A DNA stretch of 64,000 nucleotides from a bacterium (GTDB taxonomy: Bacteria > UBA8248): the NCBI GenBank assembly GCA_963692865.2, contig OY843592.1, positions 768,001 through 832,000 on the forward strand. The letters run 5' to 3'. The position numbers and the translations under genes are program-made. Each line of letters opens with the position of its first letter. Within the stretch, counting starts at the first letter, position 1. This document shows positions 1-64,000 of the stretch, one piece after another. A model generated the notes under the pieces. The model saw only the letters and a list, made by a program, of their open reading frames with translations, was not told where the DNA came from and ran no database searches.

Positions 1-142
1 GGCGCACCTCGGGCGGAATCGTGAGGGGCAGGTTCGCCGTGGGGTCGCTGGGCGCGAGGTCCAAGAGCAGGAATATGACGAGGCTGATGAAGAGCAGCGT
101 GGGAACGGCGAAGAGCAGCCGCCTGATCGTGTAGGTTCCCAT
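1..142 (-). CDS. ABC peptide/nickel transporter permease (DppB/OppB-like), 5' part only; runs off the window
   Basis: Translated by hand from ATG at 142: MGTYTIRRLLFAVPTLLFISLVIFLLLDLAPSDP, the typical DppB N-terminus. It lies directly downstream of an SBP_bac_5 gene. Confidence 0.85.
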   Translation of the reverse strand, partial: MGTYTIRRLLFAVPTLLFISLVIFLLLDLAPSDPTANLPLTIPPEVR

Positions 143-186
143 CGCCCGTATGCCTCGCTCGCCTGGGCCTTAAGCGGCGCGCGGGC

Positions 187-1884
187 CTATTTGACGCGGC
201 GCCAGTCGGCGATGTTCCAAAGCTCCGAATCCCAGGTGTTCAGAACCACGCCGCCCAGCGATTTCGCGTGGGCCGATACGCGCCCCCGGTCGACCAGCGG
301 GATGAGCACGTAGGCCTGCACCACCATGTCGTTCATGGCCTTGGCGAGGCGGGCCCGTTCTTTCAGCGCGCCGGCGCGCGCCATTTTGGCGATGAGCGCG
401 TCGTAGGCGGGGTCGCAGAAGCGCGGCACGTTGTTGCCCTGCCACTGCGTTTCGGGACGCGGCGCTTCCTTGCACGCCCAGTTCGCCATGTAGGATTCCG
501 GGTCCGTGCCGTCGAAGTTGTTGGCGTACATCTGCACGTCGGCCTGGAATTTCTGGAACGTGTCGCCGCTCGCCGGGTCGCCGCCGAAGAACACCGAGGC
601 GCTGATGTTGCGAAGCTCGGTCTCCACCCCGATCTTCGACCACCATTGTTTTATCAGCGCCTGGAAATCCTGGCGCACGGCGTTGGTGGAGGTCTGGTAG
701 AGGATCGAGAGCTTGACCCCGTTCTTCATGCGCACGCCGTCCGGCCCGCGCTTCCAGCCCGCCGCATCAAGCAGCCTGTTCGCGCCGGGGATGTCCTGCT
801 TGAGGCACGTATCGTTCGCCGTGGACTTGTAGACGGCGGGGGCGGGGAGGACGTTGCAGGTCGGCCTGCCCGCCGGGCCGTAGCCGATCTCGACGAGCAG
901 CTTGCGGTCTATCGCCATCGAGAGCGCCTTGCGCACGCGGACGTCCGAGAGGAACGGGTGGGGGTGTTTGGCGGTGGAGCGCTCCTTGCCGAGTCCGGGA
1001 GCCGGGTTCGTCAGGTTCACGACGATGCGCTCGACGAGCGTGCCGAACGAGGAGATGACCACTCCCTTGCCCGCCTTTTTCATGTTCGCGAGCACGTCGG
1101 GTGCGAGTTGCAGGTTCCAGGCGTAGTCGAACTCGCCGGTCTCCAGGACCGCGCGGGCCGCCGCCGCCGCGTCGCCCCCTCCCTTGAAGGTCACCCGGGC
1201 GAAGGCCGGCTTGGCCGGCTCGCGGTAGTTGGGATTGGCGACGAAGGAGATGACGTCGTTCGGGCGGAACGCGGCCACGGAGAAGGGGCCCGTTCCGATG
1301 GGCTTGAAGTTGGCGTCGGTGCAGCGCGGCGCCTTGGCGCCCAGGCAATCGGAGAACTGCGCCGCCTGGATGATCGGCGCCTGCGCGCCGACGAACGGCC
1401 CGTAGGGAAAGGGTTTCGCGACGCCGAAGGTCACGCGCACCGTTCGCGCGTCCAGGGCCTCCACGTTCTTCACGTCGTTGTATTTCTCGCTCTGGGAGCA
1501 GCCCCCCCGGGGATGGGTGCAGTATTTCCAGGTGAACACCGCGTCGCGCGCCGTGAGGGGCGTTCCGTCCGCCCACTTGAGGCCGCTCCTGAGCTTCCAG
1601 GTGATGGCGCGCAAATCCTTCGAGACGCCGCCGTTTTCCAGCGTGGGGACCCGCTCGGCGAGCCAGGGCGTCATGTTCCCGTTCTGGTCGTAGCGCGCGA
1701 GGGGCTCCAGAACCAGCGACGCGGCCTCAACCTCCTTGGTGCCGCCCGAGAGGTACGGGTTCATGGTGGAGGGCGCCTGCCAGTAGATGATGCGCAGATG
1801 CCCGTCGGCCCCGCGCGCGGCATGGGCGGCCTGCGCGGTGAGGAAAACACCAAGGGCGGCGATGAGAGCCAGTGCGGTTTTCAC
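187..1884 (-). CDS. ABC peptide/nickel transporter substrate-binding protein (SBP family 5)
   Basis: Signal peptide (GTG start VKTALALIAALG...AHA). Family 5 motifs PWLAERVPT, KWADGTPLTARD, IGTGPF and VRKALSMAIDR. Confidence 0.9.
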   Translation of the reverse strand: MKTALALIAALGVFLTAQAAHAARGADGHLRIIYWQAPSTMNPYLSGGTKEVEAASLVLEPLARYDQNGNMTPWLAERVPTLENGGVSKDLRAITWKLRSGLKWADGTPLTARDAVFTWKYCTHPRGGCSQSEKYNDVKNVEALDARTVRVTFGVAKPFPYGPFVGAQAPIIQAAQFSDCLGAKAPRCTDANFKPIGTGPFSVAAFRPNDVISFVANPNYREPAKPAFARVTFKGGGDAAAAARAVLETGEFDYAWNLQLAPDVLANMKKAGKGVVISSFGTLVERIVVNLTNPAPGLGKERSTAKHPHPFLSDVRVRKALSMAIDRKLLVEIGYGPAGRPTCNVLPAPAVYKSTANDTCLKQDIPGANRLLDAAGWKRGPDGVRMKNGVKLSILYQTSTNAVRQDFQALIKQWWSKIGVETELRNISASVFFGGDPASGDTFQKFQADVQMYANNFDGTDPESYMANWACKEAPRPETQWQGNNVPRFCDPAYDALIAKMARAGALKERARLAKAMNDMVVQAYVLIPLVDRGRVSAHAKSLGGVVLNTWDSELWNIADWRRVK

Positions 1885-2118
1885 GCTTTTGTCCTCGCGT
1901 TTTTGGGTAGTTGACGGGTTCGCGGCGCGAGTGCGCCCAAGCGGGAAATATCCTAGAAGGCGGGGCGGGGAATTGCAACAGGAAAATAAAGGGGTGAGAA
2001 GCCTTGGTAGAGGTTGTATACATGCGACCCGGCTTTTTTTCGTCGGACCCGGCAAAGGAACGCATTTATGTGTCCCCTATGGGTTGATGAGCAGCGAATG
2101 ATGACGTTCTATCTAAAT

Positions 2119-2188
2119 TGCCGTCATTCCGGTGTCAGTCCCGACTGAGGAAGGAGGGGCTGCGGAATCCATTTTCAAGTGGAATGAC
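2119..2188. repeat. Degenerate left arm of the GTCATTCCGG...GGAATCCA (dRS3/RPE-like) palindromic element
   Basis: TGCCGTCATTCCGG at 2119-2132 is identical to 60118-60131. GGAATCCA at 2164-2171 and GGAATGAC at 2181-2188. Confidence 0.55.
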
Positions 2189-2249
2189 AATACTCCGGCT
2201 TTTCATCTCCCCGTCCAATGGCAAACTCAATCCGATGGGCGGTGACAAA

Positions 2250-2732
2250 TCAAGGCAACGAAAGATTCTTCCGCACACTTGAAATACCGCTTTGGCTGAG
2301 TTGCCGGGCTTGACGGGAATTCTTTAGAATATTGACACCAGAACTGGCAATCCACACGAAACGAAAGTCGTCTTTGGCGAAAATTGTCATTTTCTTGAGT
2401 TGCTCGGCTTCGCTATTCAGCCAGTCCCGCAACCACTGCAGTTTGTTGACAACCCCAGAAACTTCCCTTGTCGTCGCCGAGTGCACTTCTACCCAAACTG
2501 CGCATTCCCGTCCGTTTTCCGGTTTATAGCCGAGACCGTAATCCCAGCGCGGTTTATCGGCGTAACCCGGCTCTTGCGCCAAGGCCGAGTCCAGAAAGAT
2601 GCTCCCGGTCAGCCGTCGTGAATCGGCGCATGTCACGAGTCTGCGATGCCTGTTCTCCAATGCCTGTTTTCCTTGACAATACGCGCGATTCACCGGGGAC
2701 GGCGCGGCCTCGACCGCCTTCTTGAAGGTCAT
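2250..2732 (-). CDS. Hypothetical protein, putative PD-(D/E)XK-like nuclease, partner of the upstream ATPase
   Basis: 160 aa ORF whose start overlaps the ATPase stop (ATGA). Motif RWDY...AVWVEVH...EV...KL.W resembles the restriction-endonuclease fold D...(E)xK with H in place of K. Lower GC than the flanks. Confidence 0.6.
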   Translation of the reverse strand: MTFKKAVEAAPSPVNRAYCQGKQALENRHRRLVTCADSRRLTGSIFLDSALAQEPGYADKPRWDYGLGYKPENGRECAVWVEVHSATTREVSGVVNKLQWLRDWLNSEAEQLKKMTIFAKDDFRFVWIASSGVNILKNSRQARQLSQSGISSVRKNLSLP

Positions 2733-3913
2733 GACGCATCGGTCGGCAGGCGGTTAACGACTTCAGCGACAATATCCCCTACATTGCCGGAGAATTCGGT
2801 GAGGCCGCCCCAGCCTCCTTCCGCGATATCATCCGAGCCGGGGTCGAGGTCGGATATGTCATGAACAACGCCGTCCCGTTTGAAATAGTATGTTCTGAAT
2901 TCGCTCTTTAGAGCAGTATCAGCCAATTCCTTCGTTTTGTTATTGCGGGCAAGACCGAGAAGCTTCAGGACATCTCCGATTTCTCCGCCGTTTTCCTGAA
3001 AGAAGCGCAGCGCCCATACGACGTCGAGGACATGGGGCGAGTGCGTGGAGATGCAAACGCGGTATCCGCGCAACTGCAATTCCATGATGAGATTTAGTAC
3101 CGCTCCGATTCCGTTCGGATGCAGTCCCATTTCCGGTTCTTCGATTACGACCCATTCTATATCGTTGCGGGTCGGTACTTTGGACGGCGGTAGAAGCCAG
3201 TACAGCCCGAGCAACAGCGGCACGAATTCACGTTGCCCGGCCGACCATACGAGATAAGGCAAAGAGTTACCGGAACTCTGATTCAGAACCAGACGCCCCT
3301 GGTGACCCGACGTATCCGTGCGCAGCCCGAAATCTCCAAAAATATGTTTTTCCAAAGGCTTCCGCAGGGTCGCCGCCAAACGTTGCGAACGTGGGAAGAT
3401 ATTTTGATCGAGACCGATTTCATTTTGTACGATGTTGTGGAGCTTTTCACTGAAATCCCGAAGAACGAAGGGATCTCCAGCCCGGTAATCATTAAACGGT
3501 CGGGTCATTCCGTCTCGCAGGCTCATGACTCGTTGAGCGGGTATATAAAACAATTTTTCCGAAGCTTTGGATCGACTACGGCGTGTGTAGCCCATTAGAT
3601 CGGTAGGCTTGAGATCAGAAGGCTTGCTTTTCTGGCCCAAGAACAATCTGCTGTTCTCTTCCGACCAGATCGACGCCATCCCTTCACCGAAATACAGATC
3701 GAAAAAGGTTTTCGAATCGCTACTCTGCGCCAAACTAAAGTGCTTCATGGTCTTGTGTATTGCAGATTTGTCTACAAGCAGTTTCAGGAGTTGCAAGAAG
3801 ATACTTTTTCCGGTCGCCTGCGGGCCTACGAATATTGTTATGTCACCAAAGCGGATGTCCGCTTCTTTGACCGGCCCGATATTGGAAGCTCTTATTCGCT
3901 CGACCATACCCAA
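2729..3913 (-). CDS. ABC-type (AAA_15/AAA_21, AbiEii/OLD-like) ATPase
   Basis: N-terminal NIGPV, Walker A GPQATGKS, YIPAQR, signature WSAGQ, Walker B/D-loop IEEPEMGLHP, H-loop STHSP. No membrane partner. The start could be ATG 3907. Confidence 0.9.
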   Translation of the reverse strand: MGMVERIRASNIGPVKEADIRFGDITIFVGPQATGKSIFLQLLKLLVDKSAIHKTMKHFSLAQSSDSKTFFDLYFGEGMASIWSEENSRLFLGQKSKPSDLKPTDLMGYTRRSRSKASEKLFYIPAQRVMSLRDGMTRPFNDYRAGDPFVLRDFSEKLHNIVQNEIGLDQNIFPRSQRLAATLRKPLEKHIFGDFGLRTDTSGHQGRLVLNQSSGNSLPYLVWSAGQREFVPLLLGLYWLLPPSKVPTRNDIEWVVIEEPEMGLHPNGIGAVLNLIMELQLRGYRVCISTHSPHVLDVVWALRFFQENGGEIGDVLKLLGLARNNKTKELADTALKSEFRTYYFKRDGVVHDISDLDPGSDDIAEGGWGGLTEFSGNVGDIVAEVVNRLPTDAS

Positions 3914-4068
3914 ACTGCCTTCGAGTTAAGAGTTTTTGCTCATCATGAGCACCACTGTTTTGATGCTATTGTGTCAAAAAACCTGGCGTTCCACCAACCT
4001 TGCTAAATCTTGAAAGCGATATCCCGGTTCAAGCTCGGAATACAGAATCGATGTGTCTCTGATCCACA

Positions 4069-4234
4069 TGGATTCCGGCTTTCGCCGGAATGACGGGAAA
4101 AAACCGTAAGCCCTTTTGCATTGACTGGCACAATCCCTCTGCCAGAAAAACAGGGGCGACCCCCGTTGGAGGCCGCCCCTACAAATGTTCGTTGTTTTGC
4201 TGCGAAGAGGCCGTTCTTGTGAACGGCCCCTACA
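4069..4234. repeat. Repeat cluster: TGGATTCCGGCTTTCGCCGGAATGAC arm plus GTAG/CTAC-type REP palindromes
   Basis: 4069-4094 matches 60227-60252 and 61986-62011. GGCCGTTCTTGTGAACGGC(CCCTAC) at 4209 matches 60279 and 62038. Confidence 0.8.
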
Positions 4235-4242
4235 GAGTTATC

Positions 4243-7200
4243 CTACCAGCGCAGGGAGCCGCGCAGCGCCACGCCGTGGACGGGGTCGTCGTCCTGGCGT
4301 TCGCGCACGCCGCCCTCGACGCTCATGCTGAGGCGTTCGCCCACCCTGAAGCGGCCGCCCAGGCGGTAGGCGCCGCCGTCCTCAGAGGCCGAAAGCCCCG
4401 CGTAAGGCGTGAGCAGACCGCCCCAGGCGGCGAGCCCGTAGCCCACCTCCGCGCGGACGCGGGGGTCCGTGTCCCCGGCCTCCTCGCGCGCCAGGCGCGA
4501 GGCGTCCTCGACGCCCCACAGCCGCCCGGCGCCGCCCGCCGTCTCGCCCACGGCGGGCTCCACGGTGAGGGCGAGCCCCCGGCCCGCCTCGCCCGGGTCG
4601 ATGCGGATCATGCCGCCCGCGCCCCAGTCCGCCGCGTCTTCCCCTTCATGCGTTATCAGCCCGCGCGCCCTGAGCTCCAGCGTGAGGCCCCAGGCGGGGT
4701 TCGCGAAGTGGAGACTTCCCCCCACCTCCACGCCGACGCCCTCGTCCGCGTCGCCCCCGTCGTGGCGGAGGCCCGCCTCCACCGAGGGCGTGAACGCGCC
4801 GCCATTCTCCATCGCCACCTCGCGCGAGGCCTCCAGCATCAACCGAAGCCGCGTCGCCTCCGCCGAGACCGCCGCGAGGCCGCCGGCCGCGTCCGCGTCC
4901 GTCTGCGCGAGTAGGGCGTCGGACTTGAGCGCCAGATCGAACCCGCCCACCTTGGCCAATTCGCCCCGGACCCCGAACGCGCCCATGCGCGTCTCGAGAT
5001 CCGTCTCGATCTTCCGTCCCTTCTCCTCCAGCGTCATCTCGCCCCGGCCCATGCCGAGGACGCCCCATACCGATATCCGCTCGTTCAGCGCGAAGCGCAG
5101 GTAGGGGTGCGCGCTCACGAGCTTCGCCTCCACCCCGCTGCGTCCCGCGCTCCCGAAGCCGCCCTTGCCCCTGGCGTGGGAGAGCGCCACGCCCAGGAGG
5201 ACGCCGTCCTTCTCGTAGTCCATCCCCAGCATGGCCGTCGTCACGTCGCCTTGGGCGCCGCCGCCCTCGAACGAGGTTTGCGCGCCGCGTCCCCACATCG
5301 ACCAGCGTCCGCCCGGGACGGCCTCGGCCTCCTTCGCCGAGGCCAGGTGGAACGAGCCGCCACGGAGGAGTTCGCTCACCGTCGTCTCGCGGTATCCAGG
5401 TCCGCCGGCGGTTCCCCGCCGCGCGAGGCCGCCGGAAGCCCCGCCTTGTTTCGCCAGGAGACGCTCTATATCCTCGTTCAGGTCCACGCCATGCCCGCCG
5501 ATAGTCATCTTCGCCCCCTCGGGCGCGGGGGCGTTCATGCGGCCGGTGATCATCTCCACCGCCCCGCTCCCCGCCGCCCGGCCGAAGCGCGCCAGCCAGC
5601 CGGTGGGCGGCGCCGCGGGCGCGGCAGGCGTCGCGGCGGCGGATTCGGGCGAGGCCGCGCCCGCGCCCACCGCGTTCACCGCGCGCACCTTGAAGCGGTA
5701 GGCCACGCCGTTCGTCAGGCCCGTGACGGTGTGGCTCCTCGTGGACGCCCCGCTGTCCGGGACGTCTCTCCAGATCGTCTCGAAGGGTTTGCCGCCCTCC
5801 TTCCTGACGTACTGCCACTTCGTGATCGCAGAACCGCCGTCGCCGCCCGGGGTCCACGACAGCGCGACGCGCGCGTCGCCCGCCGCCACTCCCGGCATCG
5901 AGGGCGCGAGGGGCGCCGTGGTCGTCGGACCTGCCTCCGGCGCACCCCCCGCCTCGTTCGACCACGCCCCGTCGCCGGTTGCGTTCACGGCCGCCACCCG
6001 CAACGTGTATTCCGTCGCGTTCGTCAGGCCGGTAATCGTGTGCTCCGCGCCCGTGGCGCCCGCCTGGCGGCTCGTCGCGTCCCAGCTCTCGTTCCCCGAC
6101 TTCCACTGCACCTTGTAGCTCGTCGCGCTCCGGACGTCCGTCCACGACACCCTGAGTTGCTCGTTGAGGGCGGCGACGATCACGACGCCGGTCGTCTTGC
6201 CCGGCTTCGTGAGGAACGGTGGCGCGCTCGCAAGTTCCACGAGGCAGTCCTTGTCGCCGTAGGCCTTGAAGGCGTAGTCCGTCCCCGGCGTCAGGTTCAC
6301 AAGGCTCGCCGTCAAGGTTCCGATGTCGATCTTCGAGGAACAGGCCCCGCCCGCCGGCGAGACGTATCGGTACCACCAGTCGCCCGCGTGGTTGGCGATG
6401 GTGAGCGTCGCCGTCGCCGCCTCGATTGAATTTGCGGTCAGGGTCGATGCCACCGGCATCACGGAGGCCGACTCGTCCGATTCCTCGCCGTCGCCCGAGG
6501 CGTTCACGGCGCGCACCTTGAAGACGTAGTCCGTCCCGTCCGTGAGGCCGGAGACGACATGGTTCAGCGTCCGCGACGTGGCGTCGACGCCGGTCCAATC
6601 CGGGTCGAAGTTTCCGTTCTCGGGCTTCTTCTTGTACTCCCACCTCCTCAGGTCGGCGTTGCCCGTCACCGAGGAGGCGAGGGTGAGCTTGCCGTTGCCC
6701 GCGCCCGGCATCGCCGTCGGTTTGGCCGGCTTCGGCGGGAGGGTCGGGAACGCCACAGCCGTAGCCACCGCTGTCGCGCAACTGTCGCTGTAGGCCGTGA
6801 AGGTGTAGCTGGTGTTCGCCGCCAGGTTCGTCACGCTCGCCGTCGTCCCGGTCTGCTCGGTGGAGCAGGTCCCGGAGGCGTGCTTGTAGTGCCAATTGCC
6901 CGGATAGTTGCCGATGGTGAGGGTCGCCCCGTTCTTCGTGACGTTCGAGACCGTCAGCGTCTCGTCCGCCGGCGCCGCCGCAACCGACTCGTCGGACTCC
7001 TCGCCGTCGCCCGAGGCGTTCACGGCGCGCACCTTGAAGACGTAGTCCGTCCCGTCCGTGAGGCCGGAGACGACGTGGTTCAGCGTCCGCGATGTGGCGG
7101 CGACGCCGGTCCAGTCCTGATCGAAGTTGCCGCCCGCCTCTTTCTTCTTGTACTCCCATCTGCTCAGGTCGGCGTTGCCCGTCACCGAGGAGGCGAGGAT

Positions 7201-10200
7201 GAGCTTGCCGCTGCCCGCACCCGACGCCGCCGTCGGCGTAGCCGGCTTCGGCGGGAGGGTCGTGAACGCCGCCGCCGTCGCCACCGCTGTCGCGCAACTG
7301 TCGCTGTAGGCCGTGAAGGCGTAGGAGGTGTTCGCCGCCAGGTTCGTCACGCTCGCCGCCTTCCCGGTCTGCTCAACGGAGCAGGTCCCGGAGGCGTGCT
7401 TGTACCACCAGCCGCCCAGGTGGTTGCCGATGGTGAGCGTGGCCCCGTTCTTCGTTATGCCCGAGACCGTCAGCGTCTCGTCCGACGGCGTCACCCCATC
7501 CGACTCCGGCGAGGCCGCGCCGTCGCCTTTCGCGTTTACGGCGCGCACCTTGAACTTGTAGGCCGTCCCGTTGGTCAGGCCGCTTACCGTCGCCGTGATC
7601 GGGCCGGTCCCGCTCGTGGTCAGGCCCTTCCAGGTCGCCTCGAAGGGGTTGTTCCCCTCTTTCTTCACGTACTGCCACTTCGTGATTGCCGATCCGCCGT
7701 CGCCGCCCGAGGTCCACGACAGCGCGACGCTCTGGCTCCCGGCGGTCACCCCCGGTTTGCCCGGCGCGGGCGGCGTCGTGGCCGGCGTTATCAAACCGGA
7801 CTCGGGCGAGGCCGCGCCGTCGCCAATCGCGTTTACGGCGCGCACCTTGAACTTGTAGGCCGTCCCGTTGGTCAGGCCGCTCACCGTCGCCGCGATCGGA
7901 TTCGTCCCGTTCGTGGTCAGGTCCTTCCAGGTCGTCTCGAAGGGGCTGTTCCCCTCTTTCTTCACGTACTGCCACTTCGTGATTGCCGATCCGCCGTCGC
8001 CGCCCGAGGTCCATGACAACTCGACGCTTTGGTTCCCGGAGGTCGCCCCCGGCTTGCCCGGCGCGGGCGGCGCGGTTGGCGCCTTCGTCGTGAAGTTTGC
8101 GGTTGCGCCTGGGATGAGCTCCGAGGAGTTGCAACTCGGACTGCTGTAGGCGATGAATCTGTATGACGTGCTCGGCTTCAGAGTGGTTAGCGTCGCCGTC
8201 GTCGCCGGAGAAACGACCTTGACGCAGAGTGGGTTTGTTGTTGTCGGCAAATCTTGGCTATACCACCAATCCCCCGGCTGGCCCGAGATCGTCAGCGTCG
8301 CGCTCGTTATGTTCACGGCGCCGGACGTCAACGACCGCGTCGCCGCCGGCGTCCCCTCATTCGACTCGGGCGAGGCCGCGCCGTCGCCTTTCGCGTTCAC
8401 GGCGCGGATCTTGAACTTGTATTTCGTCCCGTTGGTCAGGCCGCTCACCGTCGCCGTAATCGGGCCGGTCCCCTGGACGGTCAGGTCCTTCCAGGTCGTC
8501 TCGAAGGGGCTGCTCCCCTCTTTCTTCACGTACTGCCACTTGGTGATCGCCGAGCCGCCGTCGCCGCCCGAAGTCCACGACAACGCTGCGCTTTGGTTCT
8601 CGGCGGTCATCCCCGGTTTCGTCGGCGCAGGCGGCGTCGTCGCCGGCGTTATCGAATCAGACTCAGGCGAGGCCGCGCCGTTTCCAATCGCGTTCACGGC
8701 GCGCACCTTGAACTTGTAGGCCGTCCCGTTGGTCAGGCCGGAGACGGTGTAGCCGATCTTGCTCGGGCAGTTCGAATCGTTCGTGGTCGTGCAGATGTCG
8801 GTCCAGCTGCCGTAATTGTCCGTCGATTCGGCGTATTGCCACTTGGTGATCGCCGAGCCGCCGTCGCCGCTCGAAGCCCACGACAGCGCGGCACTTGCGG
8901 CGCCCGCCGTCACCCCCGGTTTCGTCGGCGCGGGAGGCGCGGAAACCGCCGCCGTCGTGAAGGCCTCATCCGCGCCTTCGATTGTGAGCGTGGTCGGGCA
9001 ACCCGAAGCGCTGTACCCGGAGTATTCGTACGTCGTGCTCGGCGTGAGATTGGTGAGGTTCATCGTCGTCCCCGACGCCTTCGTGCAGGGACCCTCGGGC
9101 GTCGGTTTCTTCTTTATGTACCACCAATCCCCCGTATGGCCCGTGAGCGTCAGCGTCGCCGACTTCGCCTTGACGTTGGTCGCGGTCAGCTTCGCCGCCG
9201 CCGGCGTCACCACGTCCGACGCGGGCGAGGCCGCGCCGTTGCCCACCGCGTTCACGGCGCGCACCTTGAAGATGTAGGGCGTCCCGTTGGTCAGGCCGCT
9301 CACCGTCGCCGTGATCGGGTTGGTCCCGCTCGTGGTCAGGTCCTTCCAGGTGATGAAATTGTCCGCCGATATGGCGTATTGCCACTTGGTGATCGCCGAG
9401 CCGCCGTCGCCGCCCGAAGTCCACGACAGCGTCACGCTCTGGTCATCGTAGTCCACCCCCGGCTTCGACGGCGCGGGGGGCGCGGTCGGTGTGGTGAACG
9501 CCGCCGCGGTGGCCAGCTCGGTCACGCAGCTGTCGCTGTAGGCCGTGAAGGTGTATTCCGTCCCCGGCGTCAGGGTCGACACGTTCGCCGTCGAGTTCCC
9601 GGCGCTTACCTTCGAGGAACAGGTGCCGGAGGCGTGCTTGTACCACCACTCGTCCGTATGACCGGAGATCGTCAGCCTCGCCGTGGTCCCGGTGACCGCG
9701 TCGACGGTCAGCGCGACTATCTCCGTGGCATCGACGCTGAACAGGCCGGAGCCCATGGAGTTGTCGCTGTACCATTGGGGCGGGGTGCGCTGGTATTTGT
9801 CGTCGTTTCCGATCGACCAGCCGTTGTTCGCCGGCGTCTGCGTCTGAGCGTCGGACGTCGTATTCCTCCAGGCGTAGTGGTTGGTCCCATCCGCGCCGTC
9901 CGGCGCCGCGAACACCAGCCAATAGGTCGTGCTCCCCTTCAGGTCGCATCCCGAACCCGAGCAGGTGTAGGTATAATCCCCCCGGGTGTCGGGGGCGTTG
10001 CCGCTCAGCGTCACGACCTCCGACCCCGGGCTGCCCGCGGAATCCGTGAAGATGCCGGCTTTGAACCCTGCCGGGCTTCCCACCTTGTTCGCGAACTTGG
10101 TCGTGATGCTGTTCAGCGTGTGGCCGACGGCGGCGGGGCCGGTCGTGAAGGACGTGGCGTGTTTCCGCAAGTCGACGACTTTGATCACGTGGCCTACGAG

Positions 10201-10398
10201 ATTCTTGCCGACGCGCATGGAGGTGGCGTTCTCGCTCTCGCTCATGTTGCTGACGACAGTGGCGGCGCGGGCGTCCGGCGGGGCGAGCAGGTCCCCGGCC
10301 GGCAGCAGGATCAGGGCGAGGAGCGAAGCGAGCGCGAGGGCCGGGAGACGAACAAGCGTCGGGATTCGGGGTTTGGCGGTGCAACCGTTCGATGTCAA
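4243..10398 (-). CDS. Giant fibronectin type III repeat autotransporter (surface adhesin-like)
   Basis: TTG start at 10398 behind AAGGAG, then a signal peptide. Nine FN3 repeats (SWT.GGDGGSAITKWQY...GLTNGT.Y.FKVRAVN) and six shorter Cys-pair modules. C-terminal beta-barrel (WLARFGR...SMWGRG...PY.G) ending in LRGSLRW. Confidence 0.88.
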   Translation of the reverse strand: MTSNGCTAKPRIPTLVRLPALALASLLALILLPAGDLLAPPDARAATVVSNMSESENATSMRVGKNLVGHVIKVVDLRKHATSFTTGPAAVGHTLNSITTKFANKVGSPAGFKAGIFTDSAGSPGSEVVTLSGNAPDTRGDYTYTCSGSGCDLKGSTTYWLVFAAPDGADGTNHYAWRNTTSDAQTQTPANNGWSIGNDDKYQRTPPQWYSDNSMGSGLFSVDATEIVALTVDAVTGTTARLTISGHTDEWWYKHASGTCSSKVSAGNSTANVSTLTPGTEYTFTAYSDSCVTELATAAAFTTPTAPPAPSKPGVDYDDQSVTLSWTSGGDGGSAITKWQYAISADNFITWKDLTTSGTNPITATVSGLTNGTPYIFKVRAVNAVGNGAASPASDVVTPAAAKLTATNVKAKSATLTLTGHTGDWWYIKKKPTPEGPCTKASGTTMNLTNLTPSTTYEYSGYSASGCPTTLTIEGADEAFTTAAVSAPPAPTKPGVTAGAASAALSWASSGDGGSAITKWQYAESTDNYGSWTDICTTTNDSNCPSKIGYTVSGLTNGTAYKFKVRAVNAIGNGAASPESDSITPATTPPAPTKPGMTAENQSAALSWTSGGDGGSAITKWQYVKKEGSSPFETTWKDLTVQGTGPITATVSGLTNGTKYKFKIRAVNAKGDGAASPESNEGTPAATRSLTSGAVNITSATLTISGQPGDWWYSQDLPTTTNPLCVKVVSPATTATLTTLKPSTSYRFIAYSSPSCNSSELIPGATANFTTKAPTAPPAPGKPGATSGNQSVELSWTSGGDGGSAITKWQYVKKEGNSPFETTWKDLTTNGTNPIAATVSGLTNGTAYKFKVRAVNAIGDGAASPESGLITPATTPPAPGKPGVTAGSQSVALSWTSGGDGGSAITKWQYVKKEGNNPFEATWKGLTTSGTGPITATVSGLTNGTAYKFKVRAVNAKGDGAASPESDGVTPSDETLTVSGITKNGATLTIGNHLGGWWYKHASGTCSVEQTGKAASVTNLAANTSYAFTAYSDSCATAVATAAAFTTLPPKPATPTAASGAGSGKLILASSVTGNADLSRWEYKKKEAGGNFDQDWTGVAATSRTLNHVVSGLTDGTDYVFKVRAVNASGDGEESDESVAAAPADETLTVSNVTKNGATLTIGNYPGNWHYKHASGTCSTEQTGTTASVTNLAANTSYTFTAYSDSCATAVATAVAFPTLPPKPAKPTAMPGAGNGKLTLASSVTGNADLRRWEYKKKPENGNFDPDWTGVDATSRTLNHVVSGLTDGTDYVFKVRAVNASGDGEESDESASVMPVASTLTANSIEAATATLTIANHAGDWWYRYVSPAGGACSSKIDIGTLTASLVNLTPGTDYAFKAYGDKDCLVELASAPPFLTKPGKTTGVVIVAALNEQLRVSWTDVRSATSYKVQWKSGNESWDATSRQAGATGAEHTITGLTNATEYTLRVAAVNATGDGAWSNEAGGAPEAGPTTTAPLAPSMPGVAAGDARVALSWTPGGDGGSAITKWQYVRKEGGKPFETIWRDVPDSGASTRSHTVTGLTNGVAYRFKVRAVNAVGAGAASPESAAATPAAPAAPPTGWLARFGRAAGSGAVEMITGRMNAPAPEGAKMTIGGHGVDLNEDIERLLAKQGGASGGLARRGTAGGPGYRETTVSELLRGGSFHLASAKEAEAVPGGRWSMWGRGAQTSFEGGGAQGDVTTAMLGMDYEKDGVLLGVALSHARGKGGFGSAGRSGVEAKLVSAHPYLRFALNERISVWGVLGMGRGEMTLEEKGRKIETDLETRMGAFGVRGELAKVGGFDLALKSDALLAQTDADAAGGLAAVSAEATRLRLMLEASREVAMENGGAFTPSVEAGLRHDGGDADEGVGVEVGGSLHFANPAWGLTLELRARGLITHEGEDAADWGAGGMIRIDPGEAGRGLALTVEPAVGETAGGAGRLWGVEDASRLAREEAGDTDPRVRAEVGYGLAAWGGLLTPYAGLSASEDGGAYRLGGRFRVGERLSMSVEGGVRERQDDDPVHGVALRGSLRW

Positions 10399-10854
10399 GA
10401 TGTTTCTCCTTTCGTCGTTCCAGGAATTTTTTATTTTTTTCGACTCCCGGTTCGGAAGCGGACACACTTATAAATGACTATTCAATTAAATTTCGGCCCC
10501 TCGTCGTCGCCCAGCCGTTTTCGCTCCCCGCCCTTGCATACCGGAAAGCGCCGCCGCCGGATCCGGCGCCTTGCGCGTTTCGCCGGGGAATCGGACGCCT
10601 TGAAGGCGCAATCCCCCGAATCACCGCACGAAACGGCGTCCTCGAAACTCCCGGACGCATTTCAGGCCGTTCGGCGCACAGTCCATGACGGGGAATGGAA
10701 GGGGGGCTTCCGCTTTTTCGGCCCCCGCAGGAGCCGCCTCGCGATCAGCGGAAATCCGTGAAACAACCTTGCATGGATTATATGCCAAGTATAATTTTGG
10801 GCGATTCGATTCGAGTTGTCAAGCGGGGATAATGAGGAGGCGTTGAACAACTCT

Positions 10855-11400
10855 TCTCCGCCTCATCCCGAGTAGCGGCGAAGCCGCGTATCGAAGGGCG
10901 AAATTCGCGTCCCGCCGGTTGGATGCGTTCCCCCATCCTTCGATACGGCGCTTGCGCGCCTGCTCAGGATGAGGAAAGAGGCGTCGGCGGTTCGCGGGGG
11001 GTCGAAGAGGGGGGTTTTTCAACAGCCCCTTGTCAGGGGGGTAAAAAAACAACGCCCTCCTTGACGGGGAGGCGAGAAAAAACCCCTTTGTCGGGCCTGT
11101 TGAAAAACCCTGTTTGCGTGATTCGGCGCATGTAATCGACAGACGAGAGAGAAGATACGCTCCCCCCTTGAGGGGGCTGTTGAAAAAGCCGGAGAGAGAC
11201 AATTTGTTTGCAGGTGACAACCCCTCCTCGGGGTTGTCCCACGCATATCGAACGGCGATGGGCCGCATGATATGTCAGACATATATGTCCGACCCGCGCC
11301 ATCCTCGCGTTTTGCGTAGCAGGACAGGCGCGGAGGCCTGTCCCTGCGGTTGCCATCCGCAAAAAAACCGGGCGGACACATCGGTCCGCCCCTACAAGCC
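10855..11400. repeat. Composite intergenic repeat cluster (BIME-like CCTCATCC.GAGTAGCGGCGAAGCCGCGTATCGAAGG pair, GGCTGTTGAAAAA IS-end-like motifs, CCCCCTTGAGGGGG, REPs)
   Basis: Motifs recur at 12553-12888, 15176-15664, 53088-53412 and 54831-55095. Confidence 0.8.
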
Positions 11401-11437
11401 GAACTGATCGATCAGAGAGAATACGAACCCCGAAACC

Positions 11438-12535
11438 CTAATACACGTCCGTCGTGCTCTCGCCGACGGCCTGCTGCTTGGGACGCCAGCGCAGGAGGTA
11501 GCGCTCCAGCCAGTTCACCGCCGCGTTGGCGATCAAGACAATGAACATGAGCAGGATGAGTCCCGCGAACGAGCCCGCGATGTTGAAGAGGTTGCTCGTG
11601 TGCTGGATCATGAAGCCCAGACCCTTGCTCGCCGCCATGAACTCGCCCAGGATGGCCCCGATGATGGCGAAGGGAACGCCGATCTTGAGGCCCGTCAGTA
11701 TCCAGGGCATCGCGGCGGGCAGGGTTACCTTCCAGAGAACCTGCATCTCGTTCGCGCCCATCACCTGGGCGAGGTTCTTGAGGTTCGGGTCCACGCCCCT
11801 GAGGCCCGAGTAGGTGTTCATGAAGGTGAGGAACAACACCAGGCTCACCGCCAGCACGATCTTCGACTCCACCCCGATGCCGAACCAGATGATGAGGATC
11901 GGCGCCATCGCCACGCGCGGGATGCCGTTCACCGCGACGATGAAGGGGTCGAGAATCTCGGCCAGGGTCTCGAGCCGCGCCAGTATGAAACCTAAGGCTA
12001 TCCCCAACGCCGCGCCCAGGACGTAGCCCAGGAACGCCTCGTACATCGTCGTCCACGTGTCGATGAAGAGGCTGCCCGAGAGGGTTATCTCCACCAGGTA
12101 GCTCAGGACGCGCAGGGGGGAGCCGAACCAGAACGGATCGACGCAGAGCCACTGCTTGGGGCCGATCTCCAGGGCGCTGAGTTCCCACATGGCGAGAAAG
12201 CCGACGGCGAATGAGGCCCGGTAGGCGAACATGCGCATCTTCTGGTTCTTGATGATGCGCCCGGTGCGCGTGATGGATACGTCCACGAACGCGATGGCGT
12301 GGAAGAACATGCCCGTCACGGAGCACATCATGTAGCCCGCCGCGGCGAGGCCCAGCAGGAGCGCGCCTATCAGGTAATCGCCCCGCCAGAGCTGCGGAAC
12401 GCCAGGAAGGGGGATCGTCAGGAGAAACTCGCCCCACTTGGGCAGCCTGACGCGGGCGGCAGCCGCCTGCGCGGCCTGCTCCGCATCGTTCGTTCCCTTC
12501 TCCCCGCTCGCCTCTTTATCGATCATGTCGGCCAT
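11438..12535 (-). CDS. NitT/TauT family ABC transporter permease
   Basis: IPRVAMAPILIIWFGIG, EAA-like LAQVMGANEMQVLWKVTLPAAMP, GEFMAASKGLG. Confidence 0.9.
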   Translation of the reverse strand: MADMIDKEASGEKGTNDAEQAAQAAAARVRLPKWGEFLLTIPLPGVPQLWRGDYLIGALLLGLAAAGYMMCSVTGMFFHAIAFVDVSITRTGRIIKNQKMRMFAYRASFAVGFLAMWELSALEIGPKQWLCVDPFWFGSPLRVLSYLVEITLSGSLFIDTWTTMYEAFLGYVLGAALGIALGFILARLETLAEILDPFIVAVNGIPRVAMAPILIIWFGIGVESKIVLAVSLVLFLTFMNTYSGLRGVDPNLKNLAQVMGANEMQVLWKVTLPAAMPWILTGLKIGVPFAIIGAILGEFMAASKGLGFMIQHTSNLFNIAGSFAGLILLMFIVLIANAAVNWLERYLLRWRPKQQAVGESTTDVY

Positions 12536-12552
12536 GTCAATTCCCCTCTCAT

Positions 12553-12888
12553 GGGGCTGTTGAAAAAGCCCTGTTCACCCGGAACTCACCCTCCACCGGC
12601 TCGGCTGCGGACTGCGCTCATGAGCAGCATCGCCGACCGACGAGAGAGAAGAGAACCACTCCCCTCTTGTTGAGGATAAGGCACAATCAACGAGAGAGGA
12701 AATTCACTCCCCCCTTGAGGGGGTTGTTGGTAAAACCGGAGAGAAACAATTTGTTTGTAGGGGTCGCATATCATGCGACCCTGATTTTCGCCTCCACAAG
12801 GCGGGCCGCATGATATGCGGCCCCTACAAAAACCATTCCTCCCCGGTCACGTAAAACACTCTTCGTCAGGACCTTTTTCAACAACCCC
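12553..12888. mobile_element. MITE, ~336 bp, with 16-bp terminal inverted repeats and 5-bp target site duplication CTCAT
   Basis: Left end GGGGCTGTTGAAAAAG, right end CTTTTTCAACAACCCC (15/16 match). CTCAT at 12548-12552 and 12889-12893. Internal GTAG-REP doublet at 12757-12827. Confidence 0.75.
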
Positions 12889-12889
12889 C

Positions 12890-13705
12890 TCATCCGCTCT
12901 CTGAACCCGCGGACCCGTTTTTCATCCAGTCCTCGCTGCGCTGGACCTCCTCGCGCAATTCCTGCCACAGCTGATCGTAGGTCTTGCGAAACGCCTCCTC
13001 GCTGTGGATGGTGAAAACGTCGCGCGGACGCGGAATGTCCACTTCGGCGACGCTCCTCAAGTTTCCGGGCCGGCTCGTCATGACGACCACTCGATCGGCC
13101 AGGGCGATGGCCTCGACGAGATCGTGCGTGATGAAGATGACCGTCTTACGCGCCTCGCGCCAGAGTTTCAATAGTTGATCCTGAAGGATGATGCGCGTCT
13201 GCGCGTCGAGCGGCCCAAACGGCTCGTCCATCAGGATGACATCCGGATCGTAGATAAGAGTGCGGATGATGTTGGCCCGCTGGCGCATCCCGCCCGAGAG
13301 TTCGTGGGGGTAGTGATCCTCGAACCCCGCGAGGCCGACGCGCTGGATGAGTTCACGCGCCTTGTCGTGTCTGGTCTTCTGGTCGACGCCCCGCATCTCC
13401 AGCGGAAAGGCGACGTTGTTGATGAGCGTGCGCCAAGCGTAGAGATAGTCCGACTGCGGCACGTAGCCGATATCGGTGTTGATGCCGTGCAGCTTTTTAT
13501 CCTTGTAAGTGATGGTTCCCGAGGTGGGGTGCACGAGCCCGATAATGCAGTTCAGGAGCGTGGACTTCCCGCAGCCGCTTGGCCCCACGATGGTGATGAA
13601 CTCGCCGTCTTCGATATCGAGGCTCAAATCCTCGACGGCGAGAACGCGGTTTCCCCGCGAGAAGAATTCCTTTTGCAGGTTCTTGATCGAGAGAATTGGA
13701 GGCAC
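12890..13705 (-). CDS. NitT/TauT family ABC transporter ATP-binding protein
   Basis: GPSGCGKS, LSGGMRQR, ILMDEPFGPLDAQTR, FITHD. Confidence 0.95.
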   Translation of the reverse strand: MPPILSIKNLQKEFFSRGNRVLAVEDLSLDIEDGEFITIVGPSGCGKSTLLNCIIGLVHPTSGTITYKDKKLHGINTDIGYVPQSDYLYAWRTLINNVAFPLEMRGVDQKTRHDKARELIQRVGLAGFEDHYPHELSGGMRQRANIIRTLIYDPDVILMDEPFGPLDAQTRIILQDQLLKLWREARKTVIFITHDLVEAIALADRVVVMTSRPGNLRSVAEVDIPRPRDVFTIHSEEAFRKTYDQLWQELREEVQRSEDWMKNGSAGSESG

Positions 13706-13721
13706 CGGGCATGAATCTCCG

Positions 13722-13759
13722 CCGCCGGGGAGGGGCTTCTGACGGCCTCTCCCCGGCGG
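13722..13759 (-). promoter_or_regulatory. Intra-operon stem-loop downstream of the SBP gene (mRNA stabiliser or partial terminator)
   Basis: CCGCCGGGGAG...CTCCCCGGCGG inverted repeat between the SBP and ATPase genes. Confidence 0.45.
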
Positions 13760-13783
13760 TTTTACAGAGTCAGTAGTTTCCGC

Positions 13784-14830
13784 TCACATCTTGCCGGGCA
13801 GATATTCGTCCGTCACCAGGGTGCTCCTGGGGAACGCCTTCTTGAGCTTGCCGGCAGCGATGAGCAGGTTCTGCGTAATGTCCACCGCGCGCTGCGTGAT
13901 TTTCCCGTCGAGCGAGACGGCCGTCTTCACCGCCTCGATGCTCACGCGCAGCAGGTTCTTGTCGGTCTTGGCGAAGTATAGCTGGATCTTCTTGCGAATA
14001 TCCTCCGCGCTGTGCTTGGCGATCCAGTTGTTGGCCTTGAGAAGCGCCCGGACCACCTTGCGGACGGTCTCGGGGTTTTTCTTCGCATATTCGGGCCGCA
14101 CGAGCAGGACCTCCATCATGAACTGGTCCATCTCCGGGTCGTCGCCCGCGGAGTTCGTAACGAAGGGAATGCCGATGCCCTTGAATATGGCCGTCTCCGG
14201 TACGGGAATCGTCTGGATCGCGATTTGAATCTTGTTGCGCTGCAGCGCGGCGACGAGCACAGGCCCCGCGCCCGCGCCGATGAGCTTCACCTCTTTGTTG
14301 GGCGTGTAGCCGGCCTGGCGGATCCAGTATTCACCCTGGTTGTAGGTGAGCGCGCCGGGACGCGTGGCGCCCACGGTCAGGCCCTTCATCTTCTTGATCT
14401 TTTCCTTGTAGGGCGTCTTGGCGGTGATGCCGAGCTTCTTGGCGACGTCCTTGCGGATGGCGGAGTTGACGATGCTGCGGTTGAGACAACTCATCACCGC
14501 CACGAGGGCGCCGCCCGCCTTGACGGCGTTGATCTGGTAGGTGCCCGCGGCGATGGAGAAATCCGCCTGGCCCGCGAGGTTGGCCTTGATGTCCGGCCCG
14601 CCGCCCCGCGTGGAGATGACCTCGGCGGCCAGTCCCTCCTCGGCGAAGTAGCCGTTCGCGCGCGCCACGTAGTTGCTGACGAAGGCGAGACTCTCGACCG
14701 CCTGGGTGATGACGACCCGTTTGACGGCCGACTCCGAAGGCGTGGCGGCGGTGAAGACGAGCGCCACTCCCAGGATGACCGCCAGAACCGACTTGATGAT
14801 GAAACCCCTTAGGTTCGTTCTCGTATCCAC
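13784..14830 (-). CDS. NitT/TauT (SsuA/NMT1-like) ABC substrate-binding protein
   Basis: Signal peptide, GYFAEEGL, KKNPETVRKVVRAL. First gene of an SBP-ATPase-permease operon. Confidence 0.88.
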   Translation of the reverse strand: MDTRTNLRGFIIKSVLAVILGVALVFTAATPSESAVKRVVITQAVESLAFVSNYVARANGYFAEEGLAAEVISTRGGGPDIKANLAGQADFSIAAGTYQINAVKAGGALVAVMSCLNRSIVNSAIRKDVAKKLGITAKTPYKEKIKKMKGLTVGATRPGALTYNQGEYWIRQAGYTPNKEVKLIGAGAGPVLVAALQRNKIQIAIQTIPVPETAIFKGIGIPFVTNSAGDDPEMDQFMMEVLLVRPEYAKKNPETVRKVVRALLKANNWIAKHSAEDIRKKIQLYFAKTDKNLLRVSIEAVKTAVSLDGKITQRAVDITQNLLIAAGKLKKAFPRSTLVTDEYLPGKM

Positions 14831-15175
14831 GATTTCAGCCTCCCCTCTGGGCCGCAGGATTCGCGGCTTGCGTCATGGACTCATTCAACGCCCCGAGGCG
14901 GGGCGCACTCAGTGTATCGGGAATATATGATTCTCCTTCGATTCCTCTGCATCGGAAACACAGTAATACCGAAAGAGCATTGGATGATTTTATGATGATG
15001 ATAATGCCAGAGAATACCACGTTTCTCAAAATCGCCGCAACTTCATACGGACATTCCCGCATGAGCGAAAAGACCATCGGTCGCGAAGTTCCCGGCCGTG
15101 AAGCCTGCGTGAGCGGGGCCCTTGAAAAAGCCCCCCCCCCGACAAGGGTGATTGGGGGTAGAACGCGACCCAGGA

Positions 15176-15664
15176 GGGGCTGTTGAAAAAGTCCCGTCTT
15201 CGACCCCCGCAAACCGCCGACGCCTTTTTCCTCACCCTGAGCAGCCGCCGGAGGTCAAACGCGGCTGAGAAGGGGCTGTTGAAAAAGCCGGAGAGAGACG
15301 ATTTGTTTGTCGGTGACAACCCCGAGGAGGGGTTGTCCCACGCATATCATGCGGCCCTGCCTTTTCGCCTCCACAAGGCGGGCCGCATGATATGTCGGAC
15401 ATATATGTCTGGCCTGCGGGTAAAACGTGGTTGATGCGAGAGGGATAAGTTTTTCAACAACCCCCTCAAGGGGGGAGTGAACTTCAAAAGCGTGCGCACA
15501 ACCCAAAATCACTTCCCGGGGGTTTTTCAACAGGTCCGCATCGGTCGGGATCGACCTCCCTCATTGGCCGGAATCGACCTCCCGCATCGGTCGGGTTCGC
15601 GCCTTCGATACGCGGCTTCGCCGCTGTTCAGGATGAGGCGGAGAGGGCTTTTTCAACAACCCCC
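15176..15664. repeat. Nested MITE/REP cluster, including the element at 15272-15464 bounded by GGGGCTGTTGAAAAA...TTTTTCAACAACCCC
   Basis: Left ends at 15176 and 15272, right ends at ~15450, 15523 and 15649. Internal sequence is shared with 11175-11295 and 12720-12827. Confidence 0.75.
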
Positions 15665-15807
15665 AAAGCCCGCGCGCCCCGCCCGGGGCCGCCCTTTCCG
15701 CCGCCGGGGGAATTCGTGAAAATATGGATAAATTCGGATAAATTCACGACGTTTTTCGACAAAAAACGGAAAATTTATCATATTGATTTATATGGAGTTA
15801 CGGGATA

Positions 15808-16254
15808 TCAAGGCCCAATCGGGGGGCCGGCGGGCGACGGCTCGGGAAGTCGCCAGATGCGCGGCGAGGCGAGTTCCACGCTGTTCCCCGCCGGGTCCCG
15901 GAAGTAGACGGAGCGCCCCCCGCCGGGCCATTCGATCTCCTTCTCGACGGCGACGCCCCGCTCGGCCAGCCGCTCCCGCCAGGCGGCCGTCTCGGCCTCC
16001 CGGACGGCGAACGTCACGTGCCCCGGCCCCGCCGCGCCGTGCGTCGGCACGCCGAGCTTCGCGTCGGGCCTGGCCGTCGCCTCGGGGTTGAAGACGAGGA
16101 AGACCGCGCGCGGCCCGCAGCGAAAGAACACGTGGCGGCCCGGCGCTTTCTGAAAGGCTTCGAGGCCCAGCACGGAGCGGTAGAACGCCTCGGCCGCTTC
16201 GAGATCATCGGCGTAGACGCACGTTTCCAGGACGCCTGCGACTTCGAGGCTCAA
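15808..16254 (-). CDS. VOC/glyoxalase family protein
   Basis: LETCVYADDLEAAEAFY, GPGHVTF, SVYFRDPAGNSVEL. Confidence 0.88.
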   Translation of the reverse strand: MSLEVAGVLETCVYADDLEAAEAFYRSVLGLEAFQKAPGRHVFFRCGPRAVFLVFNPEATARPDAKLGVPTHGAAGPGHVTFAVREAETAAWRERLAERGVAVEKEIEWPGGGRSVYFRDPAGNSVELASPRIWRLPEPSPAGPPIGP

Positions 16255-16255
16255 C

Positions 16256-17032
16256 TCATCTGCCCTTCCATTCGGGCTTTCTCTTCTCCAGAAAGGCGCG
16301 CAGGCCCTCCGCCTTGTCCTCGGTCTCGCAGAGCGCGCCCTGGGCGAACTTCTCGAGCGCCAGGCCCGCCGTCATGCTCCCCTCCATGCCGTAGTGCACC
16401 ATGGCCTTCATGAACTGGGGCACGAAAGGCGCGTAGGCCGCGAGTTTTTCGGCCATCTCCCTGACGGCGGGCATGAGTTCGCCGGCCTCGACCAGCCGGG
16501 TGATGAGGCCGATCTCCAGCGCGCGCGCCGCGTCGATGGTCTCCCCCATCAGGAGCATCTCCATCGCCCAGGCGCGTCCGACGAGGCGGGGCAGGCGCTG
16601 GGTGGCGCCCCCGCCGGGGATGATGCCGATTCTCCCCTCCGGCGTGGCGAACCTGGACTGCGGCGTCGCGACTCTCAGATCACAGCCGAGCGCCACCTCC
16701 AGCCCGCCGCCCATGCAATAGCCGTTGATGGCGGCTATCGTCGCCTTGGGCGTTCTCTCCAGCCGCTCCGCCACGCCCTGCACCAGCGGGGTGAGCGCGA
16801 CCGCGAGGTTCCTGCGCTCGACTTCCTCGAGGTCCGAGCCCGAGGCGAACGCCTTCTCCCCCGCCCCGGTGACGGCGATGGCGCGCACGGCCTCGTCCCC
16901 CGCCGCCTCGGCGATGGCGGCGTGCAGATCGTCCAGCGTGGCCAGGGATATGGCATTATGCCGCTCGGGGCGGTTGATGGTGATCAGGGCGAGGGGCCCC
17001 TCGACTTCATAGAGCACGTTTTCGTATGGCAT
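16256..17032 (-). CDS. Enoyl-CoA hydratase/isomerase (crotonase) family protein
   Basis: INRPERHNA, AFASGSDL, AINGYCMGGGLEVALGCD, PE.RIGIIPGGGATQRL, EGLRAFLEKRKP. Confidence 0.92.
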   Translation of the reverse strand: MPYENVLYEVEGPLALITINRPERHNAISLATLDDLHAAIAEAAGDEAVRAIAVTGAGEKAFASGSDLEEVERRNLAVALTPLVQGVAERLERTPKATIAAINGYCMGGGLEVALGCDLRVATPQSRFATPEGRIGIIPGGGATQRLPRLVGRAWAMEMLLMGETIDAARALEIGLITRLVEAGELMPAVREMAEKLAAYAPFVPQFMKAMVHYGMEGSMTAGLALEKFAQGALCETEDKAEGLRAFLEKRKPEWKGR

Positions 17033-17096
17033 GATCGTCCTTTCTCGTGAGTGACCTGGAGGCCATTGTATTTCTCTTTTCGGGGGAAGGAAAATC

Positions 17097-17624
17097 ATGC
17101 CGCCTCAAAAGGTGCGGGAAGTGACAGGGTGCGCGCCCCGGAAATACGGGCGGTACCGCTATTTTCTGGAGGTGCGGATCGCCGAAGAACACGCGCGGAC
17201 GCTCACCGTTATCCTCAAGAACCCCTCCACGGCGTCCGCCGAGAGGAGCGACCCCACCGTGGGGAAAGTGGAAGCCTGGGCGCGAAAGAGGGGTTTCGGG
17301 CGCATCCGGTACGTGAACCTCTTCGCGCTGCGCTCGCCTTATCCCGAGGTGTTGAACGCCCATTCCTGCCGGGTGATGGTGGGGAGAGAGAACGATGCCT
17401 GGATAGAAAGAAGCCTGACCGGCGCGGACGTGGTGCTGGCCGCCTGGGGGAACCCGAACGGCGTCGATCCCGAGAAATACGAGAGAAGAATCACCGAGGT
17501 CTCGCGCCTGCTGAAAGGAGTCCGCGTCCGCGCCCTGGGGCCTCCGACCCGGCTGGGGCATCCCCGGCACGGCCTCATGTGGAACGGGGCGCTCAAGCCG
17601 CGCGAGTGGCGGTTCGCGTCTTAA
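17097..17624 (+). CDS. DUF1643 domain protein
   Basis: Motifs NPSTA...DPT, NLFALRS.YP, ND, VLAAWG and T..GHPRH, typical of DUF1643. Confidence 0.8.
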   Translation: MPPQKVREVTGCAPRKYGRYRYFLEVRIAEEHARTLTVILKNPSTASAERSDPTVGKVEAWARKRGFGRIRYVNLFALRSPYPEVLNAHSCRVMVGRENDAWIERSLTGADVVLAAWGNPNGVDPEKYERRITEVSRLLKGVRVRALGPPTRLGHPRHGLMWNGALKPREWRFAS

Positions 17625-18613
17625 GCCTCTCTGACTATCTTGTTCTTGAGAACGCCGATTCCCTCGATTTCGAGTTCGACCACGTCGCCGGGCTTGATCC
17701 ATTTATCAAGATCCGCCCCGCATCCCGTGGCCACGGTGCCCGAGCCGAACATCTCGCCCGGAACGAGTTCTTCCTCCATCGAGGCGTACTCGATCATCCT
17801 CTCCCAGGAGTAGTAGGCGTCGCCCGCGTTGCCCCGGCTCCATTCCTCGCCGTTGACGCGGGCGATCATCACCGCATCGGCCGGGTCGAATTCATCCGCC
17901 GTGACGACGCACGGGCCTATCGCCGTTCCGAAATCCTTGCCCTTGTGGGGCCCCAGCCAGTTTTTCATCTCCTCAATCTGGATGTCGCGGGCGCTGAAGT
18001 CGTTCAGCACGCTGAAGCCGAAAACGTGATCCATCGCGTTTTCCTGCGAGATGTCCTTGCCGCGCTTGCCGATGAACATGGCGAGTTCGAGCTCATAGTC
18101 GAGCTTTTCGGTGTAGCGCGGCCATTCGAGGTCGTCATCCGGGCCGATGATGGTCAGGCGGTTTCCCTTGTAGCAGGAGGGGAGCTCGTACCAGACGGGG
18201 TCGATGGCGGTGTTCCGGCGCCGCGCGCCGGCGGCCTTGTGGCCCTCGTGGATCAGAAAGTCGCGAAACGTGACGGGCCGGGGCACAGGGGGGCGCAAAC
18301 GCGCCTCCTCCAGGGAGAAGACGAGTCGCTCCCCGTCCGGCCCGCGCCTGTCCGGGTTCGCCAGGATGAATTCCTGCGCCGCCCGGGCGGCTTCGAGCGA
18401 GGGTTCTCCGCCCGCCATGAGTTCGCACATATCCTGGGGCAGCCTGAAATCGGCGTATTCGCGAAAACGCGGCTCCCGGCCTTCCTCCTGAAGGAGCGCG
18501 GCGTAGCCGTGGGCGAGGTCCAGGGCGATGGGTCCGCCTACGCCTTCCGCCAGAGCGCCGACGCGCGAGACGTTTCCGAGGAGGGTGGCGACTTCGAACG
18601 TGACGAATTTCAT
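17621..18613 (-). CDS. Fumarylacetoacetate hydrolase family protein
   Basis: RDFLIHEGH, YKGN, LDYELELA, LNDFSARDIQ, KGKDF, GSGT, GDVVELEIEGIGVLKN. Confidence 0.92.
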   Translation of the reverse strand: MKFVTFEVATLLGNVSRVGALAEGVGGPIALDLAHGYAALLQEEGREPRFREYADFRLPQDMCELMAGGEPSLEAARAAQEFILANPDRRGPDGERLVFSLEEARLRPPVPRPVTFRDFLIHEGHKAAGARRRNTAIDPVWYELPSCYKGNRLTIIGPDDDLEWPRYTEKLDYELELAMFIGKRGKDISQENAMDHVFGFSVLNDFSARDIQIEEMKNWLGPHKGKDFGTAIGPCVVTADEFDPADAVMIARVNGEEWSRGNAGDAYYSWERMIEYASMEEELVPGEMFGSGTVATGCGADLDKWIKPGDVVELEIEGIGVLKNKIVREA

Positions 18614-18763
18614 TGCGCTCTCCATGAACGAGGCAGGCGATACGAGCGTTTTCGGATTGTCCGGAAAATAGCACAAATCCCCGTGCGCGAGGAGGCAAGG
18701 CGCGCCGAAGACGTGAGATCGAACGCCCCGAATCCGAGAAGTTGCAAAAAATCCCTCCGGGGC

Positions 18764-18792
18764 TTGACTTCGGCCATGGCTGTGGGTAGTTT
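18764..18792 (+). promoter_or_regulatory. Candidate sigma70 promoter for the atp operon
   Basis: TTGACT-N17-TAGTTT, 145 bp upstream of the b' start. Confidence 0.45.
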
Positions 18793-18936
18793 TAAGCGTT
18801 TTTCGGGGCAGGAGATCAAGCCATGCCCTTGAAAACCATAGGAATTCATACGCCATTCCCCGACGGTTTTCGTGGAAGCGCCTGAACCCCTTGGGGATGA
18901 GTTTGCGCCCTGCGGGGGCAGGATGCAGAGGAAACG

Positions 18937-19515
18937 ATGGTCCGCCTTTTCCATTTGAAACGATTCGCTTTCGGTGTGACGCCGATACTGATGCTGCTGG
19001 CCGCGCCGTCCATCTCCTGGGCGGCGAGCGCTCCCACGAGCGGTTTCGGCGCCTGGCTCGCGGGCTTCAACGTGGGAAGCGGCGCCCTGGTCATCAACCC
19101 GGTCGTCATCCTGATTCAGTGGGTCAACTTTCTGATCCTGCTGATCGTCCTCAACAAGATTCTGATCAAACCCCTGCTGGGCCACATGGAATCGCGCGAC
19201 GCGCAGATCACCGGCGACCTCCAAACCGCCGAGCGCGACAGGGGCGAGGCGGCCGGCTACATCAGCCAGTACGAGGACGCGCTGGCGGAAATTCAGCGCG
19301 AGAACACCGAGGCCCTCATCGCGCTCCAGCAGGAGATGACCGAGGCGACCCGCAAGCGCCTCGATGAGGTTCGCGAGAGAACGAGCCGCGAGATCGAGGA
19401 GACGCGCCAGTCCATCGCGGCGCAGGCGAAACAGGCGGCTTCCGAACTCGAGAGCGGGGCCGGTCGGCTGGCGGGTGAAATCGCCACGAGGCTGGCGGGC
19501 CGCAGCATCGCATAG
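18937..19515 (+). CDS. atpF: ATP synthase Fo subunit b' (first b-type subunit)
   Basis: IQWVNFLILLIVLNKILIKPL transmembrane segment followed by coiled coil. First gene of the atp operon. Confidence 0.85.
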   Translation: MVRLFHLKRFAFGVTPILMLLAAPSISWAASAPTSGFGAWLAGFNVGSGALVINPVVILIQWVNFLILLIVLNKILIKPLLGHMESRDAQITGDLQTAERDRGEAAGYISQYEDALAEIQRENTEALIALQQEMTEATRKRLDEVRERTSREIEETRQSIAAQAKQAASELESGAGRLAGEIATRLAGRSIA

Positions 19516-19530
19516 AGGATCCGAATAGCC

Positions 19531-20133
19531 GTGCTTTCAGAGAAAAAATTCATCAGCCTTTCGGGCCTCCTGGTTCTGGCGGCGGCCCTGCCAGGCGCGG
19601 AATGGGCCTTGGCCGCGGAAGCCGGGGCGCATGCAAAAGCGTTCAGCTTTACCGAGGAGCTCTTCAAGCTCGTCAACACGCTCATCGTCGTGGGCATTCT
19701 CTACAAGGTCGCGTATCACCCCATCAGGAACTTCCTCAAGGACAGGCGGGAGGGCATTCGCAAGGCGCTCGAAGAATCCCGGGCCGCCCGCGAGGAGGCG
19801 GAAAAACAGCTTGCCGAGCAGCGCTCGAAGGTGGCCGATCTCGAAGCCGAACTCGTGCGCGTTCGCGAGCAAGGCGAGAAAGAGCGCGCCGCTATGCGCG
19901 AAAGACTTAAAGAAGAACAGGAGAATCAGGCGCAGCGCCTGCTCGCTCAGACAAGAACGACTATCGAGCTCGAAGCTTCCAAGGCGCGCGCGGACCTTCA
20001 GAACCAGGCGGCGAGCCTGGCGTTGAACCTCGCCGAGGAGATGCTCAACAAGGAGTTGGGCGAGGCGGATCAGGAAAGATTCGTCGAGAACTATCTCGCC
20101 AGGCTCGAGGATAGAAACGGAGGTTCGCTGTGA
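19531..20133 (+). CDS. atpF: ATP synthase Fo subunit b
   Basis: KLVNTLIVVGILYK...PIRNFLKDRREGI, coiled coil, DQERFVENYL. Confidence 0.88.
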   Translation: MLSEKKFISLSGLLVLAAALPGAEWALAAEAGAHAKAFSFTEELFKLVNTLIVVGILYKVAYHPIRNFLKDRREGIRKALEESRAAREEAEKQLAEQRSKVADLEAELVRVREQGEKERAAMRERLKEEQENQAQRLLAQTRTTIELEASKARADLQNQAASLALNLAEEMLNKELGEADQERFVENYLARLEDRNGGSL

Positions 20134-20672
20134 TTGGTGGCGAAGCTGCGCGCCGCTATGCGCGGGCATTGGTGGACATCGCCGAGAGCCGCGGCGTTCT
20201 GGACGAAACCGGAGAGGCGCTGACGGAGATAGCGGGCGAATTTCAGGGAAACCGGGAGTTGCGGCGCGTTTTGCTGAACCCGCGTTTCGCGCGCGCCGAA
20301 CGGGTGAAAATACTCGATGAGATAATGGCCGCATCGGGCGCGAACGAGTTGTTGCGCAGTTTCGTGCGCGTGGTGGCCGAGAAAGACCGCATCGGCGAAC
20401 TCTCCGACATGGCGCACAGCTACCAACGGCTTGCGGACGAGAGGCGCGGGCGGGTTCGCGCCCAGGTCAAGTCGGCCTATGATCTGGACGCAGAGGCCAT
20501 CGAAGGGTTGCGCGAAAAACTCTCCAAGATCACCGGAAGCGAGGTGCTCATGGAGGTAGAGACGGACGAGACGCTGATTGGCGGGCTGGTCTGCCGCGTG
20601 GGCGGCGTCGTGATGGACGGCAGCATCAAGAACCAGCTACGCAATTTAAGGAATACGTTGATTACGAATTGA
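20130..20672 (+). CDS. atpH: ATP synthase F1 subunit delta
   Basis: [24 protein letters not shown]. Confidence 0.95.
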
Positions 20673-20710
20673 TACTCTCTGAACAAGTTGAAGCATCGAG
20701 GGGGCAATCC

Positions 20711-22252
20711 ATGCAGATTCGCGCCGAAGAAATCAGCCAGATCATCCAGAAACAAATCGAGGGATTCGACGCCTCGGTCGAACTCGCGGAGACCGGCAGC
20801 GTCATCTCGGTGGGCGACGGCATCGCCCGCGTCTATGGTCTTGAGAAGTGCATGGCAGGTGAATTATTGGCCTTCCCGGGCGATTTATACGGAATGGCGC
20901 TCAACCTCGAAACCGACAACGTCGGCGCCGTGCTTCTGGGCGATGACCGCGCCATCAAGGAAGGCGACGAGGTCCGGCGAACAGGGCGCATCGTGCAGGT
21001 GCCCGTCGGCAAAGCGCTGGCCGGCCGCGTCGTGAACGCGCTGGGCCAACCCATCGACGGAAAAGGCCCCATCGAGACCGATGACACCCAAAACCTGGAA
21101 GTCATCGCCCCCGGCGTGGTGGATCGACAGCCCGTGAAGGAGCCCTTGCAGACCGGAATCAAGGCCATCGACGGCATGGTTCCCATCGGCCGAGGACAGC
21201 GTGAACTCATCATCGGCGACCGCCAGACCGGCAAGACCGCCATCGCGGTCGACGCCATCATCAACCAGAAAAACACCGACGTGTACTGCATCTACGTCTG
21301 CACCGGCCAGAAGCGCTCCACGCTCGCGCAGGTGGTGAGCACGCTCGAGGAATACGGCGCGATGGACTACACCGTCGTCGTGGCGGCTACGGCCTCCGAC
21401 CCCGCGCCTTTGCAGTACATCTCGCCCTATGCCGGTTGCGCCATCGGCGAGTATTTCCGAGACAACGGCATGCACGCGCTGATCATCTACGACGACCTGT
21501 CGAAACAGGCGGCAGCCTATCGTCAACTTTCCTTGATGCTCAGGCGTCCGCCGGGCCGCGAAGCCTATCCCGGAGACGTTTTCTACCTCCACTCGCGCCT
21601 GCTGGAGCGAGCGGCGAAGCTGAGCGACGACTTGGGCGGCGGTTCGCTGACGGCCCTGCCCATCATCGAAACGCAGGCGGGCGACGTGTCGGCCTACATC
21701 CCGACGAACGTGATCTCCATCACCGACGGGCAGATTTATCTCGAATCCGCCCTGTTCCACTCGGGCATCCGGCCGGCCATCAACGTGGGGCTTTCCGTCT
21801 CCCGCGTGGGCGGCGCCGCACAGAACAAGGCCATGAAGAAGGTGGCCGGCACCTTGCGCCTCGATCTGGCGCAGTACCGCGAAATGGCGGCTTTTGCGCA
21901 GTTCGGTTCCGAACTCGACGCGGCCACGCAGGCGCAGTTGTCCCGGGGTTCGCGTCTGACGGAACTGCTCAAGCAGCCCCAGTATGCGCCCGAGATAGTT
22001 CATCGCCAGATCATGTCGATATTCCTGGGTACGCAAGGCTATCTCGACAGCGTGGACATCAACGACATCCAGAAGGTGAACAACGACTTCCTGACCTACA
22101 TGGAGACGAGCCACGCGCAGTTGGTGAGCGACTTGGCGGAAAAACGCGAGTTGACCGACGAGATCACCGAGGGATTGCGGGCTGCGTGCGAAGAGTTCGT
22201 GAAGACGCTTCAGGCGGCGGAGCCCGAGACGGCGGCCGCGGCGGCGGAATAG
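20711..22252 (+). CDS. atpA: ATP synthase F1 subunit alpha
   Basis: [42 protein letters not shown]. Confidence 0.98.
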
Positions 22253-22259
22253 GTGGAAA

Positions 22260-23141
22260 ATGGCCTCTACCAGAGATTACAAGCGCCGAATACGCAGCGT
22301 TAAGAACACCCAGCAGATCACGCGGGCGATGAAGCTCGTGGCGGCTTCGAAGGTGCGCAGAGCGCAGGAGCGCATCGAGAGCGCCCGGCCCTACAGCGAG
22401 AAGATAGAAGAGCTGGTGAACTCGCTGGCCGCGAAAGTCTCGGCGGACACGCACCCCCTTCTCCGCGACGATATGAAGGACGATAGGGTTCTTTTGCTCG
22501 TCATCACCTCGGACAAGGGCCTTTGCGGCGGCTACAACACCAACCTGCTCCGCCAGGCGCTTCAGTTTTTGAGGACGCGTGAGGAGCAAGGCAAGGAGAC
22601 GGAAATCATCGTCGTAGGCCGCAAGGGCCGCGATTTCCTGGCCCGCCGGGAATTTTCCTTCAAGGAGCAGTTCACCGAAGTATACGGAAAGATAGACTTC
22701 GACCTCGCCACCCGACTGGCCGAGATGATGACCAGGGCGTATCTCGAAGAAAGCTTCGATGAGGTCCACATCATCACCACGGAGTTTCGAACGATTCTGA
22801 GCCAGAGCCCGAGGCTCTCGCGGCTTCTGCCTCTGGCGCCTCCGGTGCCTGAGTCTATCGACGCGCAAGGCGAGCCCGTGGCGGCGGAATACATTTACGA
22901 GCCTTCGATGGAGGGCGTGCTGGACAGCATCCTGCCGAGGCACGTGCGGGTGCAGATCTACAGGGCGCTTCTCGACGCGGAGGCGAGCGAGTTCGGCGCC
23001 CGCATGACGGCGATGGACAACGCGTCCAGAAACGCCGAGGAGATGATCGGGACGCTGACCCTGCAGATGAACCGCGTGCGCCAGGCTTCGATCACCACGG
23101 AGTTGCTCGAAGTGGTGGCCGGCGCAGATGCGCTGGCATAG
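22260..23141 (+). CDS. atpG: ATP synthase F1 subunit gamma
   Basis: RIRSVKNTQQITRAMKLVAASK, SDKGLCG, ARMTAMDNA, RQASITTEL. Confidence 0.97.
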   Translation: MASTRDYKRRIRSVKNTQQITRAMKLVAASKVRRAQERIESARPYSEKIEELVNSLAAKVSADTHPLLRDDMKDDRVLLLVITSDKGLCGGYNTNLLRQALQFLRTREEQGKETEIIVVGRKGRDFLARREFSFKEQFTEVYGKIDFDLATRLAEMMTRAYLEESFDEVHIITTEFRTILSQSPRLSRLLPLAPPVPESIDAQGEPVAAEYIYEPSMEGVLDSILPRHVRVQIYRALLDAEASEFGARMTAMDNASRNAEEMIGTLTLQMNRVRQASITTELLEVVAGADALA

Positions 23142-23187
23142 AGGTTTCGAGAAAGAGAAAACATTTCCGAACAGAGCCGCTCGATGA

Positions 23188-24648
<1,461 letters not shown>

Positions 24649-24652
24649 GAGA

Positions 24653-25078
24653 ATGGTTGAAGGCAAGATGATGCTCGACATCGTAACGCCCGAGAGAAAG
24701 CTCGTCTCCGCCGAGGTGGACGAGGTGACGGCCCCGGGGTTTTACGGGGAGTTCGGCGTGTTGCCCCAGCACACGCCCTACCTGTGCCAACTGGGCGTCG
24801 GCGTGCTCAGCTATCGCACGGGGAGCGCGCGGTATTTCGTCTCCATCATCGAGGGGTACGCCGAGGTGGGACCCGACAAGATAACCATACTGGCGGAGCA
24901 CGCCGAACGGGCCGAGGACATCGACGCCGAGCGCGCGCAGGATTCCCGCCGGCGCGCGCAGGAGCGCATGGCGGGCCAGAAGAGCGAAGAAGAGCTTGAT
25001 TTCGATCGGGCCGAGTTGGCCCTCAAGCGCGCCATCACCCGCATTTCCGTGGCGAACCAGAGCGGCCTCAGCAACTAG
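24653..25078 (+). CDS. atpC: ATP synthase F1 subunit epsilon
   Basis: IVTPER, GEFGVLPQH, ITILAE.AER.EDID. Confidence 0.96.
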   Translation: MVEGKMMLDIVTPERKLVSAEVDEVTAPGFYGEFGVLPQHTPYLCQLGVGVLSYRTGSARYFVSIIEGYAEVGPDKITILAEHAERAEDIDAERAQDSRRRAQERMAGQKSEEELDFDRAELALKRAITRISVANQSGLSN

Positions 25079-25094
25079 CGGATTTTTCGCACGA

Positions 25095-25139
25095 GGGCCG
25101 TCGCTTACCCCATGGGGTGAATGACGGCCTTCTTTTTTT
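25095..25139 (+). terminator. Rho-independent terminator of the atp operon
   Basis: GGCCGTC...CACCCC-type stem (ACCCCATGGGGT core)...GACGGCC followed by TTCTTTTTTT. Confidence 0.7.
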
Positions 25140-25241
25140 GTCGTATACATGAGCCTGAAAGCCGCGTTCGTCCGCTCGGGCGTGCGCCCATTTCCAGATA
25201 CGCCGCCTTGAGTGAAAGTTTCGTTTTCAGGAGATGACGCC

Positions 25242-25685
25242 ATGAAAATCGTATCCTTGGCCGTGTTCGCGTTCGTGATATCGCTCCTTCTGGCGGCGCC
25301 CTCTTATCCGGCGGGCGACCCCAAGCCCCAAATGGCCGGAGAAAATTATGCGCAAGGAGAGGCAAAGGCGCGGGAGGGAAAATGGGCCGAAGCGGCGGAG
25401 TTGTTTCGTAAAGTCATCGAAGAAGACGGCGGGCACTACAAGGCCTGGAACATGCTGGGTTATTCCCTGAGGAAAATGGGCAAGGCGAATGAGGCCATCG
25501 CCGCCTACGACAAGGCGCTCTCCATCAAGCCCGATTATGCTCCCGCCCTGGAATATCGAGGCGTCGCCCACGTGATGGCCGGGAACAAGGCGGCCGCACT
25601 GGCGGATCTGCAAAAGCTCAAGAGCCTGGGTTCTCCGCTTGCCGAAGACTTGGGCAAGGCGATAGCGGCCATGCCGGCCAACTGA
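25242..25685 (+). CDS. Exported tetratricopeptide repeat protein
   Basis: Signal peptide plus TPR motifs (AWNMLGYSLRKMG..EAIAAYDKALSIKPDY..ALEYRG). Confidence 0.85.
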   Translation: MKIVSLAVFAFVISLLLAAPSYPAGDPKPQMAGENYAQGEAKAREGKWAEAAELFRKVIEEDGGHYKAWNMLGYSLRKMGKANEAIAAYDKALSIKPDYAPALEYRGVAHVMAGNKAAALADLQKLKSLGSPLAEDLGKAIAAMPAN

Positions 25686-25702
25686 TTTGCTCTGTCATTA
25701 TA

Positions 25703-25737
25703 GCCGCCCCGCAGGTTCTCCCCGCGGGGCGGTTTTT
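25703..25737 (+). terminator. Rho-independent terminator between convergent genes
   Basis: GCCGCCCCGC...GCGGGGCGGT followed by TTTTT. Confidence 0.65.
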
Positions 25738-26926
25738 ATATGCGCATGAACTTCATGGGGAACTTCTGGAGTGCGCGCGCGCCCGTTTTGGTGACCTCCA
25801 CGAGGTTTCCCACCTGGAGACCGCGCTTGCCGTCCGCCGTGCAGACGTTGGGCTGAATCACCATGAGCATCCCCTCCTTGAAGGTGATCTCGTTCTGGGG
25901 ACGCTTGAGGATGGTGGCGGCCACGTCGACGCGGGGATTTTCGATGAGCAGCCCCCAGCCGTGGAAGGTGGTGTCGAAGGTCGTGAAGCCTTCCTCCTCG
26001 ATGATGGAACCCGCGCTCCGAATGTCCTCATGCGTGTTGCCCGGCTTCAATGCCTTGAGGATGCGCTCGTAGGCCTCCACGCCCACTTCGTAGAGCTTCC
26101 GGTAGATGGGGGTCGGCGCCACGCCGACGGAGATGGGCCGGTGCGCCTGGCCGGGGTGCATCTCGTAGTCGGCGGATAGCTCCGTGAGCACGATGTCGCC
26201 TTTTCTGATCTTGCGGTGGGACGGAAACTGGTTGGGGAAGATCAGCTGCGGCCTCGCCATGGAGGTCGAACCCACGAAGATGAGCTGCGGGCTCCCGCCC
26301 CTGGGCACGTATGCGCCGGAGATGGTGGCGGCGAGTTCGAACTCGCTCATCCCAATCTTTGCTTTTTTATCCAGCGCCTCGAAGGCCATGTCCGTGAGCG
26401 CCGCCCCGCGCCGGAACCACTTGAGTTCCTCTTTGCTCTTGATGAGCCGCACTTCGGCCAGGATGTCCGATGCGTCGGTGAAATTCGCGCCCTTGAGAGC
26501 CTCGCGCCAGTAGTCCACCACGCTGAACGGCAGGGAGACGGGCAGAATGCCGCGAAAGCCGACCAGGCCGATGGTTCCTTTCTCAAGCCCCAGTTCGCGA
26601 ATGCGTCCTTCGACCTTGGGTCCCGGCTCGTAGTCCACGGCTTCGGTCTTCGCGATGATGCTCATCCTTTTGGCGTAGGGCAGGTAGAGCCTGTTCGATA
26701 TGAAAAGAGCGGGCGCGCCCCTGAGCGGAAAGACGAAGAAGCTGCTCACCGGGTCCTTGTAGTTCGTGACGTATTTGAGGTTGGCCTGGTTGCCGCCCTG
26801 CATTCCCGAATCCCCGTAGAAGATGAGGACGTCGATGCCCCGCGCGCGCATCCTTTTTCTGATCTCGCGGTAGCGGCGCGCGTATTCGGCTTTCGGGTAG
26901 CGGGGGAAGTCTCTGGTCGAGGCCAT
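25736..26926 (-). CDS. M24 (Xaa-Pro peptidase/creatinase) family protein with substituted metal ligands
   Basis: Creatinase_N-like N-terminus (EYARRY..IR..M...GID), RLIKSKEEL, FHGWG, EGMLMVIQP. Confidence 0.85.
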   Translation of the reverse strand: MASTRDFPRYPKAEYARRYREIRKRMRARGIDVLIFYGDSGMQGGNQANLKYVTNYKDPVSSFFVFPLRGAPALFISNRLYLPYAKRMSIIAKTEAVDYEPGPKVEGRIRELGLEKGTIGLVGFRGILPVSLPFSVVDYWREALKGANFTDASDILAEVRLIKSKEELKWFRRGAALTDMAFEALDKKAKIGMSEFELAATISGAYVPRGGSPQLIFVGSTSMARPQLIFPNQFPSHRKIRKGDIVLTELSADYEMHPGQAHRPISVGVAPTPIYRKLYEVGVEAYERILKALKPGNTHEDIRSAGSIIEEEGFTTFDTTFHGWGLLIENPRVDVAATILKRPQNEITFKEGMLMVIQPNVCTADGKRGLQVGNLVEVTKTGARALQKFPMKFMRI

Positions 26927-26955
26927 GTTGGTGTCTCCTTGGAGGTTCGAAAGTC

Positions 26956-27963
26956 CTATGCCTTCAGTGCGGGCATGAGTTCGTCGGATATGAGCCGCGC
27001 GCTCTCCATCGCCGAGGAGGCGGGCATGCCGATCCAGTGCGTTCGGATGATGAGGTGGTTCACGCCCATGTCCTTGTAGGGTTTTAGTTGCTCGTAGCAA
27101 TCCTCCGGCGAGCCGATGACGAAGCGATCCTTGAGCAAATCCTCGAAGGGCTGATCGAAGGTCTCATCCTCGGGAAGAGCCTTGTCCTGCCCCCAGCGGG
27201 CGTAGTCCCTGTATTTCTGCCCGAGGTAGGGACCTGCGAGTTCGAGCGCCGTTTTCCTGTCCCTGGCGCAGAAGACCTCCTTCATGCAGGGGAGCTCCTC
27301 AGGCATGGATTTTCCCGCCTCGTCCAGCCCCTCGCGGTAGACGTCCATCTGGCGTGCGATGGTCTGCGTGGTGGCGTGGGGGTTGATGAAGAGCGTGTCG
27401 CCCATGTGCGCCGCGCGCTTCACGGCCGGGTCGTTGTTCGCCGCGAACCAGATGGGCGGATGGGGCTTCTGCACGGGGCGCATGTTCATGCGCACGTCTT
27501 CGAGCGAGCAGTATTCGCTCTCGAACGAGACGGACTCTTCCGTCCAGAGGCGTTTCACCAGTTCGAGGCAGTCCACGAAGCGCTTCACCCGCTCGCCGCG
27601 CCTGACGCCGAAGGCGTCGAACTCCACGTCTCGGTAGCCGAGGCCGACGCCGAACACCATGTTGCCCTCGGCGATGACGTCCATGGTGGCGACTGTCTCC
27701 GCTACGTAGACCGGGTTGTGCAGGTTGATGAGCAAGACGCCGATGCCGAGCGTCATGTCGCCCGCCTCCGCCTTCAAGCGCGCGAGAAAGGGCAGGTTCT
27801 GAAGATGCTGTACGTTCCCCTCGCTCAAGTAGTGCTGGCCGGTGAAGAAAGAATCCCAGCCCTTGTCCCGTGTAAGGCGAACAAGATCTATTTGAGAGTG
27901 AAAGGCTTCGACCAGATTGGCGTCCAGGGTCTGTTGCGCGGACAGAAAGATGCCGAATTTCAT
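26956..27963 (-). CDS. LLM class flavin-dependent oxidoreductase (luciferase-like)
   Basis: MKFGIFL, HNPVYVAETVATMD, GVGLGYR..EF, PVQKPHPPIW, IGSPEDC. Confidence 0.92.
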   Translation of the reverse strand: MKFGIFLSAQQTLDANLVEAFHSQIDLVRLTRDKGWDSFFTGQHYLSEGNVQHLQNLPFLARLKAEAGDMTLGIGVLLINLHNPVYVAETVATMDVIAEGNMVFGVGLGYRDVEFDAFGVRRGERVKRFVDCLELVKRLWTEESVSFESEYCSLEDVRMNMRPVQKPHPPIWFAANNDPAVKRAAHMGDTLFINPHATTQTIARQMDVYREGLDEAGKSMPEELPCMKEVFCARDRKTALELAGPYLGQKYRDYARWGQDKALPEDETFDQPFEDLLKDRFVIGSPEDCYEQLKPYKDMGVNHLIIRTHWIGMPASSAMESARLISDELMPALKA

Positions 27964-28002
27964 GTCTGAACCTCAGAAAAGGCGGTTTATCCGTGAAGGT
28001 GT

Positions 28003-28038
28003 AAAAAAACCGCGGGGGGCGTTGAGCACCCCCCGCGG
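28003..28038 (-). terminator. Rho-independent terminator after SBP copy 1
   Basis: CCGCGGGGGG...CCCCCCGCGG hairpin followed by a T-run on the minus strand. Confidence 0.75.
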
Positions 28039-28061
28039 CTTGGTGCAGCGAAAACGCCCGC

Positions 28062-29591
28062 TTAGTTCATGCCGAGCACTTCGATCTCCCAGGGGAGAAG
28101 CGTCTCGTCGTGGCGCGGGGTCCACCTGAGGTTCGCCCGGTGGCCGAGCACGTCGTGGATCTTCACGACGATTTTGTGCGTTGCCAACGCTTTCATCTTG
28201 TCGGTCACGGCCTCGAACGCCATCTGCTGTTCTTTTTCGTCAACGGTGGCGTTGGCCTTGTCGATCATCGCATCCAGTTCCTTGAAGCACATGCCGCTCC
28301 AGGCGCCTTTGCAGCTCGACGTTCCGCGAAGCACGCCGGAGGAATCACCCCCGCCGTTGCCGAAGCCCATGTAATAGGCGGCGGCGCCCTTCTTTTTGCC
28401 CGCCTTGTAGGCGCGGTGCAGCTTCTTGAAGAGCGGGAAGCGCTGGGAGTTGCACGTGGCGTTCACGCCGACTTTCTTGACCATGCCGGCGATGGCCTCA
28501 CACGTGGGCTTGTCGCCCGGGTAGCGGCCGTTCGTGGCGACGAGTTCCATCTTGAAGCCCTTTTCGTAGCCAGCTTCCTTCAAGAGGGCCTTCGCCTTGG
28601 CCGGGTCGTAGCCGTACCATTTTTTCTTCGGGTTGTAGCCCGAGTAGTTCCAGGGGTGGAGCATCTGGCCGAAGAGGTCGGCGCGCCCGCCCAGGATGGT
28701 TGTGCGAATGGCTTCTGCGTCGATGGCGTAGTTGATCGCCTGGCGCACCTTCACGTTGGCCATCGGACCGCCATGTCTCGTGAAGAAGCCCATGTGCATG
28801 ATGCGCACGGCCGGGACGACGGCGACTTTCGTCTTCGGGTTTTTCTCGAGCTGGGGGATGAACTGCGGCATGATGCCCCAGGCCACGTCGATCTCGCCCG
28901 CCTGAAGCGCCTTGGCGCGCGTGGCGCTCTCGCGGATGCGGCGGAGGACGATGCGCTGCGGACGTTTCGGGAAGTTCTTGTTGTTCCACCAGTTCGGGTT
29001 CGCGTCGAACACCATCTTCTGGCCCTTGGTCCAGGACTTGAGGACATAGGGTCCCGTGCCGTAGGTGTTGCGCGAGATATGGGCGAGTTCCATGCCCTTG
29101 GTCTTCAGGCTGATGGAGCCGGCCCAGCGGGTCAGACGGTTCCACATGCCGCTGTCGGGCTGTTTGTTATGGTAGATGAAGGTGTTGTCGTCGAGAATTT
29201 CGATTTTATCGAAGTTCTTGAAGTAGGTTCTCTGGCGAGCGGATTTCAAGACACGGGTCATCGTGTACTTGAAGTTTTCCGCCGTCAGGCGCGTGCCGTC
29301 CGAGAACTTGACGCCCTTTCTCAGATGGAACTTCGCGCTCTTTGGGGATACCTTCACCCACTTCGTGGCGAGCCAGGGCTTTTTCGCGCCCGTTCCGGTC
29401 TCGGCGTGAATCAGGGTGTCGTAGCTCCAACGCCAGACCATCGCGCCGATGAAGTTCGAGACTCGGTGCGGGTCCATCGTCGGGGGTTCGCCCGTCAGGG
29501 CGATGGTGACGGTGCTTTTCGCGTCAGCCGTCACGGGCGCGCCCATCGCCAGTATGGCGAAGACGGCCAGGATTACGAGAAACTTCCGCAT
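28062..29591 (-). CDS. ABC peptide/nickel transporter substrate-binding protein (SBP family 5), copy 1
   Basis: Signal peptide MRKFLVILAV...ADA, EPPTMDPH, LRKGVKFSDG, GTGPY, VRQAINYAID. Confidence 0.92.
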   Translation of the reverse strand: MRKFLVILAVFAILAMGAPVTADAKSTVTIALTGEPPTMDPHRVSNFIGAMVWRWSYDTLIHAETGTGAKKPWLATKWVKVSPKSAKFHLRKGVKFSDGTRLTAENFKYTMTRVLKSARQRTYFKNFDKIEILDDNTFIYHNKQPDSGMWNRLTRWAGSISLKTKGMELAHISRNTYGTGPYVLKSWTKGQKMVFDANPNWWNNKNFPKRPQRIVLRRIRESATRAKALQAGEIDVAWGIMPQFIPQLEKNPKTKVAVVPAVRIMHMGFFTRHGGPMANVKVRQAINYAIDAEAIRTTILGGRADLFGQMLHPWNYSGYNPKKKWYGYDPAKAKALLKEAGYEKGFKMELVATNGRYPGDKPTCEAIAGMVKKVGVNATCNSQRFPLFKKLHRAYKAGKKKGAAAYYMGFGNGGGDSSGVLRGTSSCKGAWSGMCFKELDAMIDKANATVDEKEQQMAFEAVTDKMKALATHKIVVKIHDVLGHRANLRWTPRHDETLLPWEIEVLGMN

Positions 29592-29888
29592 GATTCTTCC
29601 TCCTGAAAAAGAAATGTGCCGTTCCAAAATGTTACTGTTTCGAAGATGGGCTATCCATCTTCTTTCATCAATCACCGAAACTGCTGGCGATGTTCTATTC
29701 TCTATAGATGTATATCTGAATTTATCATGGATACGAATCAAGCGTCAAAGCAGGAAAACGACCTGTCGCCGCCTGGATTCCTGATGGACGTGGGGTGCTT
29801 AAGTTGTGCAGGCCGGGGCATCGTATGGATGTTCCCCGCGTCGCGAAATGTATGAATGCGTCCGACGTTTCAACGAGGATCAGGCTTC

Positions 29889-29968
29889 ATGGTGGAGAGT
29901 AGAACCGGTTCGTGGTTTTGGTATTTTCGGCGAGCACTATCTTTGGCCGCAGTGGATGAGCGGACAGA
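29889..29968 (+). pseudogene. Frameshifted 5' remnant of the alpha/beta hydrolase gene at the duplication junction
   Basis: ATG GTG GAG...GGT TCG TGG TTT TGG TAT TTT (+1) GAG CAC TAT CTT TGG CCG CAG TGG ATG AGC GGA CAG parallels 31887-31967 (MAAENIIGSWFRYFPEHYLWSQLMSGQ). Confidence 0.8.
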
Positions 29969-30023
29969 AAGATGCCGAATTTCATATTTGAACCTCAGAA
30001 AAAAAGTGATGTTCGTGAAGGTG

Positions 30024-30061
30024 TAAAAAAACCGCGGGGGGCGTCGTGCCGCCCCCCGCGG
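30024..30061 (-). terminator. Rho-independent terminator after SBP copy 2
   Basis: Duplicate of the hairpin at 28003. Confidence 0.75.
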
Positions 30062-30085
30062 CGTGGTGCAGCGAAAAACACCCGC

Positions 30086-31615
30086 TTAGTTCATGCCGAG
30101 CACTTCGATCTCCCAGGGGAGAAGCGTCTCATCGTGGCGCGGGGTCCATTTCAGATTCGAGCCATGGCCGAGCACGTCGTGGATCTTTACGACGATCTTG
30201 TGCGTGACCAGATTTTTCATCAAGTCGGTTACGCCCTCGAAAGCCATCTGCTGTTTTTTCGGATCGACGGTGGCCGTGGCCGCGTCGATGGCCTTGTCCA
30301 GCTCCGGGAAGCACATGCCGCTCCAGGGGCCTTTGCAGCTCGACGTTCCGCGAAGCACGGAGGTGGAGTCGCCCTGGCCGTTGCCGAAGCCCATGTAGTA
30401 GGCGGCGGCGCCTTTTTTCTTGCCGGCCTTGTAGGCGCGGTGCAGCTTCTTGAAGAGCGGGAAGCGCTGGGAGTTGCACGTTGCGTCCACGCCGACTTTC
30501 TTGACCATGCCTGCGATGGCCTCACACGTGGCCTTGTCGCCCGGGTAGCGGCCGTTCGTGGCGATGAGTTCCATCTTGAAGCCCTTCTCGTGGCCGGCTT
30601 CCTTCAAGAGGGCCTTCGCCTTGGCCGGGTCGTAGCCGTACCATTTCTTTTTGGGGTTGTAGCCCGAGTAGTTCCAGGGGTGGAGCATCTGGCCGAACAG
30701 GTCCGCGCGTCCGCCCAGGATGGTCGTGCGAATCGCTTCCGCGTCGATGGCGTAGTTGATTGCCTTGCGCACCTTCACGTTGGCCATCGGGCCGCCGTGT
30801 CTCGTGAAGAAGCCCATGTGCATGATGCGCACGGCGGGGACGACGGCGACTTTCGTCTTCGGGTTTTTCTCGAGCTGGGGGATGAACTGCGGCATGATGC
30901 CCCAGGCCACGCCGATTTCGCCCGCCTGAAGCGCCTTGGCGCGCGTGGCGCTCTCGCGGATGCGGCGGAGGACGACGCGCTGCGGCCGCTTCGGGAAGTT
31001 CTTGTTGTTCCACCAGTTCGGGTTCGCCTCGAACACCATCTTCTGGCCCTTGGTCCAGGACTTGAGGACGTAGGGACCCGTGCCGTAAGTGTTGCGCGAG
31101 ATGTGTGCGAGTTCCATGCCCTTGGTCTTCAGGCTGATGGGGCCGGCCCAGCGGGTCAGGCGGTTCCACATGCCGCCGTCGGGTTCTCTGTTGTGATAGA
31201 TGAAGGTGTGATCGTCGATGACTTCGATTTTATCGATGTTCTTGAAGTACTGTCTCTGCCGCGCGGACTTCATGATGCGGCTGATGGTGTACTTGAAGCT
31301 CTCCGCCGTGAAGGGTGAGCCGTCGGAGAATTTCACGCCCTTTCTCAGCTGGAACTTCCACTTCAGGGGAGTGAGTTGGGTCCACTTCGTGGCGAGCCAG
31401 GGCTTTTTCGCGCCCGTTCCGGTCTCGGCGTGAAGAAGGGTGTCGTAGCTCCAACGCCAGACCATGGCGCCGACGAAGTTCGAGACGCGGTGCGGGTCCA
31501 TCGTCGGGGGTTCGCCAGAGAGGGCGATGGTGACGGTGCTCTTCGCATGAGCCGTCAGGGGCGCGCCCATCGCCAGTATGGCGAAGACGGCCAGGATTAC
31601 GAAAAACTTCCGCAT
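30086..31615 (-). CDS. ABC peptide/nickel transporter substrate-binding protein (SBP family 5), copy 2
   Basis: Same motifs as the 28062-29591 gene and near-identical to it over the central part. Confidence 0.92.
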   Translation of the reverse strand: MRKFFVILAVFAILAMGAPLTAHAKSTVTIALSGEPPTMDPHRVSNFVGAMVWRWSYDTLLHAETGTGAKKPWLATKWTQLTPLKWKFQLRKGVKFSDGSPFTAESFKYTISRIMKSARQRQYFKNIDKIEVIDDHTFIYHNREPDGGMWNRLTRWAGPISLKTKGMELAHISRNTYGTGPYVLKSWTKGQKMVFEANPNWWNNKNFPKRPQRVVLRRIRESATRAKALQAGEIGVAWGIMPQFIPQLEKNPKTKVAVVPAVRIMHMGFFTRHGGPMANVKVRKAINYAIDAEAIRTTILGGRADLFGQMLHPWNYSGYNPKKKWYGYDPAKAKALLKEAGHEKGFKMELIATNGRYPGDKATCEAIAGMVKKVGVDATCNSQRFPLFKKLHRAYKAGKKKGAAAYYMGFGNGQGDSTSVLRGTSSCKGPWSGMCFPELDKAIDAATATVDPKKQQMAFEGVTDLMKNLVTHKIVVKIHDVLGHGSNLKWTPRHDETLLPWEIEVLGMN

Positions 31616-31886
31616 GGGATTTCCTCCTTTAGGGAATAGAACAGGTTTCAAAAACCTACTCCGGTGAAGATGAAAATCACCTTCTCAATCACTGAAAACT
31701 TTTATGGTATTCCGATTTTATGCCCTTATATGGCGGAATTTATCATGGTTGCGAATACAGCGTCAAAGCTTGGGGCGGGTGATCCGCCATGAAGTTTCCT
31801 TGTGAACGCGAGGGCGTTGCGTGTATGTTCCCCGCATCGCGAAATGAATGAATTTGTTAAATGGTTTAATTGAGGGGAGGCTTTTC

Positions 31887-33062
31887 ATGGCGGCTGAGAA
31901 CATCATCGGCTCGTGGTTCAGGTATTTTCCCGAGCACTACCTGTGGTCGCAGTTGATGAGCGGGCAGATCAACATCGCCCCGATGGGGGGATCGAACTTC
32001 CACGAAATCGACCAGATAGGCAAGCGGTTGAGCGGGCGAGCGGGCGACGCCGAAGCGTGGCGCGACGCGTGGTCCTGGATGTCGGACAAAACGCTGGCCC
32101 GAGCGGAGGATGAGGAGCGAAAGGGTCACGAGCGAACCGCCATGGCGGCCTTTGTGCGAAGCGCGATTTACCGCTACGCGAGCGAGCGCTTCGTGCATCC
32201 CGACGACCCGAGAAAATCCGAATCCTATAGCGAACTCCTGCCCCACTACGAGAAAGGGATGAAATTCCGCGTACCCGGCTTCGAGCGCGTGGACGTTCCC
32301 TACGAGGAAGGTCCGCTGGCGGCGTATCTGCTTCCGCCGAAAAATCCGACGGGCAACGATCCCTACGTTGCGTTCTTCGATGGGCTGGATGGCTCCAAGG
32401 AAATCACCGTCTTGTGGGGCGCGCTTGCGCTGATAGAGCGCGGCGTCGGAGTGCTCTGCGTAGACGGGCCCGGCCAGGGGGAGACGCTCAGGCTCAGGAA
32501 GATACCGAGCCGTTTCGATTACGAGGTGGCGGGAACGGCGGCGTTCGATTTTCTGGACGCGCGTCCCGAGGTGGATTCTGAACGGGTCGGCTTGATGGCC
32601 ATGAGCATGGGCGGCTACTACGCGCCGCGCATCGCCGCTTTCGAGCACCGCTACGCGGCCTGCCTCACCTGGGGAGCGCATTTCGACTATCACGAGGTCT
32701 GGGTGCATCGGAGAAAGGTTTTGGAAAGCGGCGGCACCATCTCCTCTTCGGCCATCTGGCAGCTGCCCTGGGTGCTGGGCGCGCCGGACATGGATTCCGC
32801 GATGGAAAAGTGCAAGGCCTACACCCTGGCTGGCGTCGCCGAGAGGATACGCATGCCGATTTGCATCACCCATGGCCAGGACGACAACATCGTGCCGGTC
32901 GAGATGGCCCACAGGCTCTATGAGGCGTGCGGTTCCGAGGAGAAGGAACTCAAGATTTTCACCGTCGAGGACGGCGGCAGCCAGCACTGCGCCTTCGACA
33001 ACCTGCCGATGTGCGGGGAATGGATCGCGGACTGGTGGATGGACAGGTTCCAGACGGCTTAG
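31887..33062 (+). CDS. Alpha/beta hydrolase, FrsA/2,6-dihydroxypseudooxynicotine hydrolase-like
   Basis: FDGLDGSKE, DGPGQGE, nucleophile elbow AMSMGGYYAPR, HG.DD..VP, GGSQHC. Confidence 0.88.
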   Translation: MAAENIIGSWFRYFPEHYLWSQLMSGQINIAPMGGSNFHEIDQIGKRLSGRAGDAEAWRDAWSWMSDKTLARAEDEERKGHERTAMAAFVRSAIYRYASERFVHPDDPRKSESYSELLPHYEKGMKFRVPGFERVDVPYEEGPLAAYLLPPKNPTGNDPYVAFFDGLDGSKEITVLWGALALIERGVGVLCVDGPGQGETLRLRKIPSRFDYEVAGTAAFDFLDARPEVDSERVGLMAMSMGGYYAPRIAAFEHRYAACLTWGAHFDYHEVWVHRRKVLESGGTISSSAIWQLPWVLGAPDMDSAMEKCKAYTLAGVAERIRMPICITHGQDDNIVPVEMAHRLYEACGSEEKELKIFTVEDGGSQHCAFDNLPMCGEWIADWWMDRFQTA

Positions 33063-33076
33063 ACCGGCTTCTTTCG

Positions 33077-33110
33077 GCGGGGACTTCGCGCTTGCGAGGT
33101 CCCCGCCTTT
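33077..33110 (+). terminator. Stem-loop or weak terminator after the hydrolase
   Basis: GGCGGGGAC...GTCCCCGCC followed by TTT. Confidence 0.5.
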
Positions 33111-33135
33111 ATCTTGTTCGCTTAAGGAGAAGAAA

Positions 33136-33543
33136 ATGACGGAAGAAACAAGAGAGGAAAAAGTAAGGCGCATTACGGAGAAGATTCACGGCGACCGCGG
33201 TTTCGTTTACGACGTGCTCGGCTTCGGCGCGCAACTGGACCCGGATTATTTCGAGGTCTACTCGCAGATGCACTGGGGGTTTTTCAAGGAGAAGCCGCGC
33301 CATCTCGACCCCAAGACGCGCGAGCTCATCGAAATCGGCCTCCTCGCCTTCAAGGGCATGAAGCACGAGGTCTACACCCACACGAAAAAGGCCCTCCGCC
33401 TCGGCGCGACGATGGAGGAAGCGCTCGAGGCCTTCGAGGTGGCCAGCATCGGAGGCGGCGCGCCCGTGCTGATGGAAGGCCTCTACGCGCTCAAGCGCAT
33501 CGCCGACGAGCAGGCCGAGGAAGAGCGCGCGAATTCCTCCTGA
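33136..33543 (+). CDS. Carboxymuconolactone decarboxylase (CMD/AhpD-like) family protein
   Basis: LDPKTRELIEIG, H.KKALRLGAT.EE..EA. No CxxC motif. Confidence 0.82.
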   Translation: MTEETREEKVRRITEKIHGDRGFVYDVLGFGAQLDPDYFEVYSQMHWGFFKEKPRHLDPKTRELIEIGLLAFKGMKHEVYTHTKKALRLGATMEEALEAFEVASIGGGAPVLMEGLYALKRIADEQAEEERANSS

Positions 33544-33628
33544 TCGCTGGCCTAAGGCGGCGATTTGTGAGAGTCTTGAAATCTCCGAACCAGAAAATCC
33601 ATCCTCCCGCGTTTGAGGAGAACTTCTC

Positions 33629-34597
33629 TTGTCCGAAGAAAAAGCGCCTCTGAGCGACGAGCGCATGCAGGCGATGTACCGCGACATGCTGCGCATACGC
33701 CGCTTCGAGGAGACGGCGTTCGAGCTGTTCGAGCAAGGCGAGGTGGTGGGCGGCATCCACGTGAGCATCGGCCAGGAGGGATGCTCGGTCGGCGCGTGCA
33801 GCACGCTCCGGGAAGACGATGCGATTCTCACCACCCACCGGGGCCACGGCCACTCCATCGCCAAGGGGACGCGCCTGCCCGAGATGATGGCGGAGCTTCT
33901 GGGCAAGGCGACGGGGCTTTGCCACGCCAAGGGCGGTTCGATGCACATCGCCGACGTGTCGAAGGGCCACTACGGGGCGCACTCCATCGTGGGTTCGAAC
34001 ATGCCGATGGCGGTGGGCATCGGCCTCGCCTTTCATTTCGAGGGCAAGGGCCAGGTGGCGGTCGTCTTCTTCGGAGACGGCGCGGCGAACGAGGGCAGCT
34101 TTCACGAGTCGGTGAACCTGGCGTCGATATGGAAGCTGCCGGTCATTTTCTTTTGCGAGAACAACCATTTCGCCTCGAGCACGCGGGTGCAGTACGCCAC
34201 TTCGGTGGCGGACATCAGCGCGCGGGCGGCGGGATACGACATCCCCGGCGTGACGGTGGATGGCATGGACGTGCTGGCGGTCCATGAGGTGATGGTAGAA
34301 GCCGTCTCCCGCGCGAGGAAAGGTCTGGGGCCCAGCCTGGTCGAGGCGAAGACATACCGCTATTTCGGCCACTCGAGAAAAGACCCCCGGTTCGGGCCGT
34401 ACCGGACGGAGGAGGAATGGAGCGAGTGGAAGGCGAAAGACCCCCTCCTCGTGGCCGAGCGGATACTCGGCGTGAGCGGGTCGCAGAAAAAAGCGCACAC
34501 AGAAGCTGTCGAGAGCGAATTGAGAGATGCGCTCGCCTTCGCGCGGCAAAGCCCCGAACCCGCACCCGAAGAAGTGTATGAGGACCTCTATGCCTGA
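33629..34597 (+). CDS. ThDP-dependent dehydrogenase E1 alpha subunit (AcoA/PdhA-like), copy 1
   Basis: H.SIGQE, THRGHGH, KGGSMH, GDGA...ENN ThDP motif, TYRYFGHS. Confidence 0.93.
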   Translation: MSEEKAPLSDERMQAMYRDMLRIRRFEETAFELFEQGEVVGGIHVSIGQEGCSVGACSTLREDDAILTTHRGHGHSIAKGTRLPEMMAELLGKATGLCHAKGGSMHIADVSKGHYGAHSIVGSNMPMAVGIGLAFHFEGKGQVAVVFFGDGAANEGSFHESVNLASIWKLPVIFFCENNHFASSTRVQYATSVADISARAAGYDIPGVTVDGMDVLAVHEVMVEAVSRARKGLGPSLVEAKTYRYFGHSRKDPRFGPYRTEEEWSEWKAKDPLLVAERILGVSGSQKKAHTEAVESELRDALAFARQSPEPAPEEVYEDLYA

Positions 34598-35576
34598 GAC
34601 GAAGATGCGCACCATTTCGTATGCAACGGCGATAAACGAGGCTCTCCACGAGGAGATGGCGCGCGACGAGAAGGTCTTCCTGATGGGAGAGGACGTGGCG
34701 CTTTCCTCCATCTCGCCCGCCACGGCGGGTCTGGGTGACAGGTTCGGCCACGAACGGGTGCGCAACACGCCCATCAGTGAATTGGGCTTCACCGGAGCGG
34801 CCGTAGGCGCCGCGATGGCCGGTTACCGGCCCGTGCTCGACATGCGGCGCATCGATTTCATGATGCTGGCCATCGACCCCATCGCGAACCAGGCGGCCAA
34901 GCTGCGCTACATGCTCGGCGGCCAGGTGAGCGTGCCCCTGGTCATCCGGGCGCCCGAGGGCGGCGGCTCCCAGAACGGTCCCACGCACAGCCAGTGTCTC
35001 GAGGCCTGGTTCATTCAGGTGCCGGGCCTGCGCGTCATCGTGCCGAGCGACCCGGCGGACGCGAAGGGGCTCCTAAAGTCCGCCATCAGGGAGGACAACC
35101 CCGTGCTCTTCGTGGAATACCGGGCTCTTTACTCTCTGGAGGGCCCCGTGCCTGAGGGCGATCATACCGAGCCCATCGGAAGAGCGGCGGTGAAAAGAGA
35201 GGGAAGCGACATCACCCTCATCGGCATCGGAAGCCAGGCGCGAAGTTGTCTGGAAGCGGCGGATTTGCTCGCAGACGAGGGCGTGGACGCCGAGGTGGTG
35301 GACCCCAGGACCATCAATCCCCTCGACGTGGAGGGGCTTGCGGCGTCGGTCCGAAAGACGGGCCTTTGCGTCGTCGCCGAAGAAGGGCACAGGAGCGGCG
35401 GCGTGGGGGCGGAGATCGCCGCCTCGATTCAGGAAGCGGCCTTCGGCGCGCTCGAAGCGCCCGTCAGCCGCGTGGCGGCCCTCGACGTGCCCGTCCCCGT
35501 CCACACGAAACTCGAAGCCATCGTCCTCCCCAGCACGGAGAAAATCGTCGCGGCGGCGAAAAAGCTGCTTTCATAG
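34590..35576 (+). CDS. ThDP-dependent dehydrogenase E1 beta subunit (AcoB/PdhB-like), copy 1
   Basis: LMGEDV, NTPISE, NQAAK, THSQ, DAKGLLK. Confidence 0.93.
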   Translation: MPETKMRTISYATAINEALHEEMARDEKVFLMGEDVALSSISPATAGLGDRFGHERVRNTPISELGFTGAAVGAAMAGYRPVLDMRRIDFMMLAIDPIANQAAKLRYMLGGQVSVPLVIRAPEGGGSQNGPTHSQCLEAWFIQVPGLRVIVPSDPADAKGLLKSAIREDNPVLFVEYRALYSLEGPVPEGDHTEPIGRAAVKREGSDITLIGIGSQARSCLEAADLLADEGVDAEVVDPRTINPLDVEGLAASVRKTGLCVVAEEGHRSGGVGAEIAASIQEAAFGALEAPVSRVAALDVPVPVHTKLEAIVLPSTEKIVAAAKKLLS

Positions 35577-35586
35577 AGGACCTCTT

Positions 35587-36555
35587 TTGGCCAGGGCGAC
35601 TTCACGATTGACCCGAAAACGTATGGGCGAGATGTACCGCGCGATGCTCCGGATCCGCCGCTTCGAGGAGACGGCGGATGATCTCTACATGGCGGGCAAG
35701 GTGGTGGGCGGCGTGCACGTGAGCATCGGCCAGGAGGCGTGCTCCGCTGGCGTGTGCGCGGCCTTGCGGGAGGACGACGCCGTGCTCACCACCCACCGGG
35801 GGCACGGACACTCCATCGCCAAGGGAACGCGCCTGCCCGAGATGCTGGCCGAACTGATGGGCAAGGTGACCGGCCTTTGCCGCTCCAAGGGCGGCTCCAT
35901 GCACATCGCCGACGTATCGAAGGGCCACTACGGCGCGCACTCCATCGTGGGCGCGAACATGCCGATGGCGGCGGGCATCGGACTCGCGTATCAACTCGAG
36001 GGGAAAGACCGCGTGGCTGTCGTCTTCTTCGGCGACGGGGCTTCGAACAACGGCGCGTTTCACGAGGCCATGAACCTGTGCGCCATCTGGAAACTGCCTG
36101 TGGTCTTCTTCTGTGAGAACAACCAGTACGCCGTCAGCGTGCCGGCGGAGTATTCCACCTCGGTGGACGACATCAGCGTGCGCTCGAAGGGGTACGACGC
36201 CCCCGGCCTGACGGTGGACGGCATGGACGTGGCGGCGGTGTACGAGGCGAGCCGTGAGGCCGTGGCCCACGCGCGCCGCGGCGCAGGGCCGAGCCTCGTC
36301 GAGGCGAAGACCTACCGCTTTTTCGGCCACTCGCGCGGCGACCCGCACTACGGCATGTACCGGACGAAAGAGGAGTGGGAGGGCTGGAAGGAGAGAGACC
36401 CGCTCATCGTGTGCGAGAAGATGCTCAAGATGACCGTGAAGCAAAAGAAGGCGCATGCCGACGCGGTGGAGGCGGAGATACGAGAGGCGATCGAGTTTGC
36501 GGAGAACAGCCCCGAGCCCGAGGAAAGCGTGGCGCTCGAGGACATCTTCGCCTGA
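35587..36555 (+). CDS. ThDP-dependent dehydrogenase E1 alpha subunit, copy 2
   Basis: Same motifs as copy 1. TTG start at 35587 behind GAGGA. Confidence 0.92.
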   Translation: MARATSRLTRKRMGEMYRAMLRIRRFEETADDLYMAGKVVGGVHVSIGQEACSAGVCAALREDDAVLTTHRGHGHSIAKGTRLPEMLAELMGKVTGLCRSKGGSMHIADVSKGHYGAHSIVGANMPMAAGIGLAYQLEGKDRVAVVFFGDGASNNGAFHEAMNLCAIWKLPVVFFCENNQYAVSVPAEYSTSVDDISVRSKGYDAPGLTVDGMDVAAVYEASREAVAHARRGAGPSLVEAKTYRFFGHSRGDPHYGMYRTKEEWEGWKERDPLIVCEKMLKMTVKQKKAHADAVEAEIREAIEFAENSPEPEESVALEDIFA

Positions 36556-36566
36556 GGGAATCCGGT

Positions 36567-37550
36567 ATGCCTGAACTCACATACGTCGAAGCCCTGAACG
36601 AGGCGCTCCATGAGGAGATGGCGCGCGACGAGAAGGTGTTCCTCATGGGCGAGGACGTGGCGTTCGATTATTTCGGCGTGTGCTCGGGGCTGGCCGACCG
36701 CTTCGGCCGCGACCGGGTGCGCGACACGCCCATCTGCGAACTCGGCTTCACGGGCGCGGGCGTGGGCGCGGCGATGGCGGGCTTTCGGCCCATCGTGGAT
36801 TTGCGCTTCATGGACTTCACCACCTACGCGCTCGACCCCATCGTGAACCAGGCGGCGAAGCTCCGCTACATGCTGGGCGGGCAGCTTTCGGTTCCCATGG
36901 TGGCGCGGATACCCAGCGGCGCGGGGCTTCAGTACGGCGCGACGCACGGGCAGTCGCTCGAGGCGTGGTTCATGCAGGTGCCGGGCCTGAAGGTCCTCTA
37001 CCCGAGTTGCGCGCCCGACGCCAAGGGGTTGCTCAAGGCCGCCGTCCGGGACGACAACCCGGTCATGTTCATCGAGCACAGGCTGCTCTATGCGCAAAAG
37101 ACGAAACAGGCCGTGCCCGAAGGCGATCACACCACGCCCATCGGGGTGGCCGACGTGAAGCGGGCGGGCGCGGACGCCACCATCGTGGGAATCGGCTATC
37201 AGATGGGCCATTGCCTGGAGGCGGCGGAAGCGCTTGCGGGAGAGGGAATCGAGTGCGAGGTCATCGACCCGCGTTCGCTCTCGCCTCTGGACGTGGAGAC
37301 CATCACGGCCTCCGTGCGCAAGACGAGCCGCTGCGTCATCGTGGAGGAGGGGCACCTGAGGAGCGGCGTGGGCGCCGAGATATCAGCCGCCATACAGGAG
37401 TCGGTGTTCGAATACCTGGACGCGCCCATCGGCCGCGTGGCCGCGCTCATGGCGCCGATTCCCGTTCAGACGAAGCTCGAGAAGTTCGTGCTCCCGAGCA
37501 CGGAGAAAGTCATCGCGGCGGTCCGCAAGACGCTGGGCGTCTCCGCCTGA
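36567..37550 (+). CDS. ThDP-dependent dehydrogenase E1 beta subunit, copy 2
   Basis: LMGEDV, DTPICE, NQAAK, THGQ, DAKGLLK. Confidence 0.92.
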   Translation: MPELTYVEALNEALHEEMARDEKVFLMGEDVAFDYFGVCSGLADRFGRDRVRDTPICELGFTGAGVGAAMAGFRPIVDLRFMDFTTYALDPIVNQAAKLRYMLGGQLSVPMVARIPSGAGLQYGATHGQSLEAWFMQVPGLKVLYPSCAPDAKGLLKAAVRDDNPVMFIEHRLLYAQKTKQAVPEGDHTTPIGVADVKRAGADATIVGIGYQMGHCLEAAEALAGEGIECEVIDPRSLSPLDVETITASVRKTSRCVIVEEGHLRSGVGAEISAAIQESVFEYLDAPIGRVAALMAPIPVQTKLEKFVLPSTEKVIAAVRKTLGVSA

Positions 37551-37553
37551 TCC

Positions 37554-38537
37554 TCAGTCCTGGGCGACGATGGGGTTTCTCAACACCCCCACGTGCTCGA
37601 CCTCACACTCCACCACGTCTCCCGGCTTAAGCAAGTAAGGTTCCGGGTCTTCCTGCTCCAGGGCCACGCCGCAGAACGTGCCCGATGAGATGATGTCGCC
37701 CGGCTCCAGCGACATCTGGCTGTAGAAGGCGATGAGTTCTGGGATCTTGAAGATCATGTCGGTCAGAAGCTCGTCCTGGCGCGTCTCGCCGTTCACCCGG
37801 CATTGCACCCGCAGCGATTCGGGGTTCGGCACCTCGTCCGCCGTGACGATGTAGGGGCCGATGGGGTTGGTGGTGTCGAAGTTCTTGCCCAGGAACACGC
37901 CGCCAAGAGCGGCGGAGCGCTGCACTTCGCGCGCCGTGATGTCATTGTAGACCGTGTAGCCCATGATGACGTCGAAGGCGTTCTCGGGCTTCACGTCCTT
38001 GCAGTGTTTGCCGATGATGAAGCCGACCTCCACCTCGTAATCCAGCATTTTGGTCTGCCTGGGATAGAGCACCGGCTCCTCGTGGCCGACGAGCGAGGAG
38101 TCGAAGCGCGGCGCGCCGGGCACATTTTCGGGAACCGAATGACCCGTGTTCGCGACGTGCTTGTTCGAGTTGAGGCCTGTGTGGAAGAACTTGCCCGGGT
38201 GGGGGATCGGCGCTCTCAGGCGAACGTGCCTGTCTTTCAAGGCGGCGAACTCTCCGTCCGGCCCCGCAGGCTCTCCGCCTGAGACGATTATCGCCTCCGC
38301 GTGACCGAGCGCCGCGCCCGCCGCCGCCATGGCCGGTTCTCCGCCGCAGAGAAATTCGCGCATGTCCCGGGGAATCCGCGCGTTCGCCATGGCGTAGGGG
38401 CGTCCTTCACCCTCATTATCTGCGAGATAGCTCGCGTAGGCGAGTCTTAAGTCGAGCATCCTCCCGTCTTTCAGGACGGCGCCCAGGCGGTCTCCGGTGG
38501 CGCCCGGCGAGAGGTTCTGGTAGGTGGCGAGTTTCAT
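37554..38537 (-). CDS. Fumarylacetoacetate hydrolase family protein
   Basis: LDYEVEVG, YNDITAREVQ, GKNFD, PGDIISSGT, GDVVECEVEHVGVLRN. Confidence 0.92.
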   Translation of the reverse strand: MKLATYQNLSPGATGDRLGAVLKDGRMLDLRLAYASYLADNEGEGRPYAMANARIPRDMREFLCGGEPAMAAAGAALGHAEAIIVSGGEPAGPDGEFAALKDRHVRLRAPIPHPGKFFHTGLNSNKHVANTGHSVPENVPGAPRFDSSLVGHEEPVLYPRQTKMLDYEVEVGFIIGKHCKDVKPENAFDVIMGYTVYNDITAREVQRSAALGGVFLGKNFDTTNPIGPYIVTADEVPNPESLRVQCRVNGETRQDELLTDMIFKIPELIAFYSQMSLEPGDIISSGTFCGVALEQEDPEPYLLKPGDVVECEVEHVGVLRNPIVAQD

Positions 38538-38793
38538 GGACGTCTCCTTTCGGTCATGAAAGACGAATAATCGCGCATGTTGGATGGAAGCGCATCGCAA
38601 TTTCCGCATCCTACAGAACGAAAGCGCACATTGTCCATGAAGCGGAGAGCCGTCCGGCGCATGAAGATTTGAAATGTTTTAGGCTATTCGCAAGTGTTGT
38701 GGCTCTTGACGAGCCGCCGAAAGAAGGGGATAAATAACCTCTCACGTACACGCGGCATGTTTGTTTTCAACCGTTTTCAGTCAAGGTTTCGCC

Positions 38794-39813
38794 ATGCGCA
38801 CTTATATCATCAGACGCTGTCTGCAAAGCTTCATCGTGTTCGGGGCGATCCTGATCATCGTGTTCTCGATGCTGCAGATCACGGGGAACCCAGCCGCTGT
38901 CCTGATGCCGCTCGATTCCACCGAAGAGGACATCCAGGCCTTCAGCAAGGAGATGGGCTTCGATCAGCCCATACCGATCCAGTTCGCCAAGTTCATGCTG
39001 GGCTCGGATCTGGTGGACGACCTGCTCGGCGCCGAACGAGAGAAAGAAAAGGTCGATGAACTCGAACGCGACCCCGATGCGCCCAAGATCGTGAGGACCA
39101 AGGGCGTGATTCGAGGGGATTTCGGCTTTTCCTACCGCCACGAGATTCCGGCGATGGGCCTCGTGCTCGAGCATTTCCCGAACACGGTTCTCCTCGCTTT
39201 GGCGGCGGTCCTGATAGCCGTGGTGATCTCCATACCCGCCGGGGTCTTGTCGGCGACTTTCCGCAATACGTGGATCGACTACACGAGTTCGGTCGGGGCG
39301 ATGTTCGGCCAGTCGATGCCGAACTTCTGGCTCGGTCTTTTGCTCATCATATTCTTCGCCGTGTATCTCGGCTGGCTGCCCACTTCGGGTTACGACGCCT
39401 GGTATTACATCATCCTGCCGGCGATTACGGCGGGGCTGTACGCCACCGCGCGCATCACGCGCCTCGTGCGCTCCCAGATGCTCGACGTGCTGGGGATGGA
39501 CTACGTGCGCACGGCGCGCTCGAAGGGAATCGTGGAGTGGATCGTGGTGGTGCGCCACGCGCTCAAGAACGCATCCATCCCGGTCGTCACCCTGGTGGGC
39601 TTCGAACTGGGCATTCTGCTCGGCGGCACGGTGGTGACGGAAGCCGTCTTCGCGTGGCCGGGGGTGGGTTTTCTGGTGGTGGACGCCATCAACAACCAGG
39701 ACTACCCCATCGTCCAGGCGGCGGTGGCCCTGTTGGCGTTCGTGTTCGTTTTCGTGAATCTCGTGGTCGACATTCTCTATGCATGGCTCGATCCGAGGAT
39801 TTCCTATAGCTAA
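38794..39813 (+). CDS. ABC peptide/nickel permease (DppB-like)
   Basis: MRTYIIRR, GDFGFSY, SMPNFWLG, DYVRTARSKG, DPRI. Confidence 0.93.
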   Translation: MRTYIIRRCLQSFIVFGAILIIVFSMLQITGNPAAVLMPLDSTEEDIQAFSKEMGFDQPIPIQFAKFMLGSDLVDDLLGAEREKEKVDELERDPDAPKIVRTKGVIRGDFGFSYRHEIPAMGLVLEHFPNTVLLALAAVLIAVVISIPAGVLSATFRNTWIDYTSSVGAMFGQSMPNFWLGLLLIIFFAVYLGWLPTSGYDAWYYIILPAITAGLYATARITRLVRSQMLDVLGMDYVRTARSKGIVEWIVVVRHALKNASIPVVTLVGFELGILLGGTVVTEAVFAWPGVGFLVVDAINNQDYPIVQAAVALLAFVFVFVNLVVDILYAWLDPRISYS

Positions 39814-39828
39814 GGGGTAAGGCGCACG

Positions 39829-40758
39829 ATGGTTGTCGACGACAGGGCGGCGACGCTCGACATCGAAATCGATGAGGAAATGGAACGCGGGCCGAGCGAT
39901 TTCCAGTTGGCCATGCAGGAACTCAAGAGAAGGCCGCCGGCGATCTTCGGCGCGATTTTCGTATCTCTCGTCATCATCTTCGCCCTCATTCCCGAGTTGT
40001 TCTCCCCGCTGGACCCGCTCTCCCAGGACCTGGGGCGCTACCTCAAGGCGCCCGGCTACGTGGACAAGGCGGGAGACACCTACTGGCTCGGCACCGACCA
40101 GCAGGGCCGCGACATTCTGAGCCGCATCATCTGGGGCTCGCGCATTTCGCTCATCGTCGGCATCGCCGCCGTCATCGTGAGCGGACTCATCGGCATCACG
40201 GTCGGCATCTTCGCGGGCTATTTCGGCGGCTGGGTGGACACCATCATCAGCCGCATCATCGATACGGCCCTCGCCGTTCCCTTCATCCTGCTGGCCATCA
40301 GCCTGGTGGCGATACTGGGGCCGAGCCTTCAGAACATCGTCCTGGTCATCGCGCTCAGGACCTGGCTCGTCTACGCGCGGGTGGTGCGCGCGGAGGTCCT
40401 CTCCATCAAGGAGCACGAGTTCGTCACCGGGGCGAAGGCGACCGGCTGCGGCACGCTGCGGATACTGTTCCTCTACCTCTTCCCGAACGTGGCTTCCACG
40501 ACCATCGTCATCGCCACCCTGTACCTGGGCCGGATGATCATCATCGAATCCGCGCTCTCCTTCCTCGGGCTGGGCGTGCCGCCTCCCACGCCGACGTGGG
40601 GCGGAATGCTCGCCGACGGCAGGAGCTTCCTCGACACGGCCTGGTGGATAGCGCTCTTCCCGGGCCTCATCCTCATGCTCACGGTCCTGAGCGTGAACCT
40701 TCTGGGCGACTGGCTGCGCGACGTGCTCGATCCGAGGATGAAGCGCCTGGCCGACTAG
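39829..40758 (+). CDS. ABC peptide/nickel permease (DppC-like)
   Basis: LGTDQQGRDILSR, LSFLGLG, WG.ML, NLLGDWLRDVLDPR. Confidence 0.93.
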   Translation: MVVDDRAATLDIEIDEEMERGPSDFQLAMQELKRRPPAIFGAIFVSLVIIFALIPELFSPLDPLSQDLGRYLKAPGYVDKAGDTYWLGTDQQGRDILSRIIWGSRISLIVGIAAVIVSGLIGITVGIFAGYFGGWVDTIISRIIDTALAVPFILLAISLVAILGPSLQNIVLVIALRTWLVYARVVRAEVLSIKEHEFVTGAKATGCGTLRILFLYLFPNVASTTIVIATLYLGRMIIIESALSFLGLGVPPPTPTWGGMLADGRSFLDTAWWIALFPGLILMLTVLSVNLLGDWLRDVLDPRMKRLAD

Positions 40759-40783
40759 CGCCCCCGGCGGGAGGATACCTTCC

Positions 40784-41776
40784 ATGTCGAACCCCGAACT
40801 TCCCCCGAGCGTTCTGGTGCGCGACGTCGTCATGCGCGACGGCATCCAGAACCTGAAACAGGTGCTGCCCACCGAACTCAAGGTCGAGATCATCGAAGGC
40901 CTGGCGGACGCAGGGGTCCGCCGCATCGAGGCCACGAGCTTCATGAACCCCAAGGCGGTGCCCGCCACGGCGGACGCGGACGAGGTGATGCGCCGCGTCA
41001 AGAGAAAGCCGGGCGTGCTGTATGAGTGCCTCGTCGCCAACGAGCGCGGCGCGCGCCGGGCGGTGGACGCAGGGAGCGACGGCGTGCAGCAGGTCATCTC
41101 CATCACGGACGTGCACAACCGCGCGAACGTGAACCGCTCCGTGAAGCAGAGCCTGGGGGAGATGGCCAAAATCTCCAAGATCGTGAAGGGCGCGGGGGTT
41201 CCCTTCAGCGGGGCGATCAGCCTCTCGACGGGGTGCCCCTACACCGGGCGCGTGGCGGAAGAGGTGGTCTACGACATCGCGGAAAAATACGACGGTCTGG
41301 GCGTGGACGAGTTTTTCCTGTGCGACTCGATGGGCATGGGCGATCCCGCGCGGATGACGCGCATGGTGAGCGAACTGCGCCGCCGCTGGCCGGAGAAGGG
41401 CCTCGTCGTCCACCTGCACAACACGCGCGGCATGGGCCTCGCCAACGCCCTGGCCTCGATGCAGGCGGGCGCCACGGTGCTGGACGGCTCTCTGGGCGGC
41501 ATCGGGGGCTGCCCCTTCGCGCCGAACGCCTCGGGCAACATTTCGACCGAGGACCTGGCCCACATGCTCTGGCTCATGGAGGTGGAAACGGGGGTCGACG
41601 TGGACGCCTTGATCCGCCTCGCGGAAAAGCTGGCCGACGCCATGGAGGCTCCCCTGCACGGCGCGGTGCTCAGGGCGGGCAAGAGCTTCGCCAAGACGCC
41701 GACGCCCGAATGGCTCCTGGTGGACGAGGACGCCCGCACCACCCAGGCGGTGGACGAGCTGGCCGTGCGGTTCTAG
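40784..41776 (+). CDS. Hydroxymethylglutaryl-CoA lyase family (DRE-TIM metallolyase)
   Basis: RDGIQN, HLHNTRG, GGIGGCPFAP.ASGNISTED. Confidence 0.9.
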   Translation: MSNPELPPSVLVRDVVMRDGIQNLKQVLPTELKVEIIEGLADAGVRRIEATSFMNPKAVPATADADEVMRRVKRKPGVLYECLVANERGARRAVDAGSDGVQQVISITDVHNRANVNRSVKQSLGEMAKISKIVKGAGVPFSGAISLSTGCPYTGRVAEEVVYDIAEKYDGLGVDEFFLCDSMGMGDPARMTRMVSELRRRWPEKGLVVHLHNTRGMGLANALASMQAGATVLDGSLGGIGGCPFAPNASGNISTEDLAHMLWLMEVETGVDVDALIRLAEKLADAMEAPLHGAVLRAGKSFAKTPTPEWLLVDEDARTTQAVDELAVRF

Positions 41777-41796
41777 GCGGGCGGGACGAGGGTTTT

Positions 41797-42856
41797 GTAG
41801 GGGCGCTTCGTGAAGCGCCCGTTTTTCCGCCGGGCAGGGCCGTTCTCGAACGGCCCCTACGGGTAAAACGCGGTTGATCCGAGAGGGACAGGTTTTTCAA
41901 CGGCCCCGAGGAGGGAGGGTTCGCCGGGGCGTGCGGCGTTCGACTTTCCCCGCCCTTCGACAAGCTCGGGACAGGCCCCTTCGATACGCCGGCTACGGTC
42001 GCCGTTTTGTCGTTTCTGTTGTAGGGGTCGCATACCATGCGACCCGCATCGTGAGGGAAAGGCCGGGCCGCGGCTTATGCAAACGCTCGTTCCTCACTCG
42101 CGTTCGACCCCCCACGCATCAGCCTTCGCGTAAACCGCTCGGCTTCTGCTACTCCCCCTCAAGGGGGGAGTGTTTCCATACCGCATCGGTGCGGCCCGCG
42201 TCAGGCGGCGAAAAAGGCCGGGCCGCATGGTATGCGGCCCCTACGCTCCGAATGCGACCGTAGGGGCGCTTCGTGAAGCGCCCGTTTTTTCTCCGGGAAG
42301 GGCCGTTCGCGAACGGCCCCTACGGGTGAGGCGATGGTTTTGCGGGTCGGACATATACGTCCGGCCTGCGGGCAGAACGTGGTTGACGCGAGAGGAACGG
42401 GTTTTTCAACAGCCCCCTACGGGTAAAACGCGGCTGATCCGAGAGGGACAGGTTTTTCAACGGCCCCGAGGAGGGAGGGTTCGCCGGGGCGTGCGGCGTT
42501 CGACTTTCCCCGCCCTTCGACAAGCTCGGGACAGGCCCCTTCGATACGCTGGCTACGGTCGCCGTTTTGTCGTTTCTGTTGTAGGGGTCGCATATCATGC
42601 GACCCGCATCGTGAGGGAAAGGCCGGGCCGCATGGTATGCGGCCCCTACGACCCCTGCAAAGAAGCGCCCGTTTCTCCGCCGGGCAGGGCCGTTCGCGAA
42701 CGCCCCCTAACGGGTGAGGCGATGGTTTTGCGGGCCGGACATATTCGTCCGGCCTGCGGGCAGAACGTGGTTGACGCGAGAGGAACGGGTTTTTCAACAG
42801 CCCCCTACGGGTAAAACGCGGTTGATCCGAGAGGGACAGGTTTTTCAACAGCCCCT
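41797..42856. repeat. Composite tandem REPIN/MITE array between convergent genes (about two 560-bp-offset units plus partial copies)
   Basis: 41855-42071 repeats at 42415-42631. GTAG-REP doublets at 41797, 42021, 42260 and 42581. TTTTTCAAC.GCCCC ends and CTTCGACAAGCTCGGGAC motif. Confidence 0.88.
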
Positions 42857-42879
42857 TCCCGGTCGCGATTGATCCGCCC

Positions 42880-44091
42880 TCAACCCAGGTCGATTCCCTC
42901 TTGCTCGAGTTTTTTTTCCGCGTAGCCGAGGCGCTCGATCAAGACCTCCCGGTTGCTGCTCCCTAACGGCTCGCCCGCGTGGCGCACCTTGCCGGGCGTG
43001 CGCGAGAGTTTGCCGAAGGCCTCCTGCATCCGCACCGGGCCGCCGAGTTCGGCATCCTCCACCTCGGCGATGTTCCCGCGCGCGACGACCTGTTCGTTCT
43101 CCACCACCATCTTCACGCTGTTGATGGGGGTGGCCGCGCCCTCGAATTGGGTCAAGCGCTCCATCACCTCACCGAGGGTCAAGGTGATTAAAGTCTTCTG
43201 GAGTTCGTCCTCGATGGCGTCGGCGTTCTTCATGCGCTCGCGGTTGTCGGCGAACCTCGGATCCGCGATCAAGTCCTCGCGCCCCAGTCCCTTGCAGATG
43301 TTCTCGAAGATGGACTGGTTCGAGCCCGCGATGAGCACCCAATGGCCGTCTTTGGTCTCGAAGTTGTTCCGGGGCACCGCGAACTCCAAGCGCGAGCCGC
43401 TCCTGCCCTGGATGAAGCCGAGCTGGTCGTAATAGATAACCTGGGGTCCCAGCATGGTGAGCAGCTGCTCGTAGATCGCGAGGTCTATCTGCTGGCCCGC
43501 GCCGCCCCTCCGGTCGCGCTCGTGGAGCGCGACCATCACCAGGAACGCCGCGCCGATGCCCGTGGAGCAATCCCCCAGGCCCCAGGAGGGGCTCAGGGGC
43601 GGGCCGTCGGGGTAGCCGTTGATGTGGCTGAATCCCGCGAAGGCCTCCGCCAGCGAGCCGAAGCCGGGGCGGTTCCTGTAAGGCCCCGTCCTGCCGAACC
43701 CCGTGATGGAGAGCATGATGACGGCGGGGTTCACCTCTTTGAGCGCGTCGTAGTCGAGTCCCCATTTTTCGAGCACGCCGGTGCGGTAGTTCTCGACGAC
43801 GACGTCGGCCTCGGCCACGAGTTTTTTCACCGCCTCGACGCCGAAGGGGGTTCTCAAGTCGAGCGTCACGCTCTTCTTGTTGCGGTTGATCATCTTGTAG
43901 TAGAGGCCCACGCCGTTCTTGTTGTGGCCCCAGAGGCGCATGGGGTCGCCGCCCCTGGGGTTTTCGATCTTGACGACCTCCGCCCCGTAGTCGGCGAGAT
44001 ACATGGCGCAGAGCGGCCCCGCCAGGTAGTTCGACATGTCCACGACCCGCACGCCCGCGAGAGGCATGCGCGCGGTTTGCTCATCGTCCAT
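42880..44091 (-). CDS. Family III CoA transferase (CaiB/BaiF)
   Basis: PLAGVRVVD, AGP, GAEVVKIE..GGDP, NRNKKS, ENYR, ITGFGRTGP, catalytic D in GDCSTG. Confidence 0.93.
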   Translation of the reverse strand: MDDEQTARMPLAGVRVVDMSNYLAGPLCAMYLADYGAEVVKIENPRGGDPMRLWGHNKNGVGLYYKMINRNKKSVTLDLRTPFGVEAVKKLVAEADVVVENYRTGVLEKWGLDYDALKEVNPAVIMLSITGFGRTGPYRNRPGFGSLAEAFAGFSHINGYPDGPPLSPSWGLGDCSTGIGAAFLVMVALHERDRRGGAGQQIDLAIYEQLLTMLGPQVIYYDQLGFIQGRSGSRLEFAVPRNNFETKDGHWVLIAGSNQSIFENICKGLGREDLIADPRFADNRERMKNADAIEDELQKTLITLTLGEVMERLTQFEGAATPINSVKMVVENEQVVARGNIAEVEDAELGGPVRMQEAFGKLSRTPGKVRHAGEPLGSSNREVLIERLGYAEKKLEQEGIDLG

Positions 44092-44199
44092 GGGTTGTCC
44101 TCACGAGAAAGCCTTCGCCCGCGTGTTCAGGAAACGGGGGGAATGCTATCATCCGGCGAAGCCTTTTGGAATCAACCGAACGCCTTGCGGGGAGGAAAC

Positions 44200-45312
44200 A
44201 TGGGCTACCGGGGAATGCACGTCGTGGACGCCGACGCGCACTATCTCGAGGAAATCCGCGATTTCGCCAGGTATCTCGATGGCCCTTCCGTCGAGCGCTT
44301 CGCCGACTGGAGCGGGCGGTACCACATGCCCGCCCTGGTGGGGGATCAGTACGACGTCATGCTGCATGGGCGCACCGTGCGGGGCGCTGAGGCGGGCAAG
44401 GGCGATCAGGACGAGATGCTCGGCATGTCGAGTCCCGCCGACATCCCCGTCGTGATGGAGCGCTTCGGGGTCGACACCATCGTCATGATCCCCACCTACA
44501 TGCTCATGGTCGAGTTCGTGCGAAACGCGAACCACGCGATGGACATCTGCAACGGCTACATCGACTACATGCTGGACGGCGTGTGCGCCCCCGAGGAGGG
44601 AATCTACACGCTGGTGGTGGCCGCGGGCCGCGACCCCGAGCGCGCCGCGAAGATGATAGACCGCGTGGCGGGCCACCCGGCCGTGTGCGGGGTGGAGATG
44701 CTCGGAAGCGCCGAGCTTCCCCTGGGGGCGGAGGCGTACAACCCCATCTACGAGGCGGCCCAGCACCACGGACTCCCTATCGTCCTGCACGCGAACTTCC
44801 TGGGGCCGGATCTGTCCAGCTTCGCCAAGTTTCCCACCTTCGTCGAGAGCCACGCGCTGGACATGACCTGGTGCAACCAGGTGCAGCTCGTGAGCATGGT
44901 GATGGAGGGCGTGCCCGAGCGCTTCCCGGATCTCAAGATCGTCTTTCAGGAAAGCGGCATCACCTGGGTGGCGGGCCTCATGTACCGCCTCGACACCGAA
45001 TACATGCGCCGCCGCGCCGAGGCGCCTCTGCTCAGGAAGCTGCCGAGCGAATACGTCAGGGATTTCTATTTCGGCACCCAGCCGATGGAGGAGATGCCGA
45101 GGAAGCACTTGAAGATGTTCTTCGACCTGCTGGACGGTGAGAACGCCTTCATCTACGCGAGCGACTGGCCCCATTTCGATTACGACGAGCCATCGGCGGT
45201 CGCCGACCTCCCGTTCCTGAGCGAGTCGGGCCGCCGCAAGATCATGGGCGAGAACGCGCTGGGCGTCTTTCGCTTCACGGAAAAGACGGTGAACCTGGAG
45301 GTGGGCGCCTAG
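44200..45312 (+). CDS. Amidohydrolase_2 family protein, probable amidohydrolase-related dinuclear oxygenase (PtmU3/AibH-like)
   Basis: ATG at 44200 behind GGAGG. DADAH, VLH, FQESG, TQPME and ASDWPHFDYD. Stop codon abuts a Rieske ferredoxin gene. Confidence 0.8.
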   Translation: MGYRGMHVVDADAHYLEEIRDFARYLDGPSVERFADWSGRYHMPALVGDQYDVMLHGRTVRGAEAGKGDQDEMLGMSSPADIPVVMERFGVDTIVMIPTYMLMVEFVRNANHAMDICNGYIDYMLDGVCAPEEGIYTLVVAAGRDPERAAKMIDRVAGHPAVCGVEMLGSAELPLGAEAYNPIYEAAQHHGLPIVLHANFLGPDLSSFAKFPTFVESHALDMTWCNQVQLVSMVMEGVPERFPDLKIVFQESGITWVAGLMYRLDTEYMRRRAEAPLLRKLPSEYVRDFYFGTQPMEEMPRKHLKMFFDLLDGENAFIYASDWPHFDYDEPSAVADLPFLSESGRRKIMGENALGVFRFTEKTVNLEVGA

Positions 45313-45690
45313 ATGGCGAGGCGGCTCTGGGCGGCGCGCGCCTCCGAAATCGGCCCCGGCGAGCGGATTCGCCTGGAACTCGGCGGCCTCAAGCTCGGCA
45401 TTTTCCGGCTGATCGACGGCTTTTTCGCGCTGGAGGACAAATGCCCCCACCAGCAGGGCCCCGTCTGTTCCGGGAACGTCTTCCGCGAGATCACGGCTTA
45501 CGTTGGCGATGACGGCAGGGTGCGCGAGCGCTACGCGCGTGATGAGGCGGACGTGGTCGCGTGCCCCATGCACGGCTGGGAGTTCGAGATCAGGACGGGG
45601 GAGTGCCTCGCCGACCGCCAGCGGAAAGTCCGGCGCTTTCCCGTGGAAGTCGACGGGGAGGACCTCTACGTCCTCCTGCCTGGAGGGTGA
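45313..45690 (+). CDS. Rieske [2Fe-2S] ferredoxin
   Basis: CPHQ...CPMHGWEF ligands with an extended inter-motif loop. Confidence 0.92.
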   Translation: MARRLWAARASEIGPGERIRLELGGLKLGIFRLIDGFFALEDKCPHQQGPVCSGNVFREITAYVGDDGRVRERYARDEADVVACPMHGWEFEIRTGECLADRQRKVRRFPVEVDGEDLYVLLPGG

Positions 45691-45807
45691 GGGGGGCTGA
45701 ACTAGCCAGTTAATGTTAAATGTTATACATGTTTTTGTATGATTTCCCTTAAAATTTCATTTTGTTGAATAATTCAGAAACGAATCTCCGCAGGAGGGAT
45801 ATAGAAA

Positions 45808-46743
45808 ATGGATGTCCTTGAATTTGGTCTGGCAAATGGTGTTGTAATTATTGTGGTCTTGTTCGCTTTGTTGATTATCAAGAAAGGCGTAAAAATTGTT
45901 CCGCAGTCGGAGGTCTTCATAGTAGAAAGGTTTGGTAAATACACACGGACACTGACAGCAGGGCTGAACCTTGTCGTACCTTTCCTTGACAAGATATCCC
46001 GTCGGATATCAATACTCGAACGCCAGCTTCCAGAATTCTCGATTAGTGTGATTACACGAGACAACGTCGAAGTTAGTCTTGAATCCACAGTTTTTTATCG
46101 AATTGTCGACGCCGCTCGTTCTGTGTACCGAATTCGAGATGTTGATTCGGCCCTTCACACTGAGGCATCGTCGATTGTGCGCTCGGCGGCTGGCCGTCTT
46201 GAACTAGATGAGTTGCAATCGTCGCGCGAATCAATGAACCAAGAAATTGGCGAGAACCTCCAAGCCAAATCAGACGAATGGGGCCTCGAAATTACTTCGA
46301 CGGCGATAATTGATGTTGTGGTCGACAATCAGACTAAAGATGCACAGCGTCAGCAGTTGAATGCCGAGCGTGAACGACGCGCCGCGATCGCTCGTGCGGA
46401 AGGAGACAGGCGCGCTGTTGAGTTGGCAGCAGAAGCCAAACTGTTCGAAGCGCAGAAAGAGGCAGAAGCGCTTCGCCTGACTGCCGATGCCGAAGCCTAC
46501 TCGGTACGTGTAAAGGCAGAGGCAGATGCTGAACAAACCCGACTTATCGCCTTAGCAATTGCTGAAAACGGTCAGCCAGCCATCAATTTTGAAGTGTTAA
46601 AGCGTCAAGTCGATGCTCTTGGCCAACTCGCTTCCTCACCAAACGCCAAGACTGTTGTGGTGCCAACCGATATCACGGGTGTCATCGGTTCTCTGCAATT
46701 ACTTGCAGAAAACTTTCAAAGGCCGACAAATGGGAATACTTAG
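45808..46743 (+). CDS. SPFH/band 7 (stomatin/QmcA-like) protein
   Basis: N-terminal transmembrane segment, VERFGKY, ITRDNV, AERERRA...AEG coiled coil. Low GC. Confidence 0.92.
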   Translation: MDVLEFGLANGVVIIVVLFALLIIKKGVKIVPQSEVFIVERFGKYTRTLTAGLNLVVPFLDKISRRISILERQLPEFSISVITRDNVEVSLESTVFYRIVDAARSVYRIRDVDSALHTEASSIVRSAAGRLELDELQSSRESMNQEIGENLQAKSDEWGLEITSTAIIDVVVDNQTKDAQRQQLNAERERRAAIARAEGDRRAVELAAEAKLFEAQKEAEALRLTADAEAYSVRVKAEADAEQTRLIALAIAENGQPAINFEVLKRQVDALGQLASSPNAKTVVVPTDITGVIGSLQLLAENFQRPTNGNT

Positions 46744-47038
46744 CGCCATAACATATTGGGTATTTTTGCCTGAAACTTGGGTGCTTCTCGCGCTTGTTCT
46801 GATTTGCGCCGATATTTTGCTTGCCTTTGATTTCTTCGTATTGTCAATAGGTATTGCTGCCCTAATTCTTGCTGGCCTTTTGTTCATGGAAAGAAATCTT
46901 TGGCTGGGTGATATCATGTTATTCCAGACTTGGCGTGATATCGCTTTTTGGTTTGCCGGTCTGTCGATTGGTTCAACAATTCTTATACGATTGATGTTGC
47001 AACGTCGCCATGTTGATTCGGATATCAATGAATACTGA
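46730..47038 (+). CDS. Short NfeD-like membrane protein
   Basis: W.LLALVLI..DI...FFVLSIGIAA, three hydrophobic segments. Overlaps the SPFH gene end. No C-terminal OB-fold visible. Confidence 0.7.
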   Translation: MGILSAITYWVFLPETWVLLALVLICADILLAFDFFVLSIGIAALILAGLLFMERNLWLGDIMLFQTWRDIAFWFAGLSIGSTILIRLMLQRRHVDSDINEY

Positions 47039-47116
47039 TACTGAAATACTTGCGAGCCGATAAAGACCCGGTTAAGAGAAGGAAATTATCTAAAGGCGCA
47101 ATCTGGAGGGGAAACG

Positions 47117-47509
47117 ATGTCCATGCCCGCCTACGGATACGATCACTTACACTTTCGAAGCGAGGACCCCCGCGCCGCCGCAAAGTTCTGGGAGGAGATG
47201 TTCGGCGCGAAGGTGGTGGACGAGGGCGACCTGGGCGGCTCGCCGATTTTCAGCTTCGATCTGAACGGGATGCGTTTCCTGGTCTCGGGCCGTGCGGAGG
47301 GCGAGAACCCCGTGCGCACGACGAGCGACCCGCGCTACGGGCTGGACCATTTCGGCCTCGTCGTCGACGACATGGATGCGGCCGAGGCCGACCTGCGCGC
47401 GAAGGGGGCCGACTTCATCTGCGACCCGTGGGAGATCGGCCCGGGCACGAAGATCGCCTTCATCAGAGGGCCGGACGACATCAGCATCGAGCTCGTCTCG
47501 CGCGGCTAA
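47117..47509 (+). CDS. VOC/glyoxalase family protein
   Basis: DHLH, GLDHFG, IAFIRGPD...IEL. Confidence 0.88.
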   Translation: MSMPAYGYDHLHFRSEDPRAAAKFWEEMFGAKVVDEGDLGGSPIFSFDLNGMRFLVSGRAEGENPVRTTSDPRYGLDHFGLVVDDMDAAEADLRAKGADFICDPWEIGPGTKIAFIRGPDDISIELVSRG

Positions 47510-47637
47510 GGCATGAGCCTCGGCCTTGGGATAATGCCAAGCCGGGCGAGGTTTCCCTGAAACCTGCCGAAAAGGGGCTGTTGGAGAAAAATCCGTTTAT
47601 GGCCCCTGTCGGTGAGGTGATGATCCCGTAGTGACAG

Positions 47638-48270
47638 CCCCTCCTGGGGCCTGTTCCTACACACGTCGTTCGAGTGGCGGTGTAGGGGCCGGTGTAGGGG
47701 CCGCATATCATGCGGCCCGGCCTTTCCGCCTTCACGATGCGGGTCGCATGGTATGCGACCCCTACAACAGAAACGACAAAACGGCGACCGTAGCCGGACA
47801 GACGCGGAGGCCCGTCCCGAGCTTGTCGAAGGGCGGGGAAGTCGAACGCCGCGCGCCCCGGCGAACCCTCCCTCATCGGGGTTGTTCCTACACACTTCGT
47901 TCGAGTGGCGGTGTAGGGGCCGCATATCATGCGGCCCTGCCTTTCCTTCACGATGCGGGTCGCATGATATGCGACCCCTACAACAGAAACGACAAAACGG
48001 CGACCGTAGCCGGACAGACGCGGAGGCCTGTCCCGAGCTTGTCGAAGGGCGGGGAAAGTCGAACGCCACGCGCCCCGGCGAACCCTCCCTCCTGGGGCCT
48101 GTTCCTACACACGTCGTTCGAGTGGCGGTGTATGTCGGACATATATGTCCGACCTACAACAGAAACGACAAAACGGCGACCGTAGCCGGACAGACGCGGA
48201 GGCCCGTCCCGAGCTTGTCGAAGGGCGGGGAAAGTCGAACGCCGCGCGCCCCGGCGAACCCTCCCTCATC
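47638..48270. repeat. Three tandem composite REPIN units (~232, ~217 and ~184 bp)
   Basis: Units start at 47638, 47870 and 48087. Each carries GTTCCTACACAC.TCGTTCGAGTGGCGGTGTA, a REP palindrome, CTACAACAGAAACGACAAAACGGCGACCGTAGCCGG and CCCGAGCTTGTCGAAGGG. They are reverse complements of the 41.9/42.5 kb units. Confidence 0.9.
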
Positions 48271-48609
48271 TCATCAGGGTCTCCCGAAAAGCGCAAAATT
48301 GACAGATGAAGGAAATCCTGCTAGCGTTTTTCCATAGTTACGGAACCAGTCGAGGTTGGTTGAGGATTTTTCGAACGCCGGAGAGTGGGAATCGCGAACC
48401 GGTGGTATCGTCGCCTCCAGGGCCATCGCGCCCCGTTTCGCCTCCCGCCGTGAGAACGCTTCCCATTTCTTCGTCTGAAATTCGGGTGAACCGAGAGGCC
48501 CGGCCCAGGGCTTCTCGATTGGCGTTGTGGTTTGGTTCTGCCCCCGATGGCGGATCGCCCGTGCCACGGGGAGCGCAAGTTCTCCTTGGGCGACGATGGA
48601 GGGTTGACC

Positions 48610-49947
48610 ATGAAAGAACTCGGATTGAGTCGTCGGAAACTCCTTCGCAATGCCGCACTTGGAACGGCCGCCCTGGCCTTGCCCGTCTCGCGGGCGGCGC
48701 CCTCGGCGGCGGCGGTGAAAAAGCTCAACTTCTACAGCTGGACCTACGGCATCAGCTTCGTGAAGCAGCGCATCGCCGAATTCGAGAAACTCGCCAAGGT
48801 CAAGATCAACTACGGCAACACGCCGGGCAGCAAGTACCACGACACGCTGGTCGTCAAGTTCACGGGCGGAGCCCCCCTGGACGTCATCTACATGATCGAC
48901 GGGCACCTCGCCGAGTTCGTCGAGGCGGGCTGGCTGGCTCCCATCGATGAATTTCCCCGGGTGGATGAGTACCGCAAGGAGTTCATCGGCCCGACCGCCG
49001 ACGCGCTCACCTACGAAGGCAAGCTCTACGGCCTGCCCTACTACGTGGGCCACATGGCGTTCCTCTACAACGAGGAGCATCTGGAGAAGGCGGGCATCGG
49101 CGCTCCTCCCAAGACCTGGGACGAGGTGGTCCAGCAGAGCCTCCAGATCAAGAGCAAGGGGATTCAGGAGTATCCCTTCCTCCAGTTCCTGAAAGCCGAC
49201 TTCTGGATGGGCGAGTTGCTCTTCACCATGATGTACAGCCGGGGCGGGAGGTTCGTTGACGAGAAATACAACGTGATGAACTACGACAAGGAGGGCTCCG
49301 CGGCGGCGCAGGCCATCCAGTGGATCATCGACGCGGCCAAGAAGCACAAGATCACGCAGCCCGGCTTCCTGGAGCTCAACGAGGTCGCCGCGCTCAAGGC
49401 CTTCAGCAGCGGCACGGGCAGTTTCGCCATCCTGCCGAACTACCGGCTGCGGGCGGCGAACGAGCCCAAATCCTCCAAGGTGGCCGGCAAGGTCAAGATG
49501 GCGCTCATACCCACCGCCAACAACGCCAAGCCCAACGTGTGCGGCTGGACGAGGTGCTACAGCATGACCGCCCAGGCCGCGAAGGACCCCGCGCGCAAGG
49601 CGATGTCCTGGAAGATGGTGGACTTCCTGGGCGGCAAGGACAAATCCGGCACCTACCGCACCGCGAAGAAGTGGTTCACCGAGTTCGGTCTGGGCTTCGG
49701 CCACGCGCCGCTGTTCAAGGACCCCGATATCATCAAGGCTGCGAACAGTTGGGGCGAGGCGAAGCTGTTCGAGAGCCAGATGGCGCTCAGCAAGCCCAAG
49801 GACGGGCAGAAGGCCGTCTGGTACGCGGAGTGGGATCAGTTCATGCGTCCGCGCGTCCACAAGGCGATCCTGGGCCAGGCCGACATCGTGGGCACGCTCA
49901 AGACCCTGACCAAGCAGTGGAACAGGCTGAAACGTCGTTACGGTTAG
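48610..49947 (+). CDS. Sugar (CUT1) ABC substrate-binding protein with Tat signal
   Basis: SRRKLL twin-arginine signal, GKLYGLPY, YNEEHLEKAG, PKTWDE. Confidence 0.9.
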   Translation: MKELGLSRRKLLRNAALGTAALALPVSRAAPSAAAVKKLNFYSWTYGISFVKQRIAEFEKLAKVKINYGNTPGSKYHDTLVVKFTGGAPLDVIYMIDGHLAEFVEAGWLAPIDEFPRVDEYRKEFIGPTADALTYEGKLYGLPYYVGHMAFLYNEEHLEKAGIGAPPKTWDEVVQQSLQIKSKGIQEYPFLQFLKADFWMGELLFTMMYSRGGRFVDEKYNVMNYDKEGSAAAQAIQWIIDAAKKHKITQPGFLELNEVAALKAFSSGTGSFAILPNYRLRAANEPKSSKVAGKVKMALIPTANNAKPNVCGWTRCYSMTAQAAKDPARKAMSWKMVDFLGGKDKSGTYRTAKKWFTEFGLGFGHAPLFKDPDIIKAANSWGEAKLFESQMALSKPKDGQKAVWYAEWDQFMRPRVHKAILGQADIVGTLKTLTKQWNRLKRRYG

Positions 49948-49957
49948 ACGTAAAGAG

Positions 49958-49992
49958 TCGCCTCCCCCGGCGATGCCCTGCCGGGGGAGGCG
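49958..49992 (+). promoter_or_regulatory. Intra-operon stem-loop after the SBP gene
   Basis: CGCCTCCCCCGGC...GCCGGGGGAGGCG. Confidence 0.45.
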
Positions 49993-50007
49993 CGATGGAG
50001 GTTATCC

Positions 50008-50961
50008 TTGGCGAATATCCTGTCCGCCGAAGGGGTAGAGCCGGCCGCGCAGGCGGGCGCGAGGGGCTGGTTCGCCCGGCGCATGCAGACCGAAGGCGGC
50101 ATCGCGGCGTTCTTCGTGGGGCCTGCGCTGCTCCTCATGGTGCTGCTCAACATCTATCCCATCCTGCATTCGTTCTACGTCAGCGTCCACGTCTATAACC
50201 TCAAGCGGCCCCACAGAAACCCCTTCGTGGGTTTCGAGAACTACGTCATGTTCCTGGAGAGCGAGGATTTCTACAACGCGCTCATCAACACGGTCATCTT
50301 CGTCGTGGTGTCGGTGATCGCCGTGGCCATTCTCGGCCTCATCTTCTCCCTGGCGCTGAACGAACTGGGAGCAGGTGTGCGCAGGTGGGTGGTGCCGCTC
50401 ATCCTCGTTCCCTGGGCGGTGCCCTACGTGGCGAACGGCCTGATCTGGGAGTGGATCTACCATTCGGACTACGGGGTGCTGAACGGGCTTCTGGTTGCCC
50501 TTGGCGTCATCGACAAGTACCAGACGTGGCTCAGCAACCCGGACCGCGCGCTTTATGCCCTCGTGAACGCCTTCGTCTGGAAGGAGGTGCCCCTGGCCAC
50601 CGTCCTGTTCCTGACGGCGCTCCAGGCGATTCCCGAGGACCTCTACAGCGCGGCCAAGATCGATCAGGCGGGCGCGTCGAGGCGGTTCTGGCACATCACC
50701 CTGCCCGCGCTCAAGCTGGCGTTTCTGCTCGTTCTGGTCTACACGTCGATCATCTCCATCAAGACCTTTGATCTCGTATACATCCTCACAGAGGGAGGAC
50801 CGGGCGACGCGACGGCGCTCGTCTCCTGGTACACCTACGTGGAGACCTTCCGGAACCTGCAGTTCGGCTCCGGCGCGTCGATTTCCTATGTGATCGCCAT
50901 CGCCACCTTCATCCTGGCGATCGGCTACATCAAGATCCTCTACAGGCCGCAGGAGAATTGA
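50008..50961 (+). CDS. Sugar ABC permease (MalF/UgpA-like)
   Basis: FVGFENY, EAA motif LYSAAKIDQA, FDLVYILTEGGPG. Confidence 0.92.
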   Translation: MANILSAEGVEPAAQAGARGWFARRMQTEGGIAAFFVGPALLLMVLLNIYPILHSFYVSVHVYNLKRPHRNPFVGFENYVMFLESEDFYNALINTVIFVVVSVIAVAILGLIFSLALNELGAGVRRWVVPLILVPWAVPYVANGLIWEWIYHSDYGVLNGLLVALGVIDKYQTWLSNPDRALYALVNAFVWKEVPLATVLFLTALQAIPEDLYSAAKIDQAGASRRFWHITLPALKLAFLLVLVYTSIISIKTFDLVYILTEGGPGDATALVSWYTYVETFRNLQFGSGASISYVIAIATFILAIGYIKILYRPQEN

Positions 50962-50963
50962 TC

Positions 50964-51902
50964 ATGGCTGCCCCGAGCGTTCCCGACATCAAGGAAATTC
51001 AGAGATACCGCCAGGCCGCCGTCCTGGGGCGGGTCGCCCTCTACCTCATCGTCGCCGCCATGCTCTTCTATGCGATATCGCCCTTCTACTGGATGTTGAA
51101 CTCGAGCCTGCAGTTCGAAAAGGACGTTGTGTCGGTTCCGCCCAACTGGGTTCCGCCCAAGCTCAACGTCGGCAATTTCGAGGAGATAATCTTAAGAAAA
51201 CCCGCGGATACGAGCGTCGCGTTCGACAAGAAGATGGCCGGATACTCCACGTTCCCCACGGCTGACGTGCTGCCCTCGATGTGGAACAGCTTCGTCGTGG
51301 CGCTGGGCGTCACCATCATCAACGTCATCCTGGGATGTCTGGCGGCGTACGGCTTCGCGCGTCTTTACTTCAAGGGGAAGCAGTCCCTTTTCTACGTCGT
51401 GCTGGCGTCGCGCATCGTGCCCGAGGTGTCGTTGATCGTCCCGTTCTACCTGATGATCCGCGGGCTGGGGCTGCTGGACACCTACATGGGCCTCATCGTG
51501 GCCTACATTCCGATATCGCTTCCCCTGGCGATCTTCGTGCTGGTCGCCTATTTCGAGACCGTTCCGCAGGAGATCGAGAGTGCCGCCCGCGTGGACGGCT
51601 GCAACCGCTTCCAGACGCTCTGGCGGGTGATCCTGCCGCTCTCGGCGCCCGCCATCGTCACGGCGGGGGTGTTCGTATTCCTCACGAGCTGGAACGAGTT
51701 CCTCTTCCCGCTCGTCCTGACCCAGACGATGAACACCCGGCCCATCACGGTGACGCTGCTCGATTTCGTCTCCGAGTTCTCGGTGAGCTACGCGCGGATG
51801 AACGCCGCGGGCGTCGCCTGCGTCATCATTCCCGTCGCCCTGGCCCTCATGTTCCAGCGCTACTTCGTGCGCGGGCTGACGGCGGGCGCGGTGAAGGGCT
51901 AG
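50964..51902 (+). CDS. Sugar ABC permease (MalG/UgpE-like)
   Basis: AAYGFAR, EIESAARVDG, SWNEF, FQRYFVRGLTAGAVKG. Confidence 0.92.
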   Translation: MAAPSVPDIKEIQRYRQAAVLGRVALYLIVAAMLFYAISPFYWMLNSSLQFEKDVVSVPPNWVPPKLNVGNFEEIILRKPADTSVAFDKKMAGYSTFPTADVLPSMWNSFVVALGVTIINVILGCLAAYGFARLYFKGKQSLFYVVLASRIVPEVSLIVPFYLMIRGLGLLDTYMGLIVAYIPISLPLAIFVLVAYFETVPQEIESAARVDGCNRFQTLWRVILPLSAPAIVTAGVFVFLTSWNEFLFPLVLTQTMNTRPITVTLLDFVSEFSVSYARMNAAGVACVIIPVALALMFQRYFVRGLTAGAVKG

Positions 51903-51922
51903 CCGGTTTTCCATAGGAGCGC

Positions 51923-53017
51923 ATGAGAATGGCGAAGGTCGTTTTGGAGAACTTGAGCAAGAATTACGGCGAGGTGGTCGCGGTCGACAACGTGGACCTG
52001 GAGATCGAAGACGGCAGATTCGTCGTCCTCCTGGGTCCTTCGGGGTGCGGGAAGACCACCATCCTGAACGTGGTGGCGGGCCTGCTGGAGCCGACCGAGG
52101 GGGCGATACTCATCGACGGGGTGGACGTTCGCCACATTCCGGCCCACAAGCGCAACATGGCCATGGTGTTCCAGAGCTACGCCCTGTATCCCCACCTCCG
52201 GGTGCGGGACAACCTGGCCTTCCCGCTCCGGATGATGAAGATGTCCAGGGCGGAAGTCGAGGAGAAAGTCCGCTGGGCGGCCGAGGCGCTGAACATCGAG
52301 GAGCTTCTGGCGCGAAGGCCGCGCGAACTCTCGGGCGGACAGCGCCAGCGGGTGGCGCTGGGCCGGGCCATCGTCCGCGAACCCTGGGCGTTCCTGATGG
52401 ACGAGCCGCTCTCGAACCTCGACGCCGCGCTCCGGGTCGAGATGCGCGCGGAACTCAAAAAGCTCCACCGGCGTCTCGAGACCACCATGATCTACGTTAC
52501 CCACGATCAGGTGGAGGCGCTCAACATGGCGGACGAGATCGCGCTCTTAAAAGACGGCGTGCTCCAGCAGTACGCCTCCCCCTACGCCGTCTACCACGAA
52601 CCGGCCAACACCTTCGTGGCGCAGTTCGTGGGCACGCCGCCGATGAACCTCATTCCCGGCGCCCTGGAGCAGGAGAACGGGAGGCTGCGCTTCCGCTACG
52701 GGAATTTCGCCGTGGAGCCTTCGCCGGCGCTACGCGAGCGATTGGAAGAGAAGGCGAGGGATAAGGTGATCCTGGGGATTCGCCCCGAGGACGTCACCGT
52801 GGAAGCCGCAGGCGGCGACGGGGACGGCCACCTGAGCAAGGTGCTGCTGCTGGAGCCTTACGGGGCGGATCAGGTGCTCGAACTCGCCTTCGAGGACGTA
52901 TCGATCATGGCGCGCACCCCCTCCACCTTGAGAGTCGACATGGGGGACGAGGCCCGGGTGGGAATGCGCGGGGACAACCTCTTCTTCTTCGACGCCGAGA
53001 CCCAACTGGCCATCTGA
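51923..53017 (+). CDS. Sugar ABC ATP-binding protein (MalK/UgpC-like)
   Basis: GPSGCGKT, FQSYALYPH, LSGGQRQR, MDEPLSNLD, YVTHDQ, C-terminal TOBE-like domain. Confidence 0.95.
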   Translation: MRMAKVVLENLSKNYGEVVAVDNVDLEIEDGRFVVLLGPSGCGKTTILNVVAGLLEPTEGAILIDGVDVRHIPAHKRNMAMVFQSYALYPHLRVRDNLAFPLRMMKMSRAEVEEKVRWAAEALNIEELLARRPRELSGGQRQRVALGRAIVREPWAFLMDEPLSNLDAALRVEMRAELKKLHRRLETTMIYVTHDQVEALNMADEIALLKDGVLQQYASPYAVYHEPANTFVAQFVGTPPMNLIPGALEQENGRLRFRYGNFAVEPSPALRERLEEKARDKVILGIRPEDVTVEAAGGDGDGHLSKVLLLEPYGADQVLELAFEDVSIMARTPSTLRVDMGDEARVGMRGDNLFFFDAETQLAI

Positions 53018-53087
53018 TCCTGAATCGGCCTTCGCACAAACCGCTTGGCCTCTGTCGGGCTTTCCCCTCGGGAAGCCCGACTCTCAC

Positions 53088-53412
53088 GGGGCTGTTGAAA
53101 AAGTCCTCTTTGCCTCATCCTGAGTAGCGGCGAAGCCGCGTATCGAAGGATGCCCTCTCGCCCGGTGCGAGCGCGTGTGATTGGTCGTGTAGGGGTCGCA
53201 TATATGCGACCCTGCATTATTCGCGTCTTCACAGACATGGGCCGCATATATGCGGCCCCTACACTAGGCTTGCGACCAAAACGACGTGCGGGGGAGGACA
53301 CACAGGTCCTCCCCTACAAAACCATCGTGTCTCGCGTAGCCGGACAGGCGCAGGGGCCTGTCCGGGGACCTATGTGTCCGCCCAGTCTCGAAACAGGCTT
53401 TTTAATAACCCC
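53088..53412. repeat. Composite MITE/REP cluster between convergent genes
   Basis: GGGGCTGTTGAAAAAG at 53088, BIME-like motif at 53113, REP doublet 53189-53262, degenerate right end CTTTTTAATAACCCC near 53398. Confidence 0.75.
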
Positions 53413-53413
53413 T

Positions 53414-54187
53414 TTACGTGTAAACCTCCTGAATACCAAAATAGTCCGGGTTGAAGTTCTCCACTATCTCGACCACCTTGTTCACGCAGGCCTCGAAATA
53501 CCGGCGGCCCTTCTCCGGCGTGGCCCGGCGCGGGTCGCCGTAGACGCCGTTGTGCACCCGGCTGTCCGGCAGGCGGACGACCGAGGTCACCCCGTGCTGG
53601 TAGGAGAGAACGAGTTCGGGCTTGTACTCCCAGTCGCCCAGCCTGTCCACGCGCACCATGTCCGGGCGGATGTGCATCATGAAGGCCGTCTCGAACTCGT
53701 TCGCGTGGGTGCCCTCGCGGAAGTTGTCGCCGATGGCGTCGCACGCCTCCTTGTCCACCATGAAGTAGCTCCCGGCGACGATGAGTTTGTCTCCGTCCCT
53801 GCCGTAGCGGTCCATGAGCCTGAACATCATGGTCTGGAGCAGGGGCAGGTTGGGGTTGTGGCCGTTCAGGAAGAAAATCCGCTTGAAGCCGTTGCGAATG
53901 AGGCTCTCGGTGATCTCGCCGACACAGGTCATGAAGGTATCGGCCGTGAAGCTGATGGTGCCGGGAAAATTCTCCCACACCTCCGAGTAGCCGTAGGGAA
54001 GCGGCGGGGCGACGAGGCAGCCCGTGCGGTCGCCGACGGCCTTCGCGACTTCGAACGCGCTCGATATGTCCACCTGAACCGGCAGGTGCGGGCCGTGCTG
54101 TTCGGTCGAGCCCACGGGTTGGATGATGACGGGGTTCTCGGGAATCAGGTCGCGGATTTCCATCCAGGTCAGATCGCTCAGCATCAT
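53414..54187 (-). CDS. Creatininase family amidohydrolase
   Basis: GSTEQHGPHLP...D, FPGTI, NGH, HANEFET, GVYGDP. Confidence 0.92.
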   Translation of the reverse strand: MMLSDLTWMEIRDLIPENPVIIQPVGSTEQHGPHLPVQVDISSAFEVAKAVGDRTGCLVAPPLPYGYSEVWENFPGTISFTADTFMTCVGEITESLIRNGFKRIFFLNGHNPNLPLLQTMMFRLMDRYGRDGDKLIVAGSYFMVDKEACDAIGDNFREGTHANEFETAFMMHIRPDMVRVDRLGDWEYKPELVLSYQHGVTSVVRLPDSRVHNGVYGDPRRATPEKGRRYFEACVNKVVEIVENFNPDYFGIQEVYT

Positions 54188-54216
54188 GGCGTCGTTCCCT
54201 CCATATAGTTTCGGAC

Positions 54217-54687
54217 TCAGCCGGAGACGGCCTCGGCGGGTTCTCCCTCATACATTTTGAACAGGGCCAGATCGAAGCCGTCCGGATCGTAGAAGATGGC
54301 GGCCCGCCAGTAGCGGCCCGGGCCGCGCCACGTCACCTGGGGCGGGGTGGCGAACCGCACGCCCTTGGCCACCAACTCCTCGTAGGCGGCGTCCATGTCT
54401 TCGGGCTCGAAGGCGATGTGGCTGCTGCCCACGTCGTTCAGGGCCGGCGGATTGTCGTAGGGCTTCCCCTCCGCTTTCAGGAACTGGATGAGCTCCACGA
54501 CCGCGCCTCCCGCCTGGAGCATGACGATCCGAAGCCGGCTCTCGGGCGTGGTCGAGGCGTACTGGATCCCCTCCTCGTCGGAGGAGATGTCCTCCACCAC
54601 CTCGAAGCCCAGGGTGTCGCGGTAAAACGCGATGGACCTTTCGATGTCCGAAACCGTTCTGCTGGAATGGTGCATGGGACCTATCAT
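54217..54687 (-). CDS. VOC/glyoxalase (methylmalonyl-CoA epimerase-like) protein
   Basis: HSSRTVSDIERSIAFYRD.LGF, VELIQF, HIAF, FYDPDG. Confidence 0.87.
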   Translation of the reverse strand: MIGPMHHSSRTVSDIERSIAFYRDTLGFEVVEDISSDEEGIQYASTTPESRLRIVMLQAGGAVVELIQFLKAEGKPYDNPPALNDVGSSHIAFEPEDMDAAYEELVAKGVRFATPPQVTWRGPGRYWRAAIFYDPDGFDLALFKMYEGEPAEAVSG

Positions 54688-54830
54688 GACGATCTCCCCC
54701 CATTGGTCTTGAGAAAACCTTGCGGGCCTACCGTCTTTCGGGATGGTGCCCGTACCGGAAACTTCATGTACGAGATGTGGATGAAGTGTAGCACAAATCT
54801 TTTTGAGGAGCACAAAACGCTCTATGCAAA

Positions 54831-55095
54831 GGGCTGTTGAAAAAGCCCCGGAAAGCGATATTGCTTTTCGCGCATGCCTTTGAAGTTCACTCCCCCCTTG
54901 AGGGTCTGGCTTCCCGAGGGGAAAGCCAGACGATGAGGCCGAGCCCTTGGGCGAAGGCCGATTCGGTGGGGGGACATGTCACGGGAAAGCTCCCCCCACC
55001 GAATCGCTTGCGGGCTTACGCCCTTACCTCGTCGACTCCCCCTCAAGGGGGGAGTGGTTGGTTGGCGTTCTGCAAGGGGGGAGTGATTTTCCACT
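54831..55095. repeat. Intergenic palindromic element (ACTCCCCCCTTGAGGG...ACTCCCCCTCAAGGGGGGAGT) preceded by an IS-end-like motif
   Basis: Matches 11160, 12705, 15461 and 42151. The stretch 54831-54900 is the reverse complement of ~15461-15532. Confidence 0.75.
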
Positions 55096-55137
55096 ACTCG
55101 GTTGCCGTCGGGCTTCCACTAAATTGCCGAACGCTTC

Positions 55138-55935
55138 TCAACTCCCCCTGAAGTTCGGTTTGCGTTTTTCGTGAAAGGCCTCCACGCCCTCTTTGAAATC
55201 ATCCGACTGGCGAAGCCGCGAATAGCAATGCCCTTCGAGCTGGATTCCTAACGACAAGAAGGTGTCTTCGGTTTCGTTGAGCAGACGCTTGGCCGTTCGC
55301 TGCGCGAGCGGGGCGAACTGGCGGAGCTCGGCCACCAGGGCGTCTGTGGCTTTTTCCAGTTCCTCGTCCGGCACGACCTCGGTGACGACTCCCCACTCAT
55401 GCGCCTGTCTGCCGCCGATGCGCTTCGAGCGCATGACGATGTGCTTCGTCCGCGTGATGCCGATCATCTTCTGCAGGCGCGCCGAGCCGCCCGAACCCGG
55501 AATCTGCCCCAGGCGCTGTTCGGGCAGGGCGTAGAGCGCCGACTCCGACGCGATGCGGAAATCACACGCGAGCGAAATCTCGAAGCCGACGCCGAAGCAG
55601 TAGCCGCGGTTGGCTGCGATGGTCGGTTTTTCGCAGCGCGCCGGCGCCGCGATGTTGTCCGCCAGTTTCGAGACGTGCTCGGGCGAGGCCTCCATGAAGC
55701 CGCGGATGAATCCCCCCGAGGAGAAGTTGGGTCCCAGAGCGCGCAGCACGATCACGCGCACGCGATCGTCGAGGTCCAGGTTCTCGAACGCGGCGCGCAG
55801 CTCCTCGCGCTGGCCCATGCTGATCGTGTTCATCTCGCCGCGGTCGAGGATGATGTCGCCGCGCTGCCCTTCCGCGTCCACTTCGACCGTGAAGCCGTCG
55901 AAACTGGCGCCGTGCAGGTCTTCGCCGTGTCCCAT
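55138..55935 (-). CDS. hmfE: Crotonase-family hydrolase, 2-oxoglutaroyl-CoA hydrolase (HmfE)-like
   Basis: DGF.VE, ISM.QR..LR..FE.LD, FSSGG.I.GF.EASPEHVSKLA.NIAAPARC, LEGHCYSRLR. Recalled as closely matching HmfE of the furoate pathway; not verified by search. Confidence 0.65.
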   Translation of the reverse strand: MGHGEDLHGASFDGFTVEVDAEGQRGDIILDRGEMNTISMGQREELRAAFENLDLDDRVRVIVLRALGPNFSSGGFIRGFMEASPEHVSKLADNIAAPARCEKPTIAANRGYCFGVGFEISLACDFRIASESALYALPEQRLGQIPGSGGSARLQKMIGITRTKHIVMRSKRIGGRQAHEWGVVTEVVPDEELEKATDALVAELRQFAPLAQRTAKRLLNETEDTFLSLGIQLEGHCYSRLRQSDDFKEGVEAFHEKRKPNFRGS

Positions 55936-55969
55936 CGTCAAGATTCTCCTTCGTCTCGGATTTTCGTTT

Positions 55970-57583
55970 CTATTCAGCTGGCGCCATTTGCAGCAGCGCC
56001 TTCTTGTCGATCTTGTCGCTCGCGACGCGGGGGAATTCGCCGAGTTCGATGAACCGCGCCGGTATCTTGTAGGTGGCGAGGCCGCTCGTTCGGAGCGCCT
56101 CGGCGAGAGCTTCCGCGTCGAGGCTTCTGCCCGCATGGGGCTGGACGAACGCCCAGGGCGCCTCGCCGTATTCGGGGTCGGGCGCCGCGACCACGGCGCA
56201 CTCGAAGACGTCGGGGTGCTTGGCGATCTCGCGCTCGACCTCGACCGGCAGAATCTTCTGGCCGCTGCGGTTGATGACCTCCTTGCTGCGGCCGAGCAAC
56301 CTCAAGCGGCCGTCCTCGTCTATCGCCGCGATGTCGCCGGTCGCGTTCCAGCCCTCCGACCAGACCGCCATCGTCGCATCCTCGTCCTTCCAGTAGCCCG
56401 AAGACGCGTAAGGGGCCGAGAGTTTGAAGTGGCCGACGCTCCCCCGGGGCAGCGCGTTTCCCTCCTCATCCTCGATTCGCCAGCGGCATCCCCGGTGCGG
56501 GGGGCCGATGCTGCCGTTGAGCCTGAGCGCGGCGGGATCGTTCACGTCCGCGTGCGCGAAGCCGGGGGTTTCCATGCTGCCCGCCGCGAGGACGACGCGA
56601 GCGCCGGTGAGGCGCTCGAAGCGGCGCGCCGCATCGAGATCCGCCGCCGCCGTGCCGATTCTGATGGCGCGCAGCGAGCGCAGGTCGAAGGAACCCGTGT
56701 CTTCCTGCGCCAGACGGTTCAGGATGACGGGCACGGTCGTCGCCACGGTGATCTTCTCGCTCTCGATGAGCGTCAGCAAAGCCCGCGCGTTATAGGATTC
56801 GGGGAACGTGAAGGCGCACGGCGTCATGCCCGACGTCACCCAGACCAGCAGGCCCGCGCCCCCCGCCATCGGCGCGAAAACGCCGACGTTGTCTTGCTCG
56901 CTGATGCGCAATCGCGCGCCGTTTGCGCGGGCGAGACACATCTGCGCCCCTTCGGGCCATTCGCACAGCTTCGAAAAGCCGCTGGAGCCGCTCGAGACCG
57001 TGATCATGGAGATCTCATCGAAGCGGAAAGCCCGGGAGGCGATTTCCTCCATCGCTCCCGCGTTCTCGGGCGGCCGGGTCAGCTCGGCCCAGGGCAGCCA
57101 ACCCTCGGGAGATTCTTCGGAGAGATCGACGCGAAGCGTGCGCGCGGTGACGCCTGCCGCCTCATCCGGCCAGGCATTCGGCTCATCGCGGCCCGCTCCT
57201 GGCGAGGAGAAGATGACGCCCGGCGCCAGTTCCTGATGCGCGTAGCCGAGTTCCTTGCTTCGCCACTGCATGGGTGCGAAGCAGCCGATGATTCCCGCTT
57301 TCTTGAATGCGATGCGAAGCACCATCTCGCGGTTCGAGGACGCCATCTGCACCAGGGCGCGGGCGTCGCGCTCGATTCCTCTGGCGATCAGGTTTGCGGA
57401 GATGCGGTCGGTGCGTTCATCCAGCCCCCGCCAGGTGATCTCCTCTTGCGCGTCTCGGCAGGCGATTTTATCGGGAAAGTCCCGCGCATAGGCGGCGTAG
57501 CGCTCCACCATCGTCTCGCGCGTCCAGTATCCGGCGGCGAGGTAGGCTTCTATTTTTTCCTGGTCAAGAAAAGTAGGTTTCAT
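55970..57583 (-). CDS. AMP-dependent acyl-CoA synthetase (aryl/cyclic-carboxylate CoA ligase-like)
   Basis: AGYW N-terminus, P-loop variant VSSGSSGFSK, GSME, TGD, GRSKEVINRSG, KIDK. Confidence 0.88.
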   Translation of the reverse strand: MKPTFLDQEKIEAYLAAGYWTRETMVERYAAYARDFPDKIACRDAQEEITWRGLDERTDRISANLIARGIERDARALVQMASSNREMVLRIAFKKAGIIGCFAPMQWRSKELGYAHQELAPGVIFSSPGAGRDEPNAWPDEAAGVTARTLRVDLSEESPEGWLPWAELTRPPENAGAMEEIASRAFRFDEISMITVSSGSSGFSKLCEWPEGAQMCLARANGARLRISEQDNVGVFAPMAGGAGLLVWVTSGMTPCAFTFPESYNARALLTLIESEKITVATTVPVILNRLAQEDTGSFDLRSLRAIRIGTAAADLDAARRFERLTGARVVLAAGSMETPGFAHADVNDPAALRLNGSIGPPHRGCRWRIEDEEGNALPRGSVGHFKLSAPYASSGYWKDEDATMAVWSEGWNATGDIAAIDEDGRLRLLGRSKEVINRSGQKILPVEVEREIAKHPDVFECAVVAAPDPEYGEAPWAFVQPHAGRSLDAEALAEALRTSGLATYKIPARFIELGEFPRVASDKIDKKALLQMAPAE

Positions 57584-57597
57584 GTTTTGTTCCGGAA

Positions 57598-58383
57598 TCA
57601 GCGGCCCTTGTACTCAGGCGCGCGTTTTTCGGCATAGGCTTTCAAGGCCTCGCGGCTGTCCTCGGTCGCCATGCAGATGGCGTAGAGCTTGCGCTCGAAG
57701 TCGATGCCCGCCAGAAGCTCGGTTTCCGTGGAGCGCAATACGGCGTCGCGCCCGGCGACGAACGCCATGGGGGCCTGCGCTCCGAGAAGACGGGCCAGCT
57801 CCTTCGCGCGGGGCATCAGGTCGGCCGGCGGCAGGACCTCGGTGACCAGGCCGATAGCGCATGCGGTCTCGGCGTCGACGCGCTGCCCCGTCAGGATCAT
57901 CTGCATGGCCCAGCCCAGCCCCACGAACCGGTAGAGGCGCTGCGTGCCGCCTGAGCCGGGAATCTGGCCCAGGTTTATCTCCGGCAGCCCGAGCAGGGCG
58001 TTCTCGCTCGCGATGCGGACCGTGCAGCCCATCGAGAATTCCAGCCCCGCACCGAAGCAGTAGCCGTTAATCGCGGCGACGCTCGGCTTGCCGAGGCGCT
58101 CGATGGCGGTCGGCAGCTCCTTGCGCAGCGTCGCCGAGGGGCCCATCTCCGAGACCAGCGTGCGCTGCTCCAGTTCGGGAATGTTGGCGCCGGCGCAAAA
58201 CGACTTCTCCCCGTGCCCGGTGAAGACGATGGCCTTCACCGCCTCGTCGGTCTCGGCGCGGCGGGCGCAGTCGAGCAGGTCGACCCGCATCTGGTGCGTC
58301 ATGGCGTTTCGCTTCTCGGGCCGGTGCAGCGTGACTATCAGCAACTCGCCGTCCATTTCGGTGCGCACGTTCTCGTAGTTCAT
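57598..58383 (-). CDS. Enoyl-CoA hydratase/isomerase family protein
   Basis: HRPEKRNA, FCAGANI, INGYCFGAGLE, PEINLGQIPGSGGTQRL. Confidence 0.92.
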   Translation of the reverse strand: MNYENVRTEMDGELLIVTLHRPEKRNAMTHQMRVDLLDCARRAETDEAVKAIVFTGHGEKSFCAGANIPELEQRTLVSEMGPSATLRKELPTAIERLGKPSVAAINGYCFGAGLEFSMGCTVRIASENALLGLPEINLGQIPGSGGTQRLYRFVGLGWAMQMILTGQRVDAETACAIGLVTEVLPPADLMPRAKELARLLGAQAPMAFVAGRDAVLRSTETELLAGIDFERKLYAICMATEDSREALKAYAEKRAPEYKGR

Positions 58384-58545
58384 GTCGGCTCCGCCCCCCT
58401 GTCATGGGTTTTCTCATCGACGCAGGCGTCGTCCGCATCGACGCGCGCCCACGCTCCCATTGTAATCACCATCCGCGCGGCTCAAGTCAACCGGCGTTTG
58501 GACGGTTTCGCGAATGCGCAGTGTGTCCGTGAAAAACGCCGGACG

Positions 58546-58602
58546 AAAAAAGCGTTCACCCCGGCGTCCCGGCCCTCCTGCGAGAGAGCCGGGACGCCGG
58601 GG
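58546..58602 (-). terminator. Stem-loop or terminator downstream of the hydrolase
   Basis: CCCCGGCGTCCCGGC...GCCGGGACGCCGGGG 15-bp stem with a T-run shortly after on the minus strand. Confidence 0.55.
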
Positions 58603-58635
58603 CGGGCTGTGAAGGAAAGTATGCGTTCGGTCCCG

Positions 58636-59820
58636 CTATGCGCCCAGCTTCAACTTCAGCCAGTCGAAAATCTCGTGCGCGTAGGGGGGCACGTTGTCCA
58701 TCTGGCAGTGCTGGGCGCCCGTTTCGGTCCCCTTGACGACCCGGAAGGTCTTGTCCTTCGATCCCGAGGCGCCAAAAAGATTTTTTGCGTCGGCGAGGGG
58801 GATCTGCTGGTCGCCTTCCCCGTGGATCAGCAGAAACGGGCAGCGCATGTTCTGCACCACGCCGTCGAGCTTGAAATCGGCGAGCAGGTCGAGGCACTCC
58901 TCGGTGGAGTCGGAGTTGAAAATCCACTCCAGGTGATGGCCGGGAACCGAGAGGGCGGTCTTGTAGGCGGCGGCGATACGGTCCTGCCACACCCGCTGGT
59001 AGTCCCAGATCGCCCCCCAGGCCACGCACGCCTTGAAGCGGTGCTCCATGCTGGCGTTTCGGGGCGCGTAGTAGCCGCCGAGGCTTATCGCCATGACGCC
59101 GGCGCGCTTCGCGTCCACGTCGTTTCTGCCTTCGAGATAGTCGAGGGCCGCCCCTCCCGCGACCTCGTGATCGTGGCGCAGGAAGAGCTTCCGGAAGCGG
59201 ATGGCTTCCCCGTTTCCGGGCGCGTCCACGGCGAGCACGCTCATCCCGCGGCGTACGAGGTCTTCCGCGCCCAGGATGTATTGAATCTCCTTCGAGACGT
59301 CGAAGCCGTCGAAGGAGACCACAACGGGCGGTTTCCGCTTCCTCGTGTTCTGCGCGTGAATGAGGATTCCGGGCAGCGTCTTTTTGCCCTCGAAGGGGAT
59401 TTCCACGTGCTCGATGCGCGGCGCGTCCGTGAGCGCGGCGAAGCGCTTGAAGGAATCCAGCGATTTGCGGTACGCGGCGTTCGCCGCCTTGTCCTTGGGC
59501 GTGCGGAACCGCTCGCCGAGCTGGTAGTAGAAACACGCGCGCTTGAAGAAAGCGGCGGCGGAGAGGTCGTTCTTCTTCCGCGCCGCGGCCATCCCGAGGG
59601 CGCGCATCCTGTCGGCCTCGCTCACCCATTCGGCGAACCAGGCGTCGTCGTCGCCTATCTTGCCCTTTAACTTGCGGCAGACCCTGTCGACCTCGCCCAT
59701 CGTGGACGAACCCCAGAAGGACGTGGAATAGGCGATCCCCACGCCTGCGGACCAGCGGTAGTCATTCGGGAAATACGCGAACCACGGTTCCTTGCGGACG
59801 GCTTTTGCTGCTTTTGCCAT
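58636..59820 (-). CDS. Alpha/beta hydrolase, FrsA/DHPON hydrolase-like (paralog 2)
   Basis: WF.YFP.DYRWS, FDGFDVSKE, DAPGNGE, AISLGGYYAPR, GAQHCQ.DN. Confidence 0.88.
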   Translation of the reverse strand: MAKAAKAVRKEPWFAYFPNDYRWSAGVGIAYSTSFWGSSTMGEVDRVCRKLKGKIGDDDAWFAEWVSEADRMRALGMAAARKKNDLSAAAFFKRACFYYQLGERFRTPKDKAANAAYRKSLDSFKRFAALTDAPRIEHVEIPFEGKKTLPGILIHAQNTRKRKPPVVVSFDGFDVSKEIQYILGAEDLVRRGMSVLAVDAPGNGEAIRFRKLFLRHDHEVAGGAALDYLEGRNDVDAKRAGVMAISLGGYYAPRNASMEHRFKACVAWGAIWDYQRVWQDRIAAAYKTALSVPGHHLEWIFNSDSTEECLDLLADFKLDGVVQNMRCPFLLIHGEGDQQIPLADAKNLFGASGSKDKTFRVVKGTETGAQHCQMDNVPPYAHEIFDWLKLKLGA

Positions 59821-60117
59821 GAGGCGTTCTCCTTAAAGAAGTAGAAGAATATCGTGTACGTATCTGTTGAGGGGTGGCGCGGGAAAATCGAGAAAAACGG
59901 ATTCTTGAATCCGGCAGTTCTTCGAAATTCAGGCTTCCTCGTATCGTTGTTCCAATGGCGGGAGTTATATCACAGGGTCGTTCCGCCCGTCATGGGCGGT
60001 GGGTGTTTAGTAGGGACAGGTCGCGACCTGTCCGTTCCGTATTCATCTTGAGGAGGAAGAAATTCGGAGGCAGACAACACAAACGTGTTACTCCTTGACG
60101 ATTGGATTCATCCACCA

Positions 60118-60253
60118 TGCCGTCATTCCGGCGAATGCCGGAATCCAGTGACTTTGTCTCTGTTTTTGTCTTTTCGTTTTTATTGTTTTTGGGGTTGTCC
60201 TGCGATACAGGTATTCCCGTTGGTTCTGGATTCCGGCATTCGCCGGAATGACG
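60118..60253. repeat. Complete dRS3/RPE-like element: GTCATTCCGGCGAATGCCGGAATCCAG-spacer-CTGGATTCCGGCATTCGCCGGAATGAC
   Basis: Perfect inverted arms at 60122-60148 and 60226-60252 around a T-rich spacer. Confidence 0.85.
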
Positions 60254-60321
60254 AATAAAACCGCTCCGCCCCGTAGTGGGCCGTTCTTGTGAACGGCTCA
60301 AGGTCGCGACCTGTCCTTACA
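60227..60321 (+). repeat. 95-bp direct repeat, left copy
   Basis: Matches 61986-62080 with 2 mismatches. Confidence 0.92.
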
Positions 60322-60423
60322 AAGACAATCTTGGAGGAGGACAATCTAGTTGAGTCGCCTATCGAATGATTGCATTGTGATTATTGGGCAGGGTAGAAAC
60401 TGGAACACAAGGAGGGCTTCACC

Positions 60424-60666
60424 ATGGCGAGCATCACGATCCGCAATCTCGACGACGACGTGAAAACACGCCTTCGCGTAAGGGCGGCGGAGAACGGTCG
60501 CTCCATGGAGGAAGAAGCGCGGGTGATCCTGCGCGAGGCCGTCGGACGTGAGGACGTGCCTGCAAAGGGTTTGGGTACGGCGATCCATGAGTTGTTCAAG
60601 CCCTTCGGCGGCGTCGAGCTGGAGTTGCCGCCGCGCGAGTCGATGCGCGAACCGCCCATACGTTGA
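60424..60666 (+). CDS. FitA/StbC-like ribbon-helix-helix antitoxin (orphan)
   Basis: MASITIRNLDDDVKTRLRVRAAENGRSMEEEARVILREAV and GGVELELPPR. AGGAGG RBS. No PIN toxin follows. Confidence 0.88.
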   Translation: MASITIRNLDDDVKTRLRVRAAENGRSMEEEARVILREAVGREDVPAKGLGTAIHELFKPFGGVELELPPRESMREPPIR

Positions 60667-60936
60667 GTAGATGGGTTCTTCCACGACGCTGTTTCTGGCG
60701 ACGGCCTACCAGATGGCGTCTTTAGTCGGAAGTTGGGGGATCGGCGTCGAGTGCGCCGACCAGTCGACAGTAATTAAAAAATTTCTTTGTCAACTTTGCT
60801 TAATTAGTCCCATATAATTCCCTCTGAATTCCTTGAACAGAAGTGTTTCCAAACTCATTGTTGTATCCAATGACGAGGCTTTGGGGCTCAAATATCAACA
60901 CATGAAACTTCCATATAATTTCAAAAAGGCCTGCTA

Positions 60937-61824
60937 ATGAGATTTGAGACCGTATTTTGCATTGACGGGAGTGGTGAGAAAAATCAAGAAAGAGCAAAAG
61001 TTAAACGACCCATTTACCGACTCGATGTAAAAAGGAGAAAAATAACGCGCGAAAATAATGAGGAATCCGGGTTGAGTTTCTTCACTCGTCAGATTAAGGG
61101 TATGTCAGTTCCCAAGCCGATATTGGTCGTCGTTGATTGTCCCATCGGATTGCCTGTACAACCTCGAGACGTACACAGTGGGAATCAAACATTCCTGGAA
61201 TGGCTCGAATCAACGGCTCGACGACTTCCGAATGAGGAAGCTTGGAGAGATAGGCTAATTGCCAAGGGAATCGGGGACCGATCAAAATCAAAGCCTTTTG
61301 TAGAGCACAGAAAAGGAGAAGAAAAAAAGGAAATCTACGGACGGCGTAAATGTGATGAAGAAAGTAATGGCGAAAGTGTTTATTTCTTACTGGGGAGTAA
61401 ACAGGTTGGGAAAGCGGCTCTACAATTTTGGTTTGAGGTTCTCCAGCCCCTACGAGAGCGATTTCAGAATCGCTTGGTGGTATGGCCGTTTGAGTCGCTT
61501 CGAAACGGGGATATTGTTGTCGCCGAATGTTACCCTGCTTTGTATGTTAAGCCAGTATACGGGTCTAGAATTTCCAACAAGGGAAACAAAACTGAGCGAG
61601 AAAAAGCGTTGAGTCATTTACGTGCTAACAACAGGGCAAGATGTGAGGTTACAAACAAGACATGGAATGATGCCGCTTCTTCTGATCACAGTTTCGACAT
61701 GTTCACAACTGCCTATTATATTTTGCAAGAGATGGACAAAGGTCGCGAAAATATTCTGTTGTATCCGAAGGATAACCTAGAATGCGAAACTATTGAGGGT
61801 TGGATGCTTGGTTTGAAACCGTAG
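60937..61824 (+). CDS. DUF429-like predicted RNase H-fold nuclease
   Basis: FCIDGSG, VVDCPIGLP, R.CD, QVGKAA, VWPF, AECYP, DH.FD. Markedly AT-rich (about 40-45% GC by eye). Confidence 0.72.
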   Translation: MRFETVFCIDGSGEKNQERAKVKRPIYRLDVKRRKITRENNEESGLSFFTRQIKGMSVPKPILVVVDCPIGLPVQPRDVHSGNQTFLEWLESTARRLPNEEAWRDRLIAKGIGDRSKSKPFVEHRKGEEKKEIYGRRKCDEESNGESVYFLLGSKQVGKAALQFWFEVLQPLRERFQNRLVVWPFESLRNGDIVVAECYPALYVKPVYGSRISNKGNKTEREKALSHLRANNRARCEVTNKTWNDAASSDHSFDMFTTAYYILQEMDKGRENILLYPKDNLECETIEGWMLGLKP

Positions 61825-61902
61825 CAGAAAAAGAGAAATTCATGTTTTAATTTTGGGAATTACTGGAGCAGGGAATTTGATTCACCTATCGTATGTACAG
61901 AG

Positions 61903-62125
61903 TGTAGGGACAGGCCTCCGTGCCTGTCCAACACCTGCGCTGGCCTGCCGACTTTAAGGGCCGTTCGTTCTCCCGCACCCGCAAATGGATTCCGGCATTC
62001 GCCGGAATGACGAATAAAACCGCCCCGCCCCGTAGTGGGCCGTTCTTGTGAACGGCTCAAGGTCGCGACCTGTCCCTACAGAAACGATTGCGGGGCAAGG
62101 ACAGGCACGGAGGCCTGTCCCTACA
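61903..62125. repeat. REP cluster containing the right copy (61986-62080) of the 95-bp direct repeat
   Basis: GTAGGGACAGGCCTCCGTGCCTGTCC at 61903 and its inverse GGACAGGCACGGAGGCCTGTCCCTAC at ~62099 enclose the direct repeat. Confidence 0.88.
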
Positions 62126-62154
62126 AGAAATTCTGCGTCGGGCGAGTCTCATCC

Positions 62155-63330
62155 CTACCCGCAGAGTTTCTCCTGCATCCAGTCGAACATGTAGGTCGCC
62201 CCGATGGCGTAGTTGTCGCGCTGGCAGTGCTGGGCGCCGCCTTCCTTCACGGTGAAGACCTTGAGCGTCTTGTCCTTCGAGCCCACGGCGTTATAGAGCG
62301 CCTTGGCGTCTCTGAGCGGAATCTGTTTGTCGTCCGCCCCGTGCGTGACGAGGAAGGGGCACCGCATGTTCTGCACGACGCCGTCGAGCCGGAAGCCCTC
62401 GAGCTTGACCAGGGCGTCGTCGAGCGAGTCGGCGTTCAGGATCCACTGGATGTGATGGCCCGGTACGGAGAGTTCCGCCTTGAACGATGCGTCGATGCGC
62501 TTTTTCCAGGTGGCGTAGTAGTCCCAGATCGCCCCCCAGGCCAGGCACGCCTTGTAGCGCGGCTCCATGCTGGCAATGCGCGGCGCGTAGTAGCCGCCCA
62601 GGCTGATGGCCATGACGCCGGCGTTCTTGGCGTCCACGTCGTTTCTGGTTTCGAGGTAATCGAGCGCCGCCGAGCCCGCCACCTCATAGTCGGGGCGCAG
62701 GTAGATGTTGCGCAGGCGGATGGCCTCGCCCGTGCCGGGGCCGTCCATCACCAGACAGCTCATGCCCCGGCGCACCAGGTCCTCCACGCCGCGCGTGAAC
62801 TGGAGCTCCTTGGTGACGTCGAGCCCGTCGAAGAAGACCACGACGGGGGGTTTTCTCTTCCGCGTGTTCTCGGCATGCACGAGATAGCCGGGGAGTTTCT
62901 TCCTGCCCTCGAAGGGAACTTCCACGGCCTCGATTCGGGGCCTGTCCGTCAGGCGCACGAAGCGGCGGAAGGTGTCGAGCGATTTCTTGAACGTACTGAG
63001 GGCGCGCTTGTCCTTGGGCGTCCGGAAGCGCTCGCCCATCTGGTAGTAGCAGGTGGCGCGCTTGTAGTGGGAGGCGGCGGAGAGGTTGCGCTTCTTGCGC
63101 TCGGCGGCGCGGCCCAGGTCCCTCACGGTGTCGCCCATGCGGTCCCACTCGCGGAACCACAGGTTGTCGTCGCCGAGCTTCTTGTAGAGGCGGCGGCAGA
63201 CCTTGTCGACCTCGCCGATCTCTGTCCCGCCCCACTGCGCGCTCGAGACCATGCCGCAGATGGCGGCCGACCAGCGGTAGTCCTCGGGAAAGTAGGTGAA
63301 CCAGTTCGTGTTCGCGGGTGCTTCGGGCAT
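62155..63330 (-). CDS. Alpha/beta hydrolase, FrsA/DHPON hydrolase-like (paralog 3)
   Basis: WFTYFPEDYRWS, FDGLDVTKE, DGPGTGE, AISLGGYYAPR, GGAQHCQRDN. Close paralog of 58636-59820. Confidence 0.88.
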   Translation of the reverse strand: MPEAPANTNWFTYFPEDYRWSAAICGMVSSAQWGGTEIGEVDKVCRRLYKKLGDDNLWFREWDRMGDTVRDLGRAAERKKRNLSAASHYKRATCYYQMGERFRTPKDKRALSTFKKSLDTFRRFVRLTDRPRIEAVEVPFEGRKKLPGYLVHAENTRKRKPPVVVFFDGLDVTKELQFTRGVEDLVRRGMSCLVMDGPGTGEAIRLRNIYLRPDYEVAGSAALDYLETRNDVDAKNAGVMAISLGGYYAPRIASMEPRYKACLAWGAIWDYYATWKKRIDASFKAELSVPGHHIQWILNADSLDDALVKLEGFRLDGVVQNMRCPFLVTHGADDKQIPLRDAKALYNAVGSKDKTLKVFTVKEGGAQHCQRDNYAIGATYMFDWMQEKLCG

Positions 63331-63504
63331 GGATGGCCTCCTTTGGGCCGCATCCGGGCCGCGCAGGCGCGCATGGACGCCCGGGTCTAAGTCGCGCGGA
63401 TGCGGGTTTTCGGGTTGAATGTAAGCGTGCGGGATCATATCTTTGTTCCACGCTGATAATCAAACCGATGAGCCGACCGCGGGCGTCTCAAGGAGGAGTG
63501 TGTG

Positions 63505-64000
63505 ATGAGCGAAGGAAGCGACTTCCAGAAAGTGCTGGACTACATCGATCAGAACGCGGAGCGCACCGTGGCCGATCTGCAGGAACTCTGCCGCCAGCCG
63601 AGCATCTCGACGACCAACGTGGGCATCAGGGAGATGGCGGCCCTGCTCGAGGCCCGCGTGGCGCGCTCGGGACTCGAGACGACGCTCCATGAGACGGGCG
63701 GCAACCCGATTCTCACGGCGCGCTTGGGAGGCGGGGGAGACAAGACGCTCCTCTTCTACAACCACTACGACGTGCAGCCCGCGGAGCCGCTTTCCGAGTG
63801 GGACACGCCGCCGTTCGAGGCGCATATCGTGGACGGCGCCGTGATCGCGCGGGGCGCGACGGACAACAAGGGCAACATCATGAGCCGACTGGCGGCGTTC
63901 GAGGCGTTTCTCGCGGTGCGCGGCGAGTTGCCGTGTTCGGTCAAGTACATCATCGAGGGCGAGGAGGAGGTGGGAAGCCCCTCGCTCGAACCCTTCGTCA
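63505..64000 (+). CDS. M20 family metallopeptidase/dipeptidase, 5' part; runs off the window
   Basis: Hand translation from ATG 63505 (behind AGGAGG): MSEGSDFQKV...QPSIS...YNHYDVQP...ARGATDNKG...IEGEEEVGS. Confidence 0.9.
   Translation, partial: MSEGSDFQKVLDYIDQNAERTVADLQELCRQPSISTTNVGIREMAALLEARVARSGLETTLHETGGNPILTARLGGGGDKTLLFYNHYDVQPAEPLSEWDTPPFEAHIVDGAVIARGATDNKGNIMSRLAAFEAFLAVRGELPCSVKYIIEGEEEVGSPSLEPFV

Follow-up and report, generated by a model that had tools for sequence, protein, structure and literature searches.

Gene layout and borders of the islet

The locus comprises two genes on the minus strand of the window, by which we mean the whole 64,000-nucleotide stretch of DNA analyzed. 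Gene A (2729..3907) encodes a 392-residue ABC-type ATPase that belongs to the PDC-M56A family, and gene B (2250..2732) encodes a stand-alone protein of 160 residues, a member of PDC-M56B that, judging from structure modeling, is probably a divergent nuclease of the PD-(D/E)xK type. The mechanically called open reading frame of gene A spans 2729..3913 on the minus strand (394 residues) and opens with a TTG codon. The start of the gene is almost certainly the ATG at 3907, because this codon is invariant in an alignment of upstream regions and most homologues of A align from residue 3. The stop codon of A and the start codon of B share an ATGA at 2729..2732 (minus strand), as seen in the open reading frame list and in the sequence, and this overlap constitutes translational coupling. 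A first-pass annotation had described an islet of two genes, an ATPase and a small protein, joined in this manner, and the overlap is indeed found at 2729-2732. The motifs it quoted are also present: GPQATGKS (residues 30-37), WSAGQ (223-227), IEEPEMGLHP (257-266), and STHS (291-294) in A, using the 394-residue numbering, and RWDY (62-65), WVEVH (80-84), and EV..V..KL.W (90-100) in B.

Upstream of gene A lies an operon leader (3908..4002, minus strand), the elements of which were read from the sequence. A hairpin at 3997-3983 is followed by a T-run overlapping a TTGACA at 3977-3972, and a GAAGG ribosome-binding site occurs at 3922-3918, 10 nt 5' of the ATG. The hairpin was flagged by a terminator scan, and a scan for consensus promoters found none on the minus strand. 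This block is conserved in the window and in four homologous loci (L001, L002, L006, and L003), and we infer that it is the promoter region of the operon.

The two genes differ from their surroundings in composition. The GC content of the module is 0.52, versus 0.626 for the remaining window; sliding-window values are 0.46-0.58 within the islet and 0.64-0.78 outside, and the GC3 values of the two genes are 0.57 and 0.60, versus approximately 0.8-0.9 in host genes. The description of a low-GC islet between host genes therefore holds (0.52 versus approximately 0.63), with housekeeping genes on either side: a gene for a family-5 solute-binding protein (SBP; 187-2055) and one for a 2074-residue FN3-repeat protein (4243-10467).

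A REP-like palindromic repeat (4069..4099, minus strand) marks the upstream edge of the islet, outside the system itself, and a second copy with an expanded loop (2118..2171, plus strand) lies at the downstream edge. Homology between the window and L001 stops exactly at the repeat at 4069..4099. The inverted repeat formed by 2118-2132 and 4085-4099 was considered as the ends of a mobile element and rejected, because it is part of a dispersed REP-like hairpin, further copies of which occur at 60121, 60243, and 62002 in the window, as well as in L001. Neither Rfam nor tRNA scanning gave a match in the window, indicating that it contains neither a tRNA integration site nor a known RNA partner.

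A catalogued pair and its ATPase

Gene A matches the PDC-M56A model of PADLOC-DB v2 at E 7.3e-145 (480.7 bits; residues 5-387 on profile positions 2-379 of 382), and gene B matches PDC-M56B at E 3.9e-45 (151.5 bits; residues 2-156 on positions 7-147 of 151), the sole PADLOC model that B matches at E<=1. The two matches fall on adjacent genes of one strand, as in the PDC-M56 definition; both HMMs are matched end to end, and no difference from the entry was found. These sequence matches assign the locus to the PADLOC candidate system PDC-M56, and it is hence not a new discovery. The first-pass annotation had suggested a distinct, uncatalogued system, but the PADLOC search that it recommended returned a named entry, and the claim of novelty fails because both proteins match the already named PDC-M56 over their full length. 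The locus is at present an ordinary representative of a catalogued candidate.

The PADLOC preprint describes PDCs as "phage defence candidates" that were predicted by guilt-by-embedding, the genes having been found within loci of BREX, DISARM, or type I RM systems (Payne et al., bioRxiv 10.1101/2024.01.29.577857). The name PDC-M56, in several spellings, does not occur in a searchable literature of 8.4 million papers. PDC/HEC candidates assayed by others gave a mixed outcome, with four of eight protective in one study and none of two in another.

Gene A scores 56.6 bits against Pfam AAA_21 (cut-off 27) and 55.2 against AAA_15 (cut-off 32.1). Walker A, Q-loop, ABC signature, Walker B with the catalytic Glu, and H-loop are all present, and K34, Q125, S222/G224/Q225, E256-E257, and H289 (392-residue numbering) are invariant in 40 sequences. 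Its structural model (pLDDT 84.4, pTM 0.89) has 154 Foldseek matches in the PDB at E<=1e-3, led by PtuA, Rad50, GajA, AriA, and SMC; the best is PtuA of Septu, including retron PtuA (E 1e-7, probability 1.00, TM 0.40-0.44). With a sequence profile, the best PDB match is the OLD-family nuclease 6p74 (6.7e-11), followed by PtuA (3.5e-6) and GajA (9e-5), and the best non-self PADLOC matches are AriA models (E 6.7e-17). NCBIfam yielded nothing meaningful for either A or B. Neither Pfam nor the model reveals an effector domain in A. The earlier reading of A as a soluble ABC-type ATPase is thus borne out by agreement among Pfam, PADLOC, PDB profile, and fold matches: it is an ABC ATPase with intact catalytic motifs, of the defense-associated PtuA/OLD/GajA/AriA kind.

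The Rad50 and SMC heads among the significant structural matches are compatible with the view that the pair serves DNA repair or recombination in an accessory role, with a Rad50/RecF-like ATPase acting alongside a structure-specific nuclease outside of immunity, and two repair nucleases, EndoMS/NucS and Mus81, occur among the weak fold matches of B. However, the model of A lacks a coiled-coil insertion, and its best matches are defense ATPases. Moreover, the module is patchily distributed, its synteny is not conserved, and its GC content lies below that of the host flanks in 54 of 54 loci. A repair function is accordingly very improbable.

Among known systems, Septu is alike in combining an ATPase gene with a gene for a small nuclease, and A matches the PtuA structures 8eea (E 1e-7, TM 0.40) and 9e90 (TM 0.44). 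However, A is only 12-17% identical to PtuA and reaches 13.4 bits against the NCBIfam PtuA model (E 0.027), versus a cut-off of 500; in addition, B is not of the HNH type and has no match among the PtuB models. PARIS shares the logic of an ATPase scaffold with a separate effector, and AriA is also a structural match (8v47), but the PADLOC match to AriA is partial, covering residues 115-295 of A, and B has no TOPRIM/DUF4435 or AriB similarity. OLD-family nucleases and Gabija GajA contain the same class of ATPase (AAA_15/AAA_21) but carry a fused TOPRIM nuclease, which is missing from A, the presumed effector being encoded by a separate gene.

The small partner protein

Only six columns of B are invariant in 81 sequences of 34-69% identity (S44, D64, E82, H84, K97, and W127); Y65 is near-invariant. 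One of five AlphaFold models is confident (pLDDT 93.6, the others being 77.6, 46.5, 41.5, and 39.3), and it consists of strands at 41-46, 65-69, and 77-87, a helix at 88-108, and a strand at 125-134. In this one confident model of five, the order of elements fits a restriction-endonuclease core, with an Asp opening strand 2 and an acid on strand 3. Two residues after the strand-3 acid B has the invariant H84, not the canonical catalytic Lys, and the invariant K97 is located on the helix following strand 3. A "PD-EXX-K" variant in which the Lys has moved to the second core helix is documented in Pa4535 (1y0k; PMC3424549), and by analogy the D64, E82-x-H84, K97 pattern of B matches this lysine-migration variant, with K97 in the position corresponding to the migrated Lys. 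This is an analogy of motif geometry, not demonstrated homology; B has no detectable sequence or fold match to any PDB entry. The PD-(D/E)xK variants described in the active-site passages of the same article (PMC3424549) do not include a His in place of the canonical Lys. To the catalogue entry we add the hypothesis that the active site of B is formed by D64 (opening the second core strand), E82 (on the third), H84 (in the Lys position), and K97 (on the helix).

Searches with the B model and sequences gave weak matches or none. Foldseek gave no significant match, the best having E 0.08 in the PDB and 0.037 in BFVD, with TM <=0.39. At least 18 of the 48 weak PDB fold matches listed are proteins that we take to be PD-(D/E)xK nucleases, among them FokI, EndoMS/NucS, SwaI, BamHI, MspI, Mus81, SfsA, AgeI, BbvCI, and Card1. 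The weak viral matches in BFVD that carry names include VRR-NUC, UL24, Cas4, Mrr, DUF2726, and MGME1, and the nearest named Atlas clusters give PDDEXK_11 at 0.77, as a lead only. A profile of the 81 B sequences against PDB sequences returned only noise (carbonic anhydrase, 0.063; C-reactive protein, 1.5). B belongs to no Pfam family: in a scan of the 81 members at E<=10 none recurred in more than four members, and the weak matches to AHJR-like (0.066) and PDDEXK_10 (0.15) each occur in one of the 81.

From the model, then, B is predicted to be a probable divergent PD-(D/E)xK-type nuclease. The absence of HNH and TOPRIM motifs noted in the first pass is confirmed in the Pfam and PADLOC scans. 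Its proposal of a restriction-endonuclease-like fold with D...ExH stands in part: the element order and the invariant D64...E82-x-H84 agree with it, but no significant structural or profile match does, and the recommended modeling and fold search likewise produced a confident model with the core order but only the marginal fold matches given above.

The nearest validated analogue of the mechanism proposed below is HEC-02, which the PADLOC preprint describes as a validated system of an ABC ATPase and a NERD (PD-(D/E)xK) nuclease (bioRxiv 10.1101/2024.01.29.577857). HEC-02A matches A weakly (E 6e-11). However, B has no match to NERD in Pfam, nor is there one in the 81 members at E<=10, and none to HEC-02B; it is also much smaller, with E-x-H and a helix Lys replacing the canonical motif.

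The invariant H84 and K97, together with the near-invariant Y65, recall the Tyr-His-Lys site of tRNA-splicing endonucleases, which is reported to have evolved on the PD-(D/E)xK fold (PMC3424549). B could in that case be a nuclease targeting RNA such as tRNA, in the manner of PARIS or PrrC/RloC, with the ATPase releasing or activating the RNase and translation being shut down; the AriA-type models as best non-self PADLOC matches of A would agree with this. On the other hand, the invariant acids D64 and E82 occupy the place of a metal-binding DNA-nuclease site, and B resembles neither AriB nor the anticodon nucleases. The closest structures to A are those of PtuA, the partner of PtuB, which cuts DNA. 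We consider an RNA-cleaving B quite unlikely.

Another possibility is that B is not an enzyme but an adaptor, sensor, or DNA-binding partner, and that the effect comes from the ATPase or from recruited host factors. B has no significant fold or family match and its strand-3 motif lacks the canonical Lys, and some members of the PD-(D/E)xK superfamily are reported to be inactive (PMC3424549). This role appears rather improbable, as invariance across the 81 sequences falls on polar residues of the active-site type (D64, E82, H84, and K97) and A itself lacks an effector domain.

Distribution, neighborhood, and proposed function

One search returned 278 homologues of B, and another 797 representative clusters (50% identity). 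According to the titles of their records, homologues occur in approximately 11 phyla, between which the proteins are 60-70% identical. Of 67 loci, 64 have A immediately 5' of B, and in the remaining three B lies at a contig edge. The co-occurrence on which the first-pass annotation had staked its reading is therefore strict, with A preceding B in every one of the 64 testable loci, and this operon linkage is a second addition to the catalogue entry. The genes overlap by 4 nt in 38 of 62 measurable junctions and by 1 nt in seven more, and the order is the same in a plasmid copy. Neighbors are not conserved (310 ORFs around 39 loci fall into 299 clusters), and the module occurs on none of 50,697 phage records and one of 72,556 plasmids. 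Both genes are under purifying selection (dN/dS 0.06-0.21 in A, 0.12-0.51 in B), and the copies in the window and L001 were inherited vertically, with dS similar to that of the flanking SBP gene. The number of homologues and clusters and the purifying selection on both genes make the operon far more than a chance pairing. The module is a horizontally mobile, self-contained two-gene operon with its own leader.

Some copies are degraded. A is broken into two alignment pieces in five loci (L007, L012, L025, L050, and L066). One 389-residue protein (P0178) was rejected as a designed A-B fusion, because the N-terminal part of A is followed by a frame-disrupted stretch and then B; it is a broken read-through. 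A second candidate fusion of B (P0252) contains only its C-terminal part. A search for longer forms of B found none, which is weak evidence.

Defense genes lie within four ORFs of the module in 5 of 39 loci with clear matches, or 12 of 39 when doubtful matches are counted, as raw frequencies; no defense-related neighbor was found within this distance in the other 27 loci, nor in the window. L050 sits among a type IIG RM system, a DRT reverse transcriptase, and PDC-M41, and the clear neighbors elsewhere are AbiE (L055), AbiEi (L008), PDC-S24 (L039), and PDC-S01 (L015). Neighboring PADLOC matches to mad3, mad8, DpdF, SbcB, PolA, and BrxL were discounted as housekeeping look-alikes; several neighbor matches are unreliable because the mad3 model also matches ordinary transporter ATPases, including two plain ones in the window at approximately 1e-30. 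On the clustering in defense islands that the earlier annotation asked about, clear defense neighbors thus occur at 5 of 39 loci, but most copies are solitary islets outside recognizable defense islands, a third point that our analysis adds.

Scattered single copies surrounded by housekeeping genes, as in the window and 27 of the 39 loci, would also suit a selfish addiction module of the toxin-antitoxin kind, in which B is a toxic nuclease, A its ATP-dependent neutralizer, and loss of the module harmful, without any phage defense. The small size and translational coupling of the pair, its wide horizontal spread, and the occasional degraded copies (A split in five loci, and the P0178 read-through) are in line with this, and Pfam names AAA_21 a "putative AbiEii toxin, Type IV TA system". 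However, the copies in the window and L001 are kept vertically under purifying selection. Addiction modules are usually common on plasmids, where this module is rare (1 of 72,556). Toxin-antitoxin behavior and abortive-infection defense can, moreover, coexist. We regard a purely selfish module as unlikely.

The most likely reading, to which we assign a probability of about one half, is that the PDC-M56 islet is an ATPase-gated nuclease defense module. By analogy with Septu, PARIS, and HEC-02, A would act as a sensor of infection or nucleotide state that holds or licenses B, which would then cut phage or cellular nucleic acid and so stop phage spread. We infer that B has nuclease activity, that it forms a complex with A and is gated by it, and that the pair acts against phages. 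A prediction of the A+B complex, made without control runs, scored 0.02 versus a mark of 0.32 and has no bearing on whether A and B bind. A more far-reaching version of the defense reading is tentative: PDC-M56 may be a genuine, widespread anti-phage system (approximately 800 clusters in approximately 11 phyla), its effector founding an unassigned restriction-endonuclease branch with a D / E-x-H / helix-Lys site, in which the His is perhaps a general base and the target perhaps RNA, licensed by a minimal PtuA-like ATPase without the insertions of known systems.

If validated, PDC-M56 would pass from a database prediction to a working immune system of an ABC ATPase plus effector. It would also be a very compact one (392 and 160 residues), with an effector family outside Pfam and PDB coverage, and would therefore offer a convenient minimal model of an ATPase gating a nuclease.

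Locus and family assignment

The gene for the ABC-type ATPase, here A, lies at 2729..3913 on the minus strand (394 aa if counted from a TTG), and the gene for its small partner, B, at 2250..2732 on the same strand (160 aa). Both ORFs and their ATGA overlap are present in the window as the first-pass annotation had described them, and all of the A and B motifs it quoted occur in the translations. The ATG at 3907 is fully conserved across ten aligned upstream regions and most A homologues begin to align at query residue 3, so this ATG is almost certainly the true start of A, giving a predicted protein of 392 aa. The islet lies between a family-5 solute-binding protein (SBP) gene and the gene for a 2074-aa FN3-repeat protein. 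Its low GC relative to the host genes was likewise borne out: 0.52 for the module versus 0.626 for the remaining window, with GC3 of 0.57 and 0.60 in the module genes versus ~0.8–0.9 in adjacent host genes.

In PADLOC-DB v2, the model set used to identify both proteins, A matches PDC-M56A (E = 7.3e-145; residues 5–387 on profile positions 2–379 of 382) and B matches PDC-M56B (E = 3.9e-45; residues 2–156 on profile positions 7–147 of 151); no other model in this set matches B at E ≤ 1. Based on these full-length matches, the locus is, as judged from sequence, a member of a family already catalogued as a candidate. The earlier description of a distinct, uncharacterised system therefore does not stand, and the pair is not novel in the sense which that description itself had set. 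As an example of a catalogued candidate whose architecture is of a known kind, its novelty is modest; the locus is nevertheless real and merits a bench test of its predicted role.

In its available text, the source preprint describes 145 "phage defence candidate" systems that it predicted from genes lying within BREX, DISARM, or type I RM loci; these candidates later entered PADLOC as predictions (10.1101/2024.01.29.577857). The name PDC-M56, in several spellings, was not found in the searchable literature. PDC/HEC candidates assayed elsewhere gave mixed results overall, as far as the accessible portions of two reports describe them: 4/8 were protective in one study (10.1101/2024.09.26.614923), and PDC-M63AB and PDC-S04 gave no protection in the other (PMC12409345).

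The ATPase and its small partner

Pfam AAA_21 and AAA_15 both match A above their cut-offs. Among 40 sequences from the homologous loci (392-aa numbering), the Walker A K34, Q-loop Q125, signature S222/G224/Q225, Walker B E256, catalytic E257, and H-loop H289 are invariant, as is a C-terminal W366-G-G motif. The AlphaFold model of A (pLDDT 84.4, pTM 0.89) has 154 PDB matches at E ≤ 1e-3, at 12–17% identity; the closest are Septu and retron PtuA (E 1e-7, TM 0.40–0.44), and a profile search with the A sequence finds an OLD-family nuclease (6.7e-11), PtuA, and GajA. No nuclease or other effector domain was found in A by the Pfam scan or in the AlphaFold model. A is best read as an active, PtuA-like ATPase that carries no effector domain, as predicted from these residues and matches. 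Next after PtuA in the structural search are Rad50, GajA, AriA, and SMC heads, and A and B may instead form an accessory repair pair.

A word-indexed search identified 278 B homologues and an exhaustive search 797 representative clusters (E ≤ 1e-3); among the matches listed, almost all are 145–180 aa long. Only S44, D64, E82, H84, K97, and W127 are invariant in 81 sequences of 34–69% identity. The best AlphaFold model of B is confident (pLDDT 93.6, pTM 0.89; the remaining four scored 77.6, 46.5, 41.5, and 39.3) and runs in the order strand 41–46, short helix, strand 65–69, strand 77–87, helix 88–108, strand 125–134. According to the available part of Steczkiewicz et al. 2012 (PMC3424549), the canonical PD-(D/E)xK site places its Asp at the N-terminal end of core strand two and its Glu-x-Lys on strand three; in Pa4535 (1y0k) the Lys has moved to the neighbouring helix, the second of the core, which yields PD-EXX-K. 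The pattern in B, D64 followed by E82-x-H84 and then K97 on the helix, fits this variant.

Thus the strand order and D64/E82-x-H84 agree with the restriction-endonuclease fold with D...ExH first suggested for B, but no significant structural or profile match accompanies them: Foldseek returned nothing at E ≤ 1e-3 from PDB (best 0.08) or BFVD (best 0.037), and profile searches of PDB and Pfam were empty. PDDEXK_11 at 0.77 is the sole lead from the Atlas. Such nucleases are nonetheless frequent among the weak matches: at least 18 of 48 PDB rows among those listed for B are what we take to be PD-(D/E)xK nucleases. B is probably (roughly 0.6) a nuclease of this fold. B may alternatively be an RNA-targeting effector, or may be non-catalytic. 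The best-supported reading remains a small protein, always coupled to A, whose invariant residues resemble a nuclease site. On the model of Septu, PARIS, and HEC-02, the predicted nuclease B would be gated by the ATPase upon infection.

Linkage, mobility, and genomic setting

One genome per species was scanned, which gave 67 loci whose record titles span ~11 phyla (phylum assigned from class name). The expected co-occurrence of the two genes was found: A is directly upstream of B in 64/67 loci, and in the other three (L041, L061, and L065) B is at a contig edge. Of 62 measurable junctions, 38 overlap by 4 nt and seven by 1 nt, the remainder being mostly short gaps. With such a coupled pair, an addiction module may be an alternative. 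A block of hairpin, T-run, and TTGACA, with a GAAGG ribosome-binding site, is kept upstream of A in loci of different phyla. In the window, a perfect 7+7 palindrome, TGCTCAT-C-ATGAGCA (3937–3951), lies between TTGACA and the ribosome-binding site; homologous loci L001, L002, and L006 conserve this palindrome only in part, and it could be an operator.

The module has lower GC than its flanks in 54/54 loci (means 0.57 versus 0.637). One of 72,556 plasmids, MOBF mobilizable, carries a copy, also with A upstream, and none of 50,697 phage records does. Around the 39 loci flanked by 7 kb or more on each side, 310 neighbour ORFs fall into 299 clusters, with no conserved genes besides the pair. The best-supported reading is a horizontally mobile accessory module of a family first spotted inside defence loci.

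Clustering in defence islands, proposed in the first-pass annotation as a check, was scored on these 310 ORFs (up to four per side, PADLOC E ≤ 1e-12). It was clear at 5 of the 39 loci: L008 (AbiEi), L015 (PDC-S01), L039 (PDC-S24), L050 (type IIG RM, RT_UG21, PDC-M41A), and L055 (AbiEii and AbiEi). Defence neighbours were absent at 27, three of which have housekeeping look-alikes only, and doubtful at seven (L021, L022, L025, L028, L035, L052, and L059), with partial or unreliable matches. This doubt is justified because two plain ABC-transporter ATPases in the window (12890–13705, minus; 51923–53017, plus; Pfam ABC_tran) match PADLOC "mad3" at ~1e-30; they also match "mad8" at ~1e-11, a caution against reading single PADLOC HMM matches as defence genes. 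The window contains no other defence genes. In the first 14 loci, a Pfam scan identified mainly transporters and metabolic genes as neighbours, together with a few transposases and TA genes. According to the available text of 10.1101/2024.01.29.577857, association with other systems is weaker for its embedded candidates than for those derived by enrichment.

L001 is syntenic with the window on the downstream side, matching it at 88% in the islet and 87% in the SBP gene. Between the two, A, B, and SBP have dS values of 0.31, 0.24, and 0.35 and dN/dS values of 0.19, 0.36, and 0.19, respectively; seven further pairs gave dN/dS of 0.06–0.21 for A and 0.12–0.51 for B, one further B pair being saturated and yielding no value. 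The SBP-like divergence and these ratios therefore indicate, at the sequence level, that the islet is old in this lineage and kept by selection.

Repeats and irregular loci

A REP-like palindrome, CGTCATTCCGGCGAAWGCCGGAATCCA, is dispersed in intergenic regions (window 2122–2171, 4069–4099, 60121–60131, 60243–60253, and 62002–62012; L001 7370–7380 and 8657–8667). Its copies bracket the islet, and window–L001 homology stops exactly at one of them; recombination or insertion may be favoured at these sites. The same repeats bracket a 295-aa ORF of very low GC3 (0.42; 60937–61824, plus), which matches Pfam DUF429 at the borderline (E 8.5e-5, 22.8 bits, cut-off 23), has no PADLOC match, and may represent another small islet that was acquired. 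A second repeated hairpin, GGCCGTTCACAAGAACGGCC followed by CTACGGGG-like sequence, adjoins the REP-like repeat (4200–4240, ~60270–60300, and ~62030–62060), one copy lying directly past the stop codon of the FN3-repeat gene (4243–10467, minus; at least seven fibronectin type III repeats, GC3 0.90). A giant FN3/Calx-beta/cadherin-like protein also adjoins the pair in L004, which could be coincidence. Three other ORFs (36680–37630, plus; 45808–46743, plus; 46699–47028, minus) have GC3 of 0.41–0.46 versus 0.8–0.9 for genes of the genome; one is an SPFH/Band 7 protein, the others lack a Pfam match, and foreign origin or a wrong reading frame could explain them.

At five loci (L007, L012, L025, L050, and L066) A aligns as two pieces in different frames, and B-homologue record P0178 reads through from a broken A into B; either the copies are decaying or the sequences contain errors. 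L002 has a second, partial ATPase copy (4672–5406; equivalent to residues 150–394, 80% identical to the window A) ~3.4 kb upstream of its complete pair. Contig OZ242200.1 carries two module copies on one chromosome with identical match statistics (L029 and L031), one at the record start and the other ~1.17 Mb in. In L003, near-duplicate isochorismatase and hydantoinase-B genes (4747–7290 and 12501–14975) lie either side of the pair, with an rve-type integrase gene at 10797–11648, and the module apparently lies within a duplicated stretch adjoining an insertion sequence.
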